DNA from: Rebecca billardiae RCC1528
Taxonomy: Eukaryota; Protista; Haptophyta
DNA length: 64,000 nucleotides
Reading direction: 5' to 3'
Assembly: GCA_965240325.2 (NCBI GenBank)
Contig: OZ251223.1
Location: 4,216,001 to 4,280,000 of the forward strand
Part shown: piece by piece, positions 1 through 64,000 of the stretch
How positions within the stretch are numbered: position 1 is the stretch's first letter
Layout: the number at the start of each line of letters is the position of its first letter
Translations under genes and position numbers: made by a program
Notes under the pieces: model-generated
Database searches by the model: none
The model's input: only the letters and a program-made list of their open reading frames with translations
Told to the model about the DNA's origin: nothing

Positions 1-268
1 GGGCGCGCCGATATTGGCACGCGGGTATCATCTTGCATTTGACATACGAGCGTCGGAGCAACCTCGCGCGGCCTCGGCGTCCCGGGTCCGAAGCCGACAG
101 AGAGCGAGAGCCCACGAGCCCGAGGGTCGCCCTCTTGCGGTCGGTCGCGCGACGAACGGCTCGCGTGCGGCGCCAGCGAGCAACGCGGGGCACGCGGCGG
201 GCGCACGCGCGAGGCTGCCCACCACGCGCACGCGCGCGAACCCGCCGGCTCGGGCGACACGCGCCGCC

Positions 269-733
269 TCAGCTCGAGCACGAGCGCGAGGCGTGGCGCC
301 GGCCCGGTCGGGCGGCGGCCGGGCTCGAGCTGCCGACTGCGCGCGACGAGCGCCCTCGCGTGCCGCATACGCGCAGGGCCGCCATCCACGCGCGAGCGCG
401 CGACTGCGTGCCTTCCACGAGCTGCAGCAGGCGGCCGCGGGTTGGTCGGCGGACGGCAAGGTCGGCGTCGAGTGCCGCCCGTCGGCGGCGTTTCGCTTGG
501 GCGCGGGCCACACTCTCACTCACAGCGCGGGGCGTGGTGCTGCAGACGGGACAGTCATTGCAGCGCGCATTCCGTGCCCAGACGTGCACACGCGCGCGCG
601 TCGTCAGCCCCGCCGCGGCGCCCCTGTGGCGCCCATGGCCGAGCGTCGGAATTCCGAGCTCGGGCCACCGGCCCGGCGTGCCATCGTGCGTTTCAGAAAC
701 AGGTTTCCAGCCCAAGTTGACGCGCAGCGCCAA
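269..733 (-). CDS. Possible 5' part of an unidentified minus-strand gene running off the left edge
   Basis: Open frame with coding-like stretch (ESVARAQAKRRRRAALDADLAV...WMAALR) followed by a gtatgc donor-like site near 370; no recognisable domain. Confidence 0.25.
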   Translation of the reverse strand: MALRVNLGWKPVSETHDGTPGRWPELGIPTLGHGRHRGAAAGLTTRARVHVWARNARCNDCPVCSTTPRAVSESVARAQAKRRRRAALDADLAVRRPTRGRLLQLVEGTQSRARAWMAALRVCGTRGRSSRAVGSSSPAAARPGRRHASRSCSS

Positions 734-910
734 ATAAGAGAGGTCCCGTCCGGATCCAAATGTGAAATGGCCGGATCGTCACACGCGTCCGCTTATTGCC
801 CTGTAACCGTCGCGCCCGGCAGGGCGTGTTTGACTGTGGCGCCAAGCCGGTGGTGCCGTCGTTCACAATGGCGGCCTGAAGGAAGCAGGAGGGAGTTCTT
901 GTGAGCCCAC

Positions 911-3900
911 ATGTCGGAGGCGGACAAGCAGGCGTGGCTCGCGTCGCTGTTCGGCGGGCAGGCGCCGTCCGCGCTCTCAAACGGCGCGCCGCCCGCGCGC
1001 CCCGGCCAGTTCTCCAACCTGCGCGGCCTGTCCGCGCTCGACGACGTGACGCTGGGCGCGCGCTCGAGCGGCGGGCCCGCCGCGCCCGACATCGGCCGCT
1101 CGCACTCGTTCGGCTCGTTCGCGCCGCGCACGGCGGTGCACCGCGCGGACAAGCTGCCCGCGCCCACGCTCGCCGACGCGGGCGCCAAGTCGCGCTCGCT
1201 CACCCTCTCGTGGGACTGGCGGCCGCCCGACGTGGAGGTGGGCGCGTACGGCTTCAAGATCGAGTGGCGGTCTGACGGCGAGGCGCGGGAGGGCGCGGCG
1301 CTGGAGGCGCCGCCGGCGAGGCACACGATCGGGGGCCTCGCGCCGAACACGCCGTACTACGTGCGCGTCGTCGCCGAGCGCGCGCCCGACGCGGACGGCG
1401 CGCCGGACGAGGCGGAGGGCGGCCGGCAGCCGAGTGCGCTCAGCTCGGCTGACGTGCGGCTGCTCACGCGTACGCGCGCGCGCGCACCGCGGCGCACCGC
1501 GGACGCCGAGGCGCGCGTGCGCGCGCGCGCGCGGCGCGGGTGGGTGTGCGCGCGCCGCGCGGCTGACCGCCCCGTGCCCTCCCTCGCGCCTCGCCGCGCC
1601 TCGCCACACCGCGCAGTCCCGGACGCGCCCCCGCCGCCGCAGGTGGTGGGCGTGAGCGCGCACAGCGCGACGCTGCGCTGGGCGGAGCCCGAGGGTGGGT
1701 GCGCGCGCTACAGCGTGTACGGGCCCGCCGCGCTCAACTTCGAGAAGGTGTACACGGGGTACGCCTCGGAGTGCGAGGTCACCGGGCTGCAGCCCTCCAC
1801 GCCCTACGCCTTCCGCGTCTGCGCGCTCAACGCCCTCGGCGCCGCGTCCGAGTTCTCGGCGGAGGCGGCGCTGAGCACAGCGGACGCCAGCGCGGCGCCG
1901 CCCGCGCCGCAGCTGGCGGGCGCGGACGAGGGCGGGCTGAGCGTGCGATGGGGCGCGGCGCCGGCGGGCGGGGCGGGCGAGCCCGCGCCGACGCTCGAGC
2001 TGCAGTACCGCGCCGTGCCCGCGCCCGCGCCCGGCCTCGCCGCGCCGCCGCCGCCCTCGCCGTGGGAGGCGCTTCCGCTGCCGAGCGACGCGCTGGCCGG
2101 CGGCAGCCACAGCGTGCGCGGCCTCGCGCCCAACTGCCCGCACGAGCTGCGGCTGCTGATGCGGCGCGGCGGCGGCGGCGCGGACGCGAGCGAGGCGCCG
2201 AGCGCGGTGCTCAGCGCCGCGACCGCGCCCGCCGTGCCCGGCACGCCGACGCTGCTCCCCGAGCGCGCCACGCCCGACACGCTCGCCATGCGATGGGCGC
2301 CGCCGGTGCGGCGCGGCGCGGCGCGGCGCGGCGCGGCGCGGCGCCGCCGCGCGCGCGGCGTGCGCGCTGCTCAGCGGCGCGCGGCGCGCGGCGCCCCCAC
2401 CCGCGCGTGCGCGCGCCGCCCCGTGCGCAGCCCGGCGGGTGCGAGTCGTACCTCCTCGAGATGCGCGAGCCCGACGCGGCGGAGGCGGAGGACCGTGAGT
2501 GGGCGCTCATCTACGAGGGAGCCACCGCCGGCTGCGAGATCTCGTATCTCGCGCCGGGCGCGGCGTACCTGTTCAGGGCGGCGGCGCTGGGCGAGGGCGG
2601 GGTGCAGGGGCGGTTCGGCGAGGTGGTCGAGTTCATCACGCCGCTCAACGAGGGCGAGCCGCCCGGCGGCGCCGGGCTGGTGCACGCGGCCGAGCCGCCG
2701 CTCGCGCAGAGCGGCCAGGGCGGCGCGCAGCCGCCGCCGCGCACGCCGCAGCCGCCGCCGCGCGGGCCGGAAGAATCGGCGGAGGGCGCGGCCAAGCCGC
2801 CCGGCGCGGGCGCGGGCTCGCCGGCAGGTGGCGGCGCGGCGCGCGGGCAGGGCCGGCACGCGCCCTCGCCCGCCACGCCCGCACCGCCGCGCGGCGCCGC
2901 CGCCGCCGCCTCGCCGCGCGCGGACGGCGCCGGCGCGCGCGCCACCCAGCGGCCGCCTCACACGCCGCAGCCCGCCTCGCCGCGCCGCGCCGCGTCGCCG
3001 CGCGCACCGCCGGCCGGCTCCACCTCGCCCGCGGCCTCGCCGCGCGGCGGCGCGGGCGGCGCGAAGCGCGCGCCGCCCGCGCCGGCCGAGCGGCGCGGCG
3101 CGGCGCCCACGCCGCCGACGCGGCACGCGCAGACCGCGCGGCCGGGCCGGCGGCCGGCGCCGCCGGCCGCGAGCGGCGCGGCGCGGCCCGCGAGCGCGCG
3201 CGGCGCGCCGCCCGCGCCGCCCGCGGGCGCAGGCGGGCGCAGGCGGCAGCCACCGCCGCCGCCGCCGGGCCCGCGGCCGCGCGAGGTCGTCGCCACGCCC
3301 GCCACGCCGCCGCGCCCGCCCGCGCCGCTCGCGCGCACCGGCTCGGCCTCGCGGCTGCTAGCGCCCACGCAGGCAACGCTGCACCGGCAGGCGCCGTCGC
3401 CGCACGCGCCGTCGACGCCGACGCAGCCGCACCCGCCGCCCACGCCGGGCGGCGGCGGCAGCGGCGGCGGCGCGGGGGCGCGCGCGCGGCGCCCGCCGCC
3501 GCGCGCGCCCGCCGACTCGCCGCGCGCGCAGCAGCCGCGCCCCGCCCCCGCCCCCGCCTCCGCCGCGCCCCACCTGCGCCTGCACGCGCTGCACGCCGCC
3601 AAGCTCGCGAGACTCGAGGCGGCGCACGCGGAGCGGGAGGCGGCCATCCTGGGGCTGGCCACGCCGCGCGCGAGGCGGCACAGCGAGGCGGGCGCGGGGG
3701 CGGGGCGGGCGCGCTCGCCGAGGCCGACCGCGGCGTTCGCCTCCGCCTCGCCGCGCGCCACCGAGCCGCACTCGGCGCGCGCGCCATCTGCCGCGGAGGT
3801 GCGCGCGGCGCACCGCACCGCACCGCACCGCACCGCACCGCGACGCGACGCGACGCGGCCGACGCGACGCGCCCCCCGCCCGCGCGTGCCGCGCGCGCCG

Positions 3901-4388
3901 CCGCCGCCGCCGCCCTCCGCCCCGCGACGGCGCAGGCGCCGCCGCCCGGCTCGTACGAGGTGGGCAGCGCGTTCCTCTCGGGGCGGCAGCTGCGCCGCGC
4001 GACCGTCGGCGCCTCCTCCGCCTTCCGCTCCGCCTCGCCGCGGCTGCACCCGCAGCTGCACCGCGCGGGCGGGCAGGCAGACGGGCCGGGGCCGGGCGCT
4101 TACGAGGCGGCGGGCGTGGGCTCGATCGCGGAGCGAACGCGGCCGCGGCGGCAGCGCAGCCCGCGCGCGCCGCTCGGCTCGTCCACGCCGCGCTACCTCG
4201 AGCTGGTCAGCAAGCACGCGAACGAGGTGCCCGGCCCCGGCAGCTACGAGCCCAACGCGGACGCGACGAGGGCCTCGCACGGCACGAGCGCCTTTGGGTA
4301 CACGACCGCGCCGCGCTTCGAGCCGCCCGCCTCGCCTCGCTCTGCAAAGGCCGCGGGCCCGTCGCCCGTCTACTACGCCCCACGCTGA
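911..4388 (+). CDS. Fibronectin type III repeat protein with Pro/Ala-rich linker and C-terminal SHIPPO/STPGR-like (PGPGxY) repeats
   Basis: Exons 911-1469, 1617-2305, 2431-3798, 3936-4388 (GT-AG introns restore frame). FN3 motifs LSW..GLAPNTPYYVRV, GLQPSTPYAFRVCALN, LAPGAAYLFRA; repeats PPPGSYE, PGPGAYE, PGPGSYEP, GPSPVYY. Confidence 0.8.
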
Positions 4389-5727
4389 GCCGTGTGCTCC
4401 TGGCTGAGAGGCGCGCGCCTACCTGCGTCCTCGTCGGGCGACGGGCTCGTGCCTGTATCGCGCTCGAGAGGAGACAGGGCTCAGGAGTCGCCAGTCGGCG
4501 GGACCAGCCACTAGACCCAGTGGACTACAGTAGACGACAGTGGACAGTATCGTCGTCTGACTCTAGGCTAGACATCAGTCTTGATATAGCAGTCGTGACT
4601 GCTCTGCTGCAGTCTGCTGCTGCTGCGGTCGTCGCCTGCTGCTCACTGGCCGTATAGACTATAGCCGCACAGCAGTGAGTCATCATCATCTGCAGTGCCG
4701 GCAGGCAACGCTGCACCAGCAGGCAACGCTTACGCTGCAGCCTGCACCGGCAGGCGGATCCGCAGTGAGACTGAGCCCCGCGGATCGTCGTCGGACCGAG
4801 CGAGTAAGAGTTCGTCGTCGGATCCTGCGCATGTGAGTTGTGACATATTGATTTCAAATCACGACGTACTGATCGGTACGTTAACGTGTCCGAGTCTGTC
4901 ACGGACTCACGGTGACACTGAGTAGTCATCTGCTGGGTCTGACACTGACAGCCCGATGACTCCGAGTCACGAAGAGTCGTGACGGACCCGCTGCTGGCCG
5001 CTGAGTCCCGCCCCGCGGGCTGGCCCGAGGCCGAGGCCCCCGAGCGAGGGCGAGTGAGCAAGTGACGCAGACGGCAGAGTGAGAGTCGGACGGACTCACG
5101 GAGTGTCCGCCGACGACCGACCGTCACCGACCGCGGCCGACCGCGTGACGACGCGGACGGTGATCGGACCGCGACGAGACCGTCAGACCGCCCGTGGGCC
5201 GTACAGAGAGTATAGCGCCCGTAGCGGCGGGCTCCGGAGCGCCTGAGGCTGAGTCCAATCCGGGACGGTCCGTCGGCCGTCGCCCGTAGTCCGCGCGCCG
5301 CATCAGTCATCAGACCGGACGAGTGCCAGTCGCGGGACCGACGACCGGACCGCGCCGGCGCCGGCGCGGTCCGCGCGCGTCGCGCGCGAGCCGCGCGACT
5401 ACGCCGACTTGACTCGACTCGGGAGGCGGCTGTCCCGGACGCAGCACTCGTGATATATCACTATAAATTCACTCCGGTTAGGCGTCACGGATCACTTCAG
5501 CGCGCCCGAGTCATCGTCGCGTCATCAGCACTCTCGATCCTCGTCAGACCTCAGGCTCAGGCCTCACTGCCCACGGTCCTCAGCCTCAGGCCTCAGCGGC
5601 AGCGGCAGCACTGCCAGCACTGCCAGCACTGCCACTTGCGCAAGCCAGCAGCCGGCTTGCTTGGTGCCAGCCAGTCACTATCAGTCAGCGTCGGACTCAG
5701 GACTCTCGAGTCCGCCTGCAGCTGAGC

Positions 5728-7242
5728 TCAGTTGTACTGCATGTACTTTGGCGTCGCAGAGAACTTGGCGTAGCCCTTGACCACCTTGTTCACCGCCTCG
5801 ATCATGTCCTTCTCGGTGATGGCCTTGCGGCGCGCGCGGATGGCAAACATCCCGGCCTCGATGCACACGGAGCGGATGTCTGCGCCCGTGCAGTTGGGGC
5901 ACAGCCGCGCGAGCAGCTCGTACCGGATGTCGCGCTCGCAGTTCATGCCCTTGGCGTGGATGGAGAAGATGTGCGCGCGCCCCTCGAGGTCAGGCAGCCC
6001 GAACTCCACCTTGCGGTCGAGCCGGCCCGGCCTGAGCAGCGCCGGGTCGAGCGTGTCGGGCCGGTTGGTCGCCATCAGCACCTTGATGTTGCCGCGCGAG
6101 TCAAAGCCGTCGAGCTGGTTGACGATCTCGAGCATGGTGCGCTGCACCTCGTTGTCGCCGCCCGCGCCGTCGTCGAAGCGCGCGCCGCCGACCGCGTCCA
6201 CCTCGTCGAAGAAGACGATGCACGCCTTCTTCGAGCGCGCGAGCTGGAAGAGCTCGCGCACCATCCGCGCGCCCTCGCCCACGTACTTTTGCACGAGCTC
6301 GGAGCCGATCACGCGGATGAAGCACGCGTCGGTGCGGTTGGCGACGGCGCGCGCGGCGAGGGTCTTGCCCGTGCCGGGCGGGCCGTAGAGCAGCACGCCC
6401 TTGGGCGGGTCGATCCCCAGCTGCGCGAACCGCTCGGGGTGCAGCATCGGCATCTCGACCACCTCGCGCAGCTTCTTGATCTGCTCCTTGCCGCCGCCCA
6501 CGTCGTCGTACGTCACGTCCGGCTTCTCCTCGACCGTCATCATCGTGACGGTCGGGTCGATCTGCGCGGGGCGCGGGCGGCGGGGCGGCGCGGGGGCGAG
6601 GGGCGCCGGCCGCGCGTCGGCGGGCCGGCACGCGCCGCCGCGCACCGCACCGCGCCGCCCCGCACACCTTTGGCGGCAGCGGGATCTGGATCTGGTACTT
6701 GTTGCGGTCCACGCCGACGCGCATGCCCTCCTCGATGTCGGTGGGCGCGACGCGGTCGCCGAGGCCGACGACGAACTTTGCGATCTGCCGCACGTTGATC
6801 ACGTACTTGGCGTCCTCGGTGTTCGGGCTGATGATCTTGGTGCAGCGCGCGACCTGCAGCGGCTGCTCCTCCTGCATCATCTGCTTGTCCTGCACGAGGT
6901 CCCACTGCGAGGGGGGCGCGAGGCCCGTGTCCGACTCCTTGATGCCGATCGTGGCCTCGATCTTCTTCATCAGCCCGTTGATGTCGTCCTGCGTCGTCTG
7001 GATCGACTTTGTGTATGGGCCGACGCCCTGCTCGCGCGCGCGCGGACGGCACGAGCGCGCCGAGGCGACGTCCCGCGCTGCCGCGTGAACGGCACGGAGC
7101 GGGGCCGCGCGCGCGCGGGCACGAGGTGCGCGGCGCATACGTAGGCCTTGAGCAGTGCGATGTCCGCCTCATCCAGTGGGCGGTGGTCCTTCGGCTCGTC
7201 GTCATCCGGCGCGTCTGGCGCGCCCACAGCACCGCTAACCAT
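5728..7242 (-). CDS. RPT1: 26S proteasome regulatory AAA-ATPase subunit 7 (RPT1/PSMC2)
   Basis: Introns 7028-7140 and 6562-6667; [17 protein letters not shown], Walker A GPPGTGKT, Walker B VFFDE, C-terminus [11 protein letters not shown]. Confidence 0.97.
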
Positions 7243-7350
7243 GGCGCGCCGCCGCCACCGCTGCCACTGACCACTTGCGCTAGACGAAAGCGGAAGGCTT
7301 GGCTGAGTCCGGGAGTGCAGGCCCCTACAGTCACGATGGCGGCTGGGCGT

Positions 7351-7437
7351 CCGCCCGCCAACTTGTCACCGCCCCATGAAGCCGTCGCCGATGGTAGCGC
7401 CGTCGGAAGATTCGTTCAGCCGTCCGCCTGCGAGGCC
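7351..7437 (+). repeat. Dispersed repeat family B, copy 1
   Basis: cgcccgccaac(t)tgtcaccgccc(c)atgaagccgtcgccgatggt shared with 13729-13830, and gccgtccgcctgcgaggcc shared with 30794-30887. Confidence 0.75.
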
Positions 7438-8874
7438 TGGATGAGGGCTGCGGCCGCCTCGCGGCGCGCCAGCGCCCGTCGTCCTCGCCCCATTGTCGTC
7501 CACAAAATGTCGTCGTCCGAACTCTCCGACCGTGGGCGCCGATGCGACAGCGCGCCGACAGGATGAGGATGTAGTACGGAATGTGGAGCCCCACTGTCGG
7601 TTGGGGAAGGCGTGTATCAAGCGGCATGACGGGGGTAGCATATCACACAGAAGGCCTGGCCCTCAGGTGATATGAGCCCCAGTGTGGCGTGTCGGCCTCA
7701 AAGCCGGCGGCAGGGTTCTGTTGCCCGGAGGGTCCGCTGTCTCACCAGCTGCGGGGGCCGGGGCGTCCGGCTGTTTGCGCTTGCGGGCTGGGGCCGGCAC
7801 TGGTGCCACCCCACCACTCGTGCTGGCCTGCATGTATGGCTGCTGCCGGAGGTCGGCCCCGGCGGGCTGCTCCCAGGCAGGCTGTGTCTGTACGCTGGGT
7901 GCGCGCGACGCGTCGTTCACTCGCTGGTGAGGAGCTGCAGCTGTGCCTGCGCCGCGCGTGCGACGCTGGCACAGCCTGGCAGACTTGCGCAGGGGCGGGC
8001 CTCAGGCACCGCAGGTGTCGGGCGTCTGACAGTATCGTTCATGCGGGCCGGTCATGCCGGACAGCAGAGTGCTTGTCGTGCCTGCTCATGTCGGCGGACG
8101 TCGGGTGGCGGAACGGGCTGACAGCTGGCGAATGGGATACTATCCGGCAACTCATGAACTGTACCGGCCGGGGAGGGCGGCAGAATGAGACAACATCCCG
8201 GATCGTCTCCCACGCTCGCGCATGATGGGGGTCCACGCCCACCACGCGCACAAAATCGTCGAGGGGATCACCTTCGAACAGTTCATGCTGCGAGTTTGGT
8301 GGGCTGGCTCTGCGCCTCCGGGGAGAGCATGCTTCCCATCTTCCCATGGGCTCTTGACGCGTATGTGGCGTCCCTACTAGTACTACCTCCTAATGGCCAG
8401 CCGTCAGGTTGGCGTCCCCTTGCAGTAGTAGACTACCTTGCTCAGGTCACTGAAGGGCACCGCCACCGTGACCGTGCATGGCGCTTTTCGCTGACCGTCT
8501 CACAGTGGCGGGGCACGTTCCGCGTTCGGCGGCTCACGTTTGGTGCGCGCAGGCCGGGCATGGGCAGCGGCCGAGCGGTCAGCAAACGAGCGGTGCCAGG
8601 CATGCACCTTGGGCACACATGTATGCCGGAGGCGCCTGCCGCGGGGCACACTTGCGCGGTGACCCACGAGTCTGACCTCAGGAGCCATGCCTCAGCACGC
8701 CCAGTGATTCAGGCCAGTGTGGCCTGCGGGCGGCACAACTGGGCCGCCACTTGGCCGCCGCCTTTGTCTCAAAGTGATGCCCTTATTGTGCTCAGGCGCG
8801 CATATTCACTCGGTGATATATGGCGCGGCGGATTCTGCCCAGCAGGCCCCTATAAGCTCTGCATGTATATTGTT

Positions 8875-8911
8875 AGAGAGAGAGAGAGAGAGAGACGAGA
8901 GAGAGAGAGAG
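8875..8911. repeat. (GA)n microsatellite
   Basis: Direct reading. Confidence 0.9.
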
Positions 8912-8931
8912 TAGCGGGCCCTACTCCAATA

Positions 8932-9122
8932 CTCCATCCCGGCCCCGCTCCCGTAGGCCCGGTAGCGCCGGGGCCGGGGGCCCGGAGGGCGGGCTGCGCG
9001 GCGGGTCCGGGTGGCGCACTGGCCCGTGCCCTGGTCGGAAGCCGGCGCGGACGCATTCTATGTGTCTGCTGCACTCTGAGCCTGACGCTTGCCGGTTGCA
9101 TACCACGTCGTTAAATATATAT
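8932..9122 (+). mobile_element. Repeat family A ((TA)n-tailed, 5'-truncated retroposon-like), copy a
   Basis: ggacgcattctatgtgtctgctgcactctgagcctgacgcttgcc..ccacgtcgttaaatatat shared with copies at about 23.7 kb, 24.0 kb, 24.2 kb and 30.4 kb. Confidence 0.75.
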
Positions 9123-9207
9123 GCTGGTGATCAACGCGGTCCGACGATTGGCCTATTGTGAGCCCTTGTCACCTGCGTGTTATAAGTCGCCAGTCGGCAG
9201 CCCGAGT

Positions 9208-9748
9208 TCAGCGTGCCGGCGGAGCTCTTGTTGCGGCAGCGCCGCGTTCTCGCGTGAGATGCTGCAGCGTCAATAGTTGCTGCTGCTGGTACGGCGAGAG
9301 TCCCTGCATCATCTCCGGCGTGAGCGCCATCACCTGCAGGGCGGAGGAGGGCGGCAGTCGGCGAACGCGGTCGTGGCGGCGCGGCCCGTGGGCGCACGTG
9401 CGCGCTCACCTGCTTGATGAGCTCGACGTGCTGGGGCTGCGTGGGCTTGGCGTCTACCTGCCCCGCGCTGGCCCTAGCGCCGTCGCCGTCCGGCCGAGCC
9501 GCGGCCGACGCCGCTTTGGCATCGCGCGCTGCGGCGTGCAAGGCCTCCTCATCCACGCTGCCCATCTCCAGCTGCGCGAGGAGGAGCGTCATGCCGAGCA
9601 ACGCGTCGGCAGCGAGCATCTCGTGCGCGGCCCGCTCGTCCGATTCGCATCGACGCTTGAAGTCAAGGAGCAGCTCGCGCCGCTCCGCCGTCGACATGCC
9701 TTCCAGCCTCCGTCGCGCCTCGCTCACGAGACTGGCATCATCCGCCAT
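9208..9748 (-). CDS. CstF-64/Rna15-like protein with hinge and C-terminal domain, no RRM (ESP1-like architecture)
   Basis: Intron 9334-9409; hinge-like LEGMSTAERRELLLDFK...LLLAQLEMG; CTD-like ELIKQVMALTPEMMQGLSPYQQQQLLTLQ. Confidence 0.7.
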
Positions 9749-9810
9749 CGTCCTCCGGGTCGGACCGTCGGAAAGCCGCGGGCACGCCTCCAAGGAGCGG
9801 CGAATCGGCA

Positions 9811-10857
9811 ATGGCGGCCCCCGCCGCCCCGGCCGGGGGAGGAGTCGTAGCGATGATGCTGTGGGTTTGGGATGGGCTACGAACGCTCCTCATCATGCCC
9901 ATCATGCACACGCTGGGAGGGTTCCTCACCATGGCCTTTGCTCCGCCCGGATCGTCGCAAGCGTGGCGGCGCGCCTGGTACGGCCGCTTCCGCCGCTGCC
10001 AGCCGAGCGACGTGGACGAGTCCTTCCTCGCGACCACGCGCCCACCGACGCTTGCGAAGCGGCCGCACGGGCTGAGCGTGCGCTCACTTGGCGCGAAGGG
10101 CGTGGCGATCATCGACGCTAACAACGTGCGGGGTCGCCTCGGCTTTTCCCGCGCGACGAATGCGCAGTTTGCCGCGGCGGTCGCGCGCTGGGCTGTGGAC
10201 GAGGGCCTGAGCAGCCGGGTGATCGTGGCGGTGGACCACGGGCCGTGCGCGTGTACGATGCAGTGCGGGGGCATTGTCGTCACGTTTGCGGGCCCGCGCG
10301 CCAAGGCCGACGACGCCATCGTCGACGACGTGCGCTGGCTCGCGGCCCATGGGCACGCGCCGCTTGTGGTCGTGACGTCCGACCACCCGCTGCGGCAGCG
10401 CTGCGCCTCGGCCTTCCGCGAGGGCGCGGCTCAGCTCGACAGCAGCGCGCGGGGCGCGCTGCCGGCGCGAGCGAGGCAGCGCGGTGCTGGCTTCCGCGCC
10501 GTCGACGCGACGTTGCTCGCCAATCGGCTCGAGCAGAGCGCGCTCAGCTCTGCGCGCCGCGCTCCGGCGGCTGGGTGGGAGTGGTGGGCCGCGAGTGCTG
10601 AGGCCGCGCAGACGGCCGGCGCCGCACACGCCGGCAGCCGGCGCCGCATGCGCGCGCAGATTCCGGCGAGCGAGTCGACTGCTGAGCGCGAGCAGCAGGC
10701 TGCCGCGCTTTTCGCTGACTTGGAGCTCCGATGCGCACGACGCTGTGGGCCGCAGAGCGGCGCCCTGCGCGGTGCCAGTGCTGCTGTCTTCGACGCCTCG
10801 CTGGGCAGGCCTGCTGATCGCTGCTACTTTTACAAGCAGCAGCGCATTGCGAGATGA
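9811..10857 (+). CDS. YacP/Rae1-like NYN (PIN-fold) RNase
   Basis: Motifs IIDANNV, VIVAVD, KADDAI, VVVTSD; true start may be a downstream Met. Confidence 0.75.
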   Translation: MAAPAAPAGGGVVAMMLWVWDGLRTLLIMPIMHTLGGFLTMAFAPPGSSQAWRRAWYGRFRRCQPSDVDESFLATTRPPTLAKRPHGLSVRSLGAKGVAIIDANNVRGRLGFSRATNAQFAAAVARWAVDEGLSSRVIVAVDHGPCACTMQCGGIVVTFAGPRAKADDAIVDDVRWLAAHGHAPLVVVTSDHPLRQRCASAFREGAAQLDSSARGALPARARQRGAGFRAVDATLLANRLEQSALSSARRAPAAGWEWWAASAEAAQTAGAAHAGSRRRMRAQIPASESTAEREQQAAALFADLELRCARRCGPQSGALRGASAAVFDASLGRPADRCYFYKQQRIAR

Positions 10858-11093
10858 ATGATGACGACGATGAACGACTGCTCACTACTACTGAAATCGA
10901 AGAGCGGCGCCCTGCGCGGTGATGCCAGTGCCGAGCCCAGTGCCGAGTGCGGCTGCTGTCACTTCGACGCCCGTCGCTGGGCAGGCCTGCTGAGTGCTGA
11001 TCGCTGCTGCATGCTACTGCTTTTACAAGCAGCAGCGCATTGCGACGAGATGAATGATGATGACGATGAACTGCTCACTACTACTGAAATCGA
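10754..11093 (+). repeat. Tandem duplication of the NYN gene 3' end; second copy expanded by micro-insertions
   Basis: agagcggcgccctgcgcggtg...ctgctcactactactgaaatcga occurs at about 10754-10900 and 10901-11093. Confidence 0.85.
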
Positions 11094-11167
11094 ATATGAC
11101 AGTCTGCTCGTCATCAGTTGAAGATGCGCGGGTGATGCCGGAACGGGAATCGGATGGCCGATCCAGC

Positions 11168-11896
11168 TTAAGACGAGCTAGCGCGCTCGATGATGAGGAT
11201 GACCTGGCCATTGCCCCCTGGCATGCCGTCCGCGTTGGACTGGATCGCGCCCATCACGTCTTCGAACGTCTGCTGCGCCGCGGACGCGCTGTCTGCGCTC
11301 GCCTGGCCGGGGGCTACCGGCAGCAGCTTCTTCTGCACGCTCGGCCTGCCCACGCCGCCGAGCATGACCTGCCACGCGGGGTAGGACATCGCCATCATGC
11401 ACGCGGTTGTCGCGCGGAGCACGTCGCCTGGTTCCACCTTGCCGTACGCCCCGCCACCCTCCGCCAGCTCGACGACCTCGACCCGGCCCGGCTGCGCCTC
11501 CTCGATCAGCATGCCCAGAGGCATGTCCAGACGCATCACCAGCAGCTCGGACGGGTCGGGCAGGACGGGCTCGAAGGTGCCGGTAAGCGGCGTCTCGGCG
11601 CCGTTCACATCGATCAGCGTGAGCGCGCCCCAAGGCTGGCGCAGCACGCCCTCCTCCAGCAGCGGCTGCACGTCGGCCGCGCTCGGCCGCGGCCGGTCCT
11701 CCTCAGGCAGGTTCTCAGCGCCATACAGCTCGGCAAGCTTGCGCCGCCGCTCCTCCGCGTCGCGCTCGGCGCCCTGCATCGTGGTGCACGCGCGCGCAGT
11801 CGTGACGGCCGGCGTGCATCGGCGATGCGCGGCGGTCACAACCACAAAGGCTTGCGTGTGGAGACAAAGTGCGCTCACGACGGCCACGGCCGCCAT
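11168..11896 (-). CDS. Putative plastid-targeted PDZ-like domain protein
   Basis: Signal peptide ending TQA-F followed by transit-like region; PDZ-like MPLGMLIEE...GKVEPGDVLRA. Confidence 0.65.
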   Translation of the reverse strand: MAAVAVVSALCLHTQAFVVVTAAHRRCTPAVTTARACTTMQGAERDAEERRRKLAELYGAENLPEEDRPRPSAADVQPLLEEGVLRQPWGALTLIDVNGAETPLTGTFEPVLPDPSELLVMRLDMPLGMLIEEAQPGRVEVVELAEGGGAYGKVEPGDVLRATTACMMAMSYPAWQVMLGGVGRPSVQKKLLPVAPGQASADSASAAQQTFEDVMGAIQSNADGMPGGNGQVILIIERASSS

Positions 11897-12242
11897 CGTC
11901 GACGCAGCACTCAGCAGCCCTGCAAATTACAGTTTACTCTGATTTTAATGATGCTTGCGCTCGTCTTCTGCTCGATCGACGTATTTACCCTGCTGAGATC
12001 ATGATGCGGGCCAACCGTGACAATGAGTCACTACCATACAGTACTGTACAGCCAGCAGACTTGATGACACTACGGTGCGCCGGTCTGTTTTGTGGCGGTG
12101 TCTACTTCAATGTGCAGTGTTGGATGGCGTCAATCACGCCAAGGTTAATTCAGGCCGCAGGTCTGGAGCCGGGAGAGTGCGCAGACTCTGTGTGCCAGGA
12201 CACGCGACTCGCGTGTCACTCAGGCAGGCAGGCATGCGAGGC

Positions 12243-13587
12243 TCACAGCCCGGTCCGCTGCAGCAGCAGCCCGATGATGAGCGTGATGGGCACGCTCGAC
12301 ATCACGTACAGCACGAAGAGCAGCTGGCCCGTCTGCGCGGCGAGGCGCTGGTCGCCGGTCAGCCGCGCCATCATCACGAGGTTCTGCGCGGGCGGCATCG
12401 AGGCGCAGAGCAACAGTGTGAACTCGAGCACCGGGTTCTGCGCCGCCGAGGGCAGCAGCCGCAGCGCGCGCAGCGCCCAGAGGATCGCCCGCTGCAGCAG
12501 CGGGGAGAGCGCAAAGCGGCCTGCGCAAGGGGCCGCGCACGGCGCGGCGGGCGTGAGCGCTGTCGAAAGGCACCACGGCCGCGCCGCCCATGCGCACGCG
12601 GGCGCGGGGCAAGCGCGCACTCGCCATCACGCCACCAAGCATCGCGCGAGGCCCCAGCTCCCGCTCCTGCGCCTCCGGCGCAGGCTCGGACACCGCGTCA
12701 CCAGGCTGGCGTGCAGACGCGCCACTCACGAGCGAGCCGGCGAGTACAAGTAACGCGGCGGAGGAGCATCCGCGGCCGAGCCGCGCGCACGCGGCGAGCG
12801 CGATCTGCACGGGCGAGCGGCGCGCCTCGAGCAGCGCGCGCGGGCAGCACAGCCCGAGCAGCAGCCCGCTCAGCGCGGCCACGATCGGCGGCTGCAGCAG
12901 AGGAGCGAGCGCCCGGCGCCAGCGGGGCGCGCCCGCGGGCCCGGCAGGGCGCTCCCCGGCGAGCACGCCAGGCGCGATCGACCACAGCATCAGCGCCGCG
13001 CCCAGCTGGTACAGCGCTATGCAGCTCGCCGCAGAGGGCAGCACGGTCGGGTCTGCGTAGTGCGCGGGGTTGAAGAGCCCCTCACAGAAGCCGAGGGGCA
13101 GCACGGCGTTGTTGCCAAAGGACGAGAGCGCGGTGAATATGCGCGCGGATGCCGAGCTGCGCGGCACGCGCAGCACGCGCAGCACCAGCGCCGACACTCC
13201 CAGCGCCACGCTGACCTGCACCATTGCGCACAGAGGCAGCATCAGCATGCCGCCGCCCAGCCCGATCGTCGACACGGTCTTCACGACGTTCGAGAAGAGG
13301 AAGCACGGGAGGAGCACGTTGAACACGATGCGGGCGAGCTGGGTGATCGCGGCCGGCTCGACCAGCCCCCACGCGACCACGGCATACCCGACGCCCGCCG
13401 ACGCAATCAGCTCGCTCACCGCGACCAGCGAGGTCTCAAGCACCTGCGGCGAGAACGCTGCGAGCCCCGGAGCCGAGCTGACGATCGAGGAAGCGCGGCG
13501 TGCCGCGCGGAGGACAGGCGGCGCCCAGCCCGGCGCGAGCGCGAGCCCGAGCGCCAGCGCCGCCCACGCCGAGCGTGCACCGAGCAT
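12243..13587 (-). CDS. Auxin efflux carrier family (PILS/AEC-like) transporter, paralogue 1
   Basis: Intron 12521-12620; LLPCFLFS, FGNNAVLPL, SMPPAQNL; about 10 hydrophobic segments; alternative start at 13629. Confidence 0.85.
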
Positions 13588-13728
13588 GCGTCCTCGGCTG
13601 CTGCATCCGGCGGCGGCGGCGGCATGCATTTCCGCCTCACTTGTTGTAGCAGTGTTGCTTGATGTACTGTATCATACAGTATCATGGTACTGTACAGTAC
13701 CGTAGTACGTTCCGTATACATACTATGG

Positions 13729-13830
13729 TACAGTTTACTAAGAATAAGAGACGCACACAGCTCAGGCAGGCGAGATTGACGCCCGCCAACTGTCACCGCC
13801 CATGAAGCCGTCGCCGATGGTATAGCGCCG
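13729..13830 (+). repeat. Dispersed repeat family B, copy 2
   Basis: tacagtttactaaga..gacgcacacagctcaggcaggcgagattgacgcccgccaactgtca matches 30794 onward. Confidence 0.8.
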
Positions 13831-13849
13831 CCGCGGTACGTACAGTTTA

Positions 13850-14095
13850 TAAATATTTGTTTTATTAACGTGCGTAACACGCTCTCCGAAGAGAGACGAC
13901 CTGGAAACAGTGGTTTTGAACCCATGAGTCATGACTGACAGTCTCAGACGCAAGGCCAAGAGCACTTATTTATTTGTTTTAACGTGCGTGAAGGCCTCAC
14001 GGTGGCAGGTTGCCGCGCCATCCTTCATCGCACGCCTAGCTCCGAAGAGAGACCTGGAAACTGGTTTGAACCCATGACCTCAGACGCAAGAGCAC
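13850..14095 (+). repeat. Local tandem duplication (about 13850-13965 and 13966-14095) differing by short insertions
   Basis: ctccgaagagagac...cagacgcaag..agcac at 13884-13965 and 14040-14095; tatttgtttt..aacgtgcgt occurs twice. Confidence 0.85.
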
Positions 14096-14320
14096 GCCAG
14101 TACTCCCACTCGGCCACAATAATGTTGTCGCACGTATTGTACGTACACTGATGTATGCAGCATGGGCCCGCCCTGCTGGCTGAGCCCGGTGGTTGCAGAG
14201 CCGTGCGTGTCAGAGACAGAGTGAGTGTCGATCCTAGCTCGGCACATGCATGGCCTGGGCAGGGCGTGCAGCCGCGCAGAACACGCTCGCGCGCACCACC
14301 GGGCAAGGGGCGCGCGAAGC

Positions 14321-15728
14321 TCACAGCCCGGTCCGCTGCAGCAGCAGCCCGATGATGAGCGTGATGGGCACGCTCGACACCACGTACAGCACAAACAGCA
14401 GACGGCTCAGCCGCGTGGCGAGGCGCTTGTCGCCCGTCACCTGCGCGATCACCACGAGGTTCTGTGCGGGCGGCATCGAGGCGCAGAGCAACAGCGTGAA
14501 CTCGAGCACCGGGTTCTGCGCCGTCGAGGGCAGCAGCCGCAGCGCGCGCAGCGCCCAGATGATTGTGAGCTGCAGCAGCGGGGAGAGCGCGAAGCGGCCT
14601 GCGCAAGGGGGCGCGCACGGCGCGGCGGGCGTGAGCGCTGTCGAAAGGCACCACGGCCGCAACGCCCATGCGCACGCGGGCGCGGGGCAAGCGCGCACTC
14701 GCCATCACGCCACCAAGCATCGCGCGAGGCCCAAGCTCCCGCTCCTGCGCCTCCGGCGCAGGCTCAGGCTCCGCGCGCGCGAGCGCAGACGCGTCCGCGC
14801 CTGCCGACACGCGGGCTGATGCGCCACTCACGAGCGAGCCGGCGAGGACGAGCATGGCCGCCGGGGTGTACCCGCGGCCGAGCCGCGCGCACGCGGCGAG
14901 CGCGATCTGCACGGGCGAGCGGCGCGCCTCGAGCAGCGCGCGCGGGCAGCACAGCCCGAGCAGCAGCCCGCTCAGCGCGGCCACGATCGGCGGCTGCAGC
15001 AGAGGAGCGAGCGCCCGGCGCCAGCGGGGCGCGCCCGCGGGCCCGGCAGGGCGCTCCCCGGCGAGCACGCCAGGCGCGATCGACCACGCCACGGGCGACC
15101 AGCCAAGAAGGTACAGCGCCATGTAGCTCGCCGCAGCGGGCAGCACGGTCGGGTCTGCGTAGTGCGCGGGGTTGAAGAGCCCCTCACAGAAGCCGAGGGG
15201 CAGCACGGCGCTGTTGCCAAAGGACGAGAGCGCGGTGAATATGCGCGCGGATGCCGAGCTGCGCGGCACGCGCAGCACGCGCAGCACCAGCGCCGACACT
15301 CCCAGCCCCACGCTGATCTGCACCATTGCGCACAGAGGCAGCATCAGCATGCCGCCGCCCAGCCCGATCGTCGACACGGTCTTCACGACGTTCGAGAAGA
15401 GGAAGCACGGGAGGAGCACGTTGTACACGATGCGGGCGAGCTGGGTGATCGCGTCCGGCTCGACCAGCCCCGACGCGACCACGGCATACCCGACGCCCGC
15501 CGACGCGATCAGCTCGCTCACCGCGACCAGCGAGGTCTCAAGCACCTGCGGCGAGAACGCTGCGAGCCCCGGGGCCGAGCTGACGATCGAGGAAGCGCGG
15601 CGTGCCGCGCGGAGGACAGGCGGTGCAGTCCGCGAACCGAGCGTTGGCGGCGCCGCAACCGCGCACACTGGCCCGCTCGGCGTGAGCGCAAGCGCGAGCG
15701 CCGCCCACGCCCAGCGCACGCCCGGCAT
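14321..15728 (-). CDS. Auxin efflux carrier family (PILS/AEC-like) transporter, paralogue 2
   Basis: Intron 14599-14698 at the same position and length (100 nt) as in paralogue 1; FGNSAVLPL, GYTPAAMLVLAGSL, SMPPAQNL. Confidence 0.87.
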
Positions 15729-15880
15729 GCGGATTCCTCGCGTCATCAAGGGGCCGCAGCTCTCCAGGCAGTGCTTCCAAAGTGCTTCCAACCGTTCGCC
15801 TGCTGCAACGCACAGTGTGGTCCGGCCGCCCGACGGAGGATGACGACGTGGCCCGGACTGGGCTCGAACGTATCGCGGCG

Positions 15881-17030
15881 ATGGCGGCGGCCTCTCGCCC
15901 GGCGCCGGCGGGGCGGCTGACGCTGCAGCAGTCCATGGCGGCGTACGCCGGTCTGGCCGCGCTGATCGCCATCGGCGCGGCTGCGTTCGTCCGCTCGGCG
16001 CCCCCGCTCCCTGCCGCGCAGTGCGCCGACATCGTCACGCCCCTCGATGTGGTGCGCGGCGAGCTGGTGAAGCGGCCGCGCGAGTCGATCCTCGGCCTCT
16101 GGACGTGCCTCAAGGAGTACAAGCGCGACAACTGGGGTTACACCACGGCGGGAATATGGGGCACGTACGTGCTCTTCAAGGTGTTCGGACCGCTCGGTGC
16201 GTCGCCGCCGTCGAACGCGCCGCGGCGCCGCGCGGGCAAGAGAGGGCGCGAGAGGCGTGCTCAGCGCGCGCCGCGCCGCTCGCGCAGGCGCGGGCACGTC
16301 GATGGTGATCTCGATCCTGATCGGCGCGCTGTACGACGAGTGGACCGTGAACATCGGCGGCATGCCGTACTCGCTGCTCGCCCACCTTCTGGGCGTGAGC
16401 GGCGAGGTGTGCGGCGGCATCGGCGGCTTCCTCGTGTCGTACGCGGTCGGCCGCGAGATCCTCGGCGCGTTCGCTGCGGAGAAGATGGCGATGCTGCAGC
16501 AAAAGATGGCCGAGTTCGACGGCTCGCTCTTCAGGTGTGTCGCCGCGCGCGCGTGCACGCGGGGCGGGGCGCGGCGCGGAGCGGCGGCCGGGCACCCCGC
16601 CGCCCAGCGCGACGTGCGCCCACGCGCGCCGCTGAGCGCATGCGACGCCCGGCCGCGACGCGGCCGGCTGCCGCGGCGGGCGGGCAGGTACATGCTCTTC
16701 CTGCGCGTCTCGCCGATGCTGCCCAACTGGTTCGTCAACTACGGCACGCCGCTGGTGGGCATGCCGCTCGGCTACTTCGCGCTCGCCTCGCTCATCGCCA
16801 TCCAGCCCGCCGCGGCCATGTCGATCTCGATGGGCGGCATGGTGCGGCAGGCGGGCGAGGCCGGGCTCGACCTGCTGACGCTCACCAAGCGCGGCGCGGC
16901 GATGGCGCTCACCACGTTCGTGCTCTCGCTCCCGCTCGTGCCCGCAGACGACTGGCGCGCGGCGACGGCGCGTCTGCGGCGTCTGCTCGGCCTCTCGACG
17001 CCGACACTCGAGGCAATTGCGCGCGGCTAA
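15881..17030 (+). CDS. TMEM41/DedA (SNARE-associated, VTT domain) membrane protein
   Basis: Introns 16197-16287 and 16535-16687; FLRVSPMLPNWFVNYGTPLVGMPL matches the TMEM41-type motif. Confidence 0.85.
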
Positions 17031-17400
17031 GCGGATTCGGCGGCGCGGGCGGATGATCATTGATTGAGCAATCTCATCGACGAGACTCCTAAGACTGCAG
17101 ACGATTGGACAGAGAATCTCAGCTAGGACGGTCGTTTGAGTGTGATGAGCGGCAGCGCCGGTCAAGGGGTGGAGTCTTCAAGGGTCGTCAGCATTTCAAG
17201 ATCGGCATCATGTGCAGTTGACCCCGTGCACGGTGCATCCTTGAGGTTGAGGCCTTCGGACCGAAATCCGAATGACCGTGAGGGCGTCCGGGACTCCGGG
17301 TCCGGTTGACACCGGACCGTCTGGGTAGTCGAGGTGGTTCGTCGGCGCCGAGGGAGCGGGCGCCGTCCGTCCGACGAAAGTTGGAGGCCCTCGTCCTCCG

Positions 17401-20400
17401 ATGGCCCTTCCCGCGCTCGTCGCGACGCTCGTCCTCGGCGCATGCGGGCCGCGTGAGGCGGGCTCGTCGGCGTGCACGCCCGCGAACGGCCCGTTCTGGA
17501 CCAACGGCTCCGTCATCGACCTCGAGGCATGCGGCATCCCGAGCCCGTACTCGCCTGAGGGCTGCAACCCGTCCACGTGCACGTTCGACGCTTCGTGCCA
17601 GAACTGCTACTACGCGGCTCAGGGGTGCGAGCGCGACTGCTTTCGCCAGCCGTACAACACGCTCATGGACAACCTGCCCACGGAGCACCGCTCCGAGGCT
17701 GGCGTGCTCGAAGTCGAATTGCATGTGGACGCGTGCTACCACCTGCAGCCACTTCCGGTCGTGTACGAGGGCTGCTCGTCGCCCTCGTCCAAGGAGCGCG
17801 GGCTGGGTACGGTGGGCACGTGGGGCTGGTGCATCAACGGCATGGTACGCAGGCCGCGCGCGCGCGGTGGCGCGGCGCGCGTGCGCGCGCTGCCTGCCCG
17901 CCGCTGACCTCTTGTCGTGTTGGCCTCACCCGCGCGCCTCGCCTCGCGCGCGCGCGCACGCTTTCAGATCCCCGGGCCGACGCTGATCGTGAAGGTGCGG
18001 CCGCTCGCGCGGCCGCTCGCGCGCCGACGTGCGCGCGGCGCAGTTCTGCGCGCCTCACCGCCCGCCCTCCCTCGCGCGCGCGCAGCCCGGTGACCGGCTG
18101 GTCATCAACCTGGTGAACGATCTCGGCGCCGAGATGGCGCAGGCGGACTGGGCGTTCAACCAGCCCGGGCGGTTCAACTCGACGAACCTGCACGTGCACG
18201 GGCTGTACGTCTCGCCGCTGCCCTCGAGCGACCACGTCCTCGTGCACGTCGGCCCGGGCGAGTCGTACACGTACGTGTACGACATCCCGCCGTGGCACCC
18301 GACCGGCTCTTTCTGGTACCACCCGCACCGACACAACTCGGCGGACACGCAGGTGGCGATCGGGATGCACGGGTTCATCCTGGTCGAGGAGCCGGCGGAG
18401 GGCGGCGTGCTGAGCACGATGCCCACCGTGCCGCTCATCTACACGCAGCTGCTCAACCACTTCATCGACGGCTCGGGCCAGACCACGGCCGCGCAGCTCG
18501 AGGCCAACGGCATCGACCCGTCGACGGCGTTCAACCCCGCGCTGATCTGCGGCAACGGCAACCCGTCCTTCCCCGAGCAGGGCGCCGCGCCGGGGCTGCG
18601 GCAGAGCTTCTACTGCGAGAACTACACGGGTGCGCGCGCGCGCGGGCGCCACGCGCCCGCCGTGCCACGCCGCGCGGCCGGCGGCGGCACCGCAGCACGC
18701 GCGCTGAGCTGAGCGTCCGTTGCGCGCGCGCGCGCGCGCGCGCCCGGCGCGCGCCCTCGCGCCCGGCTCGCGGCGCAGCCTCGGCGGTGGGGTACACGCT
18801 GACGACGGGGATGGCACTGCCCAAGATCCAGATGGTCTCGGGCAAGTGGTACCGGCTGCGCATGCTCAACACGGGCAACGGCGAGGTGCAGGTCGTGTGG
18901 GGGCTGGGCGGCGTCTACCCCTCCGAGCTCGGCTGCGAGGCGTGGGTCGTTGCGCGCGATGGGATCACGCTCAAGCGGCCGCGCAACATTGAGGAGTACT
19001 ACCTGTCACGCGAGCGGCCCTACTCGTTCTTCAACGTGCTGATGAGCGGCGCGCGGTACGACTACGCGGTGCGCTGCGAGCGGTCGGCGCTCAACTCGCG
19101 CGGCATCAAGGTGGTCGTCGTGCGCGGCCAGCAGGACCTGCGCACGCCCGGCGCAGCGCCGGCCGACCCAGTGCCGGGGATGACGGTGCGTGCGCGGTGC
19201 GTGCGCGCCCGAGGGCGCGTCAGCCTGTGCGGCGCGCGCGAGCGGGCGCGCGCGCCGCGCGCGCGTGGCGGATGCCGCGCCGCGCTGCCGACGACCGCGC
19301 CGCGCGCGCTGCGCAGGCATACACCGACCCAGTTGCGTACATTGACGTGCTGCCGCCGATCCAGGGCGTGGTGCAGCGCTGCCGGGCGAACCACGCCGCC
19401 GATCGGCCGGCGGGCATGCGCCGGCGCTCCGGCCACCGCCCGCCGCCCTGGTCTGAGTGCGCGCTGCTGCGCGCGCAGCCTCGGTTCAACATGCGCCCCA
19501 CCACGCACCTCGGGCCTGATCTGGGCTGGCGCTTCGCGCCCACCAAGGACGACCCGATCTCGGGGCGCTTCACCGCCAACTTCACGTCCGTGGCCACGCC
19601 GTACACCTCTGCCTGGGGATACCAGCCGGTGCGCGCTCGGCCGCGCCACGTCGCAGCGCGGGGCGCGCCGTGCGCGGCGCGCGCGCCGGCGCCCGGCGCG
19701 GGGCCACTGGGGCGAGGCCGCCAGCACCGCCTCTCCTGTCCGTGTGCAGCCGGCTGTGCCGTGCCCACGTGGCGCTCGGACGAGTCTGTCTCCCCCTCCT
19801 CCCGCCGCCGCGGCGGCGCACGCGCGCTCGCGAGCAGATGCGCCCGCAGCCCACGCCCCCGCCTGGCGCGACCAACTTCTCCTTCACGTTCAACATCAAC
19901 GGGCTGTCCTTCTCGACCACGCACGTGATGCACCGCGCGGCGCTGGGCACGACCGAGGAGTGGACCGTGCAGTCCACCGACTGGGTCGCGCTGCACATCT
20001 TCCACGTGCGCGCGCGGCGGGGCAGGCCGGGCGGGCCGGCGCGGGCGCACGGCCACCGCCGCTCGCGTGCCGGCGCGTGTGTGTGAAGCGCTCACACGCC
20101 CCGCTCTGTCTGCTGTGGCCCGCCCGCGCGCGCACGCAGGTCCACACCTGGCACTTCCAGATCATGGACTATCAGCTGACGAGCACGTACCCGTGGATCA
20201 ACACGCAGGACGCGCTGCCCGTCGACCTCGACGACTTCTGGTTCGACGTGGTCGGGTGCGTCGCCGCCGCGCGCGCGCGCGCGCAGCGGCTCGGCTCGGG
20301 CCCAGGCTGACGTGTTGCGCGCCGAGCGGTGACGCGCCGCGCCGCCGCCTCGCAGTCTGGCGACGCAGGACCTGTCCGACTGCACGTCCGGGCTGTCCAC

Positions 20401-21415
20401 CGACTGCGAGGGCTACCGGCGCGCCTTCGACCTCGCCGGGCCGGGCGGCGCCGCGCTGATCCGGCTGCGCTTCTTCGAGTTCAGCGGCGAGCTGATCTTC
20501 CACTGCCACGTGCTCACGCACGAGGACGCGGGCATGATGGCGTACACGACAGTGGGCGAGGGCGCGGCGCCGCCTGCGCACGCGCTGGAGAGCGTGCCCA
20601 ACCTGTTCTCGTACAGCTGGCGCAAGGGCCCGTGCAAGGACGTCCTGCCCCGCCAGGAGTGCATGCGCCACTCGCGCGAGCGCCGCTGCTGGCAGCGGAG
20701 GGTGGCGAACACGTGCGCGCGCACGTGCGCGCTGTGCACGGACGCGCCGTGGCGCACGCGCGACCGCAAGGGCGCCTTCTACCTCTCCGACACCAACGAG
20801 CCGAGCGGGCCGGGCGGCTCAGCGGCCGGCCGCGTCACCGCGAGCGGCTCGGAGCCGGGTGGCGCCACGTACACGATCTTCCTCACCTCGCCCTCGCAGC
20901 TGCTCATGGCGCCGGGCACGACCGAGTGCGCGCGACGCGCCGCGCGACGCGCGCCCGACGGCGCGCGAGCCCGGCCCTGCGCGCGCGCGCCGCGCGGCTC
21001 CTCCGTCGGTCCGAGCGCGCCCGCCACGCCCTGGCGTGCGTCTGGCGCTCGCAGGTACGAGGACACCGTGCTCAACCCGCCGCTCTCGTCGGCGAATCCC
21101 TGGGGCAGCCAGTGGTCCCTCGCCTCCTTCCTGCGCGCCAGCGCCAACGCAGAAGAGCTCGGCGCCGAGGCGCGCGGCGCGCGCGGCGCCGTGTGGGCGG
21201 CAGCTGCGCTCGTCGCGCTCGGCGGCGCGCTCGCAGCGGGCGTTGGCGTCGCGCGCCGGCGCCAGCTGCAAGCACGCCGCGCTGCTGAGCGGGACTTTGG
21301 GCTCGCACGCGGCGGTACCACTCGCCGCCTGCATGTGGTCGGCACGGCCGGGATGGACGCGACTGACGGCGAGCTCGCGGACGGCAGCGAGGAGGCGAGG
21401 CCAGTGCTGCTCTGA
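17401..21415 (+). CDS. Multicopper oxidase with signal peptide, ShK domain and C-terminal TM
   Basis: Introns 17845-17967, 17995-18085, 18630-18778, 19186-19316, 19629-19837, 20006-20139, 20256-20355, 20926-21054. Copper motifs NLHVHG, FWYHPH, HIFHVH, FHCHVLTHEDAGMM; ShK CKD..C..C..CARTCALC. Confidence 0.9.
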
Positions 21416-21734
21416 GCGTCACGGCACGGGCGTCAGTCACGGGCCGCGCGATCCATCGCGGATGACGCGACGAGATCGAGGCGAGGAGTACGCGCGCGAT
21501 CAGCACGCGCCTGCAGCGCACCCCCGGTTGCACATCGCGGTGAGCCTCGACCGCGGCATCGAAGGAATCAATCAGCTGTCCATGAAGGCTGGGGCCACAG
21601 CGATGAGCGCCTCGATGCGGCAGCGGAGGCTGCGGAGCAGATTTGCGGTCGTCAACCGCCTCGCCCGATTTCCCGATCGAATAAAAATGCGGTCCATGAA
21701 AAAGCGCGCGCTGCCTACGTCGATCGTCGGCACG

Positions 21735-22646
21735 ATGGCATCGGCACTGCCAGTACCCGTGATGCGCACACTGGTCGCGCTCGCGCTGGCGTGGTGCGCC
21801 GGCTGCGCGCGCGCGGCGCAGCCTCCGGCGGGGCGCGCGTCGTCGCGCTTGCCCGTCACCGTGCGCCGCGTCACGCCCGACGAGATGAGCGCGCTCTACC
21901 CCAACGACTGGCATGACGACCCGGCGCTGCGCTCGCGGCTGCTCTCGGACGTGGCGGCGCTCGTGGCATCCGGCTTGTTCGGCGAGAGCAACAACCCGCG
22001 CGCGGAGGTGGCGCTTCAGAAGCGCGTGTATACGGAGTACCTCCACCGCTTCGCCGTCTCGCCCGCCACCGAGCGTGCGCTCGTCGTCGCCTTTGATGCT
22101 GAGCGCGAGGCACCTGTCGGCAGTGTCGTCGTGGAGGTGTGCGCCGCAAGTGCAGACGCGCGCCGCGAGAACGAGCCGCTCGTTGAGCGCGATCCGTCGC
22201 GCCGCCCGGCGTGGCCGCGGCCGTGGGATCGACGCGACCCGCTCGCCGTCGCGCGCGCCCTGCTCGGCGCCGACGCTGACTCGGGTGCGGCCTCCAGCGG
22301 CGGCCCTGGCAGCGGCGACTTTGCCCCACGCGCGCTCGTGGACAGCCTGGTGGTGGCGGAGGATTGGCGCCGGGTCGGCGTGGGCGCCGCGCTGCTCGAG
22401 GAGGCGGAGCGGCTCGCGCGGGATTGGGGGCAGCCCGAGCTCCGCCTGCGCGTCGAGGCCTCGAACAGCGGCGCCCTCGCCTTCTACGGCGCGCTGGGCT
22501 ACGCATGCCCGACGGGCATGGCCGAGGTGGTGGGCGGGCGCAAGCTGGTGGCCGATGGCTGGGGATGCAAGTGGGCACCTGCGAGCGACACGGTGCTTCA
22601 AAAGGCGCTGGACGGCGCGAGCGGTGAAGCGGTCGTTGCGCACTGA
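21735..22646 (+). CDS. GNAT-family N-acetyltransferase with N-terminal signal/targeting peptide
   Basis: LVVAEDWRRVGVGAALL (motif A), LRVEASNSGALAFY; start at 21735 or 21762. Confidence 0.82.
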   Translation: MASALPVPVMRTLVALALAWCAGCARAAQPPAGRASSRLPVTVRRVTPDEMSALYPNDWHDDPALRSRLLSDVAALVASGLFGESNNPRAEVALQKRVYTEYLHRFAVSPATERALVVAFDAEREAPVGSVVVEVCAASADARRENEPLVERDPSRRPAWPRPWDRRDPLAVARALLGADADSGAASSGGPGSGDFAPRALVDSLVVAEDWRRVGVGAALLEEAERLARDWGQPELRLRVEASNSGALAFYGALGYACPTGMAEVVGGRKLVADGWGCKWAPASDTVLQKALDGASGEAVVAH

Positions 22647-22898
22647 TGTAGGGCGAAAGGGAAGCCGTGGCAGCCCTCCTGAGCCTGATCACTGTGATTT
22701 CTCACAATGGGGATCCTTTCGTCGGTGTCGCCGTGTCGGACTCGTCACTCGTGCTACACGCGCGTGCGCGAGAGCGGCTGGAGCGGTGACGCCGGTGGGC
22801 TCGGGCGCCAATGCCCCAGGCGCATGCGGGGGTGTACCTAGGCTCTCTGTCGAGCCAGTTAGCTTGATGGTCCCAGGGCCTTTCAGACTGACGCTACA

Positions 22899-23048
22899 TA
22901 GAGAGAGAGAGAGAGAGAGATCGAGAGAGAGAGTCTCACTCACTCATGTCTGAGAGAGACTCAATCCGAAGTCTCAGAGTGAGAGAGAGAGAGAGAGGCG
23001 AAAAACGGCGGCGGAGAAATTCTTATATATATATATATATATACATAT
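22899..23048. repeat. (GA)n and (TA)n microsatellite cluster
   Basis: Direct reading. Confidence 0.9.
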
Positions 23049-23049
23049 A

Positions 23050-23840
23050 AACTCTTGCTCATCTCGTCGCTCGTGCGGGCGGTGTTGGCGGATGCGGGCA
23101 CGCGGCAGACGCGCGGTGCTGACGATGGCGACGATCACTACTACGACGACGACGTGCATGCGCGCCCGCGCGGGCTCGCGTGCGCCTTCCCCTCCTGCAG
23201 GGACGGCGAGATGCTGGCACTCTCACACAAACCCTTGCTCATCTCGTCGCTCGGGCGGGCGGTGTTGGCGGATGCGAGCGCGCCTGAGCCGGTGACACGC
23301 GTTGCTGACGACGACGCTTTCTACATTTCCCTGCAGCAGCCCGCCGGCGGGCCGGGCTGCGACGTCGACTACACCCTCATCCGCTTCATCGACCTGAGCG
23401 CGCCAGGCGGCGCGCTCACTCTCCAAGCCCCTCTTCTGCAGCTGCGCGCCGCTAGGCCGGTACGCGGCGACGTGTACTACGACCTCATCTTCATCCAGGC
23501 GCCCACGCGGGCGCCCGGGGGCGACAGCCGCGGCTGTCGCTTCCCGCAGCTGCACGCCGCTAGGTCGGCAGGCGGCGACATCGACTACGACCTCAGCCTC
23601 ATCCAAGTGCTTCACCGGAAGGCGCTCGGCCGCGGCGGCATCTGCCGTCGCCGCCGCGTGCCCCAGGCCGAGGCGGTGCTCCATCCCGCCCCCGCTCCCG
23701 TAGGGGGGCAGGGCTGCGGGTGGCGCACTGCCTGACCTGGTCGGAAGGCGCGGACGCATTCTATATGTGTCTGCTGCACTCTGAGCCTGACGCTTGCCCG
23801 TTGCATACCACGTCGTTAAATATATATGTATATGTATATA
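23050..23840 (+). mobile_element. Repeat family A, longest copy b (about 780 bp), between (TA)n tracts, with internal duplications
   Basis: 3' end ccacgtcgttaaatatatatg; internal repeats cttgctcatctcgtcgctcg (23054, 23234) and gcagctgc.cgccgctagg..cggcgac..actacgacctca twice. Confidence 0.75.
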
Positions 23841-23854
23841 TTATTTAATGGCAG

Positions 23855-24123
23855 TAGGTCGGCGGGCGGCGACATCGACTACGACCTCACCCTCATCCAA
23901 GTGCTCCGGAAGGCGCTCGGCCGAGGCGGCATCTGCCGTCGCCGCCGCGTGCCCCAGGCCGAGGCGGTGCTCCGGCCCCGGGCCCCGGCCCCGCTCCCGT
24001 AGGGGGGCAGGGCTGCGGGTGGCGCACTGTCTGACCTGGACGGAAGGCGCGGACGCATTCTATGTGTCTGCTGAACTCTGAGCCTGACGCTTGTTCGTTG
24101 CTGCCACGTCGTTAAATATATAT
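23855..24123 (+). mobile_element. Repeat family A, copy c (5'-truncated)
   Basis: Aligns to about 23560-23825 and ends ccacgtcgttaaatatatat. Confidence 0.8.
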
Positions 24124-24138
24124 TTAAGCTAAGGCCGC

Positions 24139-24254
24139 TAACGACGACGTGGTATATGCTTCAACCGGCAGGCGTTGCCAGGCTCAGAGTGCAGCAGACA
24201 CATAGAATGCGTCCGCGCCTGCCGACCAGGTCAGGCAGTGCGCCACCCGCAGCC
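24139..24254 (-). mobile_element. Repeat family A, copy d (short, inverted, tail-to-tail with copy c)
   Basis: Reverse complement gggctgcgggtggcgcactgcctgacctggtcggc..ggacgcattctatgtgtctgctgcactctgagcctg..ccacgtcgtcgtta. Confidence 0.8.
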
Positions 24255-24561
24255 CTATATATATATATATGTGTGTGATTTAAAATTACTAATAATAATA
24301 TAAATGCTGGCGGGGGTTTTCGGACGAATTATATAGTATAGCATATATATACGTGTCACACGCGAGCATGACAGGGCGCGTGATGACACGAGTAGGCGCT
24401 CAGTCTGGCTACCGAACTGTCTTCGTCTGGCTCTGTAAAAGTATATATAGATCAAACCGAGACTACGCCGGCGTGATCGAGATCTCTGACTGCAGCACCA
24501 GGCCAGCACCGTATTGCCTGCGATGGCCTGTGGCAGCCGGTCGTCACTAGCGCTATTATCG

Positions 24562-27134
24562 TCAAGCACTCGGCGGCACAGCACATGATGCTGCCGACGG
24601 CGACGCGCCTCCAAGGTGTAGCACGGCAGCTGCGGCGGTCATGGCGCCAGATGTTGTCGTCACCGAGCTGGCGACGAAGCCGAGCGTATTTGCCGCGCCT
24701 GCGATGCTGGCAACCACCATCAGCCCTCCATACGTGGCGGCGAGCGCGAGCGCGCGCCGAGGCACGCTCTGCGCAGCAGCAGTGGCCAGACCGCTGTCGA
24801 TGGCCTCCTTGATGGCGAGCAGCCCGCCCGGGCCCGTCAGCGCGTACAGGTCGAAGCCGCCCGACTCGGTGCGGCGCGTGGTCTTCATGATGTGCGCGAG
24901 CACCGCCGGCTCGGCTGCGTGGAGCGCGCGCATCGGTGCGGCAAGCACGTGCGCGAGTGCGTGGAGGAGTGTGCCCGAGCGGCGCAGCGGCGGCGGCAGC
25001 GCTGCCTTCAGGATCGACGCGTACGCCGATGCGACGACGCCGTTGACGACGATGTCGCCGTGCAGCGTGATGGGTGCGTACAGCCCGACGCGCTGCACCT
25101 CCGAAACGGACGTCACTGCGGCGGAGACCGCGCCACCGCCGCCGCCAGAATCGACGACGCTCATCACCATGCCGACGCGCACGTCGTCAGCGCGCACGTA
25201 TGCGCCCTGCGCGAGGCGCGCGAGGTGGTCGGACGAGAGCTCGAGTGCGTGGCCGCTCGACAGCTCGACGCGCACGAACGCATGCTGCACGGTGGAGCGC
25301 CTGTCCTCGTGCGCGCTCAGGTACACGGTCGAGTACGCCGCGCCGCCGTCGACGAGCACGCGGTCACCCAGCTCGAGCGCGTCCATGCGCTTTGGGCCGG
25401 CAGGCGTCGTCACCGTTGCGTGGGCGGGGAAGCAGTTGGGAATGAGGCAGAAGCCCTCGTTCGTGCAGTGGTAGCCATCGCCGTTGTTGCCATCGCAGTC
25501 GCCAGCAGTTACACACTCGACGCACCGCCCAGCGCCCGTGTCGCAAAAGAAGTCGTGATTGCTGCCGGCGCCGGCGACAGCGTCGCAGTCGCTGTCCTGC
25601 AGGCACTGCACACACTCGCCGTTCGAGAGGTCGCACAGCCGCTCAGGGATCGCCCCCTGCTCGAGATAGCAGCCGTGCGGGAGTGATTCGCAGTCGGCAT
25701 TGGTCACACACTCGATGCAGGTGCCTGTGCCGTTGCCGCCACCAAGATTGAAGCACTGCAGCTTGTTTGCGTTGCCAGTCTGGCAGTCGGCAGTGATGGT
25801 GCACGCGGTGACAGGGTCCGCCGTGGACAGGCGCCGCCGCCCCCCAACCGGCACGGCGGACGACACCACGTACGCGCACGCCGGCTCGTCACAAATCTCG
25901 TCGTCGGCGCTCCACGCCTTGCACAGTGAGCGCGGCGCCGGGTCGGAGCAGCGCGCATCGCCCTCGAAGCAGTGGTAGATGAGGCATGGCTCCGGTCGCG
26001 GTGCCCCCCCAGCCTCGTGCAGCCTACGCCGCTCGTGGTCATCGAGCGACTCGTCCTCAGACAGGCGGCGGAGGCGGTCATTGACGTTGGGATCCGATTG
26101 GAGCACTTGGCCGTCGCCAGTGACCGTGTACAGCGCCGAGTCGCCGGGAACACCCGAGCGGAAGACGTACCACGTCTCGTCCTGGCCGTTGATCCGCTTG
26201 ACGTAGGACCTGATGAGCTCACCGGTGGCATAGAGCGTCTCAGGGGTCACCTCTGCGAGCTGGCGGAGGCTGCGGCGGCGCGCATTCGAAGACCCGACCT
26301 CGACGGTGCCCTGGGTCTGGCCCGAAGTATTCATGAGCTTGAGCACAGAGCTCATCACACTCGAGTTCACTTCGGCCACCTCGACCAGACGGCGGCCGTC
26401 GTGCTCGACCAGCCGCCTTCTCCGCTTGTCGTGCAGCTCGATGTGGGGCCTGGCACCCGTCGTGCGTGCGGGCTGGCCGTCCGCCCCAAGCTGCACGCCC
26501 GTCTCGCTGTCAACGAATGCCTGGTGTGTCGCCCGTCCCGCGCGCGTGACACGGGTGGCATGAGCAATTGAGCGGCGCGAAGCAAGGTGGCGTGGTCTGC
26601 ACTCCTGACGAGACTTGTTGTGGGCGGGCAGGGACTTCGCACACGTGCTCGCGCGCGTGCGGCGGACCTCCTTCGAGAGCTCGCCCGCCAGCACGGCGGC
26701 GCCAAACATCGCGCCCAGGAGCACTGCGATAGACACGCACAGGACGGCGCTCAGAAACTGGTACTTGCGCTTGGTCTTCTTCTCGACCAACACCTCGGCG
26801 CAGATCGTCTTGACCTCCGCTGCCGAGAACTTGCCATCGTGGTTCTGCATGCCACCACCATCAGGACGCGGGAGGGGCAGGAGGGGGCGGGGTGGCGCGC
26901 GCTGTCAGGCGGGCACATGGGCTGACAGCTGCAGGGGCTGTGCGTCAGCGCGCTCACCAGATCGTACTTTGCGAGCGTGCGCTCGACGGCGTCGATCTTG
27001 CCGTCATTGTCCGCATCGTACATCGCCAGCTCCTCTACCCTCACTGTGTTGGTGCGAGAGGTCACGCCCGGCTCGCGCGCTGACGCGCCATCAGTGTTGC
27101 CAGTGCGCTTGAAGAGCCCGGCGACGCCCTGCAT
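24562..27134 (-). CDS. Hint-domain protein A: two EF-hands, TM, RRL-separated modules, Cys-rich repeats, Hedgehog-type Hint, hydrophobic tail
   Basis: Introns 26845-26957 and 26521-26667. EF loops DADNDGKIDAVE and DLNHDGKFSAAE; Hint N-CFPAHATV..LELGDRVL..LELSSDH..GLYAPITLHGDIVVNGVVASAY starting at 25434. Confidence 0.88.
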
Positions 27135-27719
27135 GCTTCCCCGTCCTCGTCACGACTTGCGATGTGTGGCACAGCGGCGCCTGCAGCCCCGCCCGCCGTC
27201 GATGACGAACTTTCGCCGGGCGGATCGTGCTCCTACTACTGTGAATGAGTATTCTCATACTGTACCCAGAATTGGCAGGGTCTCGTTGGTTTGGCGTCCA
27301 TCTTAAATCAGCCAATCAGGCCATTGGCCATAGCATGTACGTATAGTATCATACACACACCATCATGATTCATGACTGTATCGCGACCTGCATGGGTAGG
27401 GTTTGGCAGTGGAGAGCCTGTCGTTGACCATGATGCAGACTGGACGATGATGAGCCGAGCGGTACCTGTAAGTTATGCATGCCTGAGGCTATATTAGCCA
27501 GATGTATTGACGAAAAATCTCAATCGTCATCATCATGAGTTACTTTTCTTTAGTACGAGGCTTCTGAGAGTACTTTACGACGCGAAGATTGGCGCGCATG
27601 TGATGGATTATCATAGTCATGAACACCGGTTGGAAGTTAAAGTGTGGGACGGGCGACCGCGAAGGCCGAGCGAGACAGCGAGTGAGGAAAGCGGAGCGGC
27701 CCACGACCTAAGGCCGAGG

Positions 27720-30203
27720 ATGACGAGCTTCTTTCGAGGCGTCGGCGAGATGTTTGGCGGCGGCGGCGGCGCTGCGGGCGAGCCAGCTGCCCCCCAGCGG
27801 ACGGCGACGTCCTCGCAGCGCGATCGGCACCAAACTCGCGGCACTCGGAAGACCTCGACCTCGTCGGCGTTCACGTACGACGCGGACGGTGACGGTACAC
27901 TCGACCCGCTGGAGCAGATGCTCAAGGACTACGATGTGGTGCGGCGCAGCTCTCGCGCAGAGCGCGTTTAAAGTGCGCGACCCCACTGCCTCGCGCATAC
28001 GCCGCTCATGACTCGCCTCATCTGCGCGCACTGGCTTTCTTTGCGCTCGGGCCCGGCCCCGCAGGACGGCAACCACCGCTACTCGACCGCCGAGGTCAAG
28101 GCGATGGTGCAGGCGATGCTCGAGCACCGAGAGGGCGGACAGAGGTACAGGCGTCTTGCTGCTGTTCTCGCTGCTGTTTTCGTCGCGCTCATCGCGAGCA
28201 TCTTTGGCACTGCCTACCTCGCGAGCGATGTCACCAAGGAGGTGCGCACAGCGCGCAAGCAGTGGGCGACTGCGCGTGAGATCCTCAGCCTCATCATTGA
28301 TCATGGCCGCCCGGCTCACCCTTAGGCACGCCCTTGCGCCGCACGCGCGCACCTCGCGCCACGGCTGAGTCGCGCTCACCCCACCTGCCCGCTGTGCGCG
28401 CTCTGGATGATGCCCGCACTCACTCTCTCGCGCTCGCGCCTTGCGCATCAGACATTCCTGAGCTCTGGCTCGAACCTGCTCACCGACAGGGACGGGCGCG
28501 GGGTGATGTTCGGCGCCAACCTCGTGCGCGCGACGCAACACGACGACACGCGGCGGCGCCTGCGCGTGGTCGGCGGACGCCAGCTCGTGGAGGTGGGCGA
28601 TGTCGACCCAACGCAGGTCCAGGGGGTGATCGACGCCATCAACAACAACGTGACGAGTGGCACCGTGCTGATCAGCACAGGCGGCTCTTCCTCCTCCCGC
28701 CGCCGGCTCCAGGACTTGGGTACTGCGCTGTCGATGCTGACGGCATCGGGCTACCTGGTCGCCATCCAGGTGATCGATGGCGCAGTGTACTACCAGGTGA
28801 CGCAGGCTGGCGGCGGCGGTCCGTCGTACTGGCTCACCTCAAGCGGAGCCGTCCTCTCGCAAAGCCCAAGCAGGCGGCTGCGCCGGCTGGACGCGGCCGA
28901 CTCGTACGACCACCACCGCCAGCGCCGGCTGGCGGAGGGCGGCAACGGCACGACGTCCGCGCACTGGCCGCCCAAGTGCTTCGTGTACCATTGCTTCGAA
29001 GGCGACGCGGGCTGCACCGAGCCCTCGCCGAGGTCGTTGTGCGCCACGTGGAGCGCGGATGGCGCGGAGTGCCTCGAGCCTACGTGCGCATTTGTGGACG
29101 CTGGACATGCAGCGCGCCACGAAGCGCGCCGCCGGCTGGAGACCACATCCTGCACCGGCGATGCCGACTGCGAGGCCAACTGCTACACCGAGCACTACGT
29201 CGTCCCGAAGCGGAAATGCGTCTCCGGCAGCTGCGTCGAGTGCAGCGCCGATGCCGACTGCACCACAAGGACCACGCCATCTGGTGACTACGACGATGAT
29301 CTGCTGCGAGGCTGCGACGGAGGCGTGTGTGTCAAGTGCAACAAGGCCAAGCAATGCGCACGCTCGTGTGAGGACTCGGATTGCGAAGACTGCTTCCCCG
29401 CGCACGCGACGGTGACGACGCCTGCCGGCCCTAAGCGCATGGACGCGCTCGAGCTGGGTGACCGCGTGCTCGTCGACGGCGGCGCGGCGTATTCGACCGT
29501 GTACCTGAGCGCGCACGAGGACAGGCGCGCCGCCGTGCAGCATGCGTTCGTGCGCGTCGAGCTGTCGAGCGGCCACGCACTCGAGCTCTCGCCCAACCAC
29601 CTCGCGCGCCTCGCGCAGGGCGCATACGTGCGCGCTGACGACGTGCGCGTCGGCATGGAGATGAGCGTCGTCGATTCTGGCGGCGGCGGTGGCGCGATCT
29701 CCGCCGCAGTGACGTCCGTTTCGGAGGTGCAGCGCGTCGGGCTGTACGCACCCATCACGCTGCACGGCGACATCGTCGTCAACGGCGTCGTCGCATCGGC
29801 GTACGCGTCGATCCTGAAGGCAGCGCTGCCGCCGCCGCTGCGCCGCTCGGGCACACTCCTCCACGCACTCGCGCACGTGCTTGCCGCGCCGATGCGCGCG
29901 CTCCACACAGCCGAGCCGGCGGTGCTCGCGCACATCATGAAGACCGCGCGCCGCACCGAGTCGGGCGGCTTCGACCTGTACGCGCTGACGGGCCCGGGCG
30001 GGCTGCTCGCCATCAAGGAGGCCATCGACAGCGGTCTGGCCACGACGGCTGCGCAGAGCGTGCCTCGGCGCGCGCTCGCGCTCGCTGCCACATATGGAGG
30101 GCTGATGGTGGTTACCACCATTGCCGGCGTCGCCAACGCCGTCCGCAGCGCCGCCAGCTCGGCGACATCGGTACTTGCGGCTGCGCGGCTGGCGAGCCCG
30201 TGA
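27720..30203 (+). CDS. Hint-domain protein B, paralogue of A with the same architecture
   Basis: Introns 27939-28064 and 28242-28451 at positions homologous to A. EF loops DADGDGTLDPLE and DVDGNHRYSTAE; Hint D-CFPAHATV starting at 29391. Confidence 0.88.
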
Positions 30204-30324
30204 AACGGTGCGGCGTAAACTTAAATAATAAAAATTCCGGGTGCCGCGCGCTCATCATCAGTGATGACTTAATCTGTCTCTGAGCAGCAGCTTTGTCCGC
30301 CTGATAGTCGTGATATCATCAACT

Positions 30325-30614
30325 ATATATATATATATATATATCTTTAACGACGTGGCAGCAACGAACAAGCGTCAGGCTCAGATCGAGTGCAGCAGAC
30401 ACATAGAATGATGCGTCCGCGCCTTCCGTCCAGGTCAGACAGTGCGCCACCCGGGGACGGGCACCCGCAGCCCTGCCAGTGCCCCCCTACGGAGTACGGG
30501 AGCGGGGCCGGGGTGGTTGGTGGAGCACCGCCTCGGCCTGGGGCACGCGGCGGCGACGGCAGATGCCGCCGCGGCCGAGCGCCTTCCGGAGCACTTGGAT
30601 GAGGGTGAGGTCGT
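30325..30614 (-). mobile_element. Repeat family A, copy e (inverted, 5'-truncated) with (TA)n tail
   Basis: Reverse complement acgacctcaccctcatccaagtgctccggaaggcg...cttgttcgttgctgccacgtcgttaaagatatata. Confidence 0.8.
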
Positions 30615-30793
30615 AAGATAAGATTCATCAATAAGTGTATTACGAAGTTGACGATGTTCGATGCGTGGACGGAGGGGTGGGTGCTGATGGCCCCTGATGT
30701 GTGGCTGAATGACCCGTGAGGTGGCCACGTGACAGAGCGTCAGTGACTACGGTACTGACGGTTGGACGTTGGTCGGCGAAACTCGGCGCCCTC

Positions 30794-30887
30794 TACAGTT
30801 TACTAAGAGACGCACACAGCTCAGGCAGGCGAGATTGACGCCCGCCAACTGTCAGGCCGCCCAATGAAGCCGTCCGCCTGCGAGGCC
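30794..30887 (+). repeat. Dispersed repeat family B, copy 3
   Basis: Matches 13729-13810 and 7351-7437. Confidence 0.8.
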
Positions 30888-31135
30888 GGGCGGCCGCCTT
30901 TAATCTCACCAGCCTTTTCGCGTTGGCGCCAACAAAGATTCCTATGCGCTCTTGCGCACTATCATCAGCCTCATTTGGCTTGACAATGGGTGGCGGTCGC
31001 CTAGTAAACAAGCAGTACAATCATGCATCACCTCTTGCTTAAGAGCAGTTCTCGTCGCTCATCAAGCAGGCGTGCTCTCGAGTTCCCCAGCTGCCGTCCT
31101 GGCGGCGGCTCGGCTTCCCGGCGGCAGGCGCGACG

Positions 31136-33283
31136 ATGCTTCCACAATCCAGATGCGAGGCGACGCGCGTGCAGCGTCGCCAGGGCAGACGGCTCTCGCT
31201 GCGCGGAGGGGCGGCGAGTGTCGCGGCAAGCACTAGCACGCTCGACCGTCCGCCCTCCCCGTGGGGCGAGTACACGTTTGGGCGCGTGGTCGGGCGCGGG
31301 CGCTTTGCCGACGCGCGGCTCCTCGTGCATGACGAGCACGGCGAGGCGGACCCGTCGCGCGTGTACGTGTTGAAGCAGCTTGCGGATGGCTCGGTTGAGT
31401 CCGACTCGGCCGATTGCTGCCTTACAACCGCGCAGGCTGCCGCGCGCGAGGTTGAGATCCTCTCGCTGCTGCGCCACCCAAACGTGCTGCGTTGCTGTGG
31501 CGCGTTCGCGGCCGCGGGCGTGATCTCGATCGTGACGGCGCCGTACGCGGACGGCGGTACGCTCGAGGCGCGGCTGCGCAAGCATGCGCGCGCGGCCAAG
31601 CCGCTCGACCGCGCTCTCGTGTGCGGCTGGGCCTTCGAGCTCGCGTCCGCGCTGCAGCACATCCACGCGCGCGGCGTGCTGCACCGGGACCTCAAGGCGG
31701 CGAACGTCCTCCTCGCCTCGGGGGCGGCGCTGGCACGGCGTGAGGCGGGGCCGGCGTTGGAGGAGTGGCAGCTGCACCTGCGCGAGCACGTGCTCATCGC
31801 CGACTTTGGCGTCTCGAAGCGCGTGCATGTGCGCGCGCGTGAGGACGCCGGACGCGTCGCGTCCGGTGAGGGCGCGCACGAGCGTGGCTTGCACACGCCC
31901 GCGCCGGAGGCGGAGGCGGAGGCGGAGCGCGAGCACGCGGGCACTTGCATCGGCACGCCGTACTACCTCAGCCCCGAAGTCGTCCTCGGCCGGCCGTACG
32001 GCTCGAAGAACGACGTGTGGTGCCTGGGCGTCGTGCTGTACGAGACGCTGGCGCTGCGCCGCCCGTTCGAGGGCGCCAACATCAGCGCGCTCGCGCAGGC
32101 GATCGTGGGGAGCGAGCCGGCGCCGCTGCCGCTGCACGCGCCGCCGGGGCTCGTGCGGCTTGTGGGCGCGATGCTGGCGAAGAACTGCGCGCGCCGCGCC
32201 TCCTCGGCACAGGTGCTGCGCGCAGCCAAGGCGGTGGCGCGTGCCGCGCGCGCCGTCGGCGCCGAGCGCGCTGCCGCCTCCGCCTCACACCAGCTGCCTG
32301 CGCGCGCCCCACCGCCGCTCAAGCGGCCGTCGAGCGAAGCGCTGTCGCTCGTGCCGCGCGAGTCGTTTGCGTCGTGCCTGTCGCACCAGCCTTCCTTCCA
32401 GTCCGTCGCCGCCGAGCCAGCGGAGGACGAGCCGGCTGCCGATCCCGACCCGGACCTGGCCGCCGCCGAGCTCGACACACCGCGCAGCTCGAGGCGCCGA
32501 GCACGCGATGGAGCCGTGATGGACGCACGGGGGCCGCCCGCGCTGAGCACTGCGCACTCGGCGCCATCCGCGTCGGCGCTGGGCTCGCCCGTTGCCGCCA
32601 CGCGCGCGCACTCGCTCGAGGTCACGGAGGCGCACGGTGCTGCCCCTGCGCGCGTCGCCGCTGATGCGGACCCAGACCCAGATGACGCGGACGGTGCGGC
32701 CGCTCGCACGACGCGTCGCCCGGCGTTCCGCGGCGTGCTGCGCGCCGCCGGCTTGGAGCGCGTCACCGACGCGACGGCCGACGACGACGAAGATGGCGAC
32801 AGCGACACAAGCTCGACGGTGGCCTCGCGCTGGCCTGTGTGGCGCGGGCGCGCTCGCCCAGCTGGCGCAGACGCGCTGCTCGGCAGCGGCCAGCGCTGCC
32901 CCAGGCGCGTGCGCCTGTGTGCGCCGGCTGCAGAGGCAGATGGCGCGGCGGGCGCGGGAGCAGCGAGCGCGTCCACGGCTGCGCGCGCGAGCTCAGTGTG
33001 CTCAAGAGGACCAGCTGCGTCGCCGATCGAGACCGACGCCGCTGTGCTCCCGCCGCGGCGCGCGGGGCGAGCGCTGCACGCAGCCTCGAGGCTGTCGTCC
33101 GACGGTCCGTTGCGCGGCGCCGCGCGCACCAAGCCGTGGGAGGCAGGCTGGGCCACACGCCTGCTGAGGCTGTTCAGCGGTGGTGGCGGAAGCAGCGTCT
33201 GCGCCAGCGTGTGCCGACTCGAGCTGCGGCCTCGCGCACTGGCACTGCGCTCTGTGGCGAACACTTCCTGTCCGCCTGTGTAG
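31136..33283 (+). CDS. NIMA-related (NEK-like) Ser/Thr protein kinase with insertions and a low-complexity C-tail
   Basis: GRGRFA, YVLK, HRDLKAANVLL, ADFGVSK, GTPYYLSPE, YGSKNDVWCLG. Confidence 0.88.
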   Translation: MLPQSRCEATRVQRRQGRRLSLRGGAASVAASTSTLDRPPSPWGEYTFGRVVGRGRFADARLLVHDEHGEADPSRVYVLKQLADGSVESDSADCCLTTAQAAAREVEILSLLRHPNVLRCCGAFAAAGVISIVTAPYADGGTLEARLRKHARAAKPLDRALVCGWAFELASALQHIHARGVLHRDLKAANVLLASGAALARREAGPALEEWQLHLREHVLIADFGVSKRVHVRAREDAGRVASGEGAHERGLHTPAPEAEAEAEREHAGTCIGTPYYLSPEVVLGRPYGSKNDVWCLGVVLYETLALRRPFEGANISALAQAIVGSEPAPLPLHAPPGLVRLVGAMLAKNCARRASSAQVLRAAKAVARAARAVGAERAAASASHQLPARAPPPLKRPSSEALSLVPRESFASCLSHQPSFQSVAAEPAEDEPAADPDPDLAAAELDTPRSSRRRARDGAVMDARGPPALSTAHSAPSASALGSPVAATRAHSLEVTEAHGAAPARVAADADPDPDDADGAAARTTRRPAFRGVLRAAGLERVTDATADDDEDGDSDTSSTVASRWPVWRGRARPAGADALLGSGQRCPRRVRLCAPAAEADGAAGAGAASASTAARASSVCSRGPAASPIETDAAVLPPRRAGRALHAASRLSSDGPLRGAARTKPWEAGWATRLLRLFSGGGGSSVCASVCRLELRPRALALRSVANTSCPPV

Positions 33284-33775
33284 CAGGCCACGGCACGGAA
33301 ACTGGCGAACAGCCCCTCGGCCTCGAGACGTGGGGCGCGCGGCCCGCCATCGCAGCGCCGCCGTCGTCGCGACGTCAAACAAACTCATGAAGTACGGCGG
33401 TGGGTGCCCAGCCGGCACCGGCGGGGCGGCCGTCGTCGGCACCGCGCAATACTACCGAGTCTGCATAAGCTACTTATATATATGATTCGGCGTCGGCTGA
33501 TTGTCTGCGCGGCTGATTATTTATATATATATTGTCGTCGTCAGAATGAGACATGGTCATGATCCTGCTACTGGCATCGTACGCCTGGGCCCTGGGCCTG
33601 GCCGAGCCCGAGCGGCGAGCCTGAGGCCAAGCCTGGCGAGCTACTTGCCTCTTGCGTGCGCCTGGGCCCGGCCCCGGGGGCCGTCCGAGCCGCGGCAGCC
33701 GGGCATCACCGTCCGGGCGCCTGAAGGCCCAGTCCCGCTACCCACCAGCCGGCGGGCTGGCGCACTCTCCGAGCC

Positions 33776-35476
33776 TCAGTCGTCGCCGGCGACGCTCTGC
33801 ACCGGCGGCGGCGCGCCGTCACTCGCCGGCGCCGCCAGCGCCGCCGCCGGCTTGGCGGCACCATCGAAGCGCAGTGAGAGCGCGAGCGTGAAGCCCGCCA
33901 CGAGCGCGAGGAAGTAGAAGGGCGCGTGGAAGTCGAGCGGGAAGGGCCACTCGTTGTGCGCGAACGCTGCGAAGAAGGAGCCCATCGCCGTCGGCGCGAG
34001 CGCGCGCGCGAGCGCGCTGATCGACTGCGCCAGCCCGTTCACCAGCCCGACGTGCGCGTGCAGCAGGTTGTTCATCAGCACGCTCACCGAGGTGAAGGCG
34101 GAGATGCCGGCGATGCCGCGCAGCACGGACACGCACGTCAGCGCGGACCACAGCGCGAGCGGCGAGCGCGCGCGGGCGACGCGCAGCGCGGGGATGCACC
34201 CCATCACCACGAAGAAGACGCACATGCCCAGCCGGAAGCACGCGACCGTGCCAAACCGCCGGTCGAGCCGGGTGAAGGCAAACGGCCAGACCAGCAGGCT
34301 CACGCCGAGCGGGGCGAGCGCCGTGCCCACCTGCGAGGGCTCGAGGCCGAGGCCGTGCTCCTCGTTGGCGCAGAAGAGCGGGAAGAGCTCCTGCATGCCC
34401 GACACGAGGAAGTTGAGGAAGAACTGCACGTAGATGCTGAACATGACGCCGCCGCACAGGAAGGCGCGCGCGGCCGGCCCGACGCAGCGCGCGCGCCGCG
34501 CGCCGCGCGCGCGCGCGTCGCGCCGCTTGAGCAGCGCGTCGTCGTCCTCGTCGGGCGGCGCGTTCGGCAGCGGCGCCAGCACGTCAGCCCGCGCCATCTC
34601 GATCGCCGCGTGCGGCGGCGGCGGCGAGGGCGGCGGCGACGGCGCGCCGCTGCGCCCGCCGCCGGGCGGCGGCTGCGCCTCGTCCGCGCCCACCTCCACG
34701 TCCGGCGGCAGCGGCGGCAGCGCGGCCTCCGCGCGCGCGGGCGGCGCGGGCTCGTCGGCCCGCTGCAGCGCGCGCGAAGCGGCGCGGTCGCCCGCGCGAG
34801 CGCTCCCGCGCGGCTTCGCCGCGCGCGGCGGCTCGCGCAGGAACCCGACGAAGCACAGCCCGACGACCGTGCCGGCCGTCGACGCGATACACGGCAGCAG
34901 GTATGGGTGGCGATCAAAGACGCTCCCGCGGAACAGGGAGGGCAGCGTGTCGGCGGGCTGGCTGAGCAGGCCGCCCATCGCCGGGCCGACCATCGCGCCG
35001 GCGCCGTATGCCACGCCGAGCACGGAGAAGCCGCGCGTGCGGTTGGACTCGCTCGTCATGTCGCGCATCGCCGCGCGCGCCACGCCCGTGTTGCCGTTGA
35101 GCAAGCCGCCCAGGCAGCGCGCGAGCATCGCGCGGCCGAGCGTCTTGCTCATGCCGAAGAGGACCATCGACGTCGCGGTGCTGACGAGCCCGACAATCAG
35201 GATCGGCCGCCTGCCGTGCACGTCCGACAGCCTGCCCCACACGAAGCTGCTCAGGAAGTTGCACGCGTTGTACGCGGACGCGAGCGCGCCCGCCCAGTAC
35301 CCGACCTCGTCGTCCGCGATGCCAAAGCTGGCGACCATGAAGGGCACGAAGGGGTAGAGGACGCACTGCACGATCGCGTCGCTCAGGGTCACCGCGCACA
35401 CGCAGAACACCTGCAGCCTCGGGAGCGCATCCTCGTCATCTACCGGGCGATTGCCTTCCGCCCGCGCTTCCGCCAT
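33776..35476 (-). CDS. MFS transporter (ZIFL/DHA1-like)
   Basis: Motif A WGRLSDVHGRRP, ARCLGGLLNGN, GPAMGGLL; 12 TM with Pro-rich central loop. Confidence 0.9.
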   Translation of the reverse strand: MAEARAEGNRPVDDEDALPRLQVFCVCAVTLSDAIVQCVLYPFVPFMVASFGIADDEVGYWAGALASAYNACNFLSSFVWGRLSDVHGRRPILIVGLVSTATSMVLFGMSKTLGRAMLARCLGGLLNGNTGVARAAMRDMTSESNRTRGFSVLGVAYGAGAMVGPAMGGLLSQPADTLPSLFRGSVFDRHPYLLPCIASTAGTVVGLCFVGFLREPPRAAKPRGSARAGDRAASRALQRADEPAPPARAEAALPPLPPDVEVGADEAQPPPGGGRSGAPSPPPSPPPPHAAIEMARADVLAPLPNAPPDEDDDALLKRRDARARGARRARCVGPAARAFLCGGVMFSIYVQFFLNFLVSGMQELFPLFCANEEHGLGLEPSQVGTALAPLGVSLLVWPFAFTRLDRRFGTVACFRLGMCVFFVVMGCIPALRVARARSPLALWSALTCVSVLRGIAGISAFTSVSVLMNNLLHAHVGLVNGLAQSISALARALAPTAMGSFFAAFAHNEWPFPLDFHAPFYFLALVAGFTLALSLRFDGAAKPAAALAAPASDGAPPPVQSVAGDD

Positions 35477-35686
35477 CGCGCATCTTCTGATGTCGTCGCA
35501 AGCCGGCGCCTGCCAACTCCAAACTCGCCAGCACAGTCCGGCGCCCCTGCCAAGCCGCAAGCGACACACGCACGGCTTTTCTCCGGACAAGCGGTTGATG
35601 CATCGAAACATTCAATTTCGAAAATCCGGCCGGGCAATTTGAACGGGCCCGTCCTCACGGTCGTCACGCCCGACTCCCCCGGCATC

Positions 35687-37287
35687 ATGGGGACCTCGGA
35701 GCAGCTGAAGCGCTCTATCCGGGAGGGTACGAAGAAGCAACAGGGCACGTTCGACGTGCCGACGTACATCACAATCTCAACCGTATGCCAAGCGCCTGCG
35801 CGACGCTTTTGCGCGCGCGGCGCTCTTTGCGGCCGCTCGGCGTACGCTCACGCTGCCAGCGCGCCGCTGCGCGCGCGCAGGAGAAGCTGAAGAATCCGTA
35901 CAACGATGGCGCGCCTGCTGCGCCGCGAGGCCCGCGCTGGCACGTGCCGAAGAAGTCGGAAGCCAAACAGCTCGGCCCAAGCCAACCCGAAGACAAAGGC
36001 CCGCCCGCCCCTCCCTTTATGACGGGCTCGCAGCTGGCGCGCACCGACAACACGTTTTCCACGGCCCGCTGGCGCCAGGTGATTGAGGTGCGCGCCGAGC
36101 GAGGGCGCGGGTGATCCGTGCGCCCCGCGCAGTGTCTCATTGTGCTGCTCGTGCCCGAACGCGTGGCCTCACCCTCCGCGCTCGCCGCGCCCCTTGCGCA
36201 GAGTGAGCGCCGCGCGTGGCGGGCGCACGGCGCGGGCGCGGTCGTGCCCCCGTACGCGCTGCACGACGAGGGCGAGGACGAGGCGCTGCCCGCGGCGGAG
36301 CTGGCGTACAGCGCGTACGACGGGGAGTACGCCACGCTGCCGCGCGCATTCTCCCACCCAGCGTCCACCGCCGAGCTCGAGCAGCGCATGCGCATGCCTG
36401 CGGAGGGCGCGCAGCCGCCGCCAGAGCTGGACTACGGCTACGGCTACGGCTACGGCTATGCACCGCTGCCGCACCAGCTGCCGCCGCAGCAGCAGCAGCC
36501 GCAGCAGCAGCCGCAGCAGCAGCCGCAGCAGCCGGCGCGTGGCTCGAATGCTCGGCTGGCGGGTGCGCGCACGCCGCGCGCGGCCGGGCGTCAGCCGGCG
36601 GCGCCGGCGGCGCGGCAGCCCAGGCGCGCGCGCTCTGCGGAGCGGCACCGGCCAGAGCCGGCGCTCCCCGCTGAGGCACCGCTCGGCGCGCCCGCGTACT
36701 ACGGCGGAGCGTCCGCCATGAGCATGGCCGCGGACGGCGCGTACGCTGCGCCGTGGGGCTATCAAGTTGTTCCGGCGCCCAGCGCACCCGCGTTCGCCTC
36801 CGCTCCCTACGCGATGCCCCGCGCCGTCACGGCCGCCGGCCCGCCCGGCGCCGGCCTCCCGCCGGGCGCAGTGCCAATCTATCTGCTGCCCGCGCAGGCC
36901 GGGCCCGCGCCACACCAGAGCGCGCGCGCGGCGCGGCGGCCGGAGCCCGGCATGACGTGGCCGCCCGGTGCGCTCGGCTACTACTACGCGAGCGCGCCGG
37001 GGTTTGCCCCGCCTGCGACAGGCGGCCCCGCGCCGCACGCCAGCCCGCGCGCGCAGACGCCGCCGCCGCACCGCGCGACGCGTGCGCAGCCGAGCGCCGG
37101 CCGCAACGGCATGCCCGCTGCGCACACGCTTCCCTTCGCCGGGCCGCCGCCGCAGCACGCGTACACGCCCGAGCTGTACGGCTACGCGCCGCACTACTAC
37201 CAGGTGATGCCGCAGGCGCAGCACATGGCGCCGCCCCCGGGCGTCGAGTGGGCCGCGTCGATGGCGCATCCGCCACAGCACCACTGA
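35687..37287 (+). CDS. Hypothetical protein with Pro/Gln/Tyr-rich low-complexity C-terminus
   Basis: Introns 35783-35880 and 36088-36201 join the frames (MGTSEQLKRS..PTYITIST/EKLKNPY..WRQVIE/SERRAW); GYGYGYGY and QQQP tracts. Confidence 0.65.
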
Positions 37288-38421
37288 CTCTGAGCAGTGA
37301 GCGTCACGGGCAGCGACGGGGCGCGGCAGGCGCCGGCAGGCCCCGGTGGTAAGCCTGTCGAGTGTCGCTCGAGGCTCAAGGGAGGCTACGGTCGTCACGG
37401 GGCGCGCACCCGTGGTGACCCGGCGAGTTCGTGATGGCGCTCGGAGGCGGGAGGGCGGTGCTGCAGGCCGCCCGCTCTGGCCCCACGTCGCGGACTCGCT
37501 GACGCGGACGCGATCCGGCGGGCCCTGGCGCCGGGCTGGCGCGGCTCTGCCTCTACTCTAGACGCGGACGACGGGCACTGCGACGCCGACGGGGGACGGG
37601 CGGACGTAGTCGTCAGACTCGCCACTCTAATGGAGTCTGGGGCCTGGCAGACGTCACTCATACTCGACACGCGCGCATCACCAGTGATGCCTGACACTGG
37701 CGGATGCCCGGGGACGGGTAATATATCGGCGGATATGGCTAACTCAGATCCCTCCAATAACTACTAGTAGAGACTGAGAGAGACAGAGAGAGATCAGTAA
37801 GAGTATAGTGAGCCTCTGCGCTCACTTCGTCTTATTCTGCCGCGCCGCGGTCAGGTCCCGGGCTGCGGCTGCGAATGGCGGCGGCTTTGACAAGTTCAGC
37901 CGCGCGCAGACAGGCCCAGGGTCAGGCGGCCAGAGCCCAGACCGAGCGACGAGCTGCACTCGTGAGAGTCAGTAGTGAGTGTCTTGATGACAAGTCAATA
38001 GTGACTCGACGACCGGATATTGGCGACTAGCTACGATGATGCGGCGCCAGAGTGAGAGTGCCTCCCGCCGGGCGGGGGAGTGCCCAATCAGTAATCACTG
38101 TTCACTCGCGGGGCCGAGGCTGACCTGAGACCTCCACAGTCCAAGGGACCGTCGAATAACGGCTCATCGGACTCACTGCTCGGTCAGCCGTGCGAGATGA
38201 CTTCAAGTTCATATAATAAGATGACCGGGCCGAGGCGGCGCGGTCAGCGGTGCGTTGGTCAACGAGGACTCATCGACATCGTCGCCATGTCACTCTCGCC
38301 ATGTGCGACATCACGCGGCGTCGCCCCCCCGGGAGAACGCGAGCAGATGCGCGTGGACGGTGGCCCAGCTGACCGCACGGCGGAGCTGCCGCCGCCCGCG
38401 CCACGCCCTCCCGCAGCACCC

Positions 38422-39813
38422 TCACGCCATCCTGCCGGGCGTGAGCGGCGGCGCCGGCGCCTGTCCCCACACGGCGTGCGCGAGGTCGCGGATGTGCGTG
38501 AACGCGCGCACGGCGCCGGGGGCCTCCGCCGGCTCGGGCGCGGGCGCGCCGGCGGCGTCCCGCGAGGCGTCGGGCTGGCTCGACGCCGTCGGCCGCTCCC
38601 ACCGCCCGTACACCGTGTCCGCGAACATGGGGAACGCGTGGATCCCCTGCGGGCACACGAACAGCTCCGTCTGCACTCCGTCCTCGGCCAGCCGGCGCGC
38701 GAACGCGCGCTGCTGCGCGTGCAGCTGCTCCATCGCGCCGCTGATGACGAGCGTGCGCGGCAGGCCGGCGAGCGAGGGCGCGTGCAGCGGCGAGACCAGC
38801 GGGTGCGTCAGCGCCGTCTCGCCCGCGTACGCCTCCGCGAACAGCGTCGCCAGCTCGGGCGGCAGGTAGTCAGACTCGCGCGCCGGATCCCACGAGGGCG
38901 TGTGCGTGTCCGAGAGGTCGACCCACGGGGAGATGAGGACGAGGCCGCCGGGCATGGGCAGGCCGAGCTCGCGCGCGCGCAGGCAGAGGCACGCCGCCAG
39001 GTTCGCCCCGGCCGAGTCCCCCGCCACCACCACCCGCCCCGCCGGCACCACGTCCAGCAGCCGCGTGAAGACGTCGACCACGTCGTCCAGCCCGGCGGGG
39101 AACGGGTGCTCGGGCGGCCGGCGGTAGCGGGTGGCGAGGACGGCGGCGCCGGTGACGCGCGCGATGTTGGCGGTGAGCGGGCGGTGCGTCGCCGCGTTGC
39201 ACAGCGCAAAGCCGCCGCCGTGCACGTACAGCACCAGCCGGCGCTCGGCGAACGGCGCGTCGAGCGCGGGCGGCACGCCGTCGTGCGCGCCGCCGAGGTG
39301 CGCGGGCCACACCCACTCGCCACCGCCGGCGGCGGGCGAGGCGGCGCACGTGGCGACGCCGCCGCCGCCGATGAGCGAGACCTGCAGGTGCCGGAGCAGC
39401 GGCAGCGCCGGCCCCACGTCCGTCACCAGCTGCAGCGCGCGCAGCGAGCGCGGCGCGTGCCGGCTGAGCTCCGAGAGCGTGTCCTTGAGCGCGACCATGC
39501 GCCGGTCGCCGTGGTCGGCGAAGCAGTAGGCGCAGGCGTGCGGGATCACGCCGGTGAGGAAGCGCACTGCGAAGCCGACCCACGCGCACGGCGCCTCCAC
39601 CACGCAGCGCACCACCGCCTTGGCGCACGAGACGCACGACTCGGTGTGCGGCACGGGCTGCACCAGGTGCGTCTCCGCCTCGCGCGCGCCGAGCAGCCGC
39701 GTGTACGCGAGGAGCTGGGTGCGCGCGTGCTCGGCGGCCTTCTCCGCCGCGCGCGCCTCGCACGCCGCGGCCGCCTCGAGCGGCGACACGCTCGCCACCG
39801 GCCCGGTGCACAT
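38422..39813 (-). CDS. Alpha/beta hydrolase, hormone-sensitive lipase/esterase family
   Basis: YVHGGGF, YRRPPEHPFPA, AGDSAGANL, LISPWVDL, GIHAF. Confidence 0.9.
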   Translation of the reverse strand: MCTGPVASVSPLEAAAACEARAAEKAAEHARTQLLAYTRLLGAREAETHLVQPVPHTESCVSCAKAVVRCVVEAPCAWVGFAVRFLTGVIPHACAYCFADHGDRRMVALKDTLSELSRHAPRSLRALQLVTDVGPALPLLRHLQVSLIGGGGVATCAASPAAGGGEWVWPAHLGGAHDGVPPALDAPFAERRLVLYVHGGGFALCNAATHRPLTANIARVTGAAVLATRYRRPPEHPFPAGLDDVVDVFTRLLDVVPAGRVVVAGDSAGANLAACLCLRARELGLPMPGGLVLISPWVDLSDTHTPSWDPARESDYLPPELATLFAEAYAGETALTHPLVSPLHAPSLAGLPRTLVISGAMEQLHAQQRAFARRLAEDGVQTELFVCPQGIHAFPMFADTVYGRWERPTASSQPDASRDAAGAPAPEPAEAPGAVRAFTHIRDLAHAVWGQAPAPPLTPGRMA

Positions 39814-41577
39814 CGGCCGCGCCCCCCCCCCCAAAGATGCGCACCTGGGCCCTGGCGGCTGCTCACCAGGCCTGCCACGGCTTCGTCGGCTCACGGCCGG
39901 CCGTGAAAGCGCGCAGCCGCCGCATCCGGGTTCGGCATCGTTTTAATCAGCTAAACAAGTACTAAAGTAGGATACTACGAGTGTGCCTGCTCACCCCTCA
40001 CTGCAGGGTGCAGACTCACTCAGAGACCCGTCCGTGAGGTCGAGCGTAGACATGTCCACGAGCTACTGGTCAAACCAGTAGTCTGTGGACGGGTCCATCG
40101 ACTCCACGTGGGGTATTTCAGATGGCTCGCTGTAACTGGGTCTCGGCTGAGAGCCACGCCCTGATCGAACTTCCCGTTGGGACACGAACACACGGGAGCA
40201 AGGTTCAAACCAGCCGTCGGCGAGCTCTTAGTCTTCACCAGCTTGGCCGCCGACGGTGAACCGTCAATCAGGTGCAAAGTTGACACTCCGGCCTTTTGAC
40301 CTCCCCTCGTCAGGGCCGCCGCGTAAGGGAAGTGGCCAAGACGACGGCCGGGCGGTTTCGCGGCGACGCGTTCATAGCTAGCGGTGCGCTGATGCCGATG
40401 ACTGCTCGTGGTCTCGTGACAGGTGAGGGTCACACGGTGTCGTCATCAGCGCCAGTGTTACGCGCCATGCGGTCAGCCCGCGCCGGGCCCGGGGCCCGGC
40501 GAAAGCCTGGCAGACGGCGGCATCGGCGCGGCCTAGACGACCGGCACCAACGCCGCCGCCGACAGAGCTATGGCCGAGTCGTGATACACTCGGTGGGACC
40601 TCGTCGCGGAGTCTAAATACTGAGTCTTGCGACCGCTCGGCCGTCGGCGTGACGGCGTCGGGGCCCGCGCCGGCGGTCAAGGCGGTCCGAGATGAAAGTG
40701 GCGACCGCCGTCAACCGCACCGCGCGCAGCATCATGATATCATCGCGTCATCATTCTTATTCGTTATCAATGCCGCCGCTGACGTTCAGGACGAATTTAT
40801 CCTCGACTTGGCCAGGCCCCCGCGTCCACCAGGTCCGTGGCCTCTTCTGGGCGCTGGACGCGCTGGTCCATCCACAGCTGGTAGCGCCCGCCGCCCGGCC
40901 GCCCCGGCCCGCCGCCCGCCGGGGGCGCACGGCCGAGGCGGCCCGGGCGGGCCGGGCCGGGCCCGGGGGGGGCCGCCGGTCCGCGCAGCTCAAAGTACTA
41001 ATAACTTTCAAAGCGCAGTAGATCGCGACGGCCAGCAGTGACGATGACAGCAAATACAGAGTCTCGTCACAGACGTCTAACAGAGTCATCCGCTCATCGA
41101 CTCATCGCGCGGCGTCACGGCGTCGCTCACGCTGTCGTGTCTGTCGTAGGATCGGGCATCGGCGTCATCATCCATATCAATATAATAATAAGACGAATAA
41201 ATCATCGTCTCACGTCGTCGTCTGACGGAGACTGACGTCACTGACGAGACGGACGGAGACGGCCGACTGCCCGACGAGACTCGAGGCGGCCAGGCGTACC
41301 GTCGCCGCGGCCAGGCGGGCGGGCCCGGCTGCCGGCTGCCGGCACGGGACACCGGACAGCGACGACGGCACGACGTACGGCCGCCCGGCCGGGTGCGGCC
41401 ACTACGCAGCTGCACGGCGCCAACAATAACGGCACCGACGGCGCCGACGGCGCCCACGCCCCCGCGCCGTGCCCACAAGGACGCGCGCACGCCTCGAGCG
41501 CACTCCCAAATCCAAACAAAGCGACAGACGACAGACAGCAGACAAGTCAGCAACACTCGGCCTCAGGTCTCGCTCCC

Positions 41578-42693
41578 TCACAGGCCAGACAGCAGCGCGT
41601 GCACCAGCATCAGCAGCGCCAGTGCGGCCGGGCCGAAGAAGGCGGGGAGCGCGAGCCCCGGCAGCTCGATGCGCACGCGCGCGTCGTCATCCTCCTTGCT
41701 CGCCACCACCTTTGAGAGCACAAACCAGCGCTCGGCCGCGCCGACGGCGAGGACTGGCGCTGCCCACGCCTCTGCGACGCCGCCGACGGACGGCACGAGC
41801 GTGAGCACCGAGCAGAGCGTCAGGTCGTGCACGGCGAAGAGCGCGTGCTCCGAGTGCTGGAACAGCGCGAGCGAGCTCTTATCCGCCGCGCCGAGCTTGG
41901 CCACCATCTCCAGCGGCACCTCGCCCGCCGCGTGCGACGGGTTGGTGATGGCGAGCGCGGCGGCGAGCACGCCGAGCACTGTCCAGCCGCGCGCATGCCG
42001 CAGCACGGTGAACGCCGAGAGGGTCGCGGTTGCGCTGGCGACGGCGAGCTTGACGGGCATCTCGCTCGCGGCCCACAGCGAGCGCGCCGCGCCCGCGAGC
42101 TCGAGCGCGCCCTCGCCCAGCGCCTCCGCCGAGAGGTCGTCGATGGTCGGGTGGACGCCGACGAGCGCGAGCAGCAGCAGCAGCAGCAGCGCCACGCCGC
42201 GCCACACGCCGACGGCGCGCGTGCACGCGAGGGCGTACGCGAGCGCGAGGAGGACGAGCATCGCCGGCCGCGACACGAACTTCTCGACATGCGCACGGTA
42301 CCCCCGCACCCGCGCGCCCAGCCCGTCGAGCACCGCGAGCGCCTCGGGGAAGCGCCGCTCGAGGTGCGCCCAGAGCGCGGACGCGTGCTCCTTGGCGTGG
42401 AGGTACGCGACGAAGGCGCCGACGCCGATGGGGTCGTCGAGGGCCCAGACGTCCACGGGCGGCACCTTCCGCTCGTACTTGCTCTCCACCTTCTTCAGCA
42501 GCTCCTCCTCCTTGCCCGAGTACTTCTCCACCAGCGACTCGACCTTCTCGAGCTGGCCGGGCGCGTGCTCGGTGTAGAAGGCGGTGAGCCGGTGGTGGAG
42601 CAGCCGCGCGCGCATGCTCGACTCCACGAGCGGGCCGGCGATCATGGCCGCCACCGCGACGACCACCGCCGTCACCAGAGCGGAGCGCAGCAT
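41578..42693 (-). CDS. Multi-pass membrane protein with a short helical FY..P..KY.G.EEEL..KY domain
   Basis: Hydrophobic N-terminus, LTAFYTEHAPGQLEKVESLVEKYSGKEEELLKKVESKY, several TM segments. Confidence 0.7.
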   Translation of the reverse strand: MLRSALVTAVVVAVAAMIAGPLVESSMRARLLHHRLTAFYTEHAPGQLEKVESLVEKYSGKEEELLKKVESKYERKVPPVDVWALDDPIGVGAFVAYLHAKEHASALWAHLERRFPEALAVLDGLGARVRGYRAHVEKFVSRPAMLVLLALAYALACTRAVGVWRGVALLLLLLLALVGVHPTIDDLSAEALGEGALELAGAARSLWAASEMPVKLAVASATATLSAFTVLRHARGWTVLGVLAAALAITNPSHAAGEVPLEMVAKLGAADKSSLALFQHSEHALFAVHDLTLCSVLTLVPSVGGVAEAWAAPVLAVGAAERWFVLSKVVASKEDDDARVRIELPGLALPAFFGPAALALLMLVHALLSGL

Positions 42694-42788
42694 CGTGCGA
42701 AGCGGCCCTGGTCCTGACGAGCGCGCGCTGCCGCCGTGCTTTGTTGTGCCAAGGGCGTTCCCGGGATCCTGCCACACGCTCCCGAAAA

Positions 42789-42815
42789 GCAAAGCCCCCC
42801 CTGGGGGGGCTTTGC
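42789..42815. promoter_or_regulatory. Perfect 13 bp inverted repeat in a divergent promoter region
   Basis: gcaaagccccccc-t-gggggggctttgc; function unknown. Confidence 0.45.
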
Positions 42816-43143
42816 CTTTTTCCGTATTCAATGTACCCGCTTCAAATGGACGAAGCCCGTTCCAATAGGAAGACGGCTCAATTTGGCGTATGACCGATGC
42901 GGGGAACGCCCCTGAGTTTGTCGACCGCCTGGACCCAACCGGCAGGACCGACGACGCGAGGCCGCCGCCGCGGAAGCACTGCGGCCACGGCGCGAAGCGG
43001 GATCTGAGGTGACGACTCCCTTGTCCGGCGGGCGGCCGCCGCCGGGAAACACGAAAGGCGGGAGCTCCAGACGAGCGGTCATTCGTGGAAGGAGGGGACG
43101 CCTCGCGCGCCGACATCGTCGGCTCCGCCCGACGCCGCTTGAC

Positions 43144-45686
43144 ATGGCGCCGCGCTGGCCGGGCTTGGCGCTGGTCGCCAGCTGTGCACTGCTCGCGCGC
43201 CCCGCCGAGGCCGACGGCACGGGCGCCCTCACCGTGTGCGTGCTTGAGGCGCGCGACCTGCTGATGCTCGACCCGACGCAGGACGCGCACCACAAGGGCC
43301 ACACGTACGACGACCCGAAGCCGGTGCTGCAGGTGGGCTCGCACGTCTGCTCGCTGGACACGCGCCACTCGCAGCACCCCACGTGGAGGCAGTGCTGCTA
43401 CTTTGGCCACCAGCCATCGGACGCGCTCGTCTCGATCAGGATCGTCGACAAGGTGCGGCCGCGCCGCGCGGCGCGTGGAGGCGGACGGCGGCGCGCGGCG
43501 CGTGCGCGCGTGGTCGCGCTCACGCGTGCACGCACGCACGACCCCGCCCGCGCCGCCCCTCCGCGCCGCGCAGGACGCGGTGGTCGACGACCTCTGCGGC
43601 GTCGCGTCCACGGCCGCGGGCAACGCGGGCGTGCACTGGCTGCCGCTCGAGCGGCTGGGCTCGAGCGCGGGCGAGGTGAAGGTGGAGGTGGGCTTCGAGG
43701 CGGACTCGCACCTCGCGCGCGCCTCGCTCTCCCAGCTCCGCGTCTTCGCCGGCGCGTCGCGCGGCCCCGCGCTGCCGCTGCAGCCCCCGTTCCGCCCCGA
43801 GATCTACGAGTACACGCTCGCGGTGGACGAGGAGGTGGAGACGGTGGGGGTGGAGGCGGTGGCGGCGGAGGTGTGCGGGCGGGGCGGGGCGTGCGAGGCG
43901 CCGCGCGTGGAGGTGCGCGCGGGCCGGCAGGACGCGCCCACGCCCTCCGACTTCATCCCGCTCTCGATGGGGCGCAACACGCTGCACGTGGTCGTGCAGC
44001 CGGGCGCCGAGCAGCGCGCCGCGCAGAGGCGCACGTACGTGCTGCACGTGCACAGGTGCGGGGGGCGCGCGCCGCCTCCCTGCGCGCGCGGTGCTGCACG
44101 CGCACAGGTGCAGGGGGCGCGCGCGGGAGGAGAGAGGGGCGCGCGCGCGCGGGGGGGGGGAGGCGCACGCGCGCTCAACACCCCGCGCACCCGCCTGCCC
44201 CCCGCGCCCGCGCGCGCGCAGGTCCGCGCCCGACGACGCGGCGCTGCAGCTGCTCGAGGTGGACGGGGTGCGCTTGGTGCCGCCGTTCGCGGCCGAGCGG
44301 CTGAGCTACTCGGCGGTGGTGCCGCACGGCACGGAGCGCGTGACGGTGCACGCGCGCACGCGGAGCGCGTTCGCCAGCATCAACGGGCAGGTGCTCGGCG
44401 CGCGCGACGCCTCGGACGCGTGGGCGCTCCACGTCGGCACCAACCTCCTCCGCCTCCTCGTGCTCGCGCAGGACGGCGTCACCCGGCGGCAGTACGAGCT
44501 GACACTGGCGCGGGAGGCGGAGCTGGGCGCGGTGCCGCTGCTGGAGGGGCTGCGCGTCGAGCCGGTGGGCGGGGGCGAGGTGACGGCGCGCGCGCGCAGG
44601 GCGGCCGAGCACGCGCTGCGCTTCGAGGCGCACGTCTCCGCCGACGTCGACGCCGTCACCGTCTCGCCGCGCTGGTCGGCCGCCGCCGGGCCCGCCGGCG
44701 CGCTGCGCGTGAACTCGCACCCGGCGGCGGAGGCGGCCGCCGAGCACTGGCCGCTGCAGCCGGGGCGCAACCTGATCCAGCTGCTCGTGTGGCGCGAGGG
44801 GCACGAGGCGGAGCGACAGCTGTACACGCTGCTGCTCACGCGCGACGCGGACGCGCGCGCCGCGCGCTCGCCGCTCGCCATCCCGTTCCCAGCGCCGCTG
44901 CACGAGCGCGGCGCGCGCGGCGGCGCGCGCGGCGGCGGCGCGCGCGCGGCGCTGCTCGTGCTCGCGCTGCTCGGCGTGCTCGCCGCGCTCGCGTACCTGT
45001 GCGTGCTGCGCAGCACGCGGCTGCGGCTCCTCCTCGTGGACAGGCTGCTGCCGCGCGAGGGCGCGGGCTCGCTGCGCTCCAGCCTCTGGCAGCTCGCCCC
45101 CTTCACCAAGCTGGAGGACGACGACGACGAGCGGCCGCCGCCCTCCTACCCGCGCAGCCCGGCGCGCGCGCAGCACTGGCGCGCGGACGAGGGCGAGGAG
45201 GCGGGCACGGGCGGCGCGCGCGCGGGGCGGCGCGCAGCACCCGATGGCGAGCTGGAGATGGGCATGCGCACACAGCCGCCCTCGGCCGGCGGCACCGCCA
45301 AGGTGGACGGCGCCGGAGCACCGAGCGCACAGCCGCGCGCGCACGCCAAGGCCGGGCCGTCGCCCCTCGATGGGAGCGGCAGCGGCAGCGGCCATGCCAA
45401 CCCCTTCCTCCCCGCCGAGCCTCCCGCCACCGGTGCTGCAGCCGTGTGGCACGAGTCGTCCACGGCCAGCGCCGAGGTGTACGCGCAGGGCCAGGCGCCA
45501 CCCGCCCATCCAGCTGACGGCAGCAGTGCCGCGGCGATGCCACACTCTGAGCCAGTCCACGCGCCGTCGTCGTCGGGCATGGAGGCGGGCTCTGGCGACG
45601 ACGGCACGGCGGCTCGGGCCGGCGCTGCCGATGAGCATAGCAGCATGCCGACGATGAGCTCACCTCCCTATGCCGGCCTGCAATGA
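43144..45686 (+). CDS. Type I membrane protein: signal peptide, C2 domain, three cadherin-like beta-sandwiches, TM, cytosolic tail
   Basis: Introns 43453-43573 and 44056-44221. C2 LTVCVLEARDL..DP..HPTW..IRIVDKD..DDLCG; repeats L..L.V..F....YE....V....L..G.N.....V...Y.L...R; NPF in the tail. Confidence 0.8.
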
Positions 45687-46254
45687 GATCGGTACGGATG
45701 GCGATGGCCGATCGGCATGTCGGCATGCGGAGTCAGACGGTGTATCATCAGCTGCTGCCATATGATGAGTTGAAACGACGGCGTTCATCAGCATCACTGC
45801 GGCAGCACTGTCATCATCGGCGGATCCGGTAGACTGGCACCGTCCCGGCCCGGGGCCGTGACTCGGCTCCGCGCCGTCCAGCGTCCTCGCACGCGGCCCG
45901 CCGGCCTGCGCCTGGCCGCCGATATTCGGATGATTATGATATTATTCGGCGCCTGTCCCGCTGTCCGCCGGGGCGTCAGTGTCCGCTGCGGACCGCTGGT
46001 CGTCCGCCACTGAATGCAGACGGCCCCCAGTGCCTCGGCTGCTGCTGGCTCCGAGCCCTCCAATCCGATGGTCCTCCGAGATGCCGAATACTCAAAAGAT
46101 ACGGCGCGTGATTCGCTGCCGTGCGTAGCGCTGCGAGAGCTGCGGCGGCGCGTGCAGCGCGCCATCAGCCACAGGGCCTCGTGAAGCCGGGGCGTGGCTG
46201 CACGAGCCTGCGCCATTGACAACCAAGTCTCCAACCGCACACGCCATCGGCGCA

Positions 46255-47151
46255 TCAACCCACGTGCCGCATGGGCAGCTGCGTCCATCGGTCCCGTGGC
46301 ATCTGCTTCTTCAGGTCGGGCACCTGCACGTGCGGCTTCGGCCTCTGCGGGATGTTGGTCATTGAGAAGGGCTCGGCTGGCCGGCCGTGCTGGCCGGGCT
46401 TGAGCTTGCCGGCAGAGGATGGCCGCGTCGCACCGTGCGTGCCGCCGCCGCCGCCCTGCCGATCTCTCGGCGCGGACGCGGCCCGCGCGTCCATCTGCGC
46501 CTGCATCTTTGCCGTCTTCGCGCCTCCCCTCTCCCCCAGCCCGGGCTTCGCCGGCGCGCCGCGCAGGCCCGCGGCGTGGTAGTCGACACGGCCGATCTGC
46601 TTGCTGAAGCTGTGCTGCCCGAGGAACGCGCGCTTGCGCGTCGGCGGTGGCTTGAGGAAGGTGTCCGTGTTGTAGTCGGCGACGAGGTTCTCGCCACCCT
46701 GCGACCAGTTTGCCCCGAGGAGCATGCGCGTCATCGCCACATCCGAGAGGAGCTTGCCCACCACCGCCTCCTTGCGGTCGAGCTGCTTGCCAAACGGCAC
46801 CCCGACCGTGCCCGGGCGCGGGCGCGTGATGAGCGGCTTGTGCATCGAGTCCGCGGCGCCGTCGTACCAGTCGCGCCCACCTTGCCCCCAGTCGGTCGCG
46901 AGGAGCATCTTCGTCATCGGCACGTCGCTCCGCAGCTTGCCGTAGACTGCCTGGCGGCGGGTCGTCTGCTGCTCAAAGCCCGGGCCGACGTGGACCTTCT
47001 TGCTCAAGTACTGATCGGAGGGCGCCCAGGGCGCCTGGTACCCGGGGCGGCCAGATGCCTTGCCCTTGGACACACGCATCGCCGCGGATGCGGAGCCGCT
47101 CTCGCGGATGCCCGCGATCGGCGGCGAGCCAGGCGGCGACGCGCCTTGCAT
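46255..47151 (-). CDS. Hypothetical repeat protein (F.KQ..R repeats), possibly microtubule/cilium-associated
   Basis: Two copies of F..Q..R..AV.GKL.SDV.MT.MLL...W.QGG, plus FSKQIGR and LKKQMPR; start uncertain. Confidence 0.6.
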   Translation of the reverse strand: MQGASPPGSPPIAGIRESGSASAAMRVSKGKASGRPGYQAPWAPSDQYLSKKVHVGPGFEQQTTRRQAVYGKLRSDVPMTKMLLATDWGQGGRDWYDGAADSMHKPLITRPRPGTVGVPFGKQLDRKEAVVGKLLSDVAMTRMLLGANWSQGGENLVADYNTDTFLKPPPTRKRAFLGQHSFSKQIGRVDYHAAGLRGAPAKPGLGERGGAKTAKMQAQMDARAASAPRDRQGGGGGTHGATRPSSAGKLKPGQHGRPAEPFSMTNIPQRPKPHVQVPDLKKQMPRDRWTQLPMRHVG

Positions 47152-47641
47152 TGCAGGTGAGCGGGGGTGGGATTGGTGCTCGCGGCCAGCGGCCTTCGTG
47201 GGCGTGGAAACAGATTCGTGCTGCCCGTCAAGGTTGCTCGCCGCTTGGTCAGGAGCCACTGGCGATTGGCCCGCCTCGTCAGTAACCAAGTTTCACCAAC
47301 CCACCGTTGTATTTCGCCATTGAAATTCGGGATGAGTCCCGCAACTGTACATACAAACATACCCGCTTTGAGCGGTGGGGAAGTCATCGACGAAACTGAA
47401 TGGCTGATACTTCACCGCTTTGGAACCGCGGATCCACATTCTGACTGGACGGCCAACATTACGATACCGTCTCACCACGTCTCACCGGCACAACGACTCG
47501 CTGCCGCACATTGTCATTGCACTCACAGTCTCACAGTCACTGAGTCACACACACTTGCCCCATGTCCATGATGGAGCCAGTCCAGGGGCATGAGGCCGGG
47601 CTAGGCTGCTACAGCCAACGATGGTACAGGCGCGGAGGCGC

Positions 47642-48247
47642 CTACAGCAGCCCGTGCGCGCGCAAGTAGCCCGTCGTCAGCATGCGGCGCTCTGAAGTGC
47701 CAGCCTCGCCGGCCCCCAATCGGGTGAAGGACTCCGCGCGGCACAGGCAAAGATCGTGGTCGCCTGCGTTGTGGATCGACTCCACGGTCAGCGGCAGGAA
47801 GCCGACGCAGCCGGCGAGTAGCTTGAGCGGGTACGGTGCGTCCGGCACACCGTCCACGGGCGACAGCTGCCAGTCCACCAGCTCGTGCCCCAGCTCGCGC
47901 AGCCGCGCAATCTTGTCCACATCGCGCCTGCTGCTCCGCCCGAGCAGGTCTACCAGGTCGGCCTGGTCCTCCGTGAGGAATTGCAGAACACCGCGCCTGC
48001 ACATGCGCATGTTCCGCTCGCTCACTGTCCCCCTGTACATGGACACCGCCCATTGCTGGCTGTCAGGGAGGGACGTCGGCATGGCGTACGTGACGACATT
48101 CATGTCGGCCTCGCCCAGGTAGGGATCGAAAGTCGCCAGCGAGAAGACGGTCACGCTCATGGGCGGAGGTCTCACCACCGTCGACACCGCACTCGTCGCC
48201 GATGGAGCAGCAGCGACGAGCATCGCGATTGCGACGGCGGTCGCCAT
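47642..48247 (-). CDS. Flavin reductase-like (FMN split-barrel) protein with signal/targeting peptide
   Basis: MNVVTYA.P, WAVSMYRGT, LVDLLGRSS..DVDK, AGDHD. Confidence 0.78.
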   Translation of the reverse strand: MATAVAIAMLVAAAPSATSAVSTVVRPPPMSVTVFSLATFDPYLGEADMNVVTYAMPTSLPDSQQWAVSMYRGTVSERNMRMCRRGVLQFLTEDQADLVDLLGRSSRRDVDKIARLRELGHELVDWQLSPVDGVPDAPYPLKLLAGCVGFLPLTVESIHNAGDHDLCLCRAESFTRLGAGEAGTSERRMLTTGYLRAHGLL

Positions 48248-48356
48248 CGCGTCGAGCGGGTTGGAGTTGTGGAGGACTGGAGGCAAGGGAGAGCTGCGTC
48301 GGAACTCGGAAAGTCGGAAGGCAGTGGGCCGGACAAGGACGCCGCGATAGCGTACC

Positions 48357-48932
48357 ATGGCGACGTGCTCGCGTCTCCGATACGTCATCGCGGCAGCGAT
48401 GCTCGGTGTGTGCGCCGGCGCGGGTGCGGAGCCGGTCAGGGTGACCCGGCGCGCATGCGTGGGCGTCTGTGCGAGCGCGCTGTTGGTCGCGCCTCGCACA
48501 GCGCGTGCCAACCTGCTCGAGGGCTCGAGCGGTTTCTCTTCCGGTGGCTCCGAGGAGGCACTGGGCGCCGGTGTGGTCTCGGCGGCAAAGAGCCTGGGCG
48601 TGCGTCCGCGAGCATCGTCGGATGAGAAGCCCGTCGACGAGCTCACCAAACGCCTGCTGGAGCAGACTGCGGCGAACAAGGAGAAGAACGATGCCATTGT
48701 CCGCCGCCGCTCCATTCTGAACAGCGAAGGCGCTCGGATCTTTCCTGGGGATGGCGTCACCGTCTTCTTCAACGGCACCGATGCCGCCGAGATCAGCATG
48801 GACGAGTACGAAGCTCTGATTGCGGAGGGGCGTCTCGTCAAGGGCAGCCGCGACGTCAAGCCCAAGCCTGGGTCGCCACCGCCCGCCCCTGAGGCGGCAG
48901 TTTCTGAGCCCTCGAGCACCGACGAGCAGTGA
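48357..48932 (+). CDS. Putative thylakoid-lumen protein with a PsaN-like helix
   Basis: Signal peptide, then TRR-hydrophobic-ARA (Tat-type lumenal signal); LLEQTAANKEKND resembles the PsaN mature N-terminal helix. Confidence 0.6.
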   Translation: MATCSRLRYVIAAAMLGVCAGAGAEPVRVTRRACVGVCASALLVAPRTARANLLEGSSGFSSGGSEEALGAGVVSAAKSLGVRPRASSDEKPVDELTKRLLEQTAANKEKNDAIVRRRSILNSEGARIFPGDGVTVFFNGTDAAEISMDEYEALIAEGRLVKGSRDVKPKPGSPPPAPEAAVSEPSSTDEQ

Positions 48933-49502
48933 CGGGCTGGGAACTATGTTTACTCGGAAGCGCGTTGGTGCTGCGGCGGGCGCACGGCTGCTCGCGTCAC
49001 ACACACCGGTCGTCCACGCGCAGGAGCATGCATGCGAAGCCCTCTTCCTCTAGATGGGTGTCCAACTGCGTCGCAGGGACACGGCGGTGGCCGGGGCGGT
49101 CCGTGACGGTGATGGCTCACACCCCGGAGCGCTGGCGCTCATTGACACAGAATTGAGAATTCCGCTGTGGCAGTGGCATCAGGTGGCGATGCCGGCTGGC
49201 ACCGGCTTCTTGGCCCAACGTTGGCACCAGCCGCAGCACGCGCCGCCTGCACTGCGCCTGTCCGCGCCGCGCCCCGCGAGGCCGGGCTCCGCTTATAGCA
49301 GTTCACGGGCCGCGGTCGTCGGGCCGCGGGGCGGCGGGGCCCGGCGGGGCCGCCGCGGCCGCGCCCGGGCGGGCTACTTATGTAGATCGATTGGAGTAAT
49401 CCGAGAATAATGTATGTATATATATAGTAATAATTATATTTGATTTTATAGATATGCACCGGCTGTAACCTGCGCTGCCCGGCCCGGCGCTCCGCGCGCC
49501 CG

Positions 49503-52215
49503 CGCTGCGTTCCTGAGCCCCAGCGCCAGAATTACGCGAGAATAAAGCCGCGCAATTGTTCACATACGAAGAATCGCATATCATTTTCAGCGCACCCACA
49601 TCGGTTGGCGGTCTTCGATTGATGAGCGAACGAGCCCAAAGCCGTGCTATGCGGGCGAGGCAGATCGCGAGAGCAAGGGCCCTTGGCGAGAGATTGCCAC
49701 CGAGGGTTCAAGAGGCCAAGACGAGAGTGTGTCGCCGGTCGTCGGCGGGCGGCAGGGCTTCGAACGCAGCCCGGCCAGGCCAGGCCGCCAGAGAGTCTCT
49801 GCGACATTGGCGTGGCTGAGGAGCTCTCGCGCGGGTCCAGGGACATCAGCGCTCAGTGTCAGCCGCGTGCACACCTTCGTAGGTCCACATTGGGCGTCGC
49901 CCTTTGCTTGCACACGCGCGTGCGCACCTGGTCCTCTTCTGCGGCTAATGCGCACTCCGCAATCATTGCTCCTGACGCTGATCGTGCAGGTGCGGGCGGG
50001 GGGGGGCGAGCCTGCCAGCAGTCGGCGTGCGATGTACGGCGAGTCGCATGTCTCCTATTCGACCCCGATAGCGGCCACTCGAGCTCTTTCCTCGCCGTCG
50101 GACACTGTGCCCACGCGCCTACAGAGGTCACGGCCCAGATCCGCAGAAAGCTGCCGCCAGTTCACATCCTCACGTTGTGCCTTCGATCGGCTTGGCGTGC
50201 AGTGTCAACAAGCGGTGTGCAGTACTCGTAAGGTCACGCACCAGCTGCAAGCACACCTTCGGAGCCCCAGGCTGGCTCCGGGGGCTGCACGCGAGCGCAC
50301 GCAATGCTGCTCGGGCAGTGACACGCTGCGCTGGGAGTCCGTGAGCGGGTCTCTACGCAGGCTCGATGGAGTACCGCTGTACCGCCCGTACCGCCTTGGC
50401 CGGCGCCCGCGGCTCGACTCGCTGACTAACTCTGACAATCCAGTCGGCTCGACCGCTGCCAGTGCGCGGGCGCTCGTAATCTGCGACTCAGACTGGAGGC
50501 GTAGCCGGTTCAGCCGTCGGCGTGTTGCCGGCGCACGCCCACCGGGCCCAGTCACTGCAACATTTACTAGGGAGCCTCGGTACGTACCGGGCGCGGGGCT
50601 TTATAAGACTACTGCTCATCACTCGATACTGCGGACCGTCCGCACTATTCACTAACGGGCACGCGGCTAAGGTTCCGTTGTCCGTCTGTCCGTGCGCGCG
50701 CAGCTGACAATGCTGACACTTGACAGCCGTAACCGTTTCGGTTTATAATAATATATGCATACTGAATACTGATGATGCAGCAGTCAGCACGCGGACCCAA
50801 GGTGAGTCACGCTATACGCGGCATGCTGCGATAAGTGCATGATGACGACTATACCGTAGTGACGACCGTGTCTGTGATCGAATATCCTGACTCCGGCGGC
50901 ACGTTTGAGTCGATGAGCGCTGCCACGGCCGCCGCGGCGCGAGCGGGTCGCCCCGAGCCGGCAGAGCAGCACCGCCACTGGTCCAGAGGGCAGCGGCACT
51001 GAGCCGTCGTGCTATGTGACCCGGGGCCTTACCGTCTTAGGCCAGGCCTCGGCGTGGGCAGAGGCGGCCCAGGCCCTGTGGGCCGGCAGGCCCAGGCCCA
51101 GCGGCGAGCGAGTGTTGCTCGGAGCCGCGCCGTCCAGTGTCCGAGACAGCGCGTGGCCCGGTCAACGAGTGCGTCGTGACTGCGCCAGGCGCCGCGCCAC
51201 GTCTGCGACACAGAGCGAAGCACTGCCACTGACGACTGCCGCCGTGCCGACGCATCCACACATCCAAGTCAGTAGGGCTTTGCCATGCCGCACGTACAAC
51301 GGTGCCCACAGATGAGCGTGAGATCCTGTCTAATGAGCCATGAGCATCGACGTGTGATGCAGCACGTCCGGTGGCGGGTAGCTGCGGCACGCGGCGGCGG
51401 CGGTCATGAGGAGTATGCTCGTTGCCACCGACCGCAGTATCGCTGTAATCGCTGTGGCCCATCCTCTGCACTGCAGAGGTGAAGAGCGACTGAGCAAGCC
51501 ATGCCGACTTGCCGCACCGTCGTGCAGCTGCCGGCACGCGCGCGCTGTCACGAGGGCACGGAGGCTGTCGAGAGCAGCGCGGTGGGCAGCATCGAAGACA
51601 ACTCAAAGTGGGCCCGGGATGCCCACCTGAGTGGTGGCTGAACCTTCAAATCGCGCCCTTCGATCACCAACTTGTCGGCGGCGCTGGCAAGTTGTCGGGC
51701 CACGCGCGGCACGGATGATGAACGGCGCAGGCGTGGCAGGCAGAAACAACAGGAGCTGCCGGGACTGCGTCGGCCGCGCCTGCCCGCAGGCGTATCGAGC
51801 GAGGCTACGCGCACTCAAACATCCCCTAGTCCGTGCACTAGCGTTGTTCGCCATCGACCTCGTACTAGTGTGCCGGGGAGGTCGCCTGTCGTCACTCGCT
51901 CGTAGATCGTCCGCCGACGAAGGGTCTAGGAGCGTTGAGGGCCTGCAGGATCAACCGATGGAGAGATGCTGCTGTGTATCCTCACAAAAGCGACGCTTCG
52001 GGGCAGATGTTCGAGAGATCGGACGATCAAGCGAAAGTCATAGGTTGCAATTTTGGGCCCACTACGGCGAGACTTACTCACGTCATTGACAGAAGGTTAC
52101 CCGCTGCTCAACTTTCGGCCCCCTTCAGCGACGTCTCGACCAATGGCGCGCGTGGGAGGAAAGAAAGGTTCTCTGATCTCGCGTAATTCTGGCGCTGCGG
52201 CTCAGGAACGCAGCG
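49503..52215. mobile_element. Degenerate or non-autonomous DNA transposon-like element bounded by 39 bp inverted repeats
   Basis: 49503-49541 vs reverse complement of 52177-52215: 38/39 identical; interior has lower GC and no convincing gene. Confidence 0.65.
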
Positions 52216-53165
52216 GGGCGCCGCGGCCAACCCCGGGGCGGGGGCCCCCGGCGGGGACTGGCCCGCTGGGGGGAGTACCGGCGGTACCGGCTACCGCCGG
52301 GCGCCAGGGGTGAGGCCGGTGCCCGGTGAGGGTCGGGGAGGCGGGGAGTCGCCAGTCGGGCGGCGGGCCGCGGGACTGGCGGGCGGCTCAGCCTCAGCCT
52401 CAGGACCTGCCGCGGACCCGGTCCGGAGGGCCACCGCCACCGCCGGGACGCCGGACGGCCGCGCTCCGACAGACCCGGACAGGCCGGACACGGTCACGGA
52501 GTCACGGACCGGCGGACCGTACTAAGACTGTCTAAGTCCGTAGGTAGTCCGTACTGCGCCCCGTACTGCTAGACAGCTATAATAGCTGAGCCTGAGTTCA
52601 GAGTTAGTGAGTAGTAGTAGCTACCGGCACCGCGGCGGTCCGTGAGTCCCGCGGCCGCGGCGGGGGCCGCGGCGGGGCCGCGCCCTGAGCGCCGAGCGCG
52701 GTCCGCCGCCGCCGCGCGCCGGCGCTGGGCGCGCGCGGCTCGCCGCTCCGGCCCACTCCGCGGCCCAGTGACCGCCGGCCCGCCGTGGACGGCCCCGCCC
52801 ACTCCCCAGAGGCAGAGGCCACTGTCACTGACACTCTGACTCACAGTCCAACACTCGCCCTCGGAGTCGGACGGACCGAGTACGGACACGGTCACGCGGT
52901 GCGGCCGCCGCGACTGACGACTCCCGGCCCACGAGCCGTTGCAGTGCACCTGCGAGTCCCGACCGCGCTTAGCACTTAGTCACTGTACACTGTCGCGGGC
53001 TCGGCACCACCACACTCTGTGTGAATGTGACTGTTTCACGGGCACCGGCCCGATCGGCTGCCGCGCCCGCGCCCGGGCGGGCCCGCGGGGCCGACGGCCC
53101 CGGGCCGAGCCGCCCGGCAAGCGACCGCACAATTGGTCGCCCCGAAGAGATGGAAACAACGTTAG

Positions 53166-53181
53166 GGTGTAGATATACACC
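53166..53181 (-). promoter_or_regulatory. Histone mRNA 3' stem-loop-like hairpin
   Basis: GGTGTA-TATC-TACACC (6 bp stem, 4 nt loop) 42 nt downstream of the H4 stop. Confidence 0.65.
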
Positions 53182-53223
53182 GAGAGAGGGGTTGTCTTGA
53201 GAGGAAGAGCGCGTGCTTCTTGC

Positions 53224-53637
53224 TTAGCCGCCGAAGCCGTAGAGCGTGCGGCCCTGGCGCTTGAGCGCGTACACGACGTCCATGGCGGTCACCGTCTTGC
53301 GGCGCGCGTGCTCCGTGTACGTGACCGCATCACGGATGCTGCGCGGGGGAACATGGGGCAGGCGCAGACGACGCGTGTTCACGCGTGTGAGAATCGGACG
53401 CGCGCACGCGCGAGACGCGCGCGCTCCGCGAGCGCCGCACCAGTTCTCGAGGAACACCTTGAGGACGCCGCGCGTCTCCTCATAAATGAGGCCGCTGATG
53501 CGCTTCACGCCGCCACGGCGGGCAAGGCGGCGGATCGCCGGCTTGGTGATGCCCTGGATGTTGTCGCGGAGCACCTTGCGGTGGCGCTTGGCGCCGCCCT
53601 TCCCGAGACCCTTGCCACCCTTGCCACGGCCCGACAT
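53224..53637 (-). CDS. H4: Histone H4 with one intron (53339-53440)
   Basis: [21 protein letters not shown]...TLYGFGG. Confidence 0.98.
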
Positions 53638-54584
53638 GATTGCTTTGCGACTGCGAGGAGCGGCGAGGGCGGTGCGCGCGGGCGAGTAGGCGCAGGTGAT
53701 CAACGCAGCGCGGGTGAAGGGGTGTCAGCCACGAGGCAATGCAAAGGCACCCACGCCTGGGGCACACGCCGACACGCGGCGCGTGCGCCTCGCGCTGCCG
53801 ATGCGCGCGCGGCGTACGCTCGGCGCGGGCTCGGCGCGCACAGTTTGACTTCGACGGTGTTGAACGGTGCGCGTGCGAACCGGATCACAACGGTCGCGTT
53901 CGCAGGTCAATAATCAAACCAGTCAAACGACCAGAGCGGTTGAAAGCTCACGAGATCGCCATCTCCACAGCCTGCGCGGTCGATAGATCCGAGATCGAGA
54001 GCTGATGACTGTCGTCACTGGGGCGGGGACTGCCAGGGAGTGCGGCTCCGGGGGCCGGGGGGCGGGGTGGCCCGGAGGCTCGTCCGGCGTACGATGAATC
54101 GATACATGTACCGAACACCCATCCTCGTTTCAACGACTTGCCCATTGACATTGTTCGGGGCCCGCGGCGGCGCCGCCGCCGCCGCCAGGCGCGGTGGCAC
54201 CCCGGGCCCGGGCGCAATACGGTCGGGCGCAGGCCGCTGCCACCCGGCCGGGCGGCAGGACCAGACAGGACCTGCGGACCTGAAGTCCTGATGAAAATGT
54301 CTGCGGATCACGGCCGGCGCAGACTGTGGCCGGGGCCCCGGCCCGAAGTGAAGGCCGCACGGAGCAGTCAGCAGCAGAGTGCGCGGTGGCCGGTGCCGCC
54401 GACGAGTGTCCGCCTGAACCACCGCGTCCTCCACCTGCTAGCCGAGTGTCCAGCCTGGCAGCCGTGCCGCAGTGTGACACCGCGCGCGGTGGCGCGAGGA
54501 CGAGGCCGCTGAGGCGCTCCCACGCCACCCTGCCCCACAGCCCATCGTCGCGCGCGCACGTGGCAGGCCAGCAGCGCGCTCGCA

Positions 54585-55774
54585 TCAGCCGCGTCCCCTC
54601 ATGTTGCCCGAGCCCTTTGCGTTCGAGTCCTTGAACTCGTCAAAAGACATCGCTTTGGCGCGCTCGGACAGCTCGTCCTCCTCCTCGACGGCGGTCTGCG
54701 GCCCATTTTCGCGCTCGGCCTGCGCGGCGGCCTTCAGCGCGTGCTGCTCCTGCTGCCTCTGCTGCTCGAGCGCGACGCGCTGCGCCTCCTGCCGCTGCCA
54801 CGCGTCCAGCTCGATCGTGTGCATGCCCGGGATGCGGCCCGAGTGCACCTGGTCGATCACCTGCGCGCGCGCAGCCGCGCACGCGGGCCGAAGGCAGGGC
54901 GGGCGGCGCGCGCTGAGACCTGGCGAGCACGCGCGCGGGCGCGGGCGCGGCGGCGGCGGCGTCGGAGCTGCGAGGCCGGTCGGCTGCCACGCGCGCCGCT
55001 CGCGCGCACCTGCTCGTACGCGGAGCGTTGGCTCGGGTGCGGGATGCGCACGCTCTCGAGTGGGCGCGCCGGGCGCGCCGCCGCATCTGCATCCGCGTCG
55101 TCGCGCAGAGCCTCGGGCTTCTCGCGGCGCAGCCGCTCGACCTCCTCCAGCATGGGCAGCTCCTGCGCCACGGACGCGAGCGTGTCCGCCGCCCCAAACT
55201 TTGCGACGGACAGCCAGTGCAGCGCGTGCTCCTTCTCGACCTCGTCCACGTCAGGGTCGTCGTCCTGGTCGGTCGAGCGGCCGCGCGCGGCGGCGAGCCT
55301 CGCGGCGGCGGCGTCCATCTGCGCGCGCACTTCGCGCTCCGCCTTGATGCGCGCGATCATCTGCTCGCGCTGCCGCATCGCATTGCCCCCGCCCTTCGAC
55401 CCCGCCGCCTGCAGGGACGCCGCCTCGTCGTCGGTGATCAGCCCGATCGTCGCGAGCGACTCGATGTACCGCTCGAGGTGGGCCTTCCCCTCGCGGAGGT
55501 GCTCGATCCGGCGGTCGTGGTCGACCTGGCGCATGACAAGCTCGCCGAGCAGGTACGGCACAAGCATGTACTTCAGGTCCCCCGGGTTGATGTCCTCGAG
55601 CGTCTCGTTGGAGGAGAAGATGGAGAGCTCGTGCACCAGCGTATCGCACGCGCGCGCGTGCTCCAGGCCGTCGGCGACGATCTGCAGGTACGCCTCGTCC
55701 GAGGAGGCGAGCGAGGTCTCCTCCGTCTCACGGAACTTCGCTTGGGCCGCCTCGAAGTGCGAGCGCAGGTTCAT
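54585..55774 (-). CDS. TAP42: PP2A regulatory subunit TAP42/alpha4 (IGBP1)
   Basis: Intron 54861-55009; IFSSNETLEDI..LKYMLVPYLLGEL, C-terminal FDEFKDSNAKGSGN. Confidence 0.9.
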
Positions 55775-55912
55775 CCTGCCGCGCGCGGTGACGTGAGAGC
55801 AAACGTCGGTCCAGGGCGGACGATGGCGGCCGCCCACGTCCGGCCGTGCGTCCGGACCTTGCCCGCAGCAGGACTGGCTTTGGCGACTTCGTGCCACGTG
55901 CAAGGAGCCACC

Positions 55913-56543
55913 ATGGTGCGCGAGGGCCGCGCACCGCCTCGCGGCCGTGGCAGTGGCCAGCGGCGCGGCGCTGCAAGCTGCAGCGGGCCGCTGGGCCATT
56001 GCCTGACGTGCGCGTGCCCTTGTGCGCCCCGTCTGCGCTGCGTGCGACCGCGTTGCGCCCACACCAGGCCAAGGCCGCGGCACCCAAGTCAAAGGAGGCA
56101 AAGGCCAAGGCCGCGACTTCTGGCGGCAAGGGCAAGAAGAAGGTTCGCCACGCCGCGAGCTGCACGCGTGCGCACACCTCGCAGGCCGATCAACGCGCCC
56201 GTGCATCGCGCCCCGCGGATCGGGCACTCGAGCGAGCACGCCCACGCCTGACGGGTCATTCCCATCCCGCCGCCCGCTCGCTCGTGCCGAGCAGAAGTGG
56301 TCCAAGGGCAAGGTCAAGGAGAAGCTCCAGAACCTCGTGCTCTTCGACAAGAGCACATACGAGAAGCTGATCGCGGACATTCCGAAGAACAAGCTGATCA
56401 CGCCGTCGATCATCTCGGAGAAGCTGAAGGTGAACGGCTCGCTCGCGCGCAGGGCAGTGAAGGAGCTGCTCTCAAAGGGCCTCATCCGCTGCATCGACGC
56501 GCACCACGCACAGTCGATCTACACGCGCTCGAGCCACGGTTAA
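55913..56543 (+). CDS. RPS25: 40S ribosomal protein S25 (eS25)
   Basis: ATG-only first coding exon; introns 55916-56067 and 56143-56294; [23 protein letters not shown]. Confidence 0.96.
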
Positions 56544-57378
56544 GCGCGTCCGCGAGCGCTCACGCGCAATCGCCGTGCGCTCGACTAGGCCGCTGTCCTG
56601 ACGGTCACACTGGGCACACGGTGCGGCTGCCTGCGCGTGGCTCCCTGGGCGGCATCGCTGCTTGTCGGCTTGCAGCCCGCGGCGCGGGGACGTCATCGAC
56701 GGCGATTTTTTCGCGCGAGCTGCCGGGGACGGAGGGGGGCGGCTCTGTCTATGACCCGGGCCGCCTTTTTCACGACCTTCGTCTGGACCCTCCGGATCGT
56801 TCGCTATCTCCCGACCTCGTCGGCTCGCGGGGAGGTAGTCAGGTAGTGGCGAGGTCGTCCGAGTCGTCACTGATGGACAGATGCAAATCATGACGGATAC
56901 GGTAAGTACGGTCACCGTACGGTGTCTGAAATCCGAATCAGTAGCCTAAGGACCCTAATTCCGGTAGTCACGCCATGCAATATACTCATCGAGTGACGAG
57001 TCATAACTGACGTGAGCCGCGGCAGCTGGCGCCTGCCGGGCAGCCGGCCGCGCCCGCGGCGGCCGGGGCCCGGGCTGACATCAAGACACAAGTTCACGAT
57101 ACAAGTTATTATCACTATATATCAGACCGTGACCATATACGTTGATGTCGTAAATGTATAGTTACCGCGGCGGGCCGTGATGGCTGGCATCAGGATAGTA
57201 GTCTGTAGTGAATAATCGATCGGGCTCAGTGCCTCATTGACAATTCGGCAGAGTCACAGTCTCATCATGTCTGTCTCATCACTGTCTCACCCGGCGCACT
57301 CTCTGTCTGATAGTGTCCCTCACCGCAGGCGCAGGGCCTCAGACTCAGACCCGGTCCCGGACCGACGGTGACGCGCCG

Positions 57379-58497
57379 TCACGCGACACCAGCCAATGCA
57401 CGCTGCTCGAAGCAAAGCTTCGTGTACATAGTGACGCTCTTCAGCTTGCCCGCTGGTAGTGTGCCGTTGGACTTCAGCTCTGCCAGCCTTCCCAGCGTGC
57501 GATTGACATCGCCAAGAGATCCGGCTCTCCAGAGGCGCTGCCCGAAGGTCCCACCGTGCTCCTTCGCGTACGCCACACCGCGGACGCAGCGGAGTGCTCC
57601 GTTGGGCAAAGTGGCGTTGGGAAGGCTGGCCCAGGCCACGAGCATTCCCACCAGCCGCTCCCACGCCTGATTCACCAGGTTGAGCGTGACCTCACCACGG
57701 TCGACAGCCGCCCACATCCGTTGGATCGAAGGGAGAGCTTCTGCAGGGGCCCTTTGGGCTGCATCCGGTGCGTGCAAGCGTGGTGGAGTCCACAGGCGGG
57801 CAGCGCACAAGCGCGCCCATCCCTCCCGAGACATCTCAAGGAGCCCGTGCGGGACGTAGGCCCACGGTAGCGGCTGGAGGCCCAGTGCGGCTGATGGTTT
57901 GGGCACACCCTCACCTGGCTTCTTGCGAGAACGTGCCCGCCTCGACTGCGGGCGCATCGGATCAAAGCCCAGATCGTTCATGACGGCAAAGATGAAGCCC
58001 ATGATTGGCTTCATCTCGTTGCTAAAGCCGGCGGCTCGCGCCTCTCCCAGCCCCGTGATAGGACATGCCTCCGGCGCCGGCCACTTGTGCACGTTGGCTT
58101 GCAGCATCGTGGAATGCTGCAGGAGGACGATGCGACCGTCGGCGCTCAATGAGGGCACTTGTCCGTGCGCCATAGCCCGGTGGAGCTCCTGGAGTGCACC
58201 GAGCTGGCCGTGGCTCCGCTCGGTGCGGATGACGGTGAGAAGTTCTCCACGCGCGCCCCCCACAGAGCTGCTGACATTCAGCGAATGCAACACACGCAGG
58301 TCATACGTGAGTGTCGCTGCCTCCTTCGGCGAGGCGTTGTCGATGAGGACGATAGGCGTGCCAGGGTGATAGCGCACGACCTTGCGGACGGTCTGGTACA
58401 GCAGGCCGCAGTTGAACTCATCCGGCACATGGGCCACAACCAGGAAGAGAAGCGGCACGGTCAGCCCTGACGGCGTTCTTGAATCTATCTGTGGCAT
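57379..58497 (-). CDS. Putative GT-A-like glycosyltransferase-related protein
   Basis: VRKVVRYHPGTPIVLIDNAS, IVLLQHST, AWERLVGML; 5' end uncertain (possible upstream exon). Confidence 0.5.
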   Translation of the reverse strand: MPQIDSRTPSGLTVPLLFLVVAHVPDEFNCGLLYQTVRKVVRYHPGTPIVLIDNASPKEAATLTYDLRVLHSLNVSSSVGGARGELLTVIRTERSHGQLGALQELHRAMAHGQVPSLSADGRIVLLQHSTMLQANVHKWPAPEACPITGLGEARAAGFSNEMKPIMGFIFAVMNDLGFDPMRPQSRRARSRKKPGEGVPKPSAALGLQPLPWAYVPHGLLEMSREGWARLCAARLWTPPRLHAPDAAQRAPAEALPSIQRMWAAVDRGEVTLNLVNQAWERLVGMLVAWASLPNATLPNGALRCVRGVAYAKEHGGTFGQRLWRAGSLGDVNRTLGRLAELKSNGTLPAGKLKSVTMYTKLCFEQRALAGVA

Positions 58498-58995
58498 CCG
58501 GCGACCAAGGGCCGACCGCCATCGTCCGAGTTCACCCGACTCACCATCACCAGTGCTGTGGCTGCTGTGGCTCGGGCTGTGATGAATGACATTTCATTTT
58601 CGGACTCGGATGCCTGACTAGCAGTGACTGACAGCATCATGGACATGGACTCACGACTCAGCAAGGACCATCTTAGGCCATCGCCGTCGGTGGAGTGCGG
58701 GCCCGAGGTTCGCGGGGTCGGGCCAGTGAGGGCCACGCCGGCCGCCGGCCGCCGGGCCGCCGGGCATGGACCTCTGCGCGAATCAGTCCCGCCGTGAGGC
58801 GGTTCCAACCGCCCAAGGCGCCCGCGGCAACGAATCCGCTGCGCCCACAGGCCGACGTCCTCAAGCGCAAGTCGGCAGCCCCGCATGGTGCCCACTGCCC
58901 AGCGTCAGACACGCCTCCTCGGCGGCCTCCTCAAGAGCCCTCGAAGGCGAGGCGCGGCGGCGCTCTGCCGGCGCGCCCGGTTGGCTGGCCAGTGG

Positions 58996-59907
58996 CTATG
59001 GGAAGTGTGCGGACACGTGCTTGGACATGCTGAAGGTGGTCATCTCGTCCACCTTGAAGAGGCGCTTGAGGGTGGCGTCGCACATGATGCGGCGCTTGTC
59101 CGACGGATTCTGCAGCCCGTTCGCCTTGATGTGCGCCCACAAGTGCTTGGTGATCACGAAGCGGTTGTTCGTCTCCTCGCCGCAGAACTCGGCGAGCTCA
59201 GGCGTGCCCTTGTACGCGCTGCCGCCGCTCGGCGAGCGCTTCGAAGCGGGCTTCGCGGCGGACTTGGCCGCCTTGCGCGGCTTGGGCGCGGCCTCGTCGT
59301 CCTCGTCCTCGCTCACCTCCTCCCCCGACTCCGCCGCCTCCTCCTCCTTCCCCTCCTTGGGCAGCAGGTGCGGCCCGATGTATTTGCTCATCGTGAAGGT
59401 GTGGATGCGCGCGGTCCCGCCAAAGAACTTCTTCAGCTTGGCGTCGCACAGGATGTAGCGCTTGTCGCTCGCGTCCTGCAGCCCGTGCTTCTTAATGTAC
59501 ACCCACAGCAGCTTGATCACGCGGAAGCGCGTGGCCCGGCGCACGCCGAGGATCGCCGCGAGCTCGTCCGAGATGGGCGGGTGCGACGGGTCCTCCTCAA
59601 TCTCGACGTCGGCCGCGTCGCCATCCGCACCCGCCTCGCGCGCCTTGCGCTTGCGCCCGGCGGGTGCGGCCGGCGCGGGCTCGTCGGGCTCGTCCCCCGC
59701 GGCGCTCTCCTCCGCGAATGCGTTGATCTTCTCCTTGATCCACGCCTTGCTCGTGCTCGAGCCGAGCGTGAGGCCAAACTCGGACTCGAGCTGCTTCCGC
59801 ACGCCCTTGGTCGTGAGCTGCGACAGGTCGGAGGCAGCGAGGATGGCCTTGAGCCGCTCCTCCAGCTCATCCCATTGCTTCTTCGTCGTGGGCTCGTTCT
59901 CGCCCAT
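58996..59907 (-). CDS. DEK-C plus two SWIB/MDM2 domains (UAF30/TRI1-like)
   Basis: DLSQLTTKGVRKQLE; LWVYIKKHGLQD..ILCDAKL; LWAHIKANGLQNP..IMCDATL. Confidence 0.9.
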   Translation of the reverse strand: MGENEPTTKKQWDELEERLKAILAASDLSQLTTKGVRKQLESEFGLTLGSSTSKAWIKEKINAFAEESAAGDEPDEPAPAAPAGRKRKAREAGADGDAADVEIEEDPSHPPISDELAAILGVRRATRFRVIKLLWVYIKKHGLQDASDKRYILCDAKLKKFFGGTARIHTFTMSKYIGPHLLPKEGKEEEAAESGEEVSEDEDDEAAPKPRKAAKSAAKPASKRSPSGGSAYKGTPELAEFCGEETNNRFVITKHLWAHIKANGLQNPSDKRRIMCDATLKRLFKVDEMTTFSMSKHVSAHFP

Positions 59908-60218
59908 CTCGAGCGGGCACCCGCCGCTCAGGGGCGCGCCTGGCCGCTGATGCGAACCGGCCTGTGTTGCGCAGGCCCCTCCGGCTCGTCGGAGCTCACG
60001 CCCGGGGCCGCGCCGGTGGGGGTTTCGACAATCGACAGCTAGCTCGCTCTTGATCAGTTGCGTTGATCAGCTCGCTGATCGATGACAATTGATGAATGAA
60101 CAGCAGAGCAGCAGGGCTTTCGATGACGAAGCTGGCCGACATCGGCACCTGTCAGCAGGGCGGCGGCATCGTGCCCGCGTGCTGGCCGTGTGAGTGATCC
60201 AGCCGAGCGACGAACCCT

Positions 60219-62536
60219 ATGAGCAGCGCGAAGCGGGAGGGTGAGCTCGATCAGATGGTGCTCAGCTACCTGCACGAGCGCGGGTTCAACGACACCGCCG
60301 CGAAGCTTCGCGACGAGGCGCAGGTGTGCGCGCGGCGCGGCGGCCGCGAGCCCGAGTGCGCGGTGCGGCGGAGGCATGCAAACCCGCGCGCGCGCGACCG
60401 TGTGGCCGCGGCGCCGGCGGCAGGTGCAATCGCTCCCGGAGATGGTGGCACAGCTCAGGCGCGACGTGAAGGCGTCGCTGGGCTCTGGCATCCTGTACCA
60501 CTCGGCGGGCGCCGTGTGGTCGATCGAGGCGTGCTACGCGCGGCTGAGCGAGTGGGTCGCGTCCGCGCTCGACATGTACCGCCGCGAGCTGAGCGCGCTG
60601 CTGTACCCGCTCTTCGTGCGCATCTACCTCGACCTGGTGGAGAAGGGCCTCCCCGACGAGGCCGCGCGCTTCATGTCCGCCCACCGCGCCCACTTTGCGG
60701 ACGCGGAGGCCGAGCTCGTGCAGCTGTCGACGCTGAGCTCCGCGGCGCACCTCAGGGACTCGGAGCTGGCGCGCGCGTACACGGGCTCGGCGGTGGAGCT
60801 GCGGCTGAGCGCGTACTCGTTCGAGCTGCTCGTCAGCTTCATCCAGTCGGAGCAGCTGCTCCCGCTGCTGCAGCTCCTCAACAGCGACCGCTTCACCGTC
60901 GTCATCTCGCGGCGCGCGCCCGCGCTCGGAGAGGACGGCGCGCCGTGCGGCGCGAGCGGCGCGAGCGGCGGGAGCACGACGGCCGCGGCGCTGTTCGGCG
61001 AGGTGGACGCGGTGAACGCGCAGCCGGCGGTGCTGGACGGGCTTGCCGAGCTGCACGCGGAGCACGAGCGGCTGCGGGCCGCGCACGACGCCGCGCAGGC
61101 GGGCGCGCCCGCCGCCGCCACGCCGAGCGGCAAGCGCGCGCGCGCCGGCTCGGCGGGCGCGCCGCCGCTCACGCCGTCGCGCATCCCGCTGCCCGCGTGG
61201 TCGGAGCGCGTGGAGGCGGAGGTGGTGCAGGACGCGCTGCTGCGCCCGTCGCTCTCCGCCTCGGCGCCCCCGTCGTGCTGCATGCTCACCTTCCTGCACA
61301 CCGCGCACGCGCCCGTCAACGCCGTCGCCTTCTCCGCCGACGGCGCCGCGGTGGCGAGCGCGCACGCCGACTCCTCGCTCAGCCTGGCGCTGCTGCGCAG
61401 GCTGCGCGAGCGGCAGGGGGGCGAGGGCGCGGAGGCGGAGACGTCGCGCTCGGACGAGGCGGTGCGCTCGCTCGTGGGGCACAGCGGCCCCGTGTACGCC
61501 GCCTCGTTCTCGCGCTGCGGCCGCTTCCTGCTCTCCGCCTCGCAGGACGGCACCGCGCGGCTGTGGTCCGCGGGCGAGGGCTCGCGGCTGCACGGCGAGT
61601 GCCTCGTGTGCTACCGCGGCCACGCCTTCCCCGTGTGGGACGTGGCCTTCTCGCACCTCGGGTACCACTTCGCCTCGGGCGGGCACGACGGGACGGCCAG
61701 GCTGTGGGCGACCGACCGGCTCGCGCCGATGCGCCTCTTCGTCGGCCACCTGGCTGACGTGCACGTGAGCGCGCAGCGCGGCCCGCCCGCCATCGAGCGC
61801 GCGCGCGAACGGATGCGCTCCGCTCCGCGCGCGCCGCCCGGGCCGCCCTCGCCGCCGCTCACGCGCGCGCGCGCGCCCGCCCGCCCGCGCGCGCTGGCGA
61901 GCGCCGCGCAGTGTGTCGCGTTCCACCCGAACTGCAACTACGTGCTCAGCGGCTCGGCCGACTGCTCGCTGCGCATGTGGGACGTGAGCACGGGCACGTG
62001 TGTGCGGCTGCTATGCGGCCACAGCGCGTCTGTCACGTGCGTGGCGCTCTCCGCAGACGGCCGCTTCTGCGCGTCCGGCTCTGCGGACCGCAGCGTGCGC
62101 GTGTGGGACCTGGGCTCGGGGCGCGAGCTCTCGCGGCTCAGCGGGCACGACGGCTGCGTGTGGAGCGTCGCGTTCAGCCACGACACGCCCGGAGTGCTCG
62201 CAACCGGCGGGGCGGACTGCACGGTCCGCATCTGGGTGTGTGCGCGCGCGCGCCCAACGAGCGCGCCCCGGAGCCCAGGCTGCGCGCGCGCGCGGCGCGG
62301 CGCGTCGAGGCCGAGGACCCGCGCCCGCTGCGCTCGGCGCGCCTGCCGCGCAGGACGTGAACGCGGCGACGAGCGCGAGCGGCGCGCAGCAGCAGGCGTC
62401 GAGCACCAAGCGGCCCGGCGCCGAGCCAGCCGCGGTGTGCACGCTGTTCACCAAGGAGACGCCCGTCGTGCGCACGCACTTCACGAGGCGCAACCTGCTG
62501 TTTGCCGCCGGCTCCTACAGCCCGGTCGGCAGGTGA
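60219..62536 (+). CDS. TAF5: TFIID subunit 5 (TAF5/TAF5L): LisH, NTD2, WD40 repeats
   Basis: Introns 60324-60423, 61765-61911, 62236-62353; LDMYRRELSALLYPLFV, GHSGPVY, FHPNCNY, FTRRNLL. Confidence 0.92.
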
Positions 62537-63091
62537 CGGGCGAGCGGACGCAGCCGACGGACGGCCGGGTCGGTGCGAGCCGCGTGGCCGCGATGCTGCG
62601 GTCAATGCTGCGGTCAGAGCCGGGCCCCGCCAGGCCGACGCGCGGGAGTGCCTGTGGAGCGTCATACTCATCCTCATACCGTGAGTGCGGCTCTGGCCTC
62701 TGGGCGCCGCAGCCCTTGACCGTCATCATGATCGCAAGCAGAAGGCAGGGCGGCGGAGAACTCATCCGCGGACACGCGGTGGCTCGTGCCAGACCTGCCT
62801 GATATGCACTCAGTCGGAGTCCGAACGGCCGCCGGCGAGGCACGCTCGAGTCCGGGCCACTCCGAGGGGCGGTCCGGACATCACCGGAGCTGAACGAGTG
62901 CGTTCTGATGCGTTGGCGGTGCAAACGGCTGCAGTCATTGTCAGCGTTCACGTTCGTGAGGAACCGGCCGGGGCGGTTGACACGAACGGAAAGCAGTGCC
63001 GCCAGCGCGGCAGGACCCACGTCCCACGCCACCGGTTTTAACGCTTCGCGGTTCGCAGCACGCCCGTCCACCTCGACAAGCCGACGCCGAC

Positions 63092-63901
63092 ATGAGCACG
63101 CTGAGCGACGTTGTGCGCATCGGTGCCGAGTCGAACGTGCTCGGCCGAGTGCAGCAGCCCAAACGACTCCGCGCGAGTGCCAGGCCGACGCCACGCGCCG
63201 TGAGCACGCGCACCGGCTTCTGCTGGGTCCGGCACGAGCGCTTTGCGCCCTTTGCCAGCACGTGGAAGCGGCGGTACCTCGTCCTCGACTTTGACCGGAG
63301 GATCCTGACCATCTACCGCGAGGACAAGACCACCTTCATCAACTTCCTCGACCTACGTCGCTGCAATCTCGCCGCCGTGTCCCGGCCGGGCGCCGAGCGC
63401 CGCGGCGCGTTCACCATCGCTGCGCCACTCTCAACGCGCACAATTGCTGCTGAGGACGAGGAGGTGTCCAAGGCGTGGCTCGCCGAGCTGATGCGCGCGA
63501 CAGCCGGCTCGTCGGTGCAGCCAGCCGAGGCACATACTGCGTCGGCTCGGCGCGCGCGCCGCGACATGTCGCGCGCCCAGCGGCGTGAGCGCGCGGCGCT
63601 GCTCGTGCAGGCGCGGTTCAGGCTGCACATGCGCCGCCGCCGCCAGCGCTTCGCAGCCAAGAACCTGGCTGATGCCAGCGCGGCTGGCCGAGAGCCCGTA
63701 ACGCCGGAACCTCTCGCGCCGGCAGAGGCCAAGCTCGCGGCTCGGCAGGCTCGGCGGCGGCTGGCAGCGCGTGCGGAGCTGGACGACGGGACGACTGCCG
63801 CTGATGCCGTGCGGCGCATGCAGCAAGCTGATGAGCCTGATTATGACGCCGAGGCTGCGCCGCGCCGCCCGCGCAAGGACGTCGTCACGATTGTCGGCTG
63901 A
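63092..63901 (+). CDS. PH-domain protein with an IQ-like motif
   Basis: WKRRYLVL..LTIY..AWLAEL; ALLVQARFR. Confidence 0.7.
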   Translation: MSTLSDVVRIGAESNVLGRVQQPKRLRASARPTPRAVSTRTGFCWVRHERFAPFASTWKRRYLVLDFDRRILTIYREDKTTFINFLDLRRCNLAAVSRPGAERRGAFTIAAPLSTRTIAAEDEEVSKAWLAELMRATAGSSVQPAEAHTASARRARRDMSRAQRRERAALLVQARFRLHMRRRRQRFAAKNLADASAAGREPVTPEPLAPAEAKLAARQARRRLAARAELDDGTTAADAVRRMQQADEPDYDAEAAPRRPRKDVVTIVG

Positions 63902-64000
63902 GTAGTAGTATGCGTGCCACTGCAATAATCACAGCAACGACTTCTTTTTTAAAGCGGCCGTTAGCGTGTCCAGCGGCCAGATTAATTTTCGAAAAATTAC

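Follow-up and report, generated by a model that had tools for sequence, protein, structure and literature searches.

A head-to-head gene pair in a haptophyte alga encodes putative type II membrane proteins with R-x-L motifs and gene-converted Hedgehog-type Hog cassettes

Protist Hog proteins have been known since 2008, and some of them, from haptophytes, have conserved cysteines upstream (Buerglin, PMC2362128). Cleavage at RRL-type motifs is known in Toxoplasma and Plasmodium, where plasmepsin V or ASP5 cuts PEXEL/TEXEL sites after the Leu, either in the ER or in the Golgi and at the N- or C-terminal ends of substrates (PMC4764566), and in diatoms an unknown protease cuts away a segment that ends in RRL (PMC5525289). 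A Hog cassette and RRL motifs occur together in two genes, A and B, found in the window analysed here, a stretch of 64,000 nucleotides from the very GC-rich haptophyte alga Rebecca billardiae RCC1528. Positions below are those of the window, with all features of gene A on the minus strand and all features of gene B on the plus strand.

Genes A (24562..27134, 770 aa) and B (27720..30203, 715 aa) are adjacent and in opposite orientation, with three exons each. Their ATGs are separated by a spacer of 585 bp (27135..27719) with a lower GC content (0.57-0.60), which probably serves as a shared bidirectional promoter and contains both 5′ UTRs. An earlier note on this DNA had described head-to-head paralogues with the same intron positions, each carrying two EF-type loops, one TM helix, about six RRL motifs, Cys-rich repeats, a Hint domain and a hydrophobic tail, and each of these features was recovered. 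A profile search returned 47 representatives at E<1e-3, 20 of these at E<1e-10, of an unnamed family in which the named taxa are all haptophytes (Scyphosphaera apsteinii and Pavlovales sp. CCMP2436). A and B are best explained as old paralogues of this undescribed family, the core of which appears to consist of one or more EF-type loops, a signal anchor, a beta-rich domain in the lumen and a 6-Cys module. Both proteins extend this core by Cys-rich repeats and then by a Hog cassette, made up of Hint, an SRR-like helix and a second TM helix. The overall explanation towards which we lean, if only slightly, is that of a self-cleaving type II Hint membrane protein with R-x-L motifs, encoded by two genes with converted Hog cassettes.

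The Ca-binding-type loops lie at 26982-27017 (aa 40-51) and 26815-26963 (aa 58-69) in gene A and at 27879-27914 (aa 54-65) and 27933-28094 (aa 72-83) in gene B, with the second loop split by intron 1 in both genes and that of gene B carrying His at loop position 6. The identification of these loops as EF-hands holds in part, as each fits 12 of 13 positions of PROSITE PS00018 and is near-canonical, but none matches the strict pattern and the Pfam EF-hand profile stays under its cut-off (E 0.02 for the window's exon, 1.4e-4 for the nearest relative), rising above it in relatives P0005 and P0007. The loops are only 6 residues apart, unlike the spacing of a canonical EF-hand pair. A signal-anchor TM helix follows at 26683..26757 in gene A (aa 89-113), with a basic N-flank (KKTKRK) and an acidic C-flank, and at 28155..28214 in gene B (aa 104-123); Kyte-Doolittle peaks were 2.5-2.6 for the TM helix and 1.74 for the hydrophobic tail. 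Because no signal peptide was found in either protein and the first hydrophobic helix is basic on its N-side, A and B would be inserted as type II membrane proteins with the Ca-binding-type loops in the cytosol and the remainder in the lumen, the topology that the earlier note had also proposed.

The RRL-bearing luminal domain lies at 25828..26421 in gene A and at 28551..29138 in gene B. Gene A has RRL site 1 at 26410-26421, a GRRL at 26386-26394, site 2 (RRSL) at 26266-26277, site 3 at 26062-26070, site 4 at 26020-26031 and site 5 at 25828-25839, and the motifs of gene B, at 28551-28562, 28698-28709, 28872-28889 (double), 28923-28931 and 29127-29138, occupy aligned positions. Upstream of Hint there are five motifs in A and six in B against ~0.16 expected, a count reached in none of 20,000 shuffles, and their density is 7-10x that of other long open frames in the window. 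Among 22 aligned family members, Arg165 is invariant and Leu167 near-invariant, while the middle residue is R, K, H or Q. The conserved pattern is R-x-L, which fits RXL/PEXEL/TEXEL-type sites better than the dibasic convertase sites for which the RR pairs had been taken. Within this domain lies the 6-Cys module (25876..25986 in gene A, 37 aa, C-x2-Y-H-C-F ... C-x3-C, pLDDT 87-92; 28977..29087 in gene B), which is better conserved across the wider family than any other part and is flanked by RRL on both sides. Many family members lack Hint and terminate after this module, ending 41-49 residues past its first Cys, and eleven longer members have RRL at +45 to +55 from the same Cys, several other long members being without it; RRL site 5 sits where the short members naturally end.

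The earlier picture of a region cut by about six RRL motifs is weakened: in models of the gene A ectodomain and of relative P0004, sites 1, 3 and 4 fall within a folded domain, in its strands or in a helix, which leaves sites 2 and 5 as the only ones in low-confidence loops, the models being moderate (pLDDT 69-70, shallow alignments) and calls of buried versus exposed RRL uncertain. We propose that R-x-L motifs in exposed loops may be cut by an RXL/TEXEL-like protease, so that the ectodomain would be trimmed or shed. The candidates are sites 2 and 5, the latter past the 6-Cys module, and perhaps also site 1, with sites 3 and 4 more likely part of the fold. This step is put forward less firmly than Hint cleavage, and we rate cleavage at any RRL site at a little under an even chance. 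Alternatively, the motifs may be uncleaved structural or ligand-binding elements, involved for example in Arg-Leu packing or the binding of acidic polysaccharides, as would suit the predicted secondary structure at three of the five gene A sites (pLDDT 81-89) and the conservation of the segment ahead of site 1. This is a real possibility, if a somewhat doubtful one, given that R-x-L is kept strictly over deep divergence with almost no Lys or Ile/Val at the fixed positions, that site 1 follows the anchor by ~35 residues, a placing shared with PEXEL proteins and the RXL domains of diatoms (PMC5525289, PMC4764566), and that site 5 marks the end of the short members.

The Hint module spans 25018..25434 in gene A and 29391..29807 in gene B. 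Its assignment as Hedgehog-type was confirmed by matches to PF01079 at E ~1e-26 (6.5e-26 for A, 7.1e-27 for B; 92-95 bits, the cut-off being 29.7), which span profile positions 12-168 of 213 only, and Hh-C was the top match for the model of the P0004 Hint (E 4e-12, TM 0.86, rmsd 2.2). In alignment with Drosophila Hh-C (1AT0/6TYY), the nucleophile Cys1 (Cys481 at 25432-25434 in A, Cys446 at 29391-29393 in B), the Asp at D303/D46 (within H-E-D-R-R at 25297-25311 in A; 29514-29528 in B) and S-x-x-H at T326/H329 (25222-25239; 29586-29603) are kept. Two changes, Ser for Thr326 and Ala for the second conserved Cys of motif J (25018-25086 in A; motif J of B at 29739-29807), are either on record for Hog domains outside animals or conservative there (PMC2362128), and Asn, Asp or Ala, not Gly, precedes the Hint Cys. 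With Cys1, the general-base Asp and S-x-x-H all kept, the domain looks catalytically competent. The post-Hint region (24562..25017 in A; 29808..30203 in B) holds an SRR/ARR-like helix in A, H-x2-A-H-x3-A-P-x-R (24919-24963), and an ARR-like helix in B (29862-29906), a conserved block, S-G-G-F-D...G-P-G-G-L-L-A-I-K (24796-24864; 29961-30029), and a second hydrophobic helix (24685-24753; 30072-30140). A weak alignment reaches into the SRR of human SHH (H..AH...AP.R..HA), and a search of the PDB with the post-Hint tail alone gave no match.

From these conserved catalytic residues, we infer that Hint would carry out an N-to-S acyl shift in the ER at Asn480-Cys481 (A) or Asp445-Cys446 (B), and that resolution of the thioester would separate the ectodomain from a membrane-tethered Hint fragment. 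Self-cleavage of this kind is probable. Its likeliest acceptor would be a lipid with a hydroxyl group, for instance a sterol, given that both the Asp general base and the SRR-like motif are kept, though a lipid adduct on the product is suggested only tentatively. Hint might instead hydrolyse only, or be slow or inactive, so that it splits the ectodomain from a C-terminal anchor or merely tethers it, with no lipid involved. The weak likeness to SRR and the loss of the second Cys of motif J agree with this, as do the fact that the adduct of Hog proteins other than animal Hedgehog is not established (PMC2362128) and the ends of Hint-less members, which stop where cleavage by Hint or at site 5 would leave the long ones. 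We nevertheless consider it unlikely, since A, B and P0001 all retain the Asp at the position of the Hh general base that activates the sterol, the H..AH...AP.R motif follows Hint, and the Hint fragment's own TM helix would keep that fragment at the membrane.

Between the core and Hint lie the Cys-rich repeats (C-x2-C-x3-4-DC), four units at 25435..25803 in gene A, which matched no Pfam family, and about three at 29151..29390 in gene B. On the model drawn from the earlier note, a dibasic proprotein convertase cuts a luminal polyprotein at all of about six RRL, and the last Cys-rich module, freed at RRRL and at the Hint Cys, serves a Hedgehog-like signalling system as a small ligand modified with a sterol. 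The enrichment of RRL at aligned positions and on either side of the 6-Cys module, together with an apparently active Hint, would be expected of such a precursor. This account is nonetheless quite improbable: three of the sites lie inside folded elements in both models, and the invariant residues are Arg (P3) and Leu (P1), with no dibasic pair. Nor does release of the last module hold across the family: in P0004 the last RRL is followed by the Hint Cys after only three residues, over Hint-bearing members the intervening piece ranges from 3 to ~130 residues and is unconserved, and Hint is missing from many members. The signalling claim found no support: Pfam searches found no Hedge domain and the neighbouring genes include no pathway gene.

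The proposed splicing rests on frame, on the EF loop rebuilt over intron 1 and on relatives with a single ORF; the one contig compared with the genome ran colinear with it. Exons 1/2/3 are 26958-27134, 26668-26844 and 24562-26520 in gene A and 27720-27938, 28065-28241 and 28452-30203 in gene B. All four introns are GT..AG, in phase 0 and at matching positions (intron 1, 26845-26957, 113 nt, in A and 27939-28064, 126 nt, in B; intron 2, 26521-26667, 147 nt, in frame and without stops, in A and 28242-28451, 210 nt, with stops, in B). Removal of intron 1 restores the second EF loop, D-L-N-H-D-G-K-F-S-A-A-E in A and D-V-D-G-N-H-R-Y-S-T-A-E in B. Intron 2 follows K-E, and the polyadenylated transcript of relative L001 keeps a 158-nt GT..AG intron at the same codon; the exon junctions of gene A also agree with the uninterrupted ORFs of P0004, P0014 and L001. 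That the EF/TM exons are separate short genes and the Hint ORFs begin at internal ATGs is hardly credible, even though a 762-aa ATG ORF of gene A starts in intron 1 (ATG 26850, six bases ahead of exon 2) and spans exon 2 into exon 3, since splicing alone rebuilds the loop and the frames, the two genes share an exon 2 length of 177 nt, EF loop, TM, RRL domain, 6-Cys module and Hint form one ORF in those three relatives, and exon 3 of gene B without exons 1-2 would have neither signal peptide nor anchor.

The two genes also carry an inverted repeat, with a left arm of 778 nt (24659..25436) that begins at the Hint Cys codon and is 96% identical to the right arm (29389..30166). Pre-Hint identity is 38.8% for A-B, 46.6% for B-P0001 and 34.7% for A-P0001, giving the tree (A,(B,P0001)) with support 97/92, whereas Hint plus tail is 90% identical between A and B versus 59-61% to P0001. 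Because the similarity of the two gene halves is discordant in this way, the comparison shows that the Hint halves have been homogenised by gene conversion, with the inverted repeat as the apparent conversion tract. Conversion keeps the Hog cassettes of the two inverted genes nearly identical.

No characterised protein with the A/B layout was found in the literature searched, which agrees with the novelty first claimed for it, but protist and haptophyte Hog proteins had already been reported (PMC2362128); what is new is the cargo and the membrane layout, the self-cleaving Hog class itself being already known in protists. Closest are Pleurochrysis haptonemofera hPh Hog1-3, which likewise place Hint and an SRR/ARR cassette C-terminal to an unrelated, fast-evolving, cysteine-bearing N-part, and in protist Hog proteins, as in A/B, the motif J Cys is often replaced (PMC2362128). 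Unlike A/B, hPh Hog1-3 are EST fragments described as a secreted N-domain plus Hog (PMC2362128), and a signal anchor with cytosolic EF-type loops, an RRL domain, a 6-Cys module, a second TM helix past the Hog cassette and Hint-less family members are unreported for them, a separation drawn from the published description. Animal Hedgehog (Drosophila Hh, human SHH) shares the Hint fold, the Cys, the Asp, hydroxyl-x-x-His, weak similarity at SRR motif K and a luminal Hint, as predicted here, whereas A/B have no Hedge domain, a type II anchor in place of the signal peptide, an extra TM helix past the Hog cassette and no support for a receptor pathway. Among diatoms, the RXL-domain proteins (silaffins, cingulins, Silicanin-1) resemble A/B in an RRL ~30-40 residues after the ER-targeting hydrophobic segment, in the secretory pathway and in a luminal domain with Cys (PMC5525289). 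A/B differ from them in lineage and in having several RRL each, some predicted inside folds and known here from sequence, and no sequence homology was found between the two. Apicomplexan PEXEL/TEXEL sites have a similar RRL-x-x or R-x-L-x-E form with strict Arg and Leu but are export and maturation signals of parasite effectors (PMC4764566). The nematode warthog, groundhog and quahog proteins and Glomus GmGIN1 have unrelated cargo, with none described as having a cytosolic EF-hand and signal anchor; like A/B, they carry the Hog cassette on a lineage-specific cargo and, like the A/B family, occur beside cargo versions of the same lineage without the cassette (PMC2362128).

Two divergently transcribed, Hint-bearing paralogues lie at the locus, gene A on the minus strand (24562-27134) and gene B on the plus strand (27720-30203). 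An ORF scan of the window gave a minus-strand frame of 762 aa (24562-26850) preceded by one of 127 aa (26751-27134), and plus-strand frames in succession at 27507-27971, 28008-28325 and 28407-30203. Reading of the DNA with GT..AG joins resulted in three exons for each gene, with every intron in phase 0: exons 27134-26958, 26844-26668 and 26520-24562 (minus strand) encode 770 aa in gene A, and exons 27720-27938, 28065-28241 and 28452-30203 (plus strand) encode 715 aa in gene B. Each gene has an exon 2 of 177 nt, and 585 bp separate the start codons, as the earlier note had claimed. Intron 1 interrupts a 12-residue calcium-binding-type loop in both genes, and the loop and the reading frame become whole only when it is spliced out. 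In both genes intron 2 comes after K-E, immediately beyond the first hydrophobic helix, and that of gene B contains stop codons. The corresponding intron of gene A (26521-26667, minus strand, 147 nt) is in frame and stop-free, so that its retention would add 49 residues; these are rich in Arg, Thr and Ser and would directly follow the transmembrane (TM) helix.

It is very improbable that the gene models of A and B are wrong. No RNA run was listed for 26300-28700; the only runs containing any part of the locus, three from the same 2024 sample, yielded one contig of 236 nt that is colinear with the genome, and metagenome scans using either the family alignment or the exact spliced junction of gene A returned no match. 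The nearest relative found in database searches, P0001 (44% identity across exon 3), is encoded on L001, a polyadenylated transcript contig of 2537 nt ending in a short A run (JGI sample 3300016936), in which the EF-loop/TM part is unbroken across the intron-1 position and a 158-nt GT..AG intron is retained exactly at the K-E position of intron 2. Two more distant relatives, P0004 (608 aa) and P0014 (598 aa), are single uninterrupted ORFs on 2-kb contigs that comprise the EF loop, TM helix, RRL domain, 6-Cys module and Hint domain and read through both junction positions of genes A and B.

The proposed Hedgehog-type Hint domain was present in both genes, with PF01079 matches far above the Pfam cut-off of 29.7 (gene A, E = 6.5e-26, 91.7 bits; gene B, E = 7.1e-27, 94.8 bits) and with catalytic residues that align with those of Hedgehog (Hh). 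A search against solved structures gave Drosophila Hedgehog-C and human SHH as the best matches of the Hint domain. Its first residue is a Cys, in a C-F-P-A-H sequence aligned to Hh C258, the nucleophile, at Cys481 in gene A and Cys446 in gene B. Motif B reads L-S-S-D-H-L in gene A and L-S-P-N-H-L in gene B, aligned to T-P-A-H-L with Ser for Thr, and the Asp of H-E-D-R-R is aligned to M-D-R-N of Hh. In Hh autoprocessing, it is this aligned Asp that acts as the general base activating the sterol hydroxyl. Motif J (G-x-Y-A-P-x-T-x-x-G ... S-C-Y-A) is present with its second Cys changed to Ala; the motif J Cys is also replaced in several non-animal Hog domains (Buerglin, PMC2362128). The fold comparison with Hh-C was made on the relative P0004, where the modelled Hint domain has a pLDDT of 90-96 and its best solved match is Hh-C (6tyy/1at0; E = 4e-12, TM 0.86, rmsd 2.2 Å).

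The PF01079 alignment ends at position 168 of the 213 in the profile. Beyond it, SHH residues 308-405, the sterol-recognition region, align weakly by phmmer (E = 0.0014, with H..AH...AP.R..HA in common), which suggests that an SRR/ARR with motif K probably follows the Hint domain; the tail after Hint searched alone gave no match. Downstream of this SRR-like part are a block conserved with P0001 and then a second hydrophobic helix. The hydrophobic tail was not taken as a GPI anchor, since the protein continues for another 20-40 residues beyond the hydrophobic stretch. At the other end of the proteins, no Pfam match to the Hedge (HH_signal) domain was found at E ≤ 1 on either ORF, and the region upstream of Hint matched no Pfam family.

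No signal peptide was found in gene A or gene B. The first hydrophobic helix (Kyte-Doolittle 2.5-2.6) has a basic N-side and an acidic C-side in both genes, flanking charges that predict an N-in, type II insertion. The two EF-hand loops proposed earlier stand as EF-type loops, but not as an EF-hand pair. Ligands at positions 1, 3, 5, 9 and 12 together with Gly at position 6 are complete in both loops of gene A and in loop 1 of gene B, loop 2 of gene B having His at position 6, and each loop agrees with 12 of the 13 PS00018 positions (PROSITE), leaving the strict pattern unmatched. The loop starts are 18 residues apart in both genes, meaning that one short helix serves both loops, and the six residues between the loops make a canonical four-helix EF pair impossible; the spacing of about 36 residues of paired helix-loop-helix units is not found in these genes. 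Pfam EF-hand scores were below the cut-off for exon 1 in the window (E = 0.02) and for L001 after splicing (21.6 bits vs 25.9), a cut-off that two other proteins of the family, P0005 (32.5 bits) and P0007 (27.6 bits), do pass. Only the membrane-proximal loop is conserved across the family, and the P0004 model has a single helix-loop-helix whose exiting helix runs on as the TM helix at a pLDDT of about 90. On these sequence features and this model, a cytosolic Ca2+-binding module is a reasonable reading of the N-terminal part, and a calcium-binding loop placed directly on the TM helix suggests a simple route from Ca2+ signals to the extracellular module. A dockerin-like reading of the loop pair, for which there are weak Pfam matches (E = 0.02-0.13), was not adopted.

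The region before Hint, which we term the cargo, defines a protein family. A profile built from this region of gene A, gene B and P0001 and searched against 1.84 billion representatives matched 47 proteins at E<1e-3, 20 of them at E<1e-10. The order of elements in the family is EF loop(s), TM helix, a G-x-V-x-T-x-x-G segment, RRRL and G-R-x-L-V-E-V, followed by a beta-rich stretch, R-x-L-R-x-L-S/T-x-x-E, a further RRRL and the 6-Cys module, which spans 37 residues and starts C-x-V-Y-H-C-F. Many members end shortly past the 6-Cys module and carry no Hint, and a subset (A, B, P0001, P0004 and P0014) has the Hedgehog-type domain. A more divergent Hint is found in P0012, P0019 and P0008, where this cargo may carry a separate Hog subtype. 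These three start C-F-S/D-R-x-x-x-V-A-C, with an extra Cys nine residues past the nucleophile; P0012 exceeds the Pfam cut-off, which P0019 does not reach. The family tree, with its long branches, favours neither a single gain nor multiple gains of Hint.

Among the sources of family members only two are named, the coccolithophore Scyphosphaera apsteinii and Pavlovales sp. CCMP2436, the others coming from marine assemblies. In the Pavlovales genome a 6-Cys gene is preceded, at a distance of 3.4 kb, by a gene with Cys repeats plus Hint (6001-7226 and 2218-3648, respectively, of stretch L002 from MU631704.1). The upstream gene has C-x2-C-x3-DC repeats, an intron-interrupted Hint, an A-H-x3-S-P-x-R helix and a hydrophobic tail, and the downstream gene has an R-L-R-R-L-S-E motif and the 6-Cys module; there are assembly gaps at this locus. 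Searches of Pfam gave no family for the 6-Cys module or for the Cys repeats. Three stand-alone proteins of 200-480 aa (P0042, P0048 and P0050) consist nearly entirely of C-x2-C-x3-4-DC repeats like those before Hint, and these also matched no Pfam family. A feature-based search of a protein atlas gave only weak matches, to Dickkopf-N/DUF7107-like Cys-rich proteins of Myxococcota (scores ≤ 0.70), which are no more than a lead for the Cys repeats. A model of the luminal domain found nothing significant in the PDB (Foldseek best E = 0.035), AlphaFold DB clusters, the ESM Atlas (TM ≤ 0.33) or a wide VIA-align search (best Z 4.3, profilin/PsbP/DcrB-like), and we therefore name no fold for it.

The RRL motifs of the luminal domain are real and non-random, with five copies in gene A, six in gene B and four in P0001 against 0.08-0.16 expected, a density 7-10 times that of other open frames in the window. 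Conservation extends across the family for sites 1, 3 and 4; many members keep site 5, which follows the 6-Cys module, and only the closest group keeps site 2. At site 4 the Arg is invariant, the Leu nearly so, and the middle residue is R, K, H or Q. The conserved pattern is thus R-x-L and not dibasic, and the reading of these motifs as dibasic proprotein-convertase sites was set aside because the invariant residues are the P3 Arg and the P1 Leu, around a variable middle residue. Site 1 is conserved in the family and lies 38-44 residues past the anchor in genes A and B. Hint-less members end 41-49 residues past the first Cys of the 6-Cys module; counted from that Cys, an RRL stands at +45 to +55 in eleven longer members. 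The site 1 spacing, similar to that in the diatom and apicomplexan systems, and the end points of Hint-less members relative to these RRLs favour processing at some sites.

Cleavage at every motif fits the models less well. The RRL motifs at matching positions proposed earlier were borne out, and the reading as a polyprotein with about six cuts was weakened: in the gene A ectodomain model (pLDDT 69.9) sites 1, 3 and 4 lie in a hairpin, a strand and a helix (pLDDT 81-89) packed against the 6-Cys module, which leaves sites 2 and 5 as the only ones placed in loops (pLDDT <50). The P0004 model agrees on sites 1, 4 and 5. Release of the last Cys-rich module as a lipid-modified product, also proposed earlier, cannot be general, since P0004 has only three residues between its last RRL and the Hint Cys.

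The two genes have different histories in their two halves. Starting at the Hint Cys codon, the 3′ halves are inverted copies of one another over 778 nt, with 96% identity and, in the first 241 codons, 8 synonymous and 9 non-synonymous differences; nucleotide similarity between the 5′ halves was undetectable. Before Hint, A and B share 38.8% of residues, and B resembles P0001, a protein of another organism, more closely (46.6%) than it resembles A, giving the pre-Hint tree (A,(B,P0001)) with support 97/92. In Hint plus tail, A and B are 90% identical and each is 59-61% identical to P0001. This discordance shows that the A/B duplication is old and that gene conversion between the two inverted genes later made their Hog cassettes (Hint, SRR-like helix and second TM helix) nearly identical; the locus is a clear case of domain-limited gene conversion, its tract beginning at the first Hint codon. 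Repeats 3′ of the genes are also common to both and inverted, with tandem units of about 105 and 300 nt downstream of gene A (23044-24126) and one inverted copy, 81-99% identical, downstream of gene B (30325-30615), making the whole locus palindrome-like in outline beyond the coding repeat. AT-rich, TA-dinucleotide-rich stretches adjoin these downstream repeats.

Elsewhere in the window are a protein kinase (31136-33283, plus strand; Pkinase, E = 5e-36), an MFS transporter (33776-35611, minus strand; E = 3e-37), a protein with a GNAT acetyltransferase domain (20859-22646, plus strand), an ORF with fibronectin type III domains (911-3361, plus strand; E = 3e-19) and two Mem_trans ORFs on the minus strand (12220-13629 and 14025-15791; Pfam, E about 1e-13), a probable tandem duplication of an auxin-efflux-carrier-like membrane transport protein. 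The kinase, MFS transporter, GNAT and transporter genes give no functional hint for A and B.

A joint reading of these features, which we consider rather unlikely as a whole, is that the family comprises haptophyte-wide, Ca2+-responsive type II pro-proteins matured at R-x-L by a PEXEL/TEXEL/diatom-RXL-like protease, and that in a subset Hog would first esterify the ectodomain to a membrane lipid, the RRL just upstream of the ester then serving as a shedding site. If true, this would connect two kinds of maturation that have until now been known only apart, and would give unicellular organisms an equivalent of anchoring by lipid and later release of an extracellular Cys-rich module. If the R-x-L motifs are cleaved, R-x-L maturation would reach haptophytes, a third major lineage, and help towards identifying the unknown algal protease. 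Since related proteins have this definable, conserved cargo without Hog, they offer a natural comparison for what the cassette adds.

We know of no function or adduct for Hog-domain proteins outside animals. Genes A and B differ from Hedgehog proper in that the N-terminal Hedge domain is absent. Hog proteins occur in many protists, including three haptophyte ESTs with conserved upstream cysteines in which the Hog part is better conserved than the remainder (Buerglin 2008, PMC2362128), and A and B resemble these protist proteins in combining Hog with conserved cysteines upstream. A literature search found no description of the signal-anchor layout with cytosolic EF-type loops, of the RRL domain and 6-Cys module as a family with and without Hog, or of the second TM helix. 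The closest parallels for the R-x-L motifs are the diatom RXL domains, which have R-x-L/RRL cleavage motifs and are removed by an unknown protease (PMC5525289), and the substrates of plasmepsin V and Toxoplasma ASP5, which cut R-x-L/RRL motifs after Leu (PMC4764566). In both the diatom RXL and the apicomplexan PEXEL/TEXEL systems the motif lies past the anchor, as does site 1 of genes A and B.

Follow-up and report, generated by a model that had tools for sequence, protein, structure and literature searches.

Hog halves of inverted gene pairs in the haptophyte Rebecca billardiae are probably homogenised locus by locus through gene conversion

Introduction

The Hsp70 pairs of Drosophila and the palindromes of the human Y chromosome are inverted paralogs that undergo concerted evolution; the arms of the Y palindromes are tens of kb long and more than 99.9% identical. 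Conversion between adjacent inverted paralogs is also described for C. elegans, for example in the hsp16 inverted modules and the hsp70 pair (PMC3966223). Conversion may be limited to part of a gene, as in fog-2 and ftr-1 of C. elegans, partly unrelated paralogs in which it is confined to the homologous part (PMC3966223). Hog proteins, in which a Hint fold is followed by an adduct-recognition region, are known from protists and nematodes, including haptophytes and red algae (Burglin 2008, PMC2362128). That study does not mention paired genes or gene conversion, and we found no paper combining the Hog domain with gene conversion in the literature searched.

Here we describe pairs of Hog genes in a haptophyte. 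They resemble the inverted paralogs above in that opposite copies lie a few kb apart, are more alike than their age would suggest and appear to exchange sequence non-reciprocally between arms. They differ in that only the 3' domain seems to be homogenised, with an edge at a single codon and the remainder saturated, and in that the pattern is replicated in three dispersed pairs. Unlike the arms of the Y palindromes, those of our three pairs are short (0.72-0.85 kb) and 97.5-98% identical. As in fog-2/ftr-1, exchange would go on in the shared region, while the non-homologous region remains separate and holds what differs in function. However, fog-2 and ftr-1 are in tandem and their unique region came from recruitment of new sequence, whereas our genes are inverted and both front halves would derive from one gene, having diverged until homology was lost. 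As in the Hog proteins of Burglin (2008), unrelated N-terminal cargos are followed, from the catalytic Cys onwards, by a Hedgehog-type self-cleaving C-terminal domain, and the fit of our genes to that family rests on the Pfam Hint match and aligned catalytic residues.

Results

A divergent pair of genes ending in Hog domains

The window (the 64,000-nucleotide stretch of contig OZ251223.1 that was analysed) holds two genes, alpha and beta, arranged head to head and transcribed divergently, with their Hint halves forming the outer ends of the unit (Table 1). Each is modelled with three exons, and the intron positions of alpha agree with those of beta. In alpha, the AG acceptor of exon 3 lies at 26522-26521, the translation of exon 2 includes a hydrophobic stretch of 25 residues, and exon 1 scored 16.6 bits against Pfam EF-hand_1, below the cut-off of 25.4. 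For the cargo as a whole (EF-hand-like loops, membrane span, Arg-Arg-Leu and Cys-rich domain) no Pfam family was matched above cut-off in either gene. The spacer between the two start codons, presumably a shared divergent promoter, could not be aligned with that of the related pair on contig C8 (see below).

Both open reading frames match Pfam Hint PF01079, with E values of 6.5e-26 (alpha) and 7.1e-27 (beta) and scores of 91.7 and 94.8 bits (cut-off 29.7). The catalytic residues of Drosophila Hedgehog are Cys258, Asp303, Thr326 and His329, their roles having been established on structure 1AT0. In phmmer alignments to 6td6, 6tyy and 1at0, Cys258, Asp303 and His329 are matched by identical residues, and Thr326 aligns with a Ser (Ser-Pro-Asn-His in beta, Ser-Ser-Asp-His in alpha). 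Some 90 further conserved residues follow the Hint match; by Hog we mean the Hedgehog-type Hint fold together with this following region. Judged from these alignments, the Hog halves of the pair look functional and both proteins would be self-cleaving.

Table 1. Features of the alpha/beta pair, in positions of the window
Feature	Position	Strand	Evidence or content
alpha open reading frame	24562-26850	-	762 aa
alpha inferred exon 3: Arg-Arg-Leu-rich and Cys-rich outer domain, Hog, hydrophobic tail, stop	24562-26520	-	open frame; Pfam Hint at ORF residues 472-618
alpha inferred exon 2: remainder of second EF-hand-like loop and single hydrophobic membrane span	26668-26844	-	GT/AG sites
alpha inferred exon 1: ATG and first EF-hand-like loop	26958-27134	-	ATG at 27134, donor GT at 26957
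585-bp spacer between both ATGs, presumed shared divergent promoter	27135-27719	none	position between inferred start codons
beta inferred exon 1: ATG and first EF-hand-like loop	27720-27938	+	exon comparison; weak Pfam EF-hand match, E 0.14-0.33
beta inferred exon 2: second EF-hand-like loop and membrane span	28065-28241	+	boundaries and phase same as alpha
beta open reading frame	28407-30203	+	598 aa
beta inferred exon 3: outer domain, Hog, tail, stop	28452-30203	+	open frame; Pfam Hint at ORF residues 325-474
catalytic Cys codon TGC, alpha	25434-25432	-
catalytic Cys codon TGC, beta	29391-29393	+
probable converted arm (tract), alpha: Hint fold, region after it and first half of C-terminal hydrophobic segment	24712-25434	-	repeat search, comparisons, quartet sites
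probable converted arm (tract), beta	29391-30113	+	repeat search, comparisons, quartet sites
alpha-specific C-terminal tail, outside tract	24562-24711	-	protein identity to other tails
beta-specific C-terminal tail, outside tract	30114-30203	+	protein identity to other tails

The inverted arms begin at the catalytic Cys codon

A repeat search found one inverted repeat in the window (24659-25436 against 29389-30166; 778 nt, 96% complementary, spacer 3952 nt). Within it, the tract proper coincides to the base with the near-identical arms that had been picked out from the sequence by eye, and the two copies are about 97.5%, not 100%, identical. In an ungapped comparison anchored on the Cys codon, mismatch is random-like up to -3, amounts to 18 positions (2.5%) across +0 to +722 and becomes dense again from about +723, so that the similarity does begin at the Cys codon as the original prediction had it. 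Its estimate of about 9 amino-acid differences was also close: we counted 9-10 over 235 codons (96% protein identity). The conserved residues after the Hint match fall inside the tract.

Both flanks of the arms are diverged. Upstream, where strong divergence had likewise been noted, identity between the front halves falls to 41% for protein and about 52% for DNA. Alpha has, as noted earlier, more Cys repeats than beta (3 vs 2 C-x-x-C...DC units); by our own count on the translations there are 17 Cys in alpha and 13 in beta between the six-Cys module and the Hint domain. Downstream, the alpha tail protein shares 76% identity with the C8 alpha tail but 49% with the beta tail at the same locus, and the beta tail is 83% identical to the C8 beta tail vs 49% to alpha. 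The NG86 dS between the two tails of the window pair is 0.79 (35 codons).

Two more pairs show the same architecture

The assembly searched (72 Mb, about 70% GC, 41 contigs, almost chromosome-scale) contains 10 matches to PF01079, all over the cut-off. Six of these genes form three inverted alpha/beta pairs on contigs C3 (the window pair), C8 and C12, with members about 4 kb apart, and four are unpaired. All 10 start to resemble each other exactly at the Cys codon, the first Hint motif being very conserved and common even to the unpaired genes, and two unrelated classes of cargo are joined to the Hog domain in the genome. The three pairs have no flanking genes in common within 20 kb on either side, and homology between the C3 and C8 units ends at the stop codons. 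Short dispersed repeats near the pairs belong to a genome-wide family and do not occur at every one of the three loci.

The 5' edge of the arms is common to the three pairs within 0-3 nt. In C3 and C8, whose tails are type-specific and outside the arms, the tract stops at its 3' side within the C-terminal hydrophobic segment; in C12 it reaches the stop codon. GC3 in the tract is 0.88-0.91, vs 0.90-0.96 in the four unpaired Hog genes; relative to these there is no added rise, so a footprint of biased conversion is not demonstrable.

Silent sites diverge unevenly along the genes

We estimated dS by NG86 and, as a second measure, divergence at four-fold sites in codons for identical residues (K4); the values are as follows: (i) between alpha and beta front halves of one locus, dS is 1.13-1.33 and K4 1.22-1.30 (alpha vs beta in general, K4 1.1-1.3), that is, saturated; (ii) between front halves of the same type, dS is 0.18-0.21 and K4 0.13-0.17 for C3 vs C8, and K4 is 0.60-0.84 for C12 vs C3 or C8; (iii) between the Hog halves within each of the three pairs, dS is 0.048, 0.028 and 0.021 and K4 0.045, 0.031 and 0.019; and (iv) between Hog halves of different loci, dS is 0.15-0.18 and K4 0.14-0.16 for C3 vs C8, and dS 0.39-0.46 and K4 0.34-0.39 for C12 vs C3 or C8. 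Both measures thus place the Hog copies within a pair closer together than Hog copies across loci. Along the window genes silent divergence is strongly non-uniform (K4 1.22 in the front half vs 0.045 in the tract), which upholds the original proposal of conversion between inverted copies.

The Hog halves of C12 are about twice as similar to those of C3 and C8 as are the same-type front halves. This discrepancy is not covered by a simple timing of the three loci; to account for it, either codon bias must be stronger in the Hog half or the loci must have exchanged sequence by an older conversion.

The dN/dS among within-pair Hog differences is 0.4-0.8, which is not low. For the front halves, C3 vs C8, it is 0.36-0.50, indicating purifying and not diversifying selection.

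Trees, site patterns and run tests separate the two halves

In trees, the DNA of the Hog halves groups by locus (support 100/99, 100/99 and 92/93) and the front halves group by type, alpha with alpha (100/100). AU tests reject the opposite groupings with p of 1e-4 to 1e-39; in particular, the Hog data reject the front-half tree (p 9e-7 and 1e-39). The survey of other Hint loci in the genome that had been suggested therefore returned the same split at two more pairs.

The quartet formed by C3 and C8 locates the switch. Upstream of the Cys codon, 299 sites support grouping by type and none by locus; within the tract the counts are 0 and 33 (Fisher p 2.9e-46). Type-supporting sites stop at -3 and resume at +731, placing the tract between -2 and +730, with breakpoints at -3/+47 and +664/+731. 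No site pattern in this quartet points to swapping of cargo.

A run test on polymorphic sites (our own implementation of the Sawyer/GENECONV logic, not the GENECONV program) was significant in all three pairs, as expected under conversion. The window pair agrees over 47 consecutive polymorphic sites, the permuted maximum being 15, and the agreeing runs in the three pairs (47, 76 and 63 sites) compare with permuted maxima of 15-25 (p <= 0.0002 throughout). The mismatches left in the tracts are unevenly spaced (p 0.07, 0.012 and 0.05 in the three pairs), which would fit, if weakly, more than one event per locus; in C3 and C8 the longest stretches of identity coincide in part with the best-conserved Hint motifs.

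Discussion

Silent divergence, the run test and incongruent trees all favour gene conversion between inverted copies, and on this sequence evidence we consider it highly probable that the Hog arms were homogenised in this way independently in each pair. Our working model is that an ancestral three-exon gene was duplicated long ago in inverted orientation, an age suggested by the saturation of silent sites between the alpha and beta front halves, and that the pair was afterwards copied as a unit of about 5.6 kb to three chromosomes, with C12 splitting first and then C3 and C8. In each pair, one Hog half would then have been overwritten by the other via non-reciprocal homologous recombination between the inverted arms of the same chromosome, at least once per locus after the loci had separated and probably repeatedly. 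Tracts would be barred from going 5' of the Cys codon because heteroduplex or annealing would lack a pairing partner there, the DNA being about 50% identical with indels in the Cys repeats. The edge itself would be held identical by purifying selection on the very conserved first Hint motif and by its strong GC3 codon bias, and so remain as an anchor for the next event. We infer, then, that loss of homology together with selection accounts for the base-exact edge, just as recombination is the probable source of arm identity. The outcome would be two unlike membrane-anchored cargos expressed from one shared spacer and attached to essentially one self-cleaving module.

An alternative is that the identity is itself functional. 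Both precursors may need the same Hog module (for an adduct, cofactor, partner or processing in trans), so that converted alleles were favoured, or inversion of the 4-kb centre may make use of the arms. Pair architecture and identical Hog halves have been kept at three loci despite K4 of 0.6-0.8 between them, the edge falls at the exact residue of predicted cargo release, and in two loci each type has its own tail beyond the tract. Selection of this kind is not required, however, as homology loss alone explains the edge, and the within-pair dN/dS is not low. As to inversion, alpha front halves at both C3 and C8 still carry alpha tails, which means that no net inversion has taken place since these loci split. 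We regard the idea in either form as unlikely. If it were true, alpha and beta precursors co-expressed from one spacer could be cleaved in trans in a heteromer, and selection would have set the codon-exact edge as the border separating a signal that diverges from a processing engine that stays constant; under the inversion variant, the centre would flip from time to time, giving the tails and 3' flanks of alpha and beta new partners.

Less probable still is that there was no exchange and that the Hog halves are identical merely through purifying selection much stronger on the self-cleaving domain than on the cargo. The Hint domain is indeed the most conserved part of the family, its first motif is common even to unpaired genes, and GC3 is very high. 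Nevertheless, selection on protein leaves silent sites free, and K4 is 0.02-0.045 within pairs vs 0.14-0.16 between C3 and C8; without exchange the Hog tree should equal the front-half tree, which the AU tests reject (p 9e-7 and 1e-39); and at 33 sites the two members of a pair share a fixed state, while no site favours grouping by type.

We give equally little credence to the 5.6-kb unit being a present or past mobile element whose Hog-coding ends are long terminal inverted repeats kept identical by its replication or repair. The three copies are dispersed without common flanking genes within 20 kb, C3/C8 homology ends at the stop codons and the arms sit at the outer ends of the unit. Yet a scan of the exon peptides revealed no transposase or other mobility gene, the unit is taken up by three exons per gene and the 585-bp spacer, the arms encode protein and evolve under purifying selection, the type-specific tails of C3 and C8 lie beyond the arms so that the repeats are not terminal, and the nearby short dispersed repeats are genome-wide and not at all three loci. 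A DNA transposon with long terminal inverted repeats is a poor candidate, as the unit consists of two Hog genes only and has tails outside the arms in C3/C8.

Finally, inverted repeats this similar are well known to cause misassembly, but identical arms created by repeat collapse, a chimeric repeat or a palindromic artefact of the reads are scarcely credible here. The arms are 97.5% and not 100% identical, and each is read in frame within a different long ORF, flanked on either side by coding sequence that has diverged. One architecture recurs at three loci, each with private arm sequence, and the assembly is almost chromosome-scale (41 contigs, 72 Mb).

Gene conversion thus remains the reading we favour. 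The second option raised originally, a modular cassette joining a fixed processing domain to diversifying cargo, holds in part: the genes are modular in the evolutionary sense that cargo classes join Hog at the Cys codon, but we found no sign of active cassette exchange. The front halves are stably orthologous across loci, and their dN/dS (0.36-0.50, C3 vs C8) points away from diversifying selection.

The mechanism is of a known kind, ordinary gene conversion, and no new mechanism is revealed. What the three replicate pairs offer is an unusually clean natural case of domain-limited concerted evolution, in which each pair switches from grouping by type to grouping by locus within three bases, at the predicted self-cleavage residue. 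Trees of the Hog domain in this lineage would accordingly mislead on gene history unless the front halves are used. The pairs may also serve as a compact system for asking how homology loss and selection bound conversion tracts, and they lead to a biochemical prediction, namely that a single kind of module would process both of the distinct membrane cargos.

Gene models and inverted arms

A repeat search returned one long inverted repeat in the window, with arms of 778 nt that are 96% complementary and a spacer of 3952 nt, and each arm lies in a long ORF that matches the Pfam Hint family PF01079 (E 6.5e-26 in alpha, the minus-strand gene, and 7.1e-27 in beta, the plus-strand gene). As these two Hedgehog-type Hint (Hog) genes are head-to-head, their Hint halves form the outer ends of the unit. 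When alpha and beta were compared without gaps from the catalytic Cys codon (TGC), mismatch was random-like through position -3, fell to 18 mismatches in 722 nt, and was dense again from about +723. The original prediction had described near-identical arms starting at this codon, about 9 amino-acid differences between them and more Cys repeats in the minus-strand gene; the anchored comparison recovered the same arm coordinates, with protein identity of 96% over 235 codons and a 5' edge within 0-3 nt of the codon, and alpha does have the higher Cys-repeat number.

An all-frame reading of the DNA upstream gave both genes a common three-exon layout, with GT-AG introns at identical positions and phase and 585 bp of spacer between the start codons. 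Exon 1 encodes an EF-hand-like loop and a second such loop, read from two exon ends, spans intron 1; the Pfam searches were run exon by exon, unspliced, and their EF-hand match was below cut-off (16.6 vs 25.4 bits). Exon 2 encodes a single hydrophobic span, and exon 3 encodes, in order, an Arg-Arg-Leu-rich and Cys-rich region that no Pfam family matched, the Hog domain and a hydrophobic tail. The Hog domain aligned to solved Drosophila Hedgehog C-domains (E 1e-9), with Ser in place of Thr326, and the module appears catalytically competent because its first Cys, an Asp and a His align with Cys258, Asp303 and His329. An AlphaFold2 model from a seven-row alignment had a mean pLDDT of 35.7, too low for the model to be used.

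Coordinates of the Hog genes, repeats and neighbouring genes (window positions unless a contig or excised piece, L-number, is given)
Feature	Position	Strand	Remarks
Long inverted repeat	24659-25436 / 29389-30166
Near-identical tract, alpha	24712-25434	-
Near-identical tract, beta	29391-30113	+
Long ORF, alpha	24562-26850	-	762 aa
Long ORF, beta	28407-30203	+	598 aa
Catalytic Cys codon, alpha	25434-25432	-
Catalytic Cys codon, beta	29391-29393	+
Inferred alpha exons 1, 2, 3	27134-26958, 26844-26668, 26520-24562	-	all-frame reading
Inferred beta exons 1, 2, 3	27720-27938, 28065-28241, 28452-30203	+	all-frame reading
Six-Cys module	25866-25986 / 28977-29097
Dispersed repeat in 3' flanks	23505-24256; 30324-30615		~270-bp family
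Hairpin-forming pair, alpha side	24009-24086 / 24179-24256		78 nt
Proteasome subunit Rpt1	6101-7138	-	90% identical to cluster including Diacronema lutheri
Protein kinase	31136-33283	+
MFS transporter	33776-35611	-
TAP42-like protein	54857-56494	-
C12 head-to-head alpha/beta pair	G000 C12:2759056-2764467 (L017 2256-7668)		exon layout as in window
C8 head-to-head alpha/beta pair	G000 C8:2536821-2542361 (L018 2322-7862)		exon layout as in window
Unpaired Hog gene, C24	L013 4846-6267	-
Unpaired Hog gene, C23	L014 5101-6516	-
Unpaired Hog gene, C3 (2.32 Mb)	L015 4752-6545	+
Unpaired Hog gene, C17	L016 5245-6699	+
Relic on C14	L035 5100-5384 (G000 C14:802099-802383)

Hog genes across the genome

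A six-frame search of the whole genome (G000; 72 Mb in 41 contigs, ~70% GC) found ten Hint genes, six of which are arranged as three inverted pairs with about 4 kb between the partners, on C3 (the contig of the window), C8 and C12. Every pair consists of one alpha-type and one beta-type gene, and the C12 and C8 units are oriented on their contigs opposite to the window unit. To a distance of 20 kb on each side, the flanks of the three pairs have no similarity or genes in common, which leaves the pair itself as the unit that was copied. A larger segmental duplication was rejected for this reason, and the ~5.6-kb unit was thus copied between chromosomes.

The other four Hog genes carry a different cargo, which combines a signal peptide with a long stretch rich in Ser and Pro and with a small Cys-rich module. 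By Hog DNA these four cluster tightly as a clade, with end branches of 0.04-0.05. In every Hog gene of the genome, the Cys codon is where DNA similarity to alpha opens (query position 1865-1867). We also observed on C14 a broken relic of the region that follows the Hint fold in a pair-type Hog gene, with 51-64% protein identity over 80-95 residues, an in-frame stop and an apparently frame-shifted stretch. Metagenomes hold relatives at eight loci, on contigs of only 1-4.9 kb that are too short to reveal a paired layout. A word search with beta matched one unnamed protein (48% identical, on a 2.5-kb contig) and otherwise distant, Hint-only sequences from red algae and a fish Hedgehog; the beta front half, the part before the Cys codon, had no usable match in the protein atlas.

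Evidence for gene conversion within the pairs

Gene conversion between the inverted copies, as the original prediction proposed, is borne out by Hog halves that group by locus, front halves that group by type (alpha or beta) and low four-fold-site divergence within pairs. Silent divergence is not uniform along the genes (alpha-beta dS within a locus is 1.13-1.33 for the front halves, and 0.048 for the Hog halves of the window pair), and the C8 and C12 pairs repeat the pattern. The alpha and beta front halves predate the separation of the loci, and by the divergences tabulated here that separation is in turn older than the paired Hog halves by a factor of 3.5 to about 20.

Silent-site divergence of front and Hog halves (K4, four-fold sites in identical-residue codons)
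Comparison	NG86 dS	K4
Front halves, alpha vs beta within locus	1.13-1.33	1.22-1.30
Front halves, same type, C3 vs C8	0.18-0.21	0.13-0.17
Front halves, same type, to C12	0.84-1.11	0.60-0.84
Hog halves within pair, C3 / C8 / C12	0.048 / 0.028 / 0.021	0.045 / 0.031 / 0.019
Hog halves, C3 vs C8	0.15-0.18	0.14-0.16
Hog halves, to C12	0.39-0.46	0.34-0.39

Four-fold divergence from C12 to C3 and C8 is about half as large in the Hog halves as in the matching front halves, which could reflect codon bias or older exchange between loci.

Further evidence came from tree, site-pattern and run tests: (i) maximum-likelihood trees grouped Hog DNA by locus (support 100/99, 100/99 and 92/93) and front halves by type (100/100), and AU tests rejected the opposite grouping in both partitions (p 1e-4 to 1e-39); (ii) in the C3/C8 quartet, sites supporting type versus locus numbered 299 and 0 upstream of the Cys codon, 0 and 33 in the tract (+0 to +722), and 44 and 5 past +731, the first two regions differing at p = 2.9e-46 (Fisher's exact test), and quartets with C12 gave the same pattern; and (iii) a GENECONV-like, Sawyer-type test on 936 polymorphic sites found agreeing runs of 47, 76 and 63 in the three pairs vs permuted maxima of 15-25 (p <= 0.0002). 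The best-kept alpha-beta part of the front halves is a six-Cys module (72% DNA identity). All of its informative sites still favour grouping by type, which argues that it was kept by selection and not by conversion.

Private changes counted in the tract were more numerous in alpha than in beta (27 vs 13, p 0.04), a weak signal, as paralogs served to judge direction and each base of a multi-base change was counted. GC3 of the unpaired Hog genes is as high as, or above, that of the paired ones, and there is no clear footprint of biased conversion.

Edges of the tract and alternative explanations

The 5' edge lies within 0-3 nt of the Cys codon in all three pairs, and the C3/C8 quartet switches between type and locus from -3 to +47 at the 5' side and from +664 to +731 at the 3' side. 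Our explanation for the sharp 5' edge is that exchange would be unable to start or resolve upstream of the codon, where the DNA is about 50% identical and broken by Cys-repeat indels, and that the edge itself may stay identical as an anchor, the first Hint motif being conserved even in unpaired genes, with GC3 of about 0.9. In C3 and C8 the 3' edge falls between about +708 and +730, and the C12 tract reaches the stop codon at about +849. The spacing of the leftover mismatches is uneven (p 0.07, 0.012 and 0.05 in the three pairs), which is consistent with several events that differ in age, or else with local constraint.

The tails beyond the tract are type-specific and kept between C3 and C8, with identities of 76% for alpha and 83% for beta. 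It is improbable that selection demands identical Hog halves or that the centre of the unit inverts: nothing requires either, and alpha tails stayed with alpha front halves at both loci. Selection alone, keeping the Hog halves alike with no exchange, is scarcely credible since it fails on both the silent sites and the tree tests. We give almost no weight to an assembly artefact, which could not yield three loci with private arm sequences that sit in frame and have diverged coding DNA on both sides. The idea of a mobile unit bounded by long terminal repeats is very hard to sustain, as the arms are not terminal in C3 and C8, no mobility gene was seen among the exon peptides scanned, and two Hog genes and a spacer account for the unit.

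Flanks and neighbouring genes

Both 3' flanks of the window pair contain a dispersed ~270-bp repeat, and on the alpha side, where its copies lie in tandem or inside one another, there is a hairpin-forming pair among them. We considered these flank repeats as outer parts of a bigger palindrome and rejected this, as they belong to a family for which the genome yields at least 518 candidate copies (~94% identity). The C12 pair has one copy 1.9 kb downstream and the C8 pair has none nearby; the family looks like a miniature transposon or a SINE-like element. The four neighbouring genes in the table are ordinary eukaryotic housekeeping genes, none of them related to the Hog pair. The Rpt1 match to the Diacronema lutheri cluster, a single protein, suggests that the genome is probably that of a pavlovophyte-like haptophyte.

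Relation to known systems

There is ample precedent for conversion between adjacent inverted paralogs (hsp16, hsp70) and for conversion that stays within the homologous region when paralogs are in part unrelated (fog-2/ftr-1), as reviewed in PMC3966223. Hog domains with varied cargos were described in protists, haptophytes included, by Burglin 2008 (PMC2362128); unlike what we find in Rebecca, that survey makes no mention of pairs or conversion, and our literature search found no paper that joins 'Hog domain' with 'gene conversion'. Given that conversion is well documented but had not been noted for Hog domains, the Hog pairs are a new and very clean case of a known process: what is new is its occurrence in this protein family, not the process itself.
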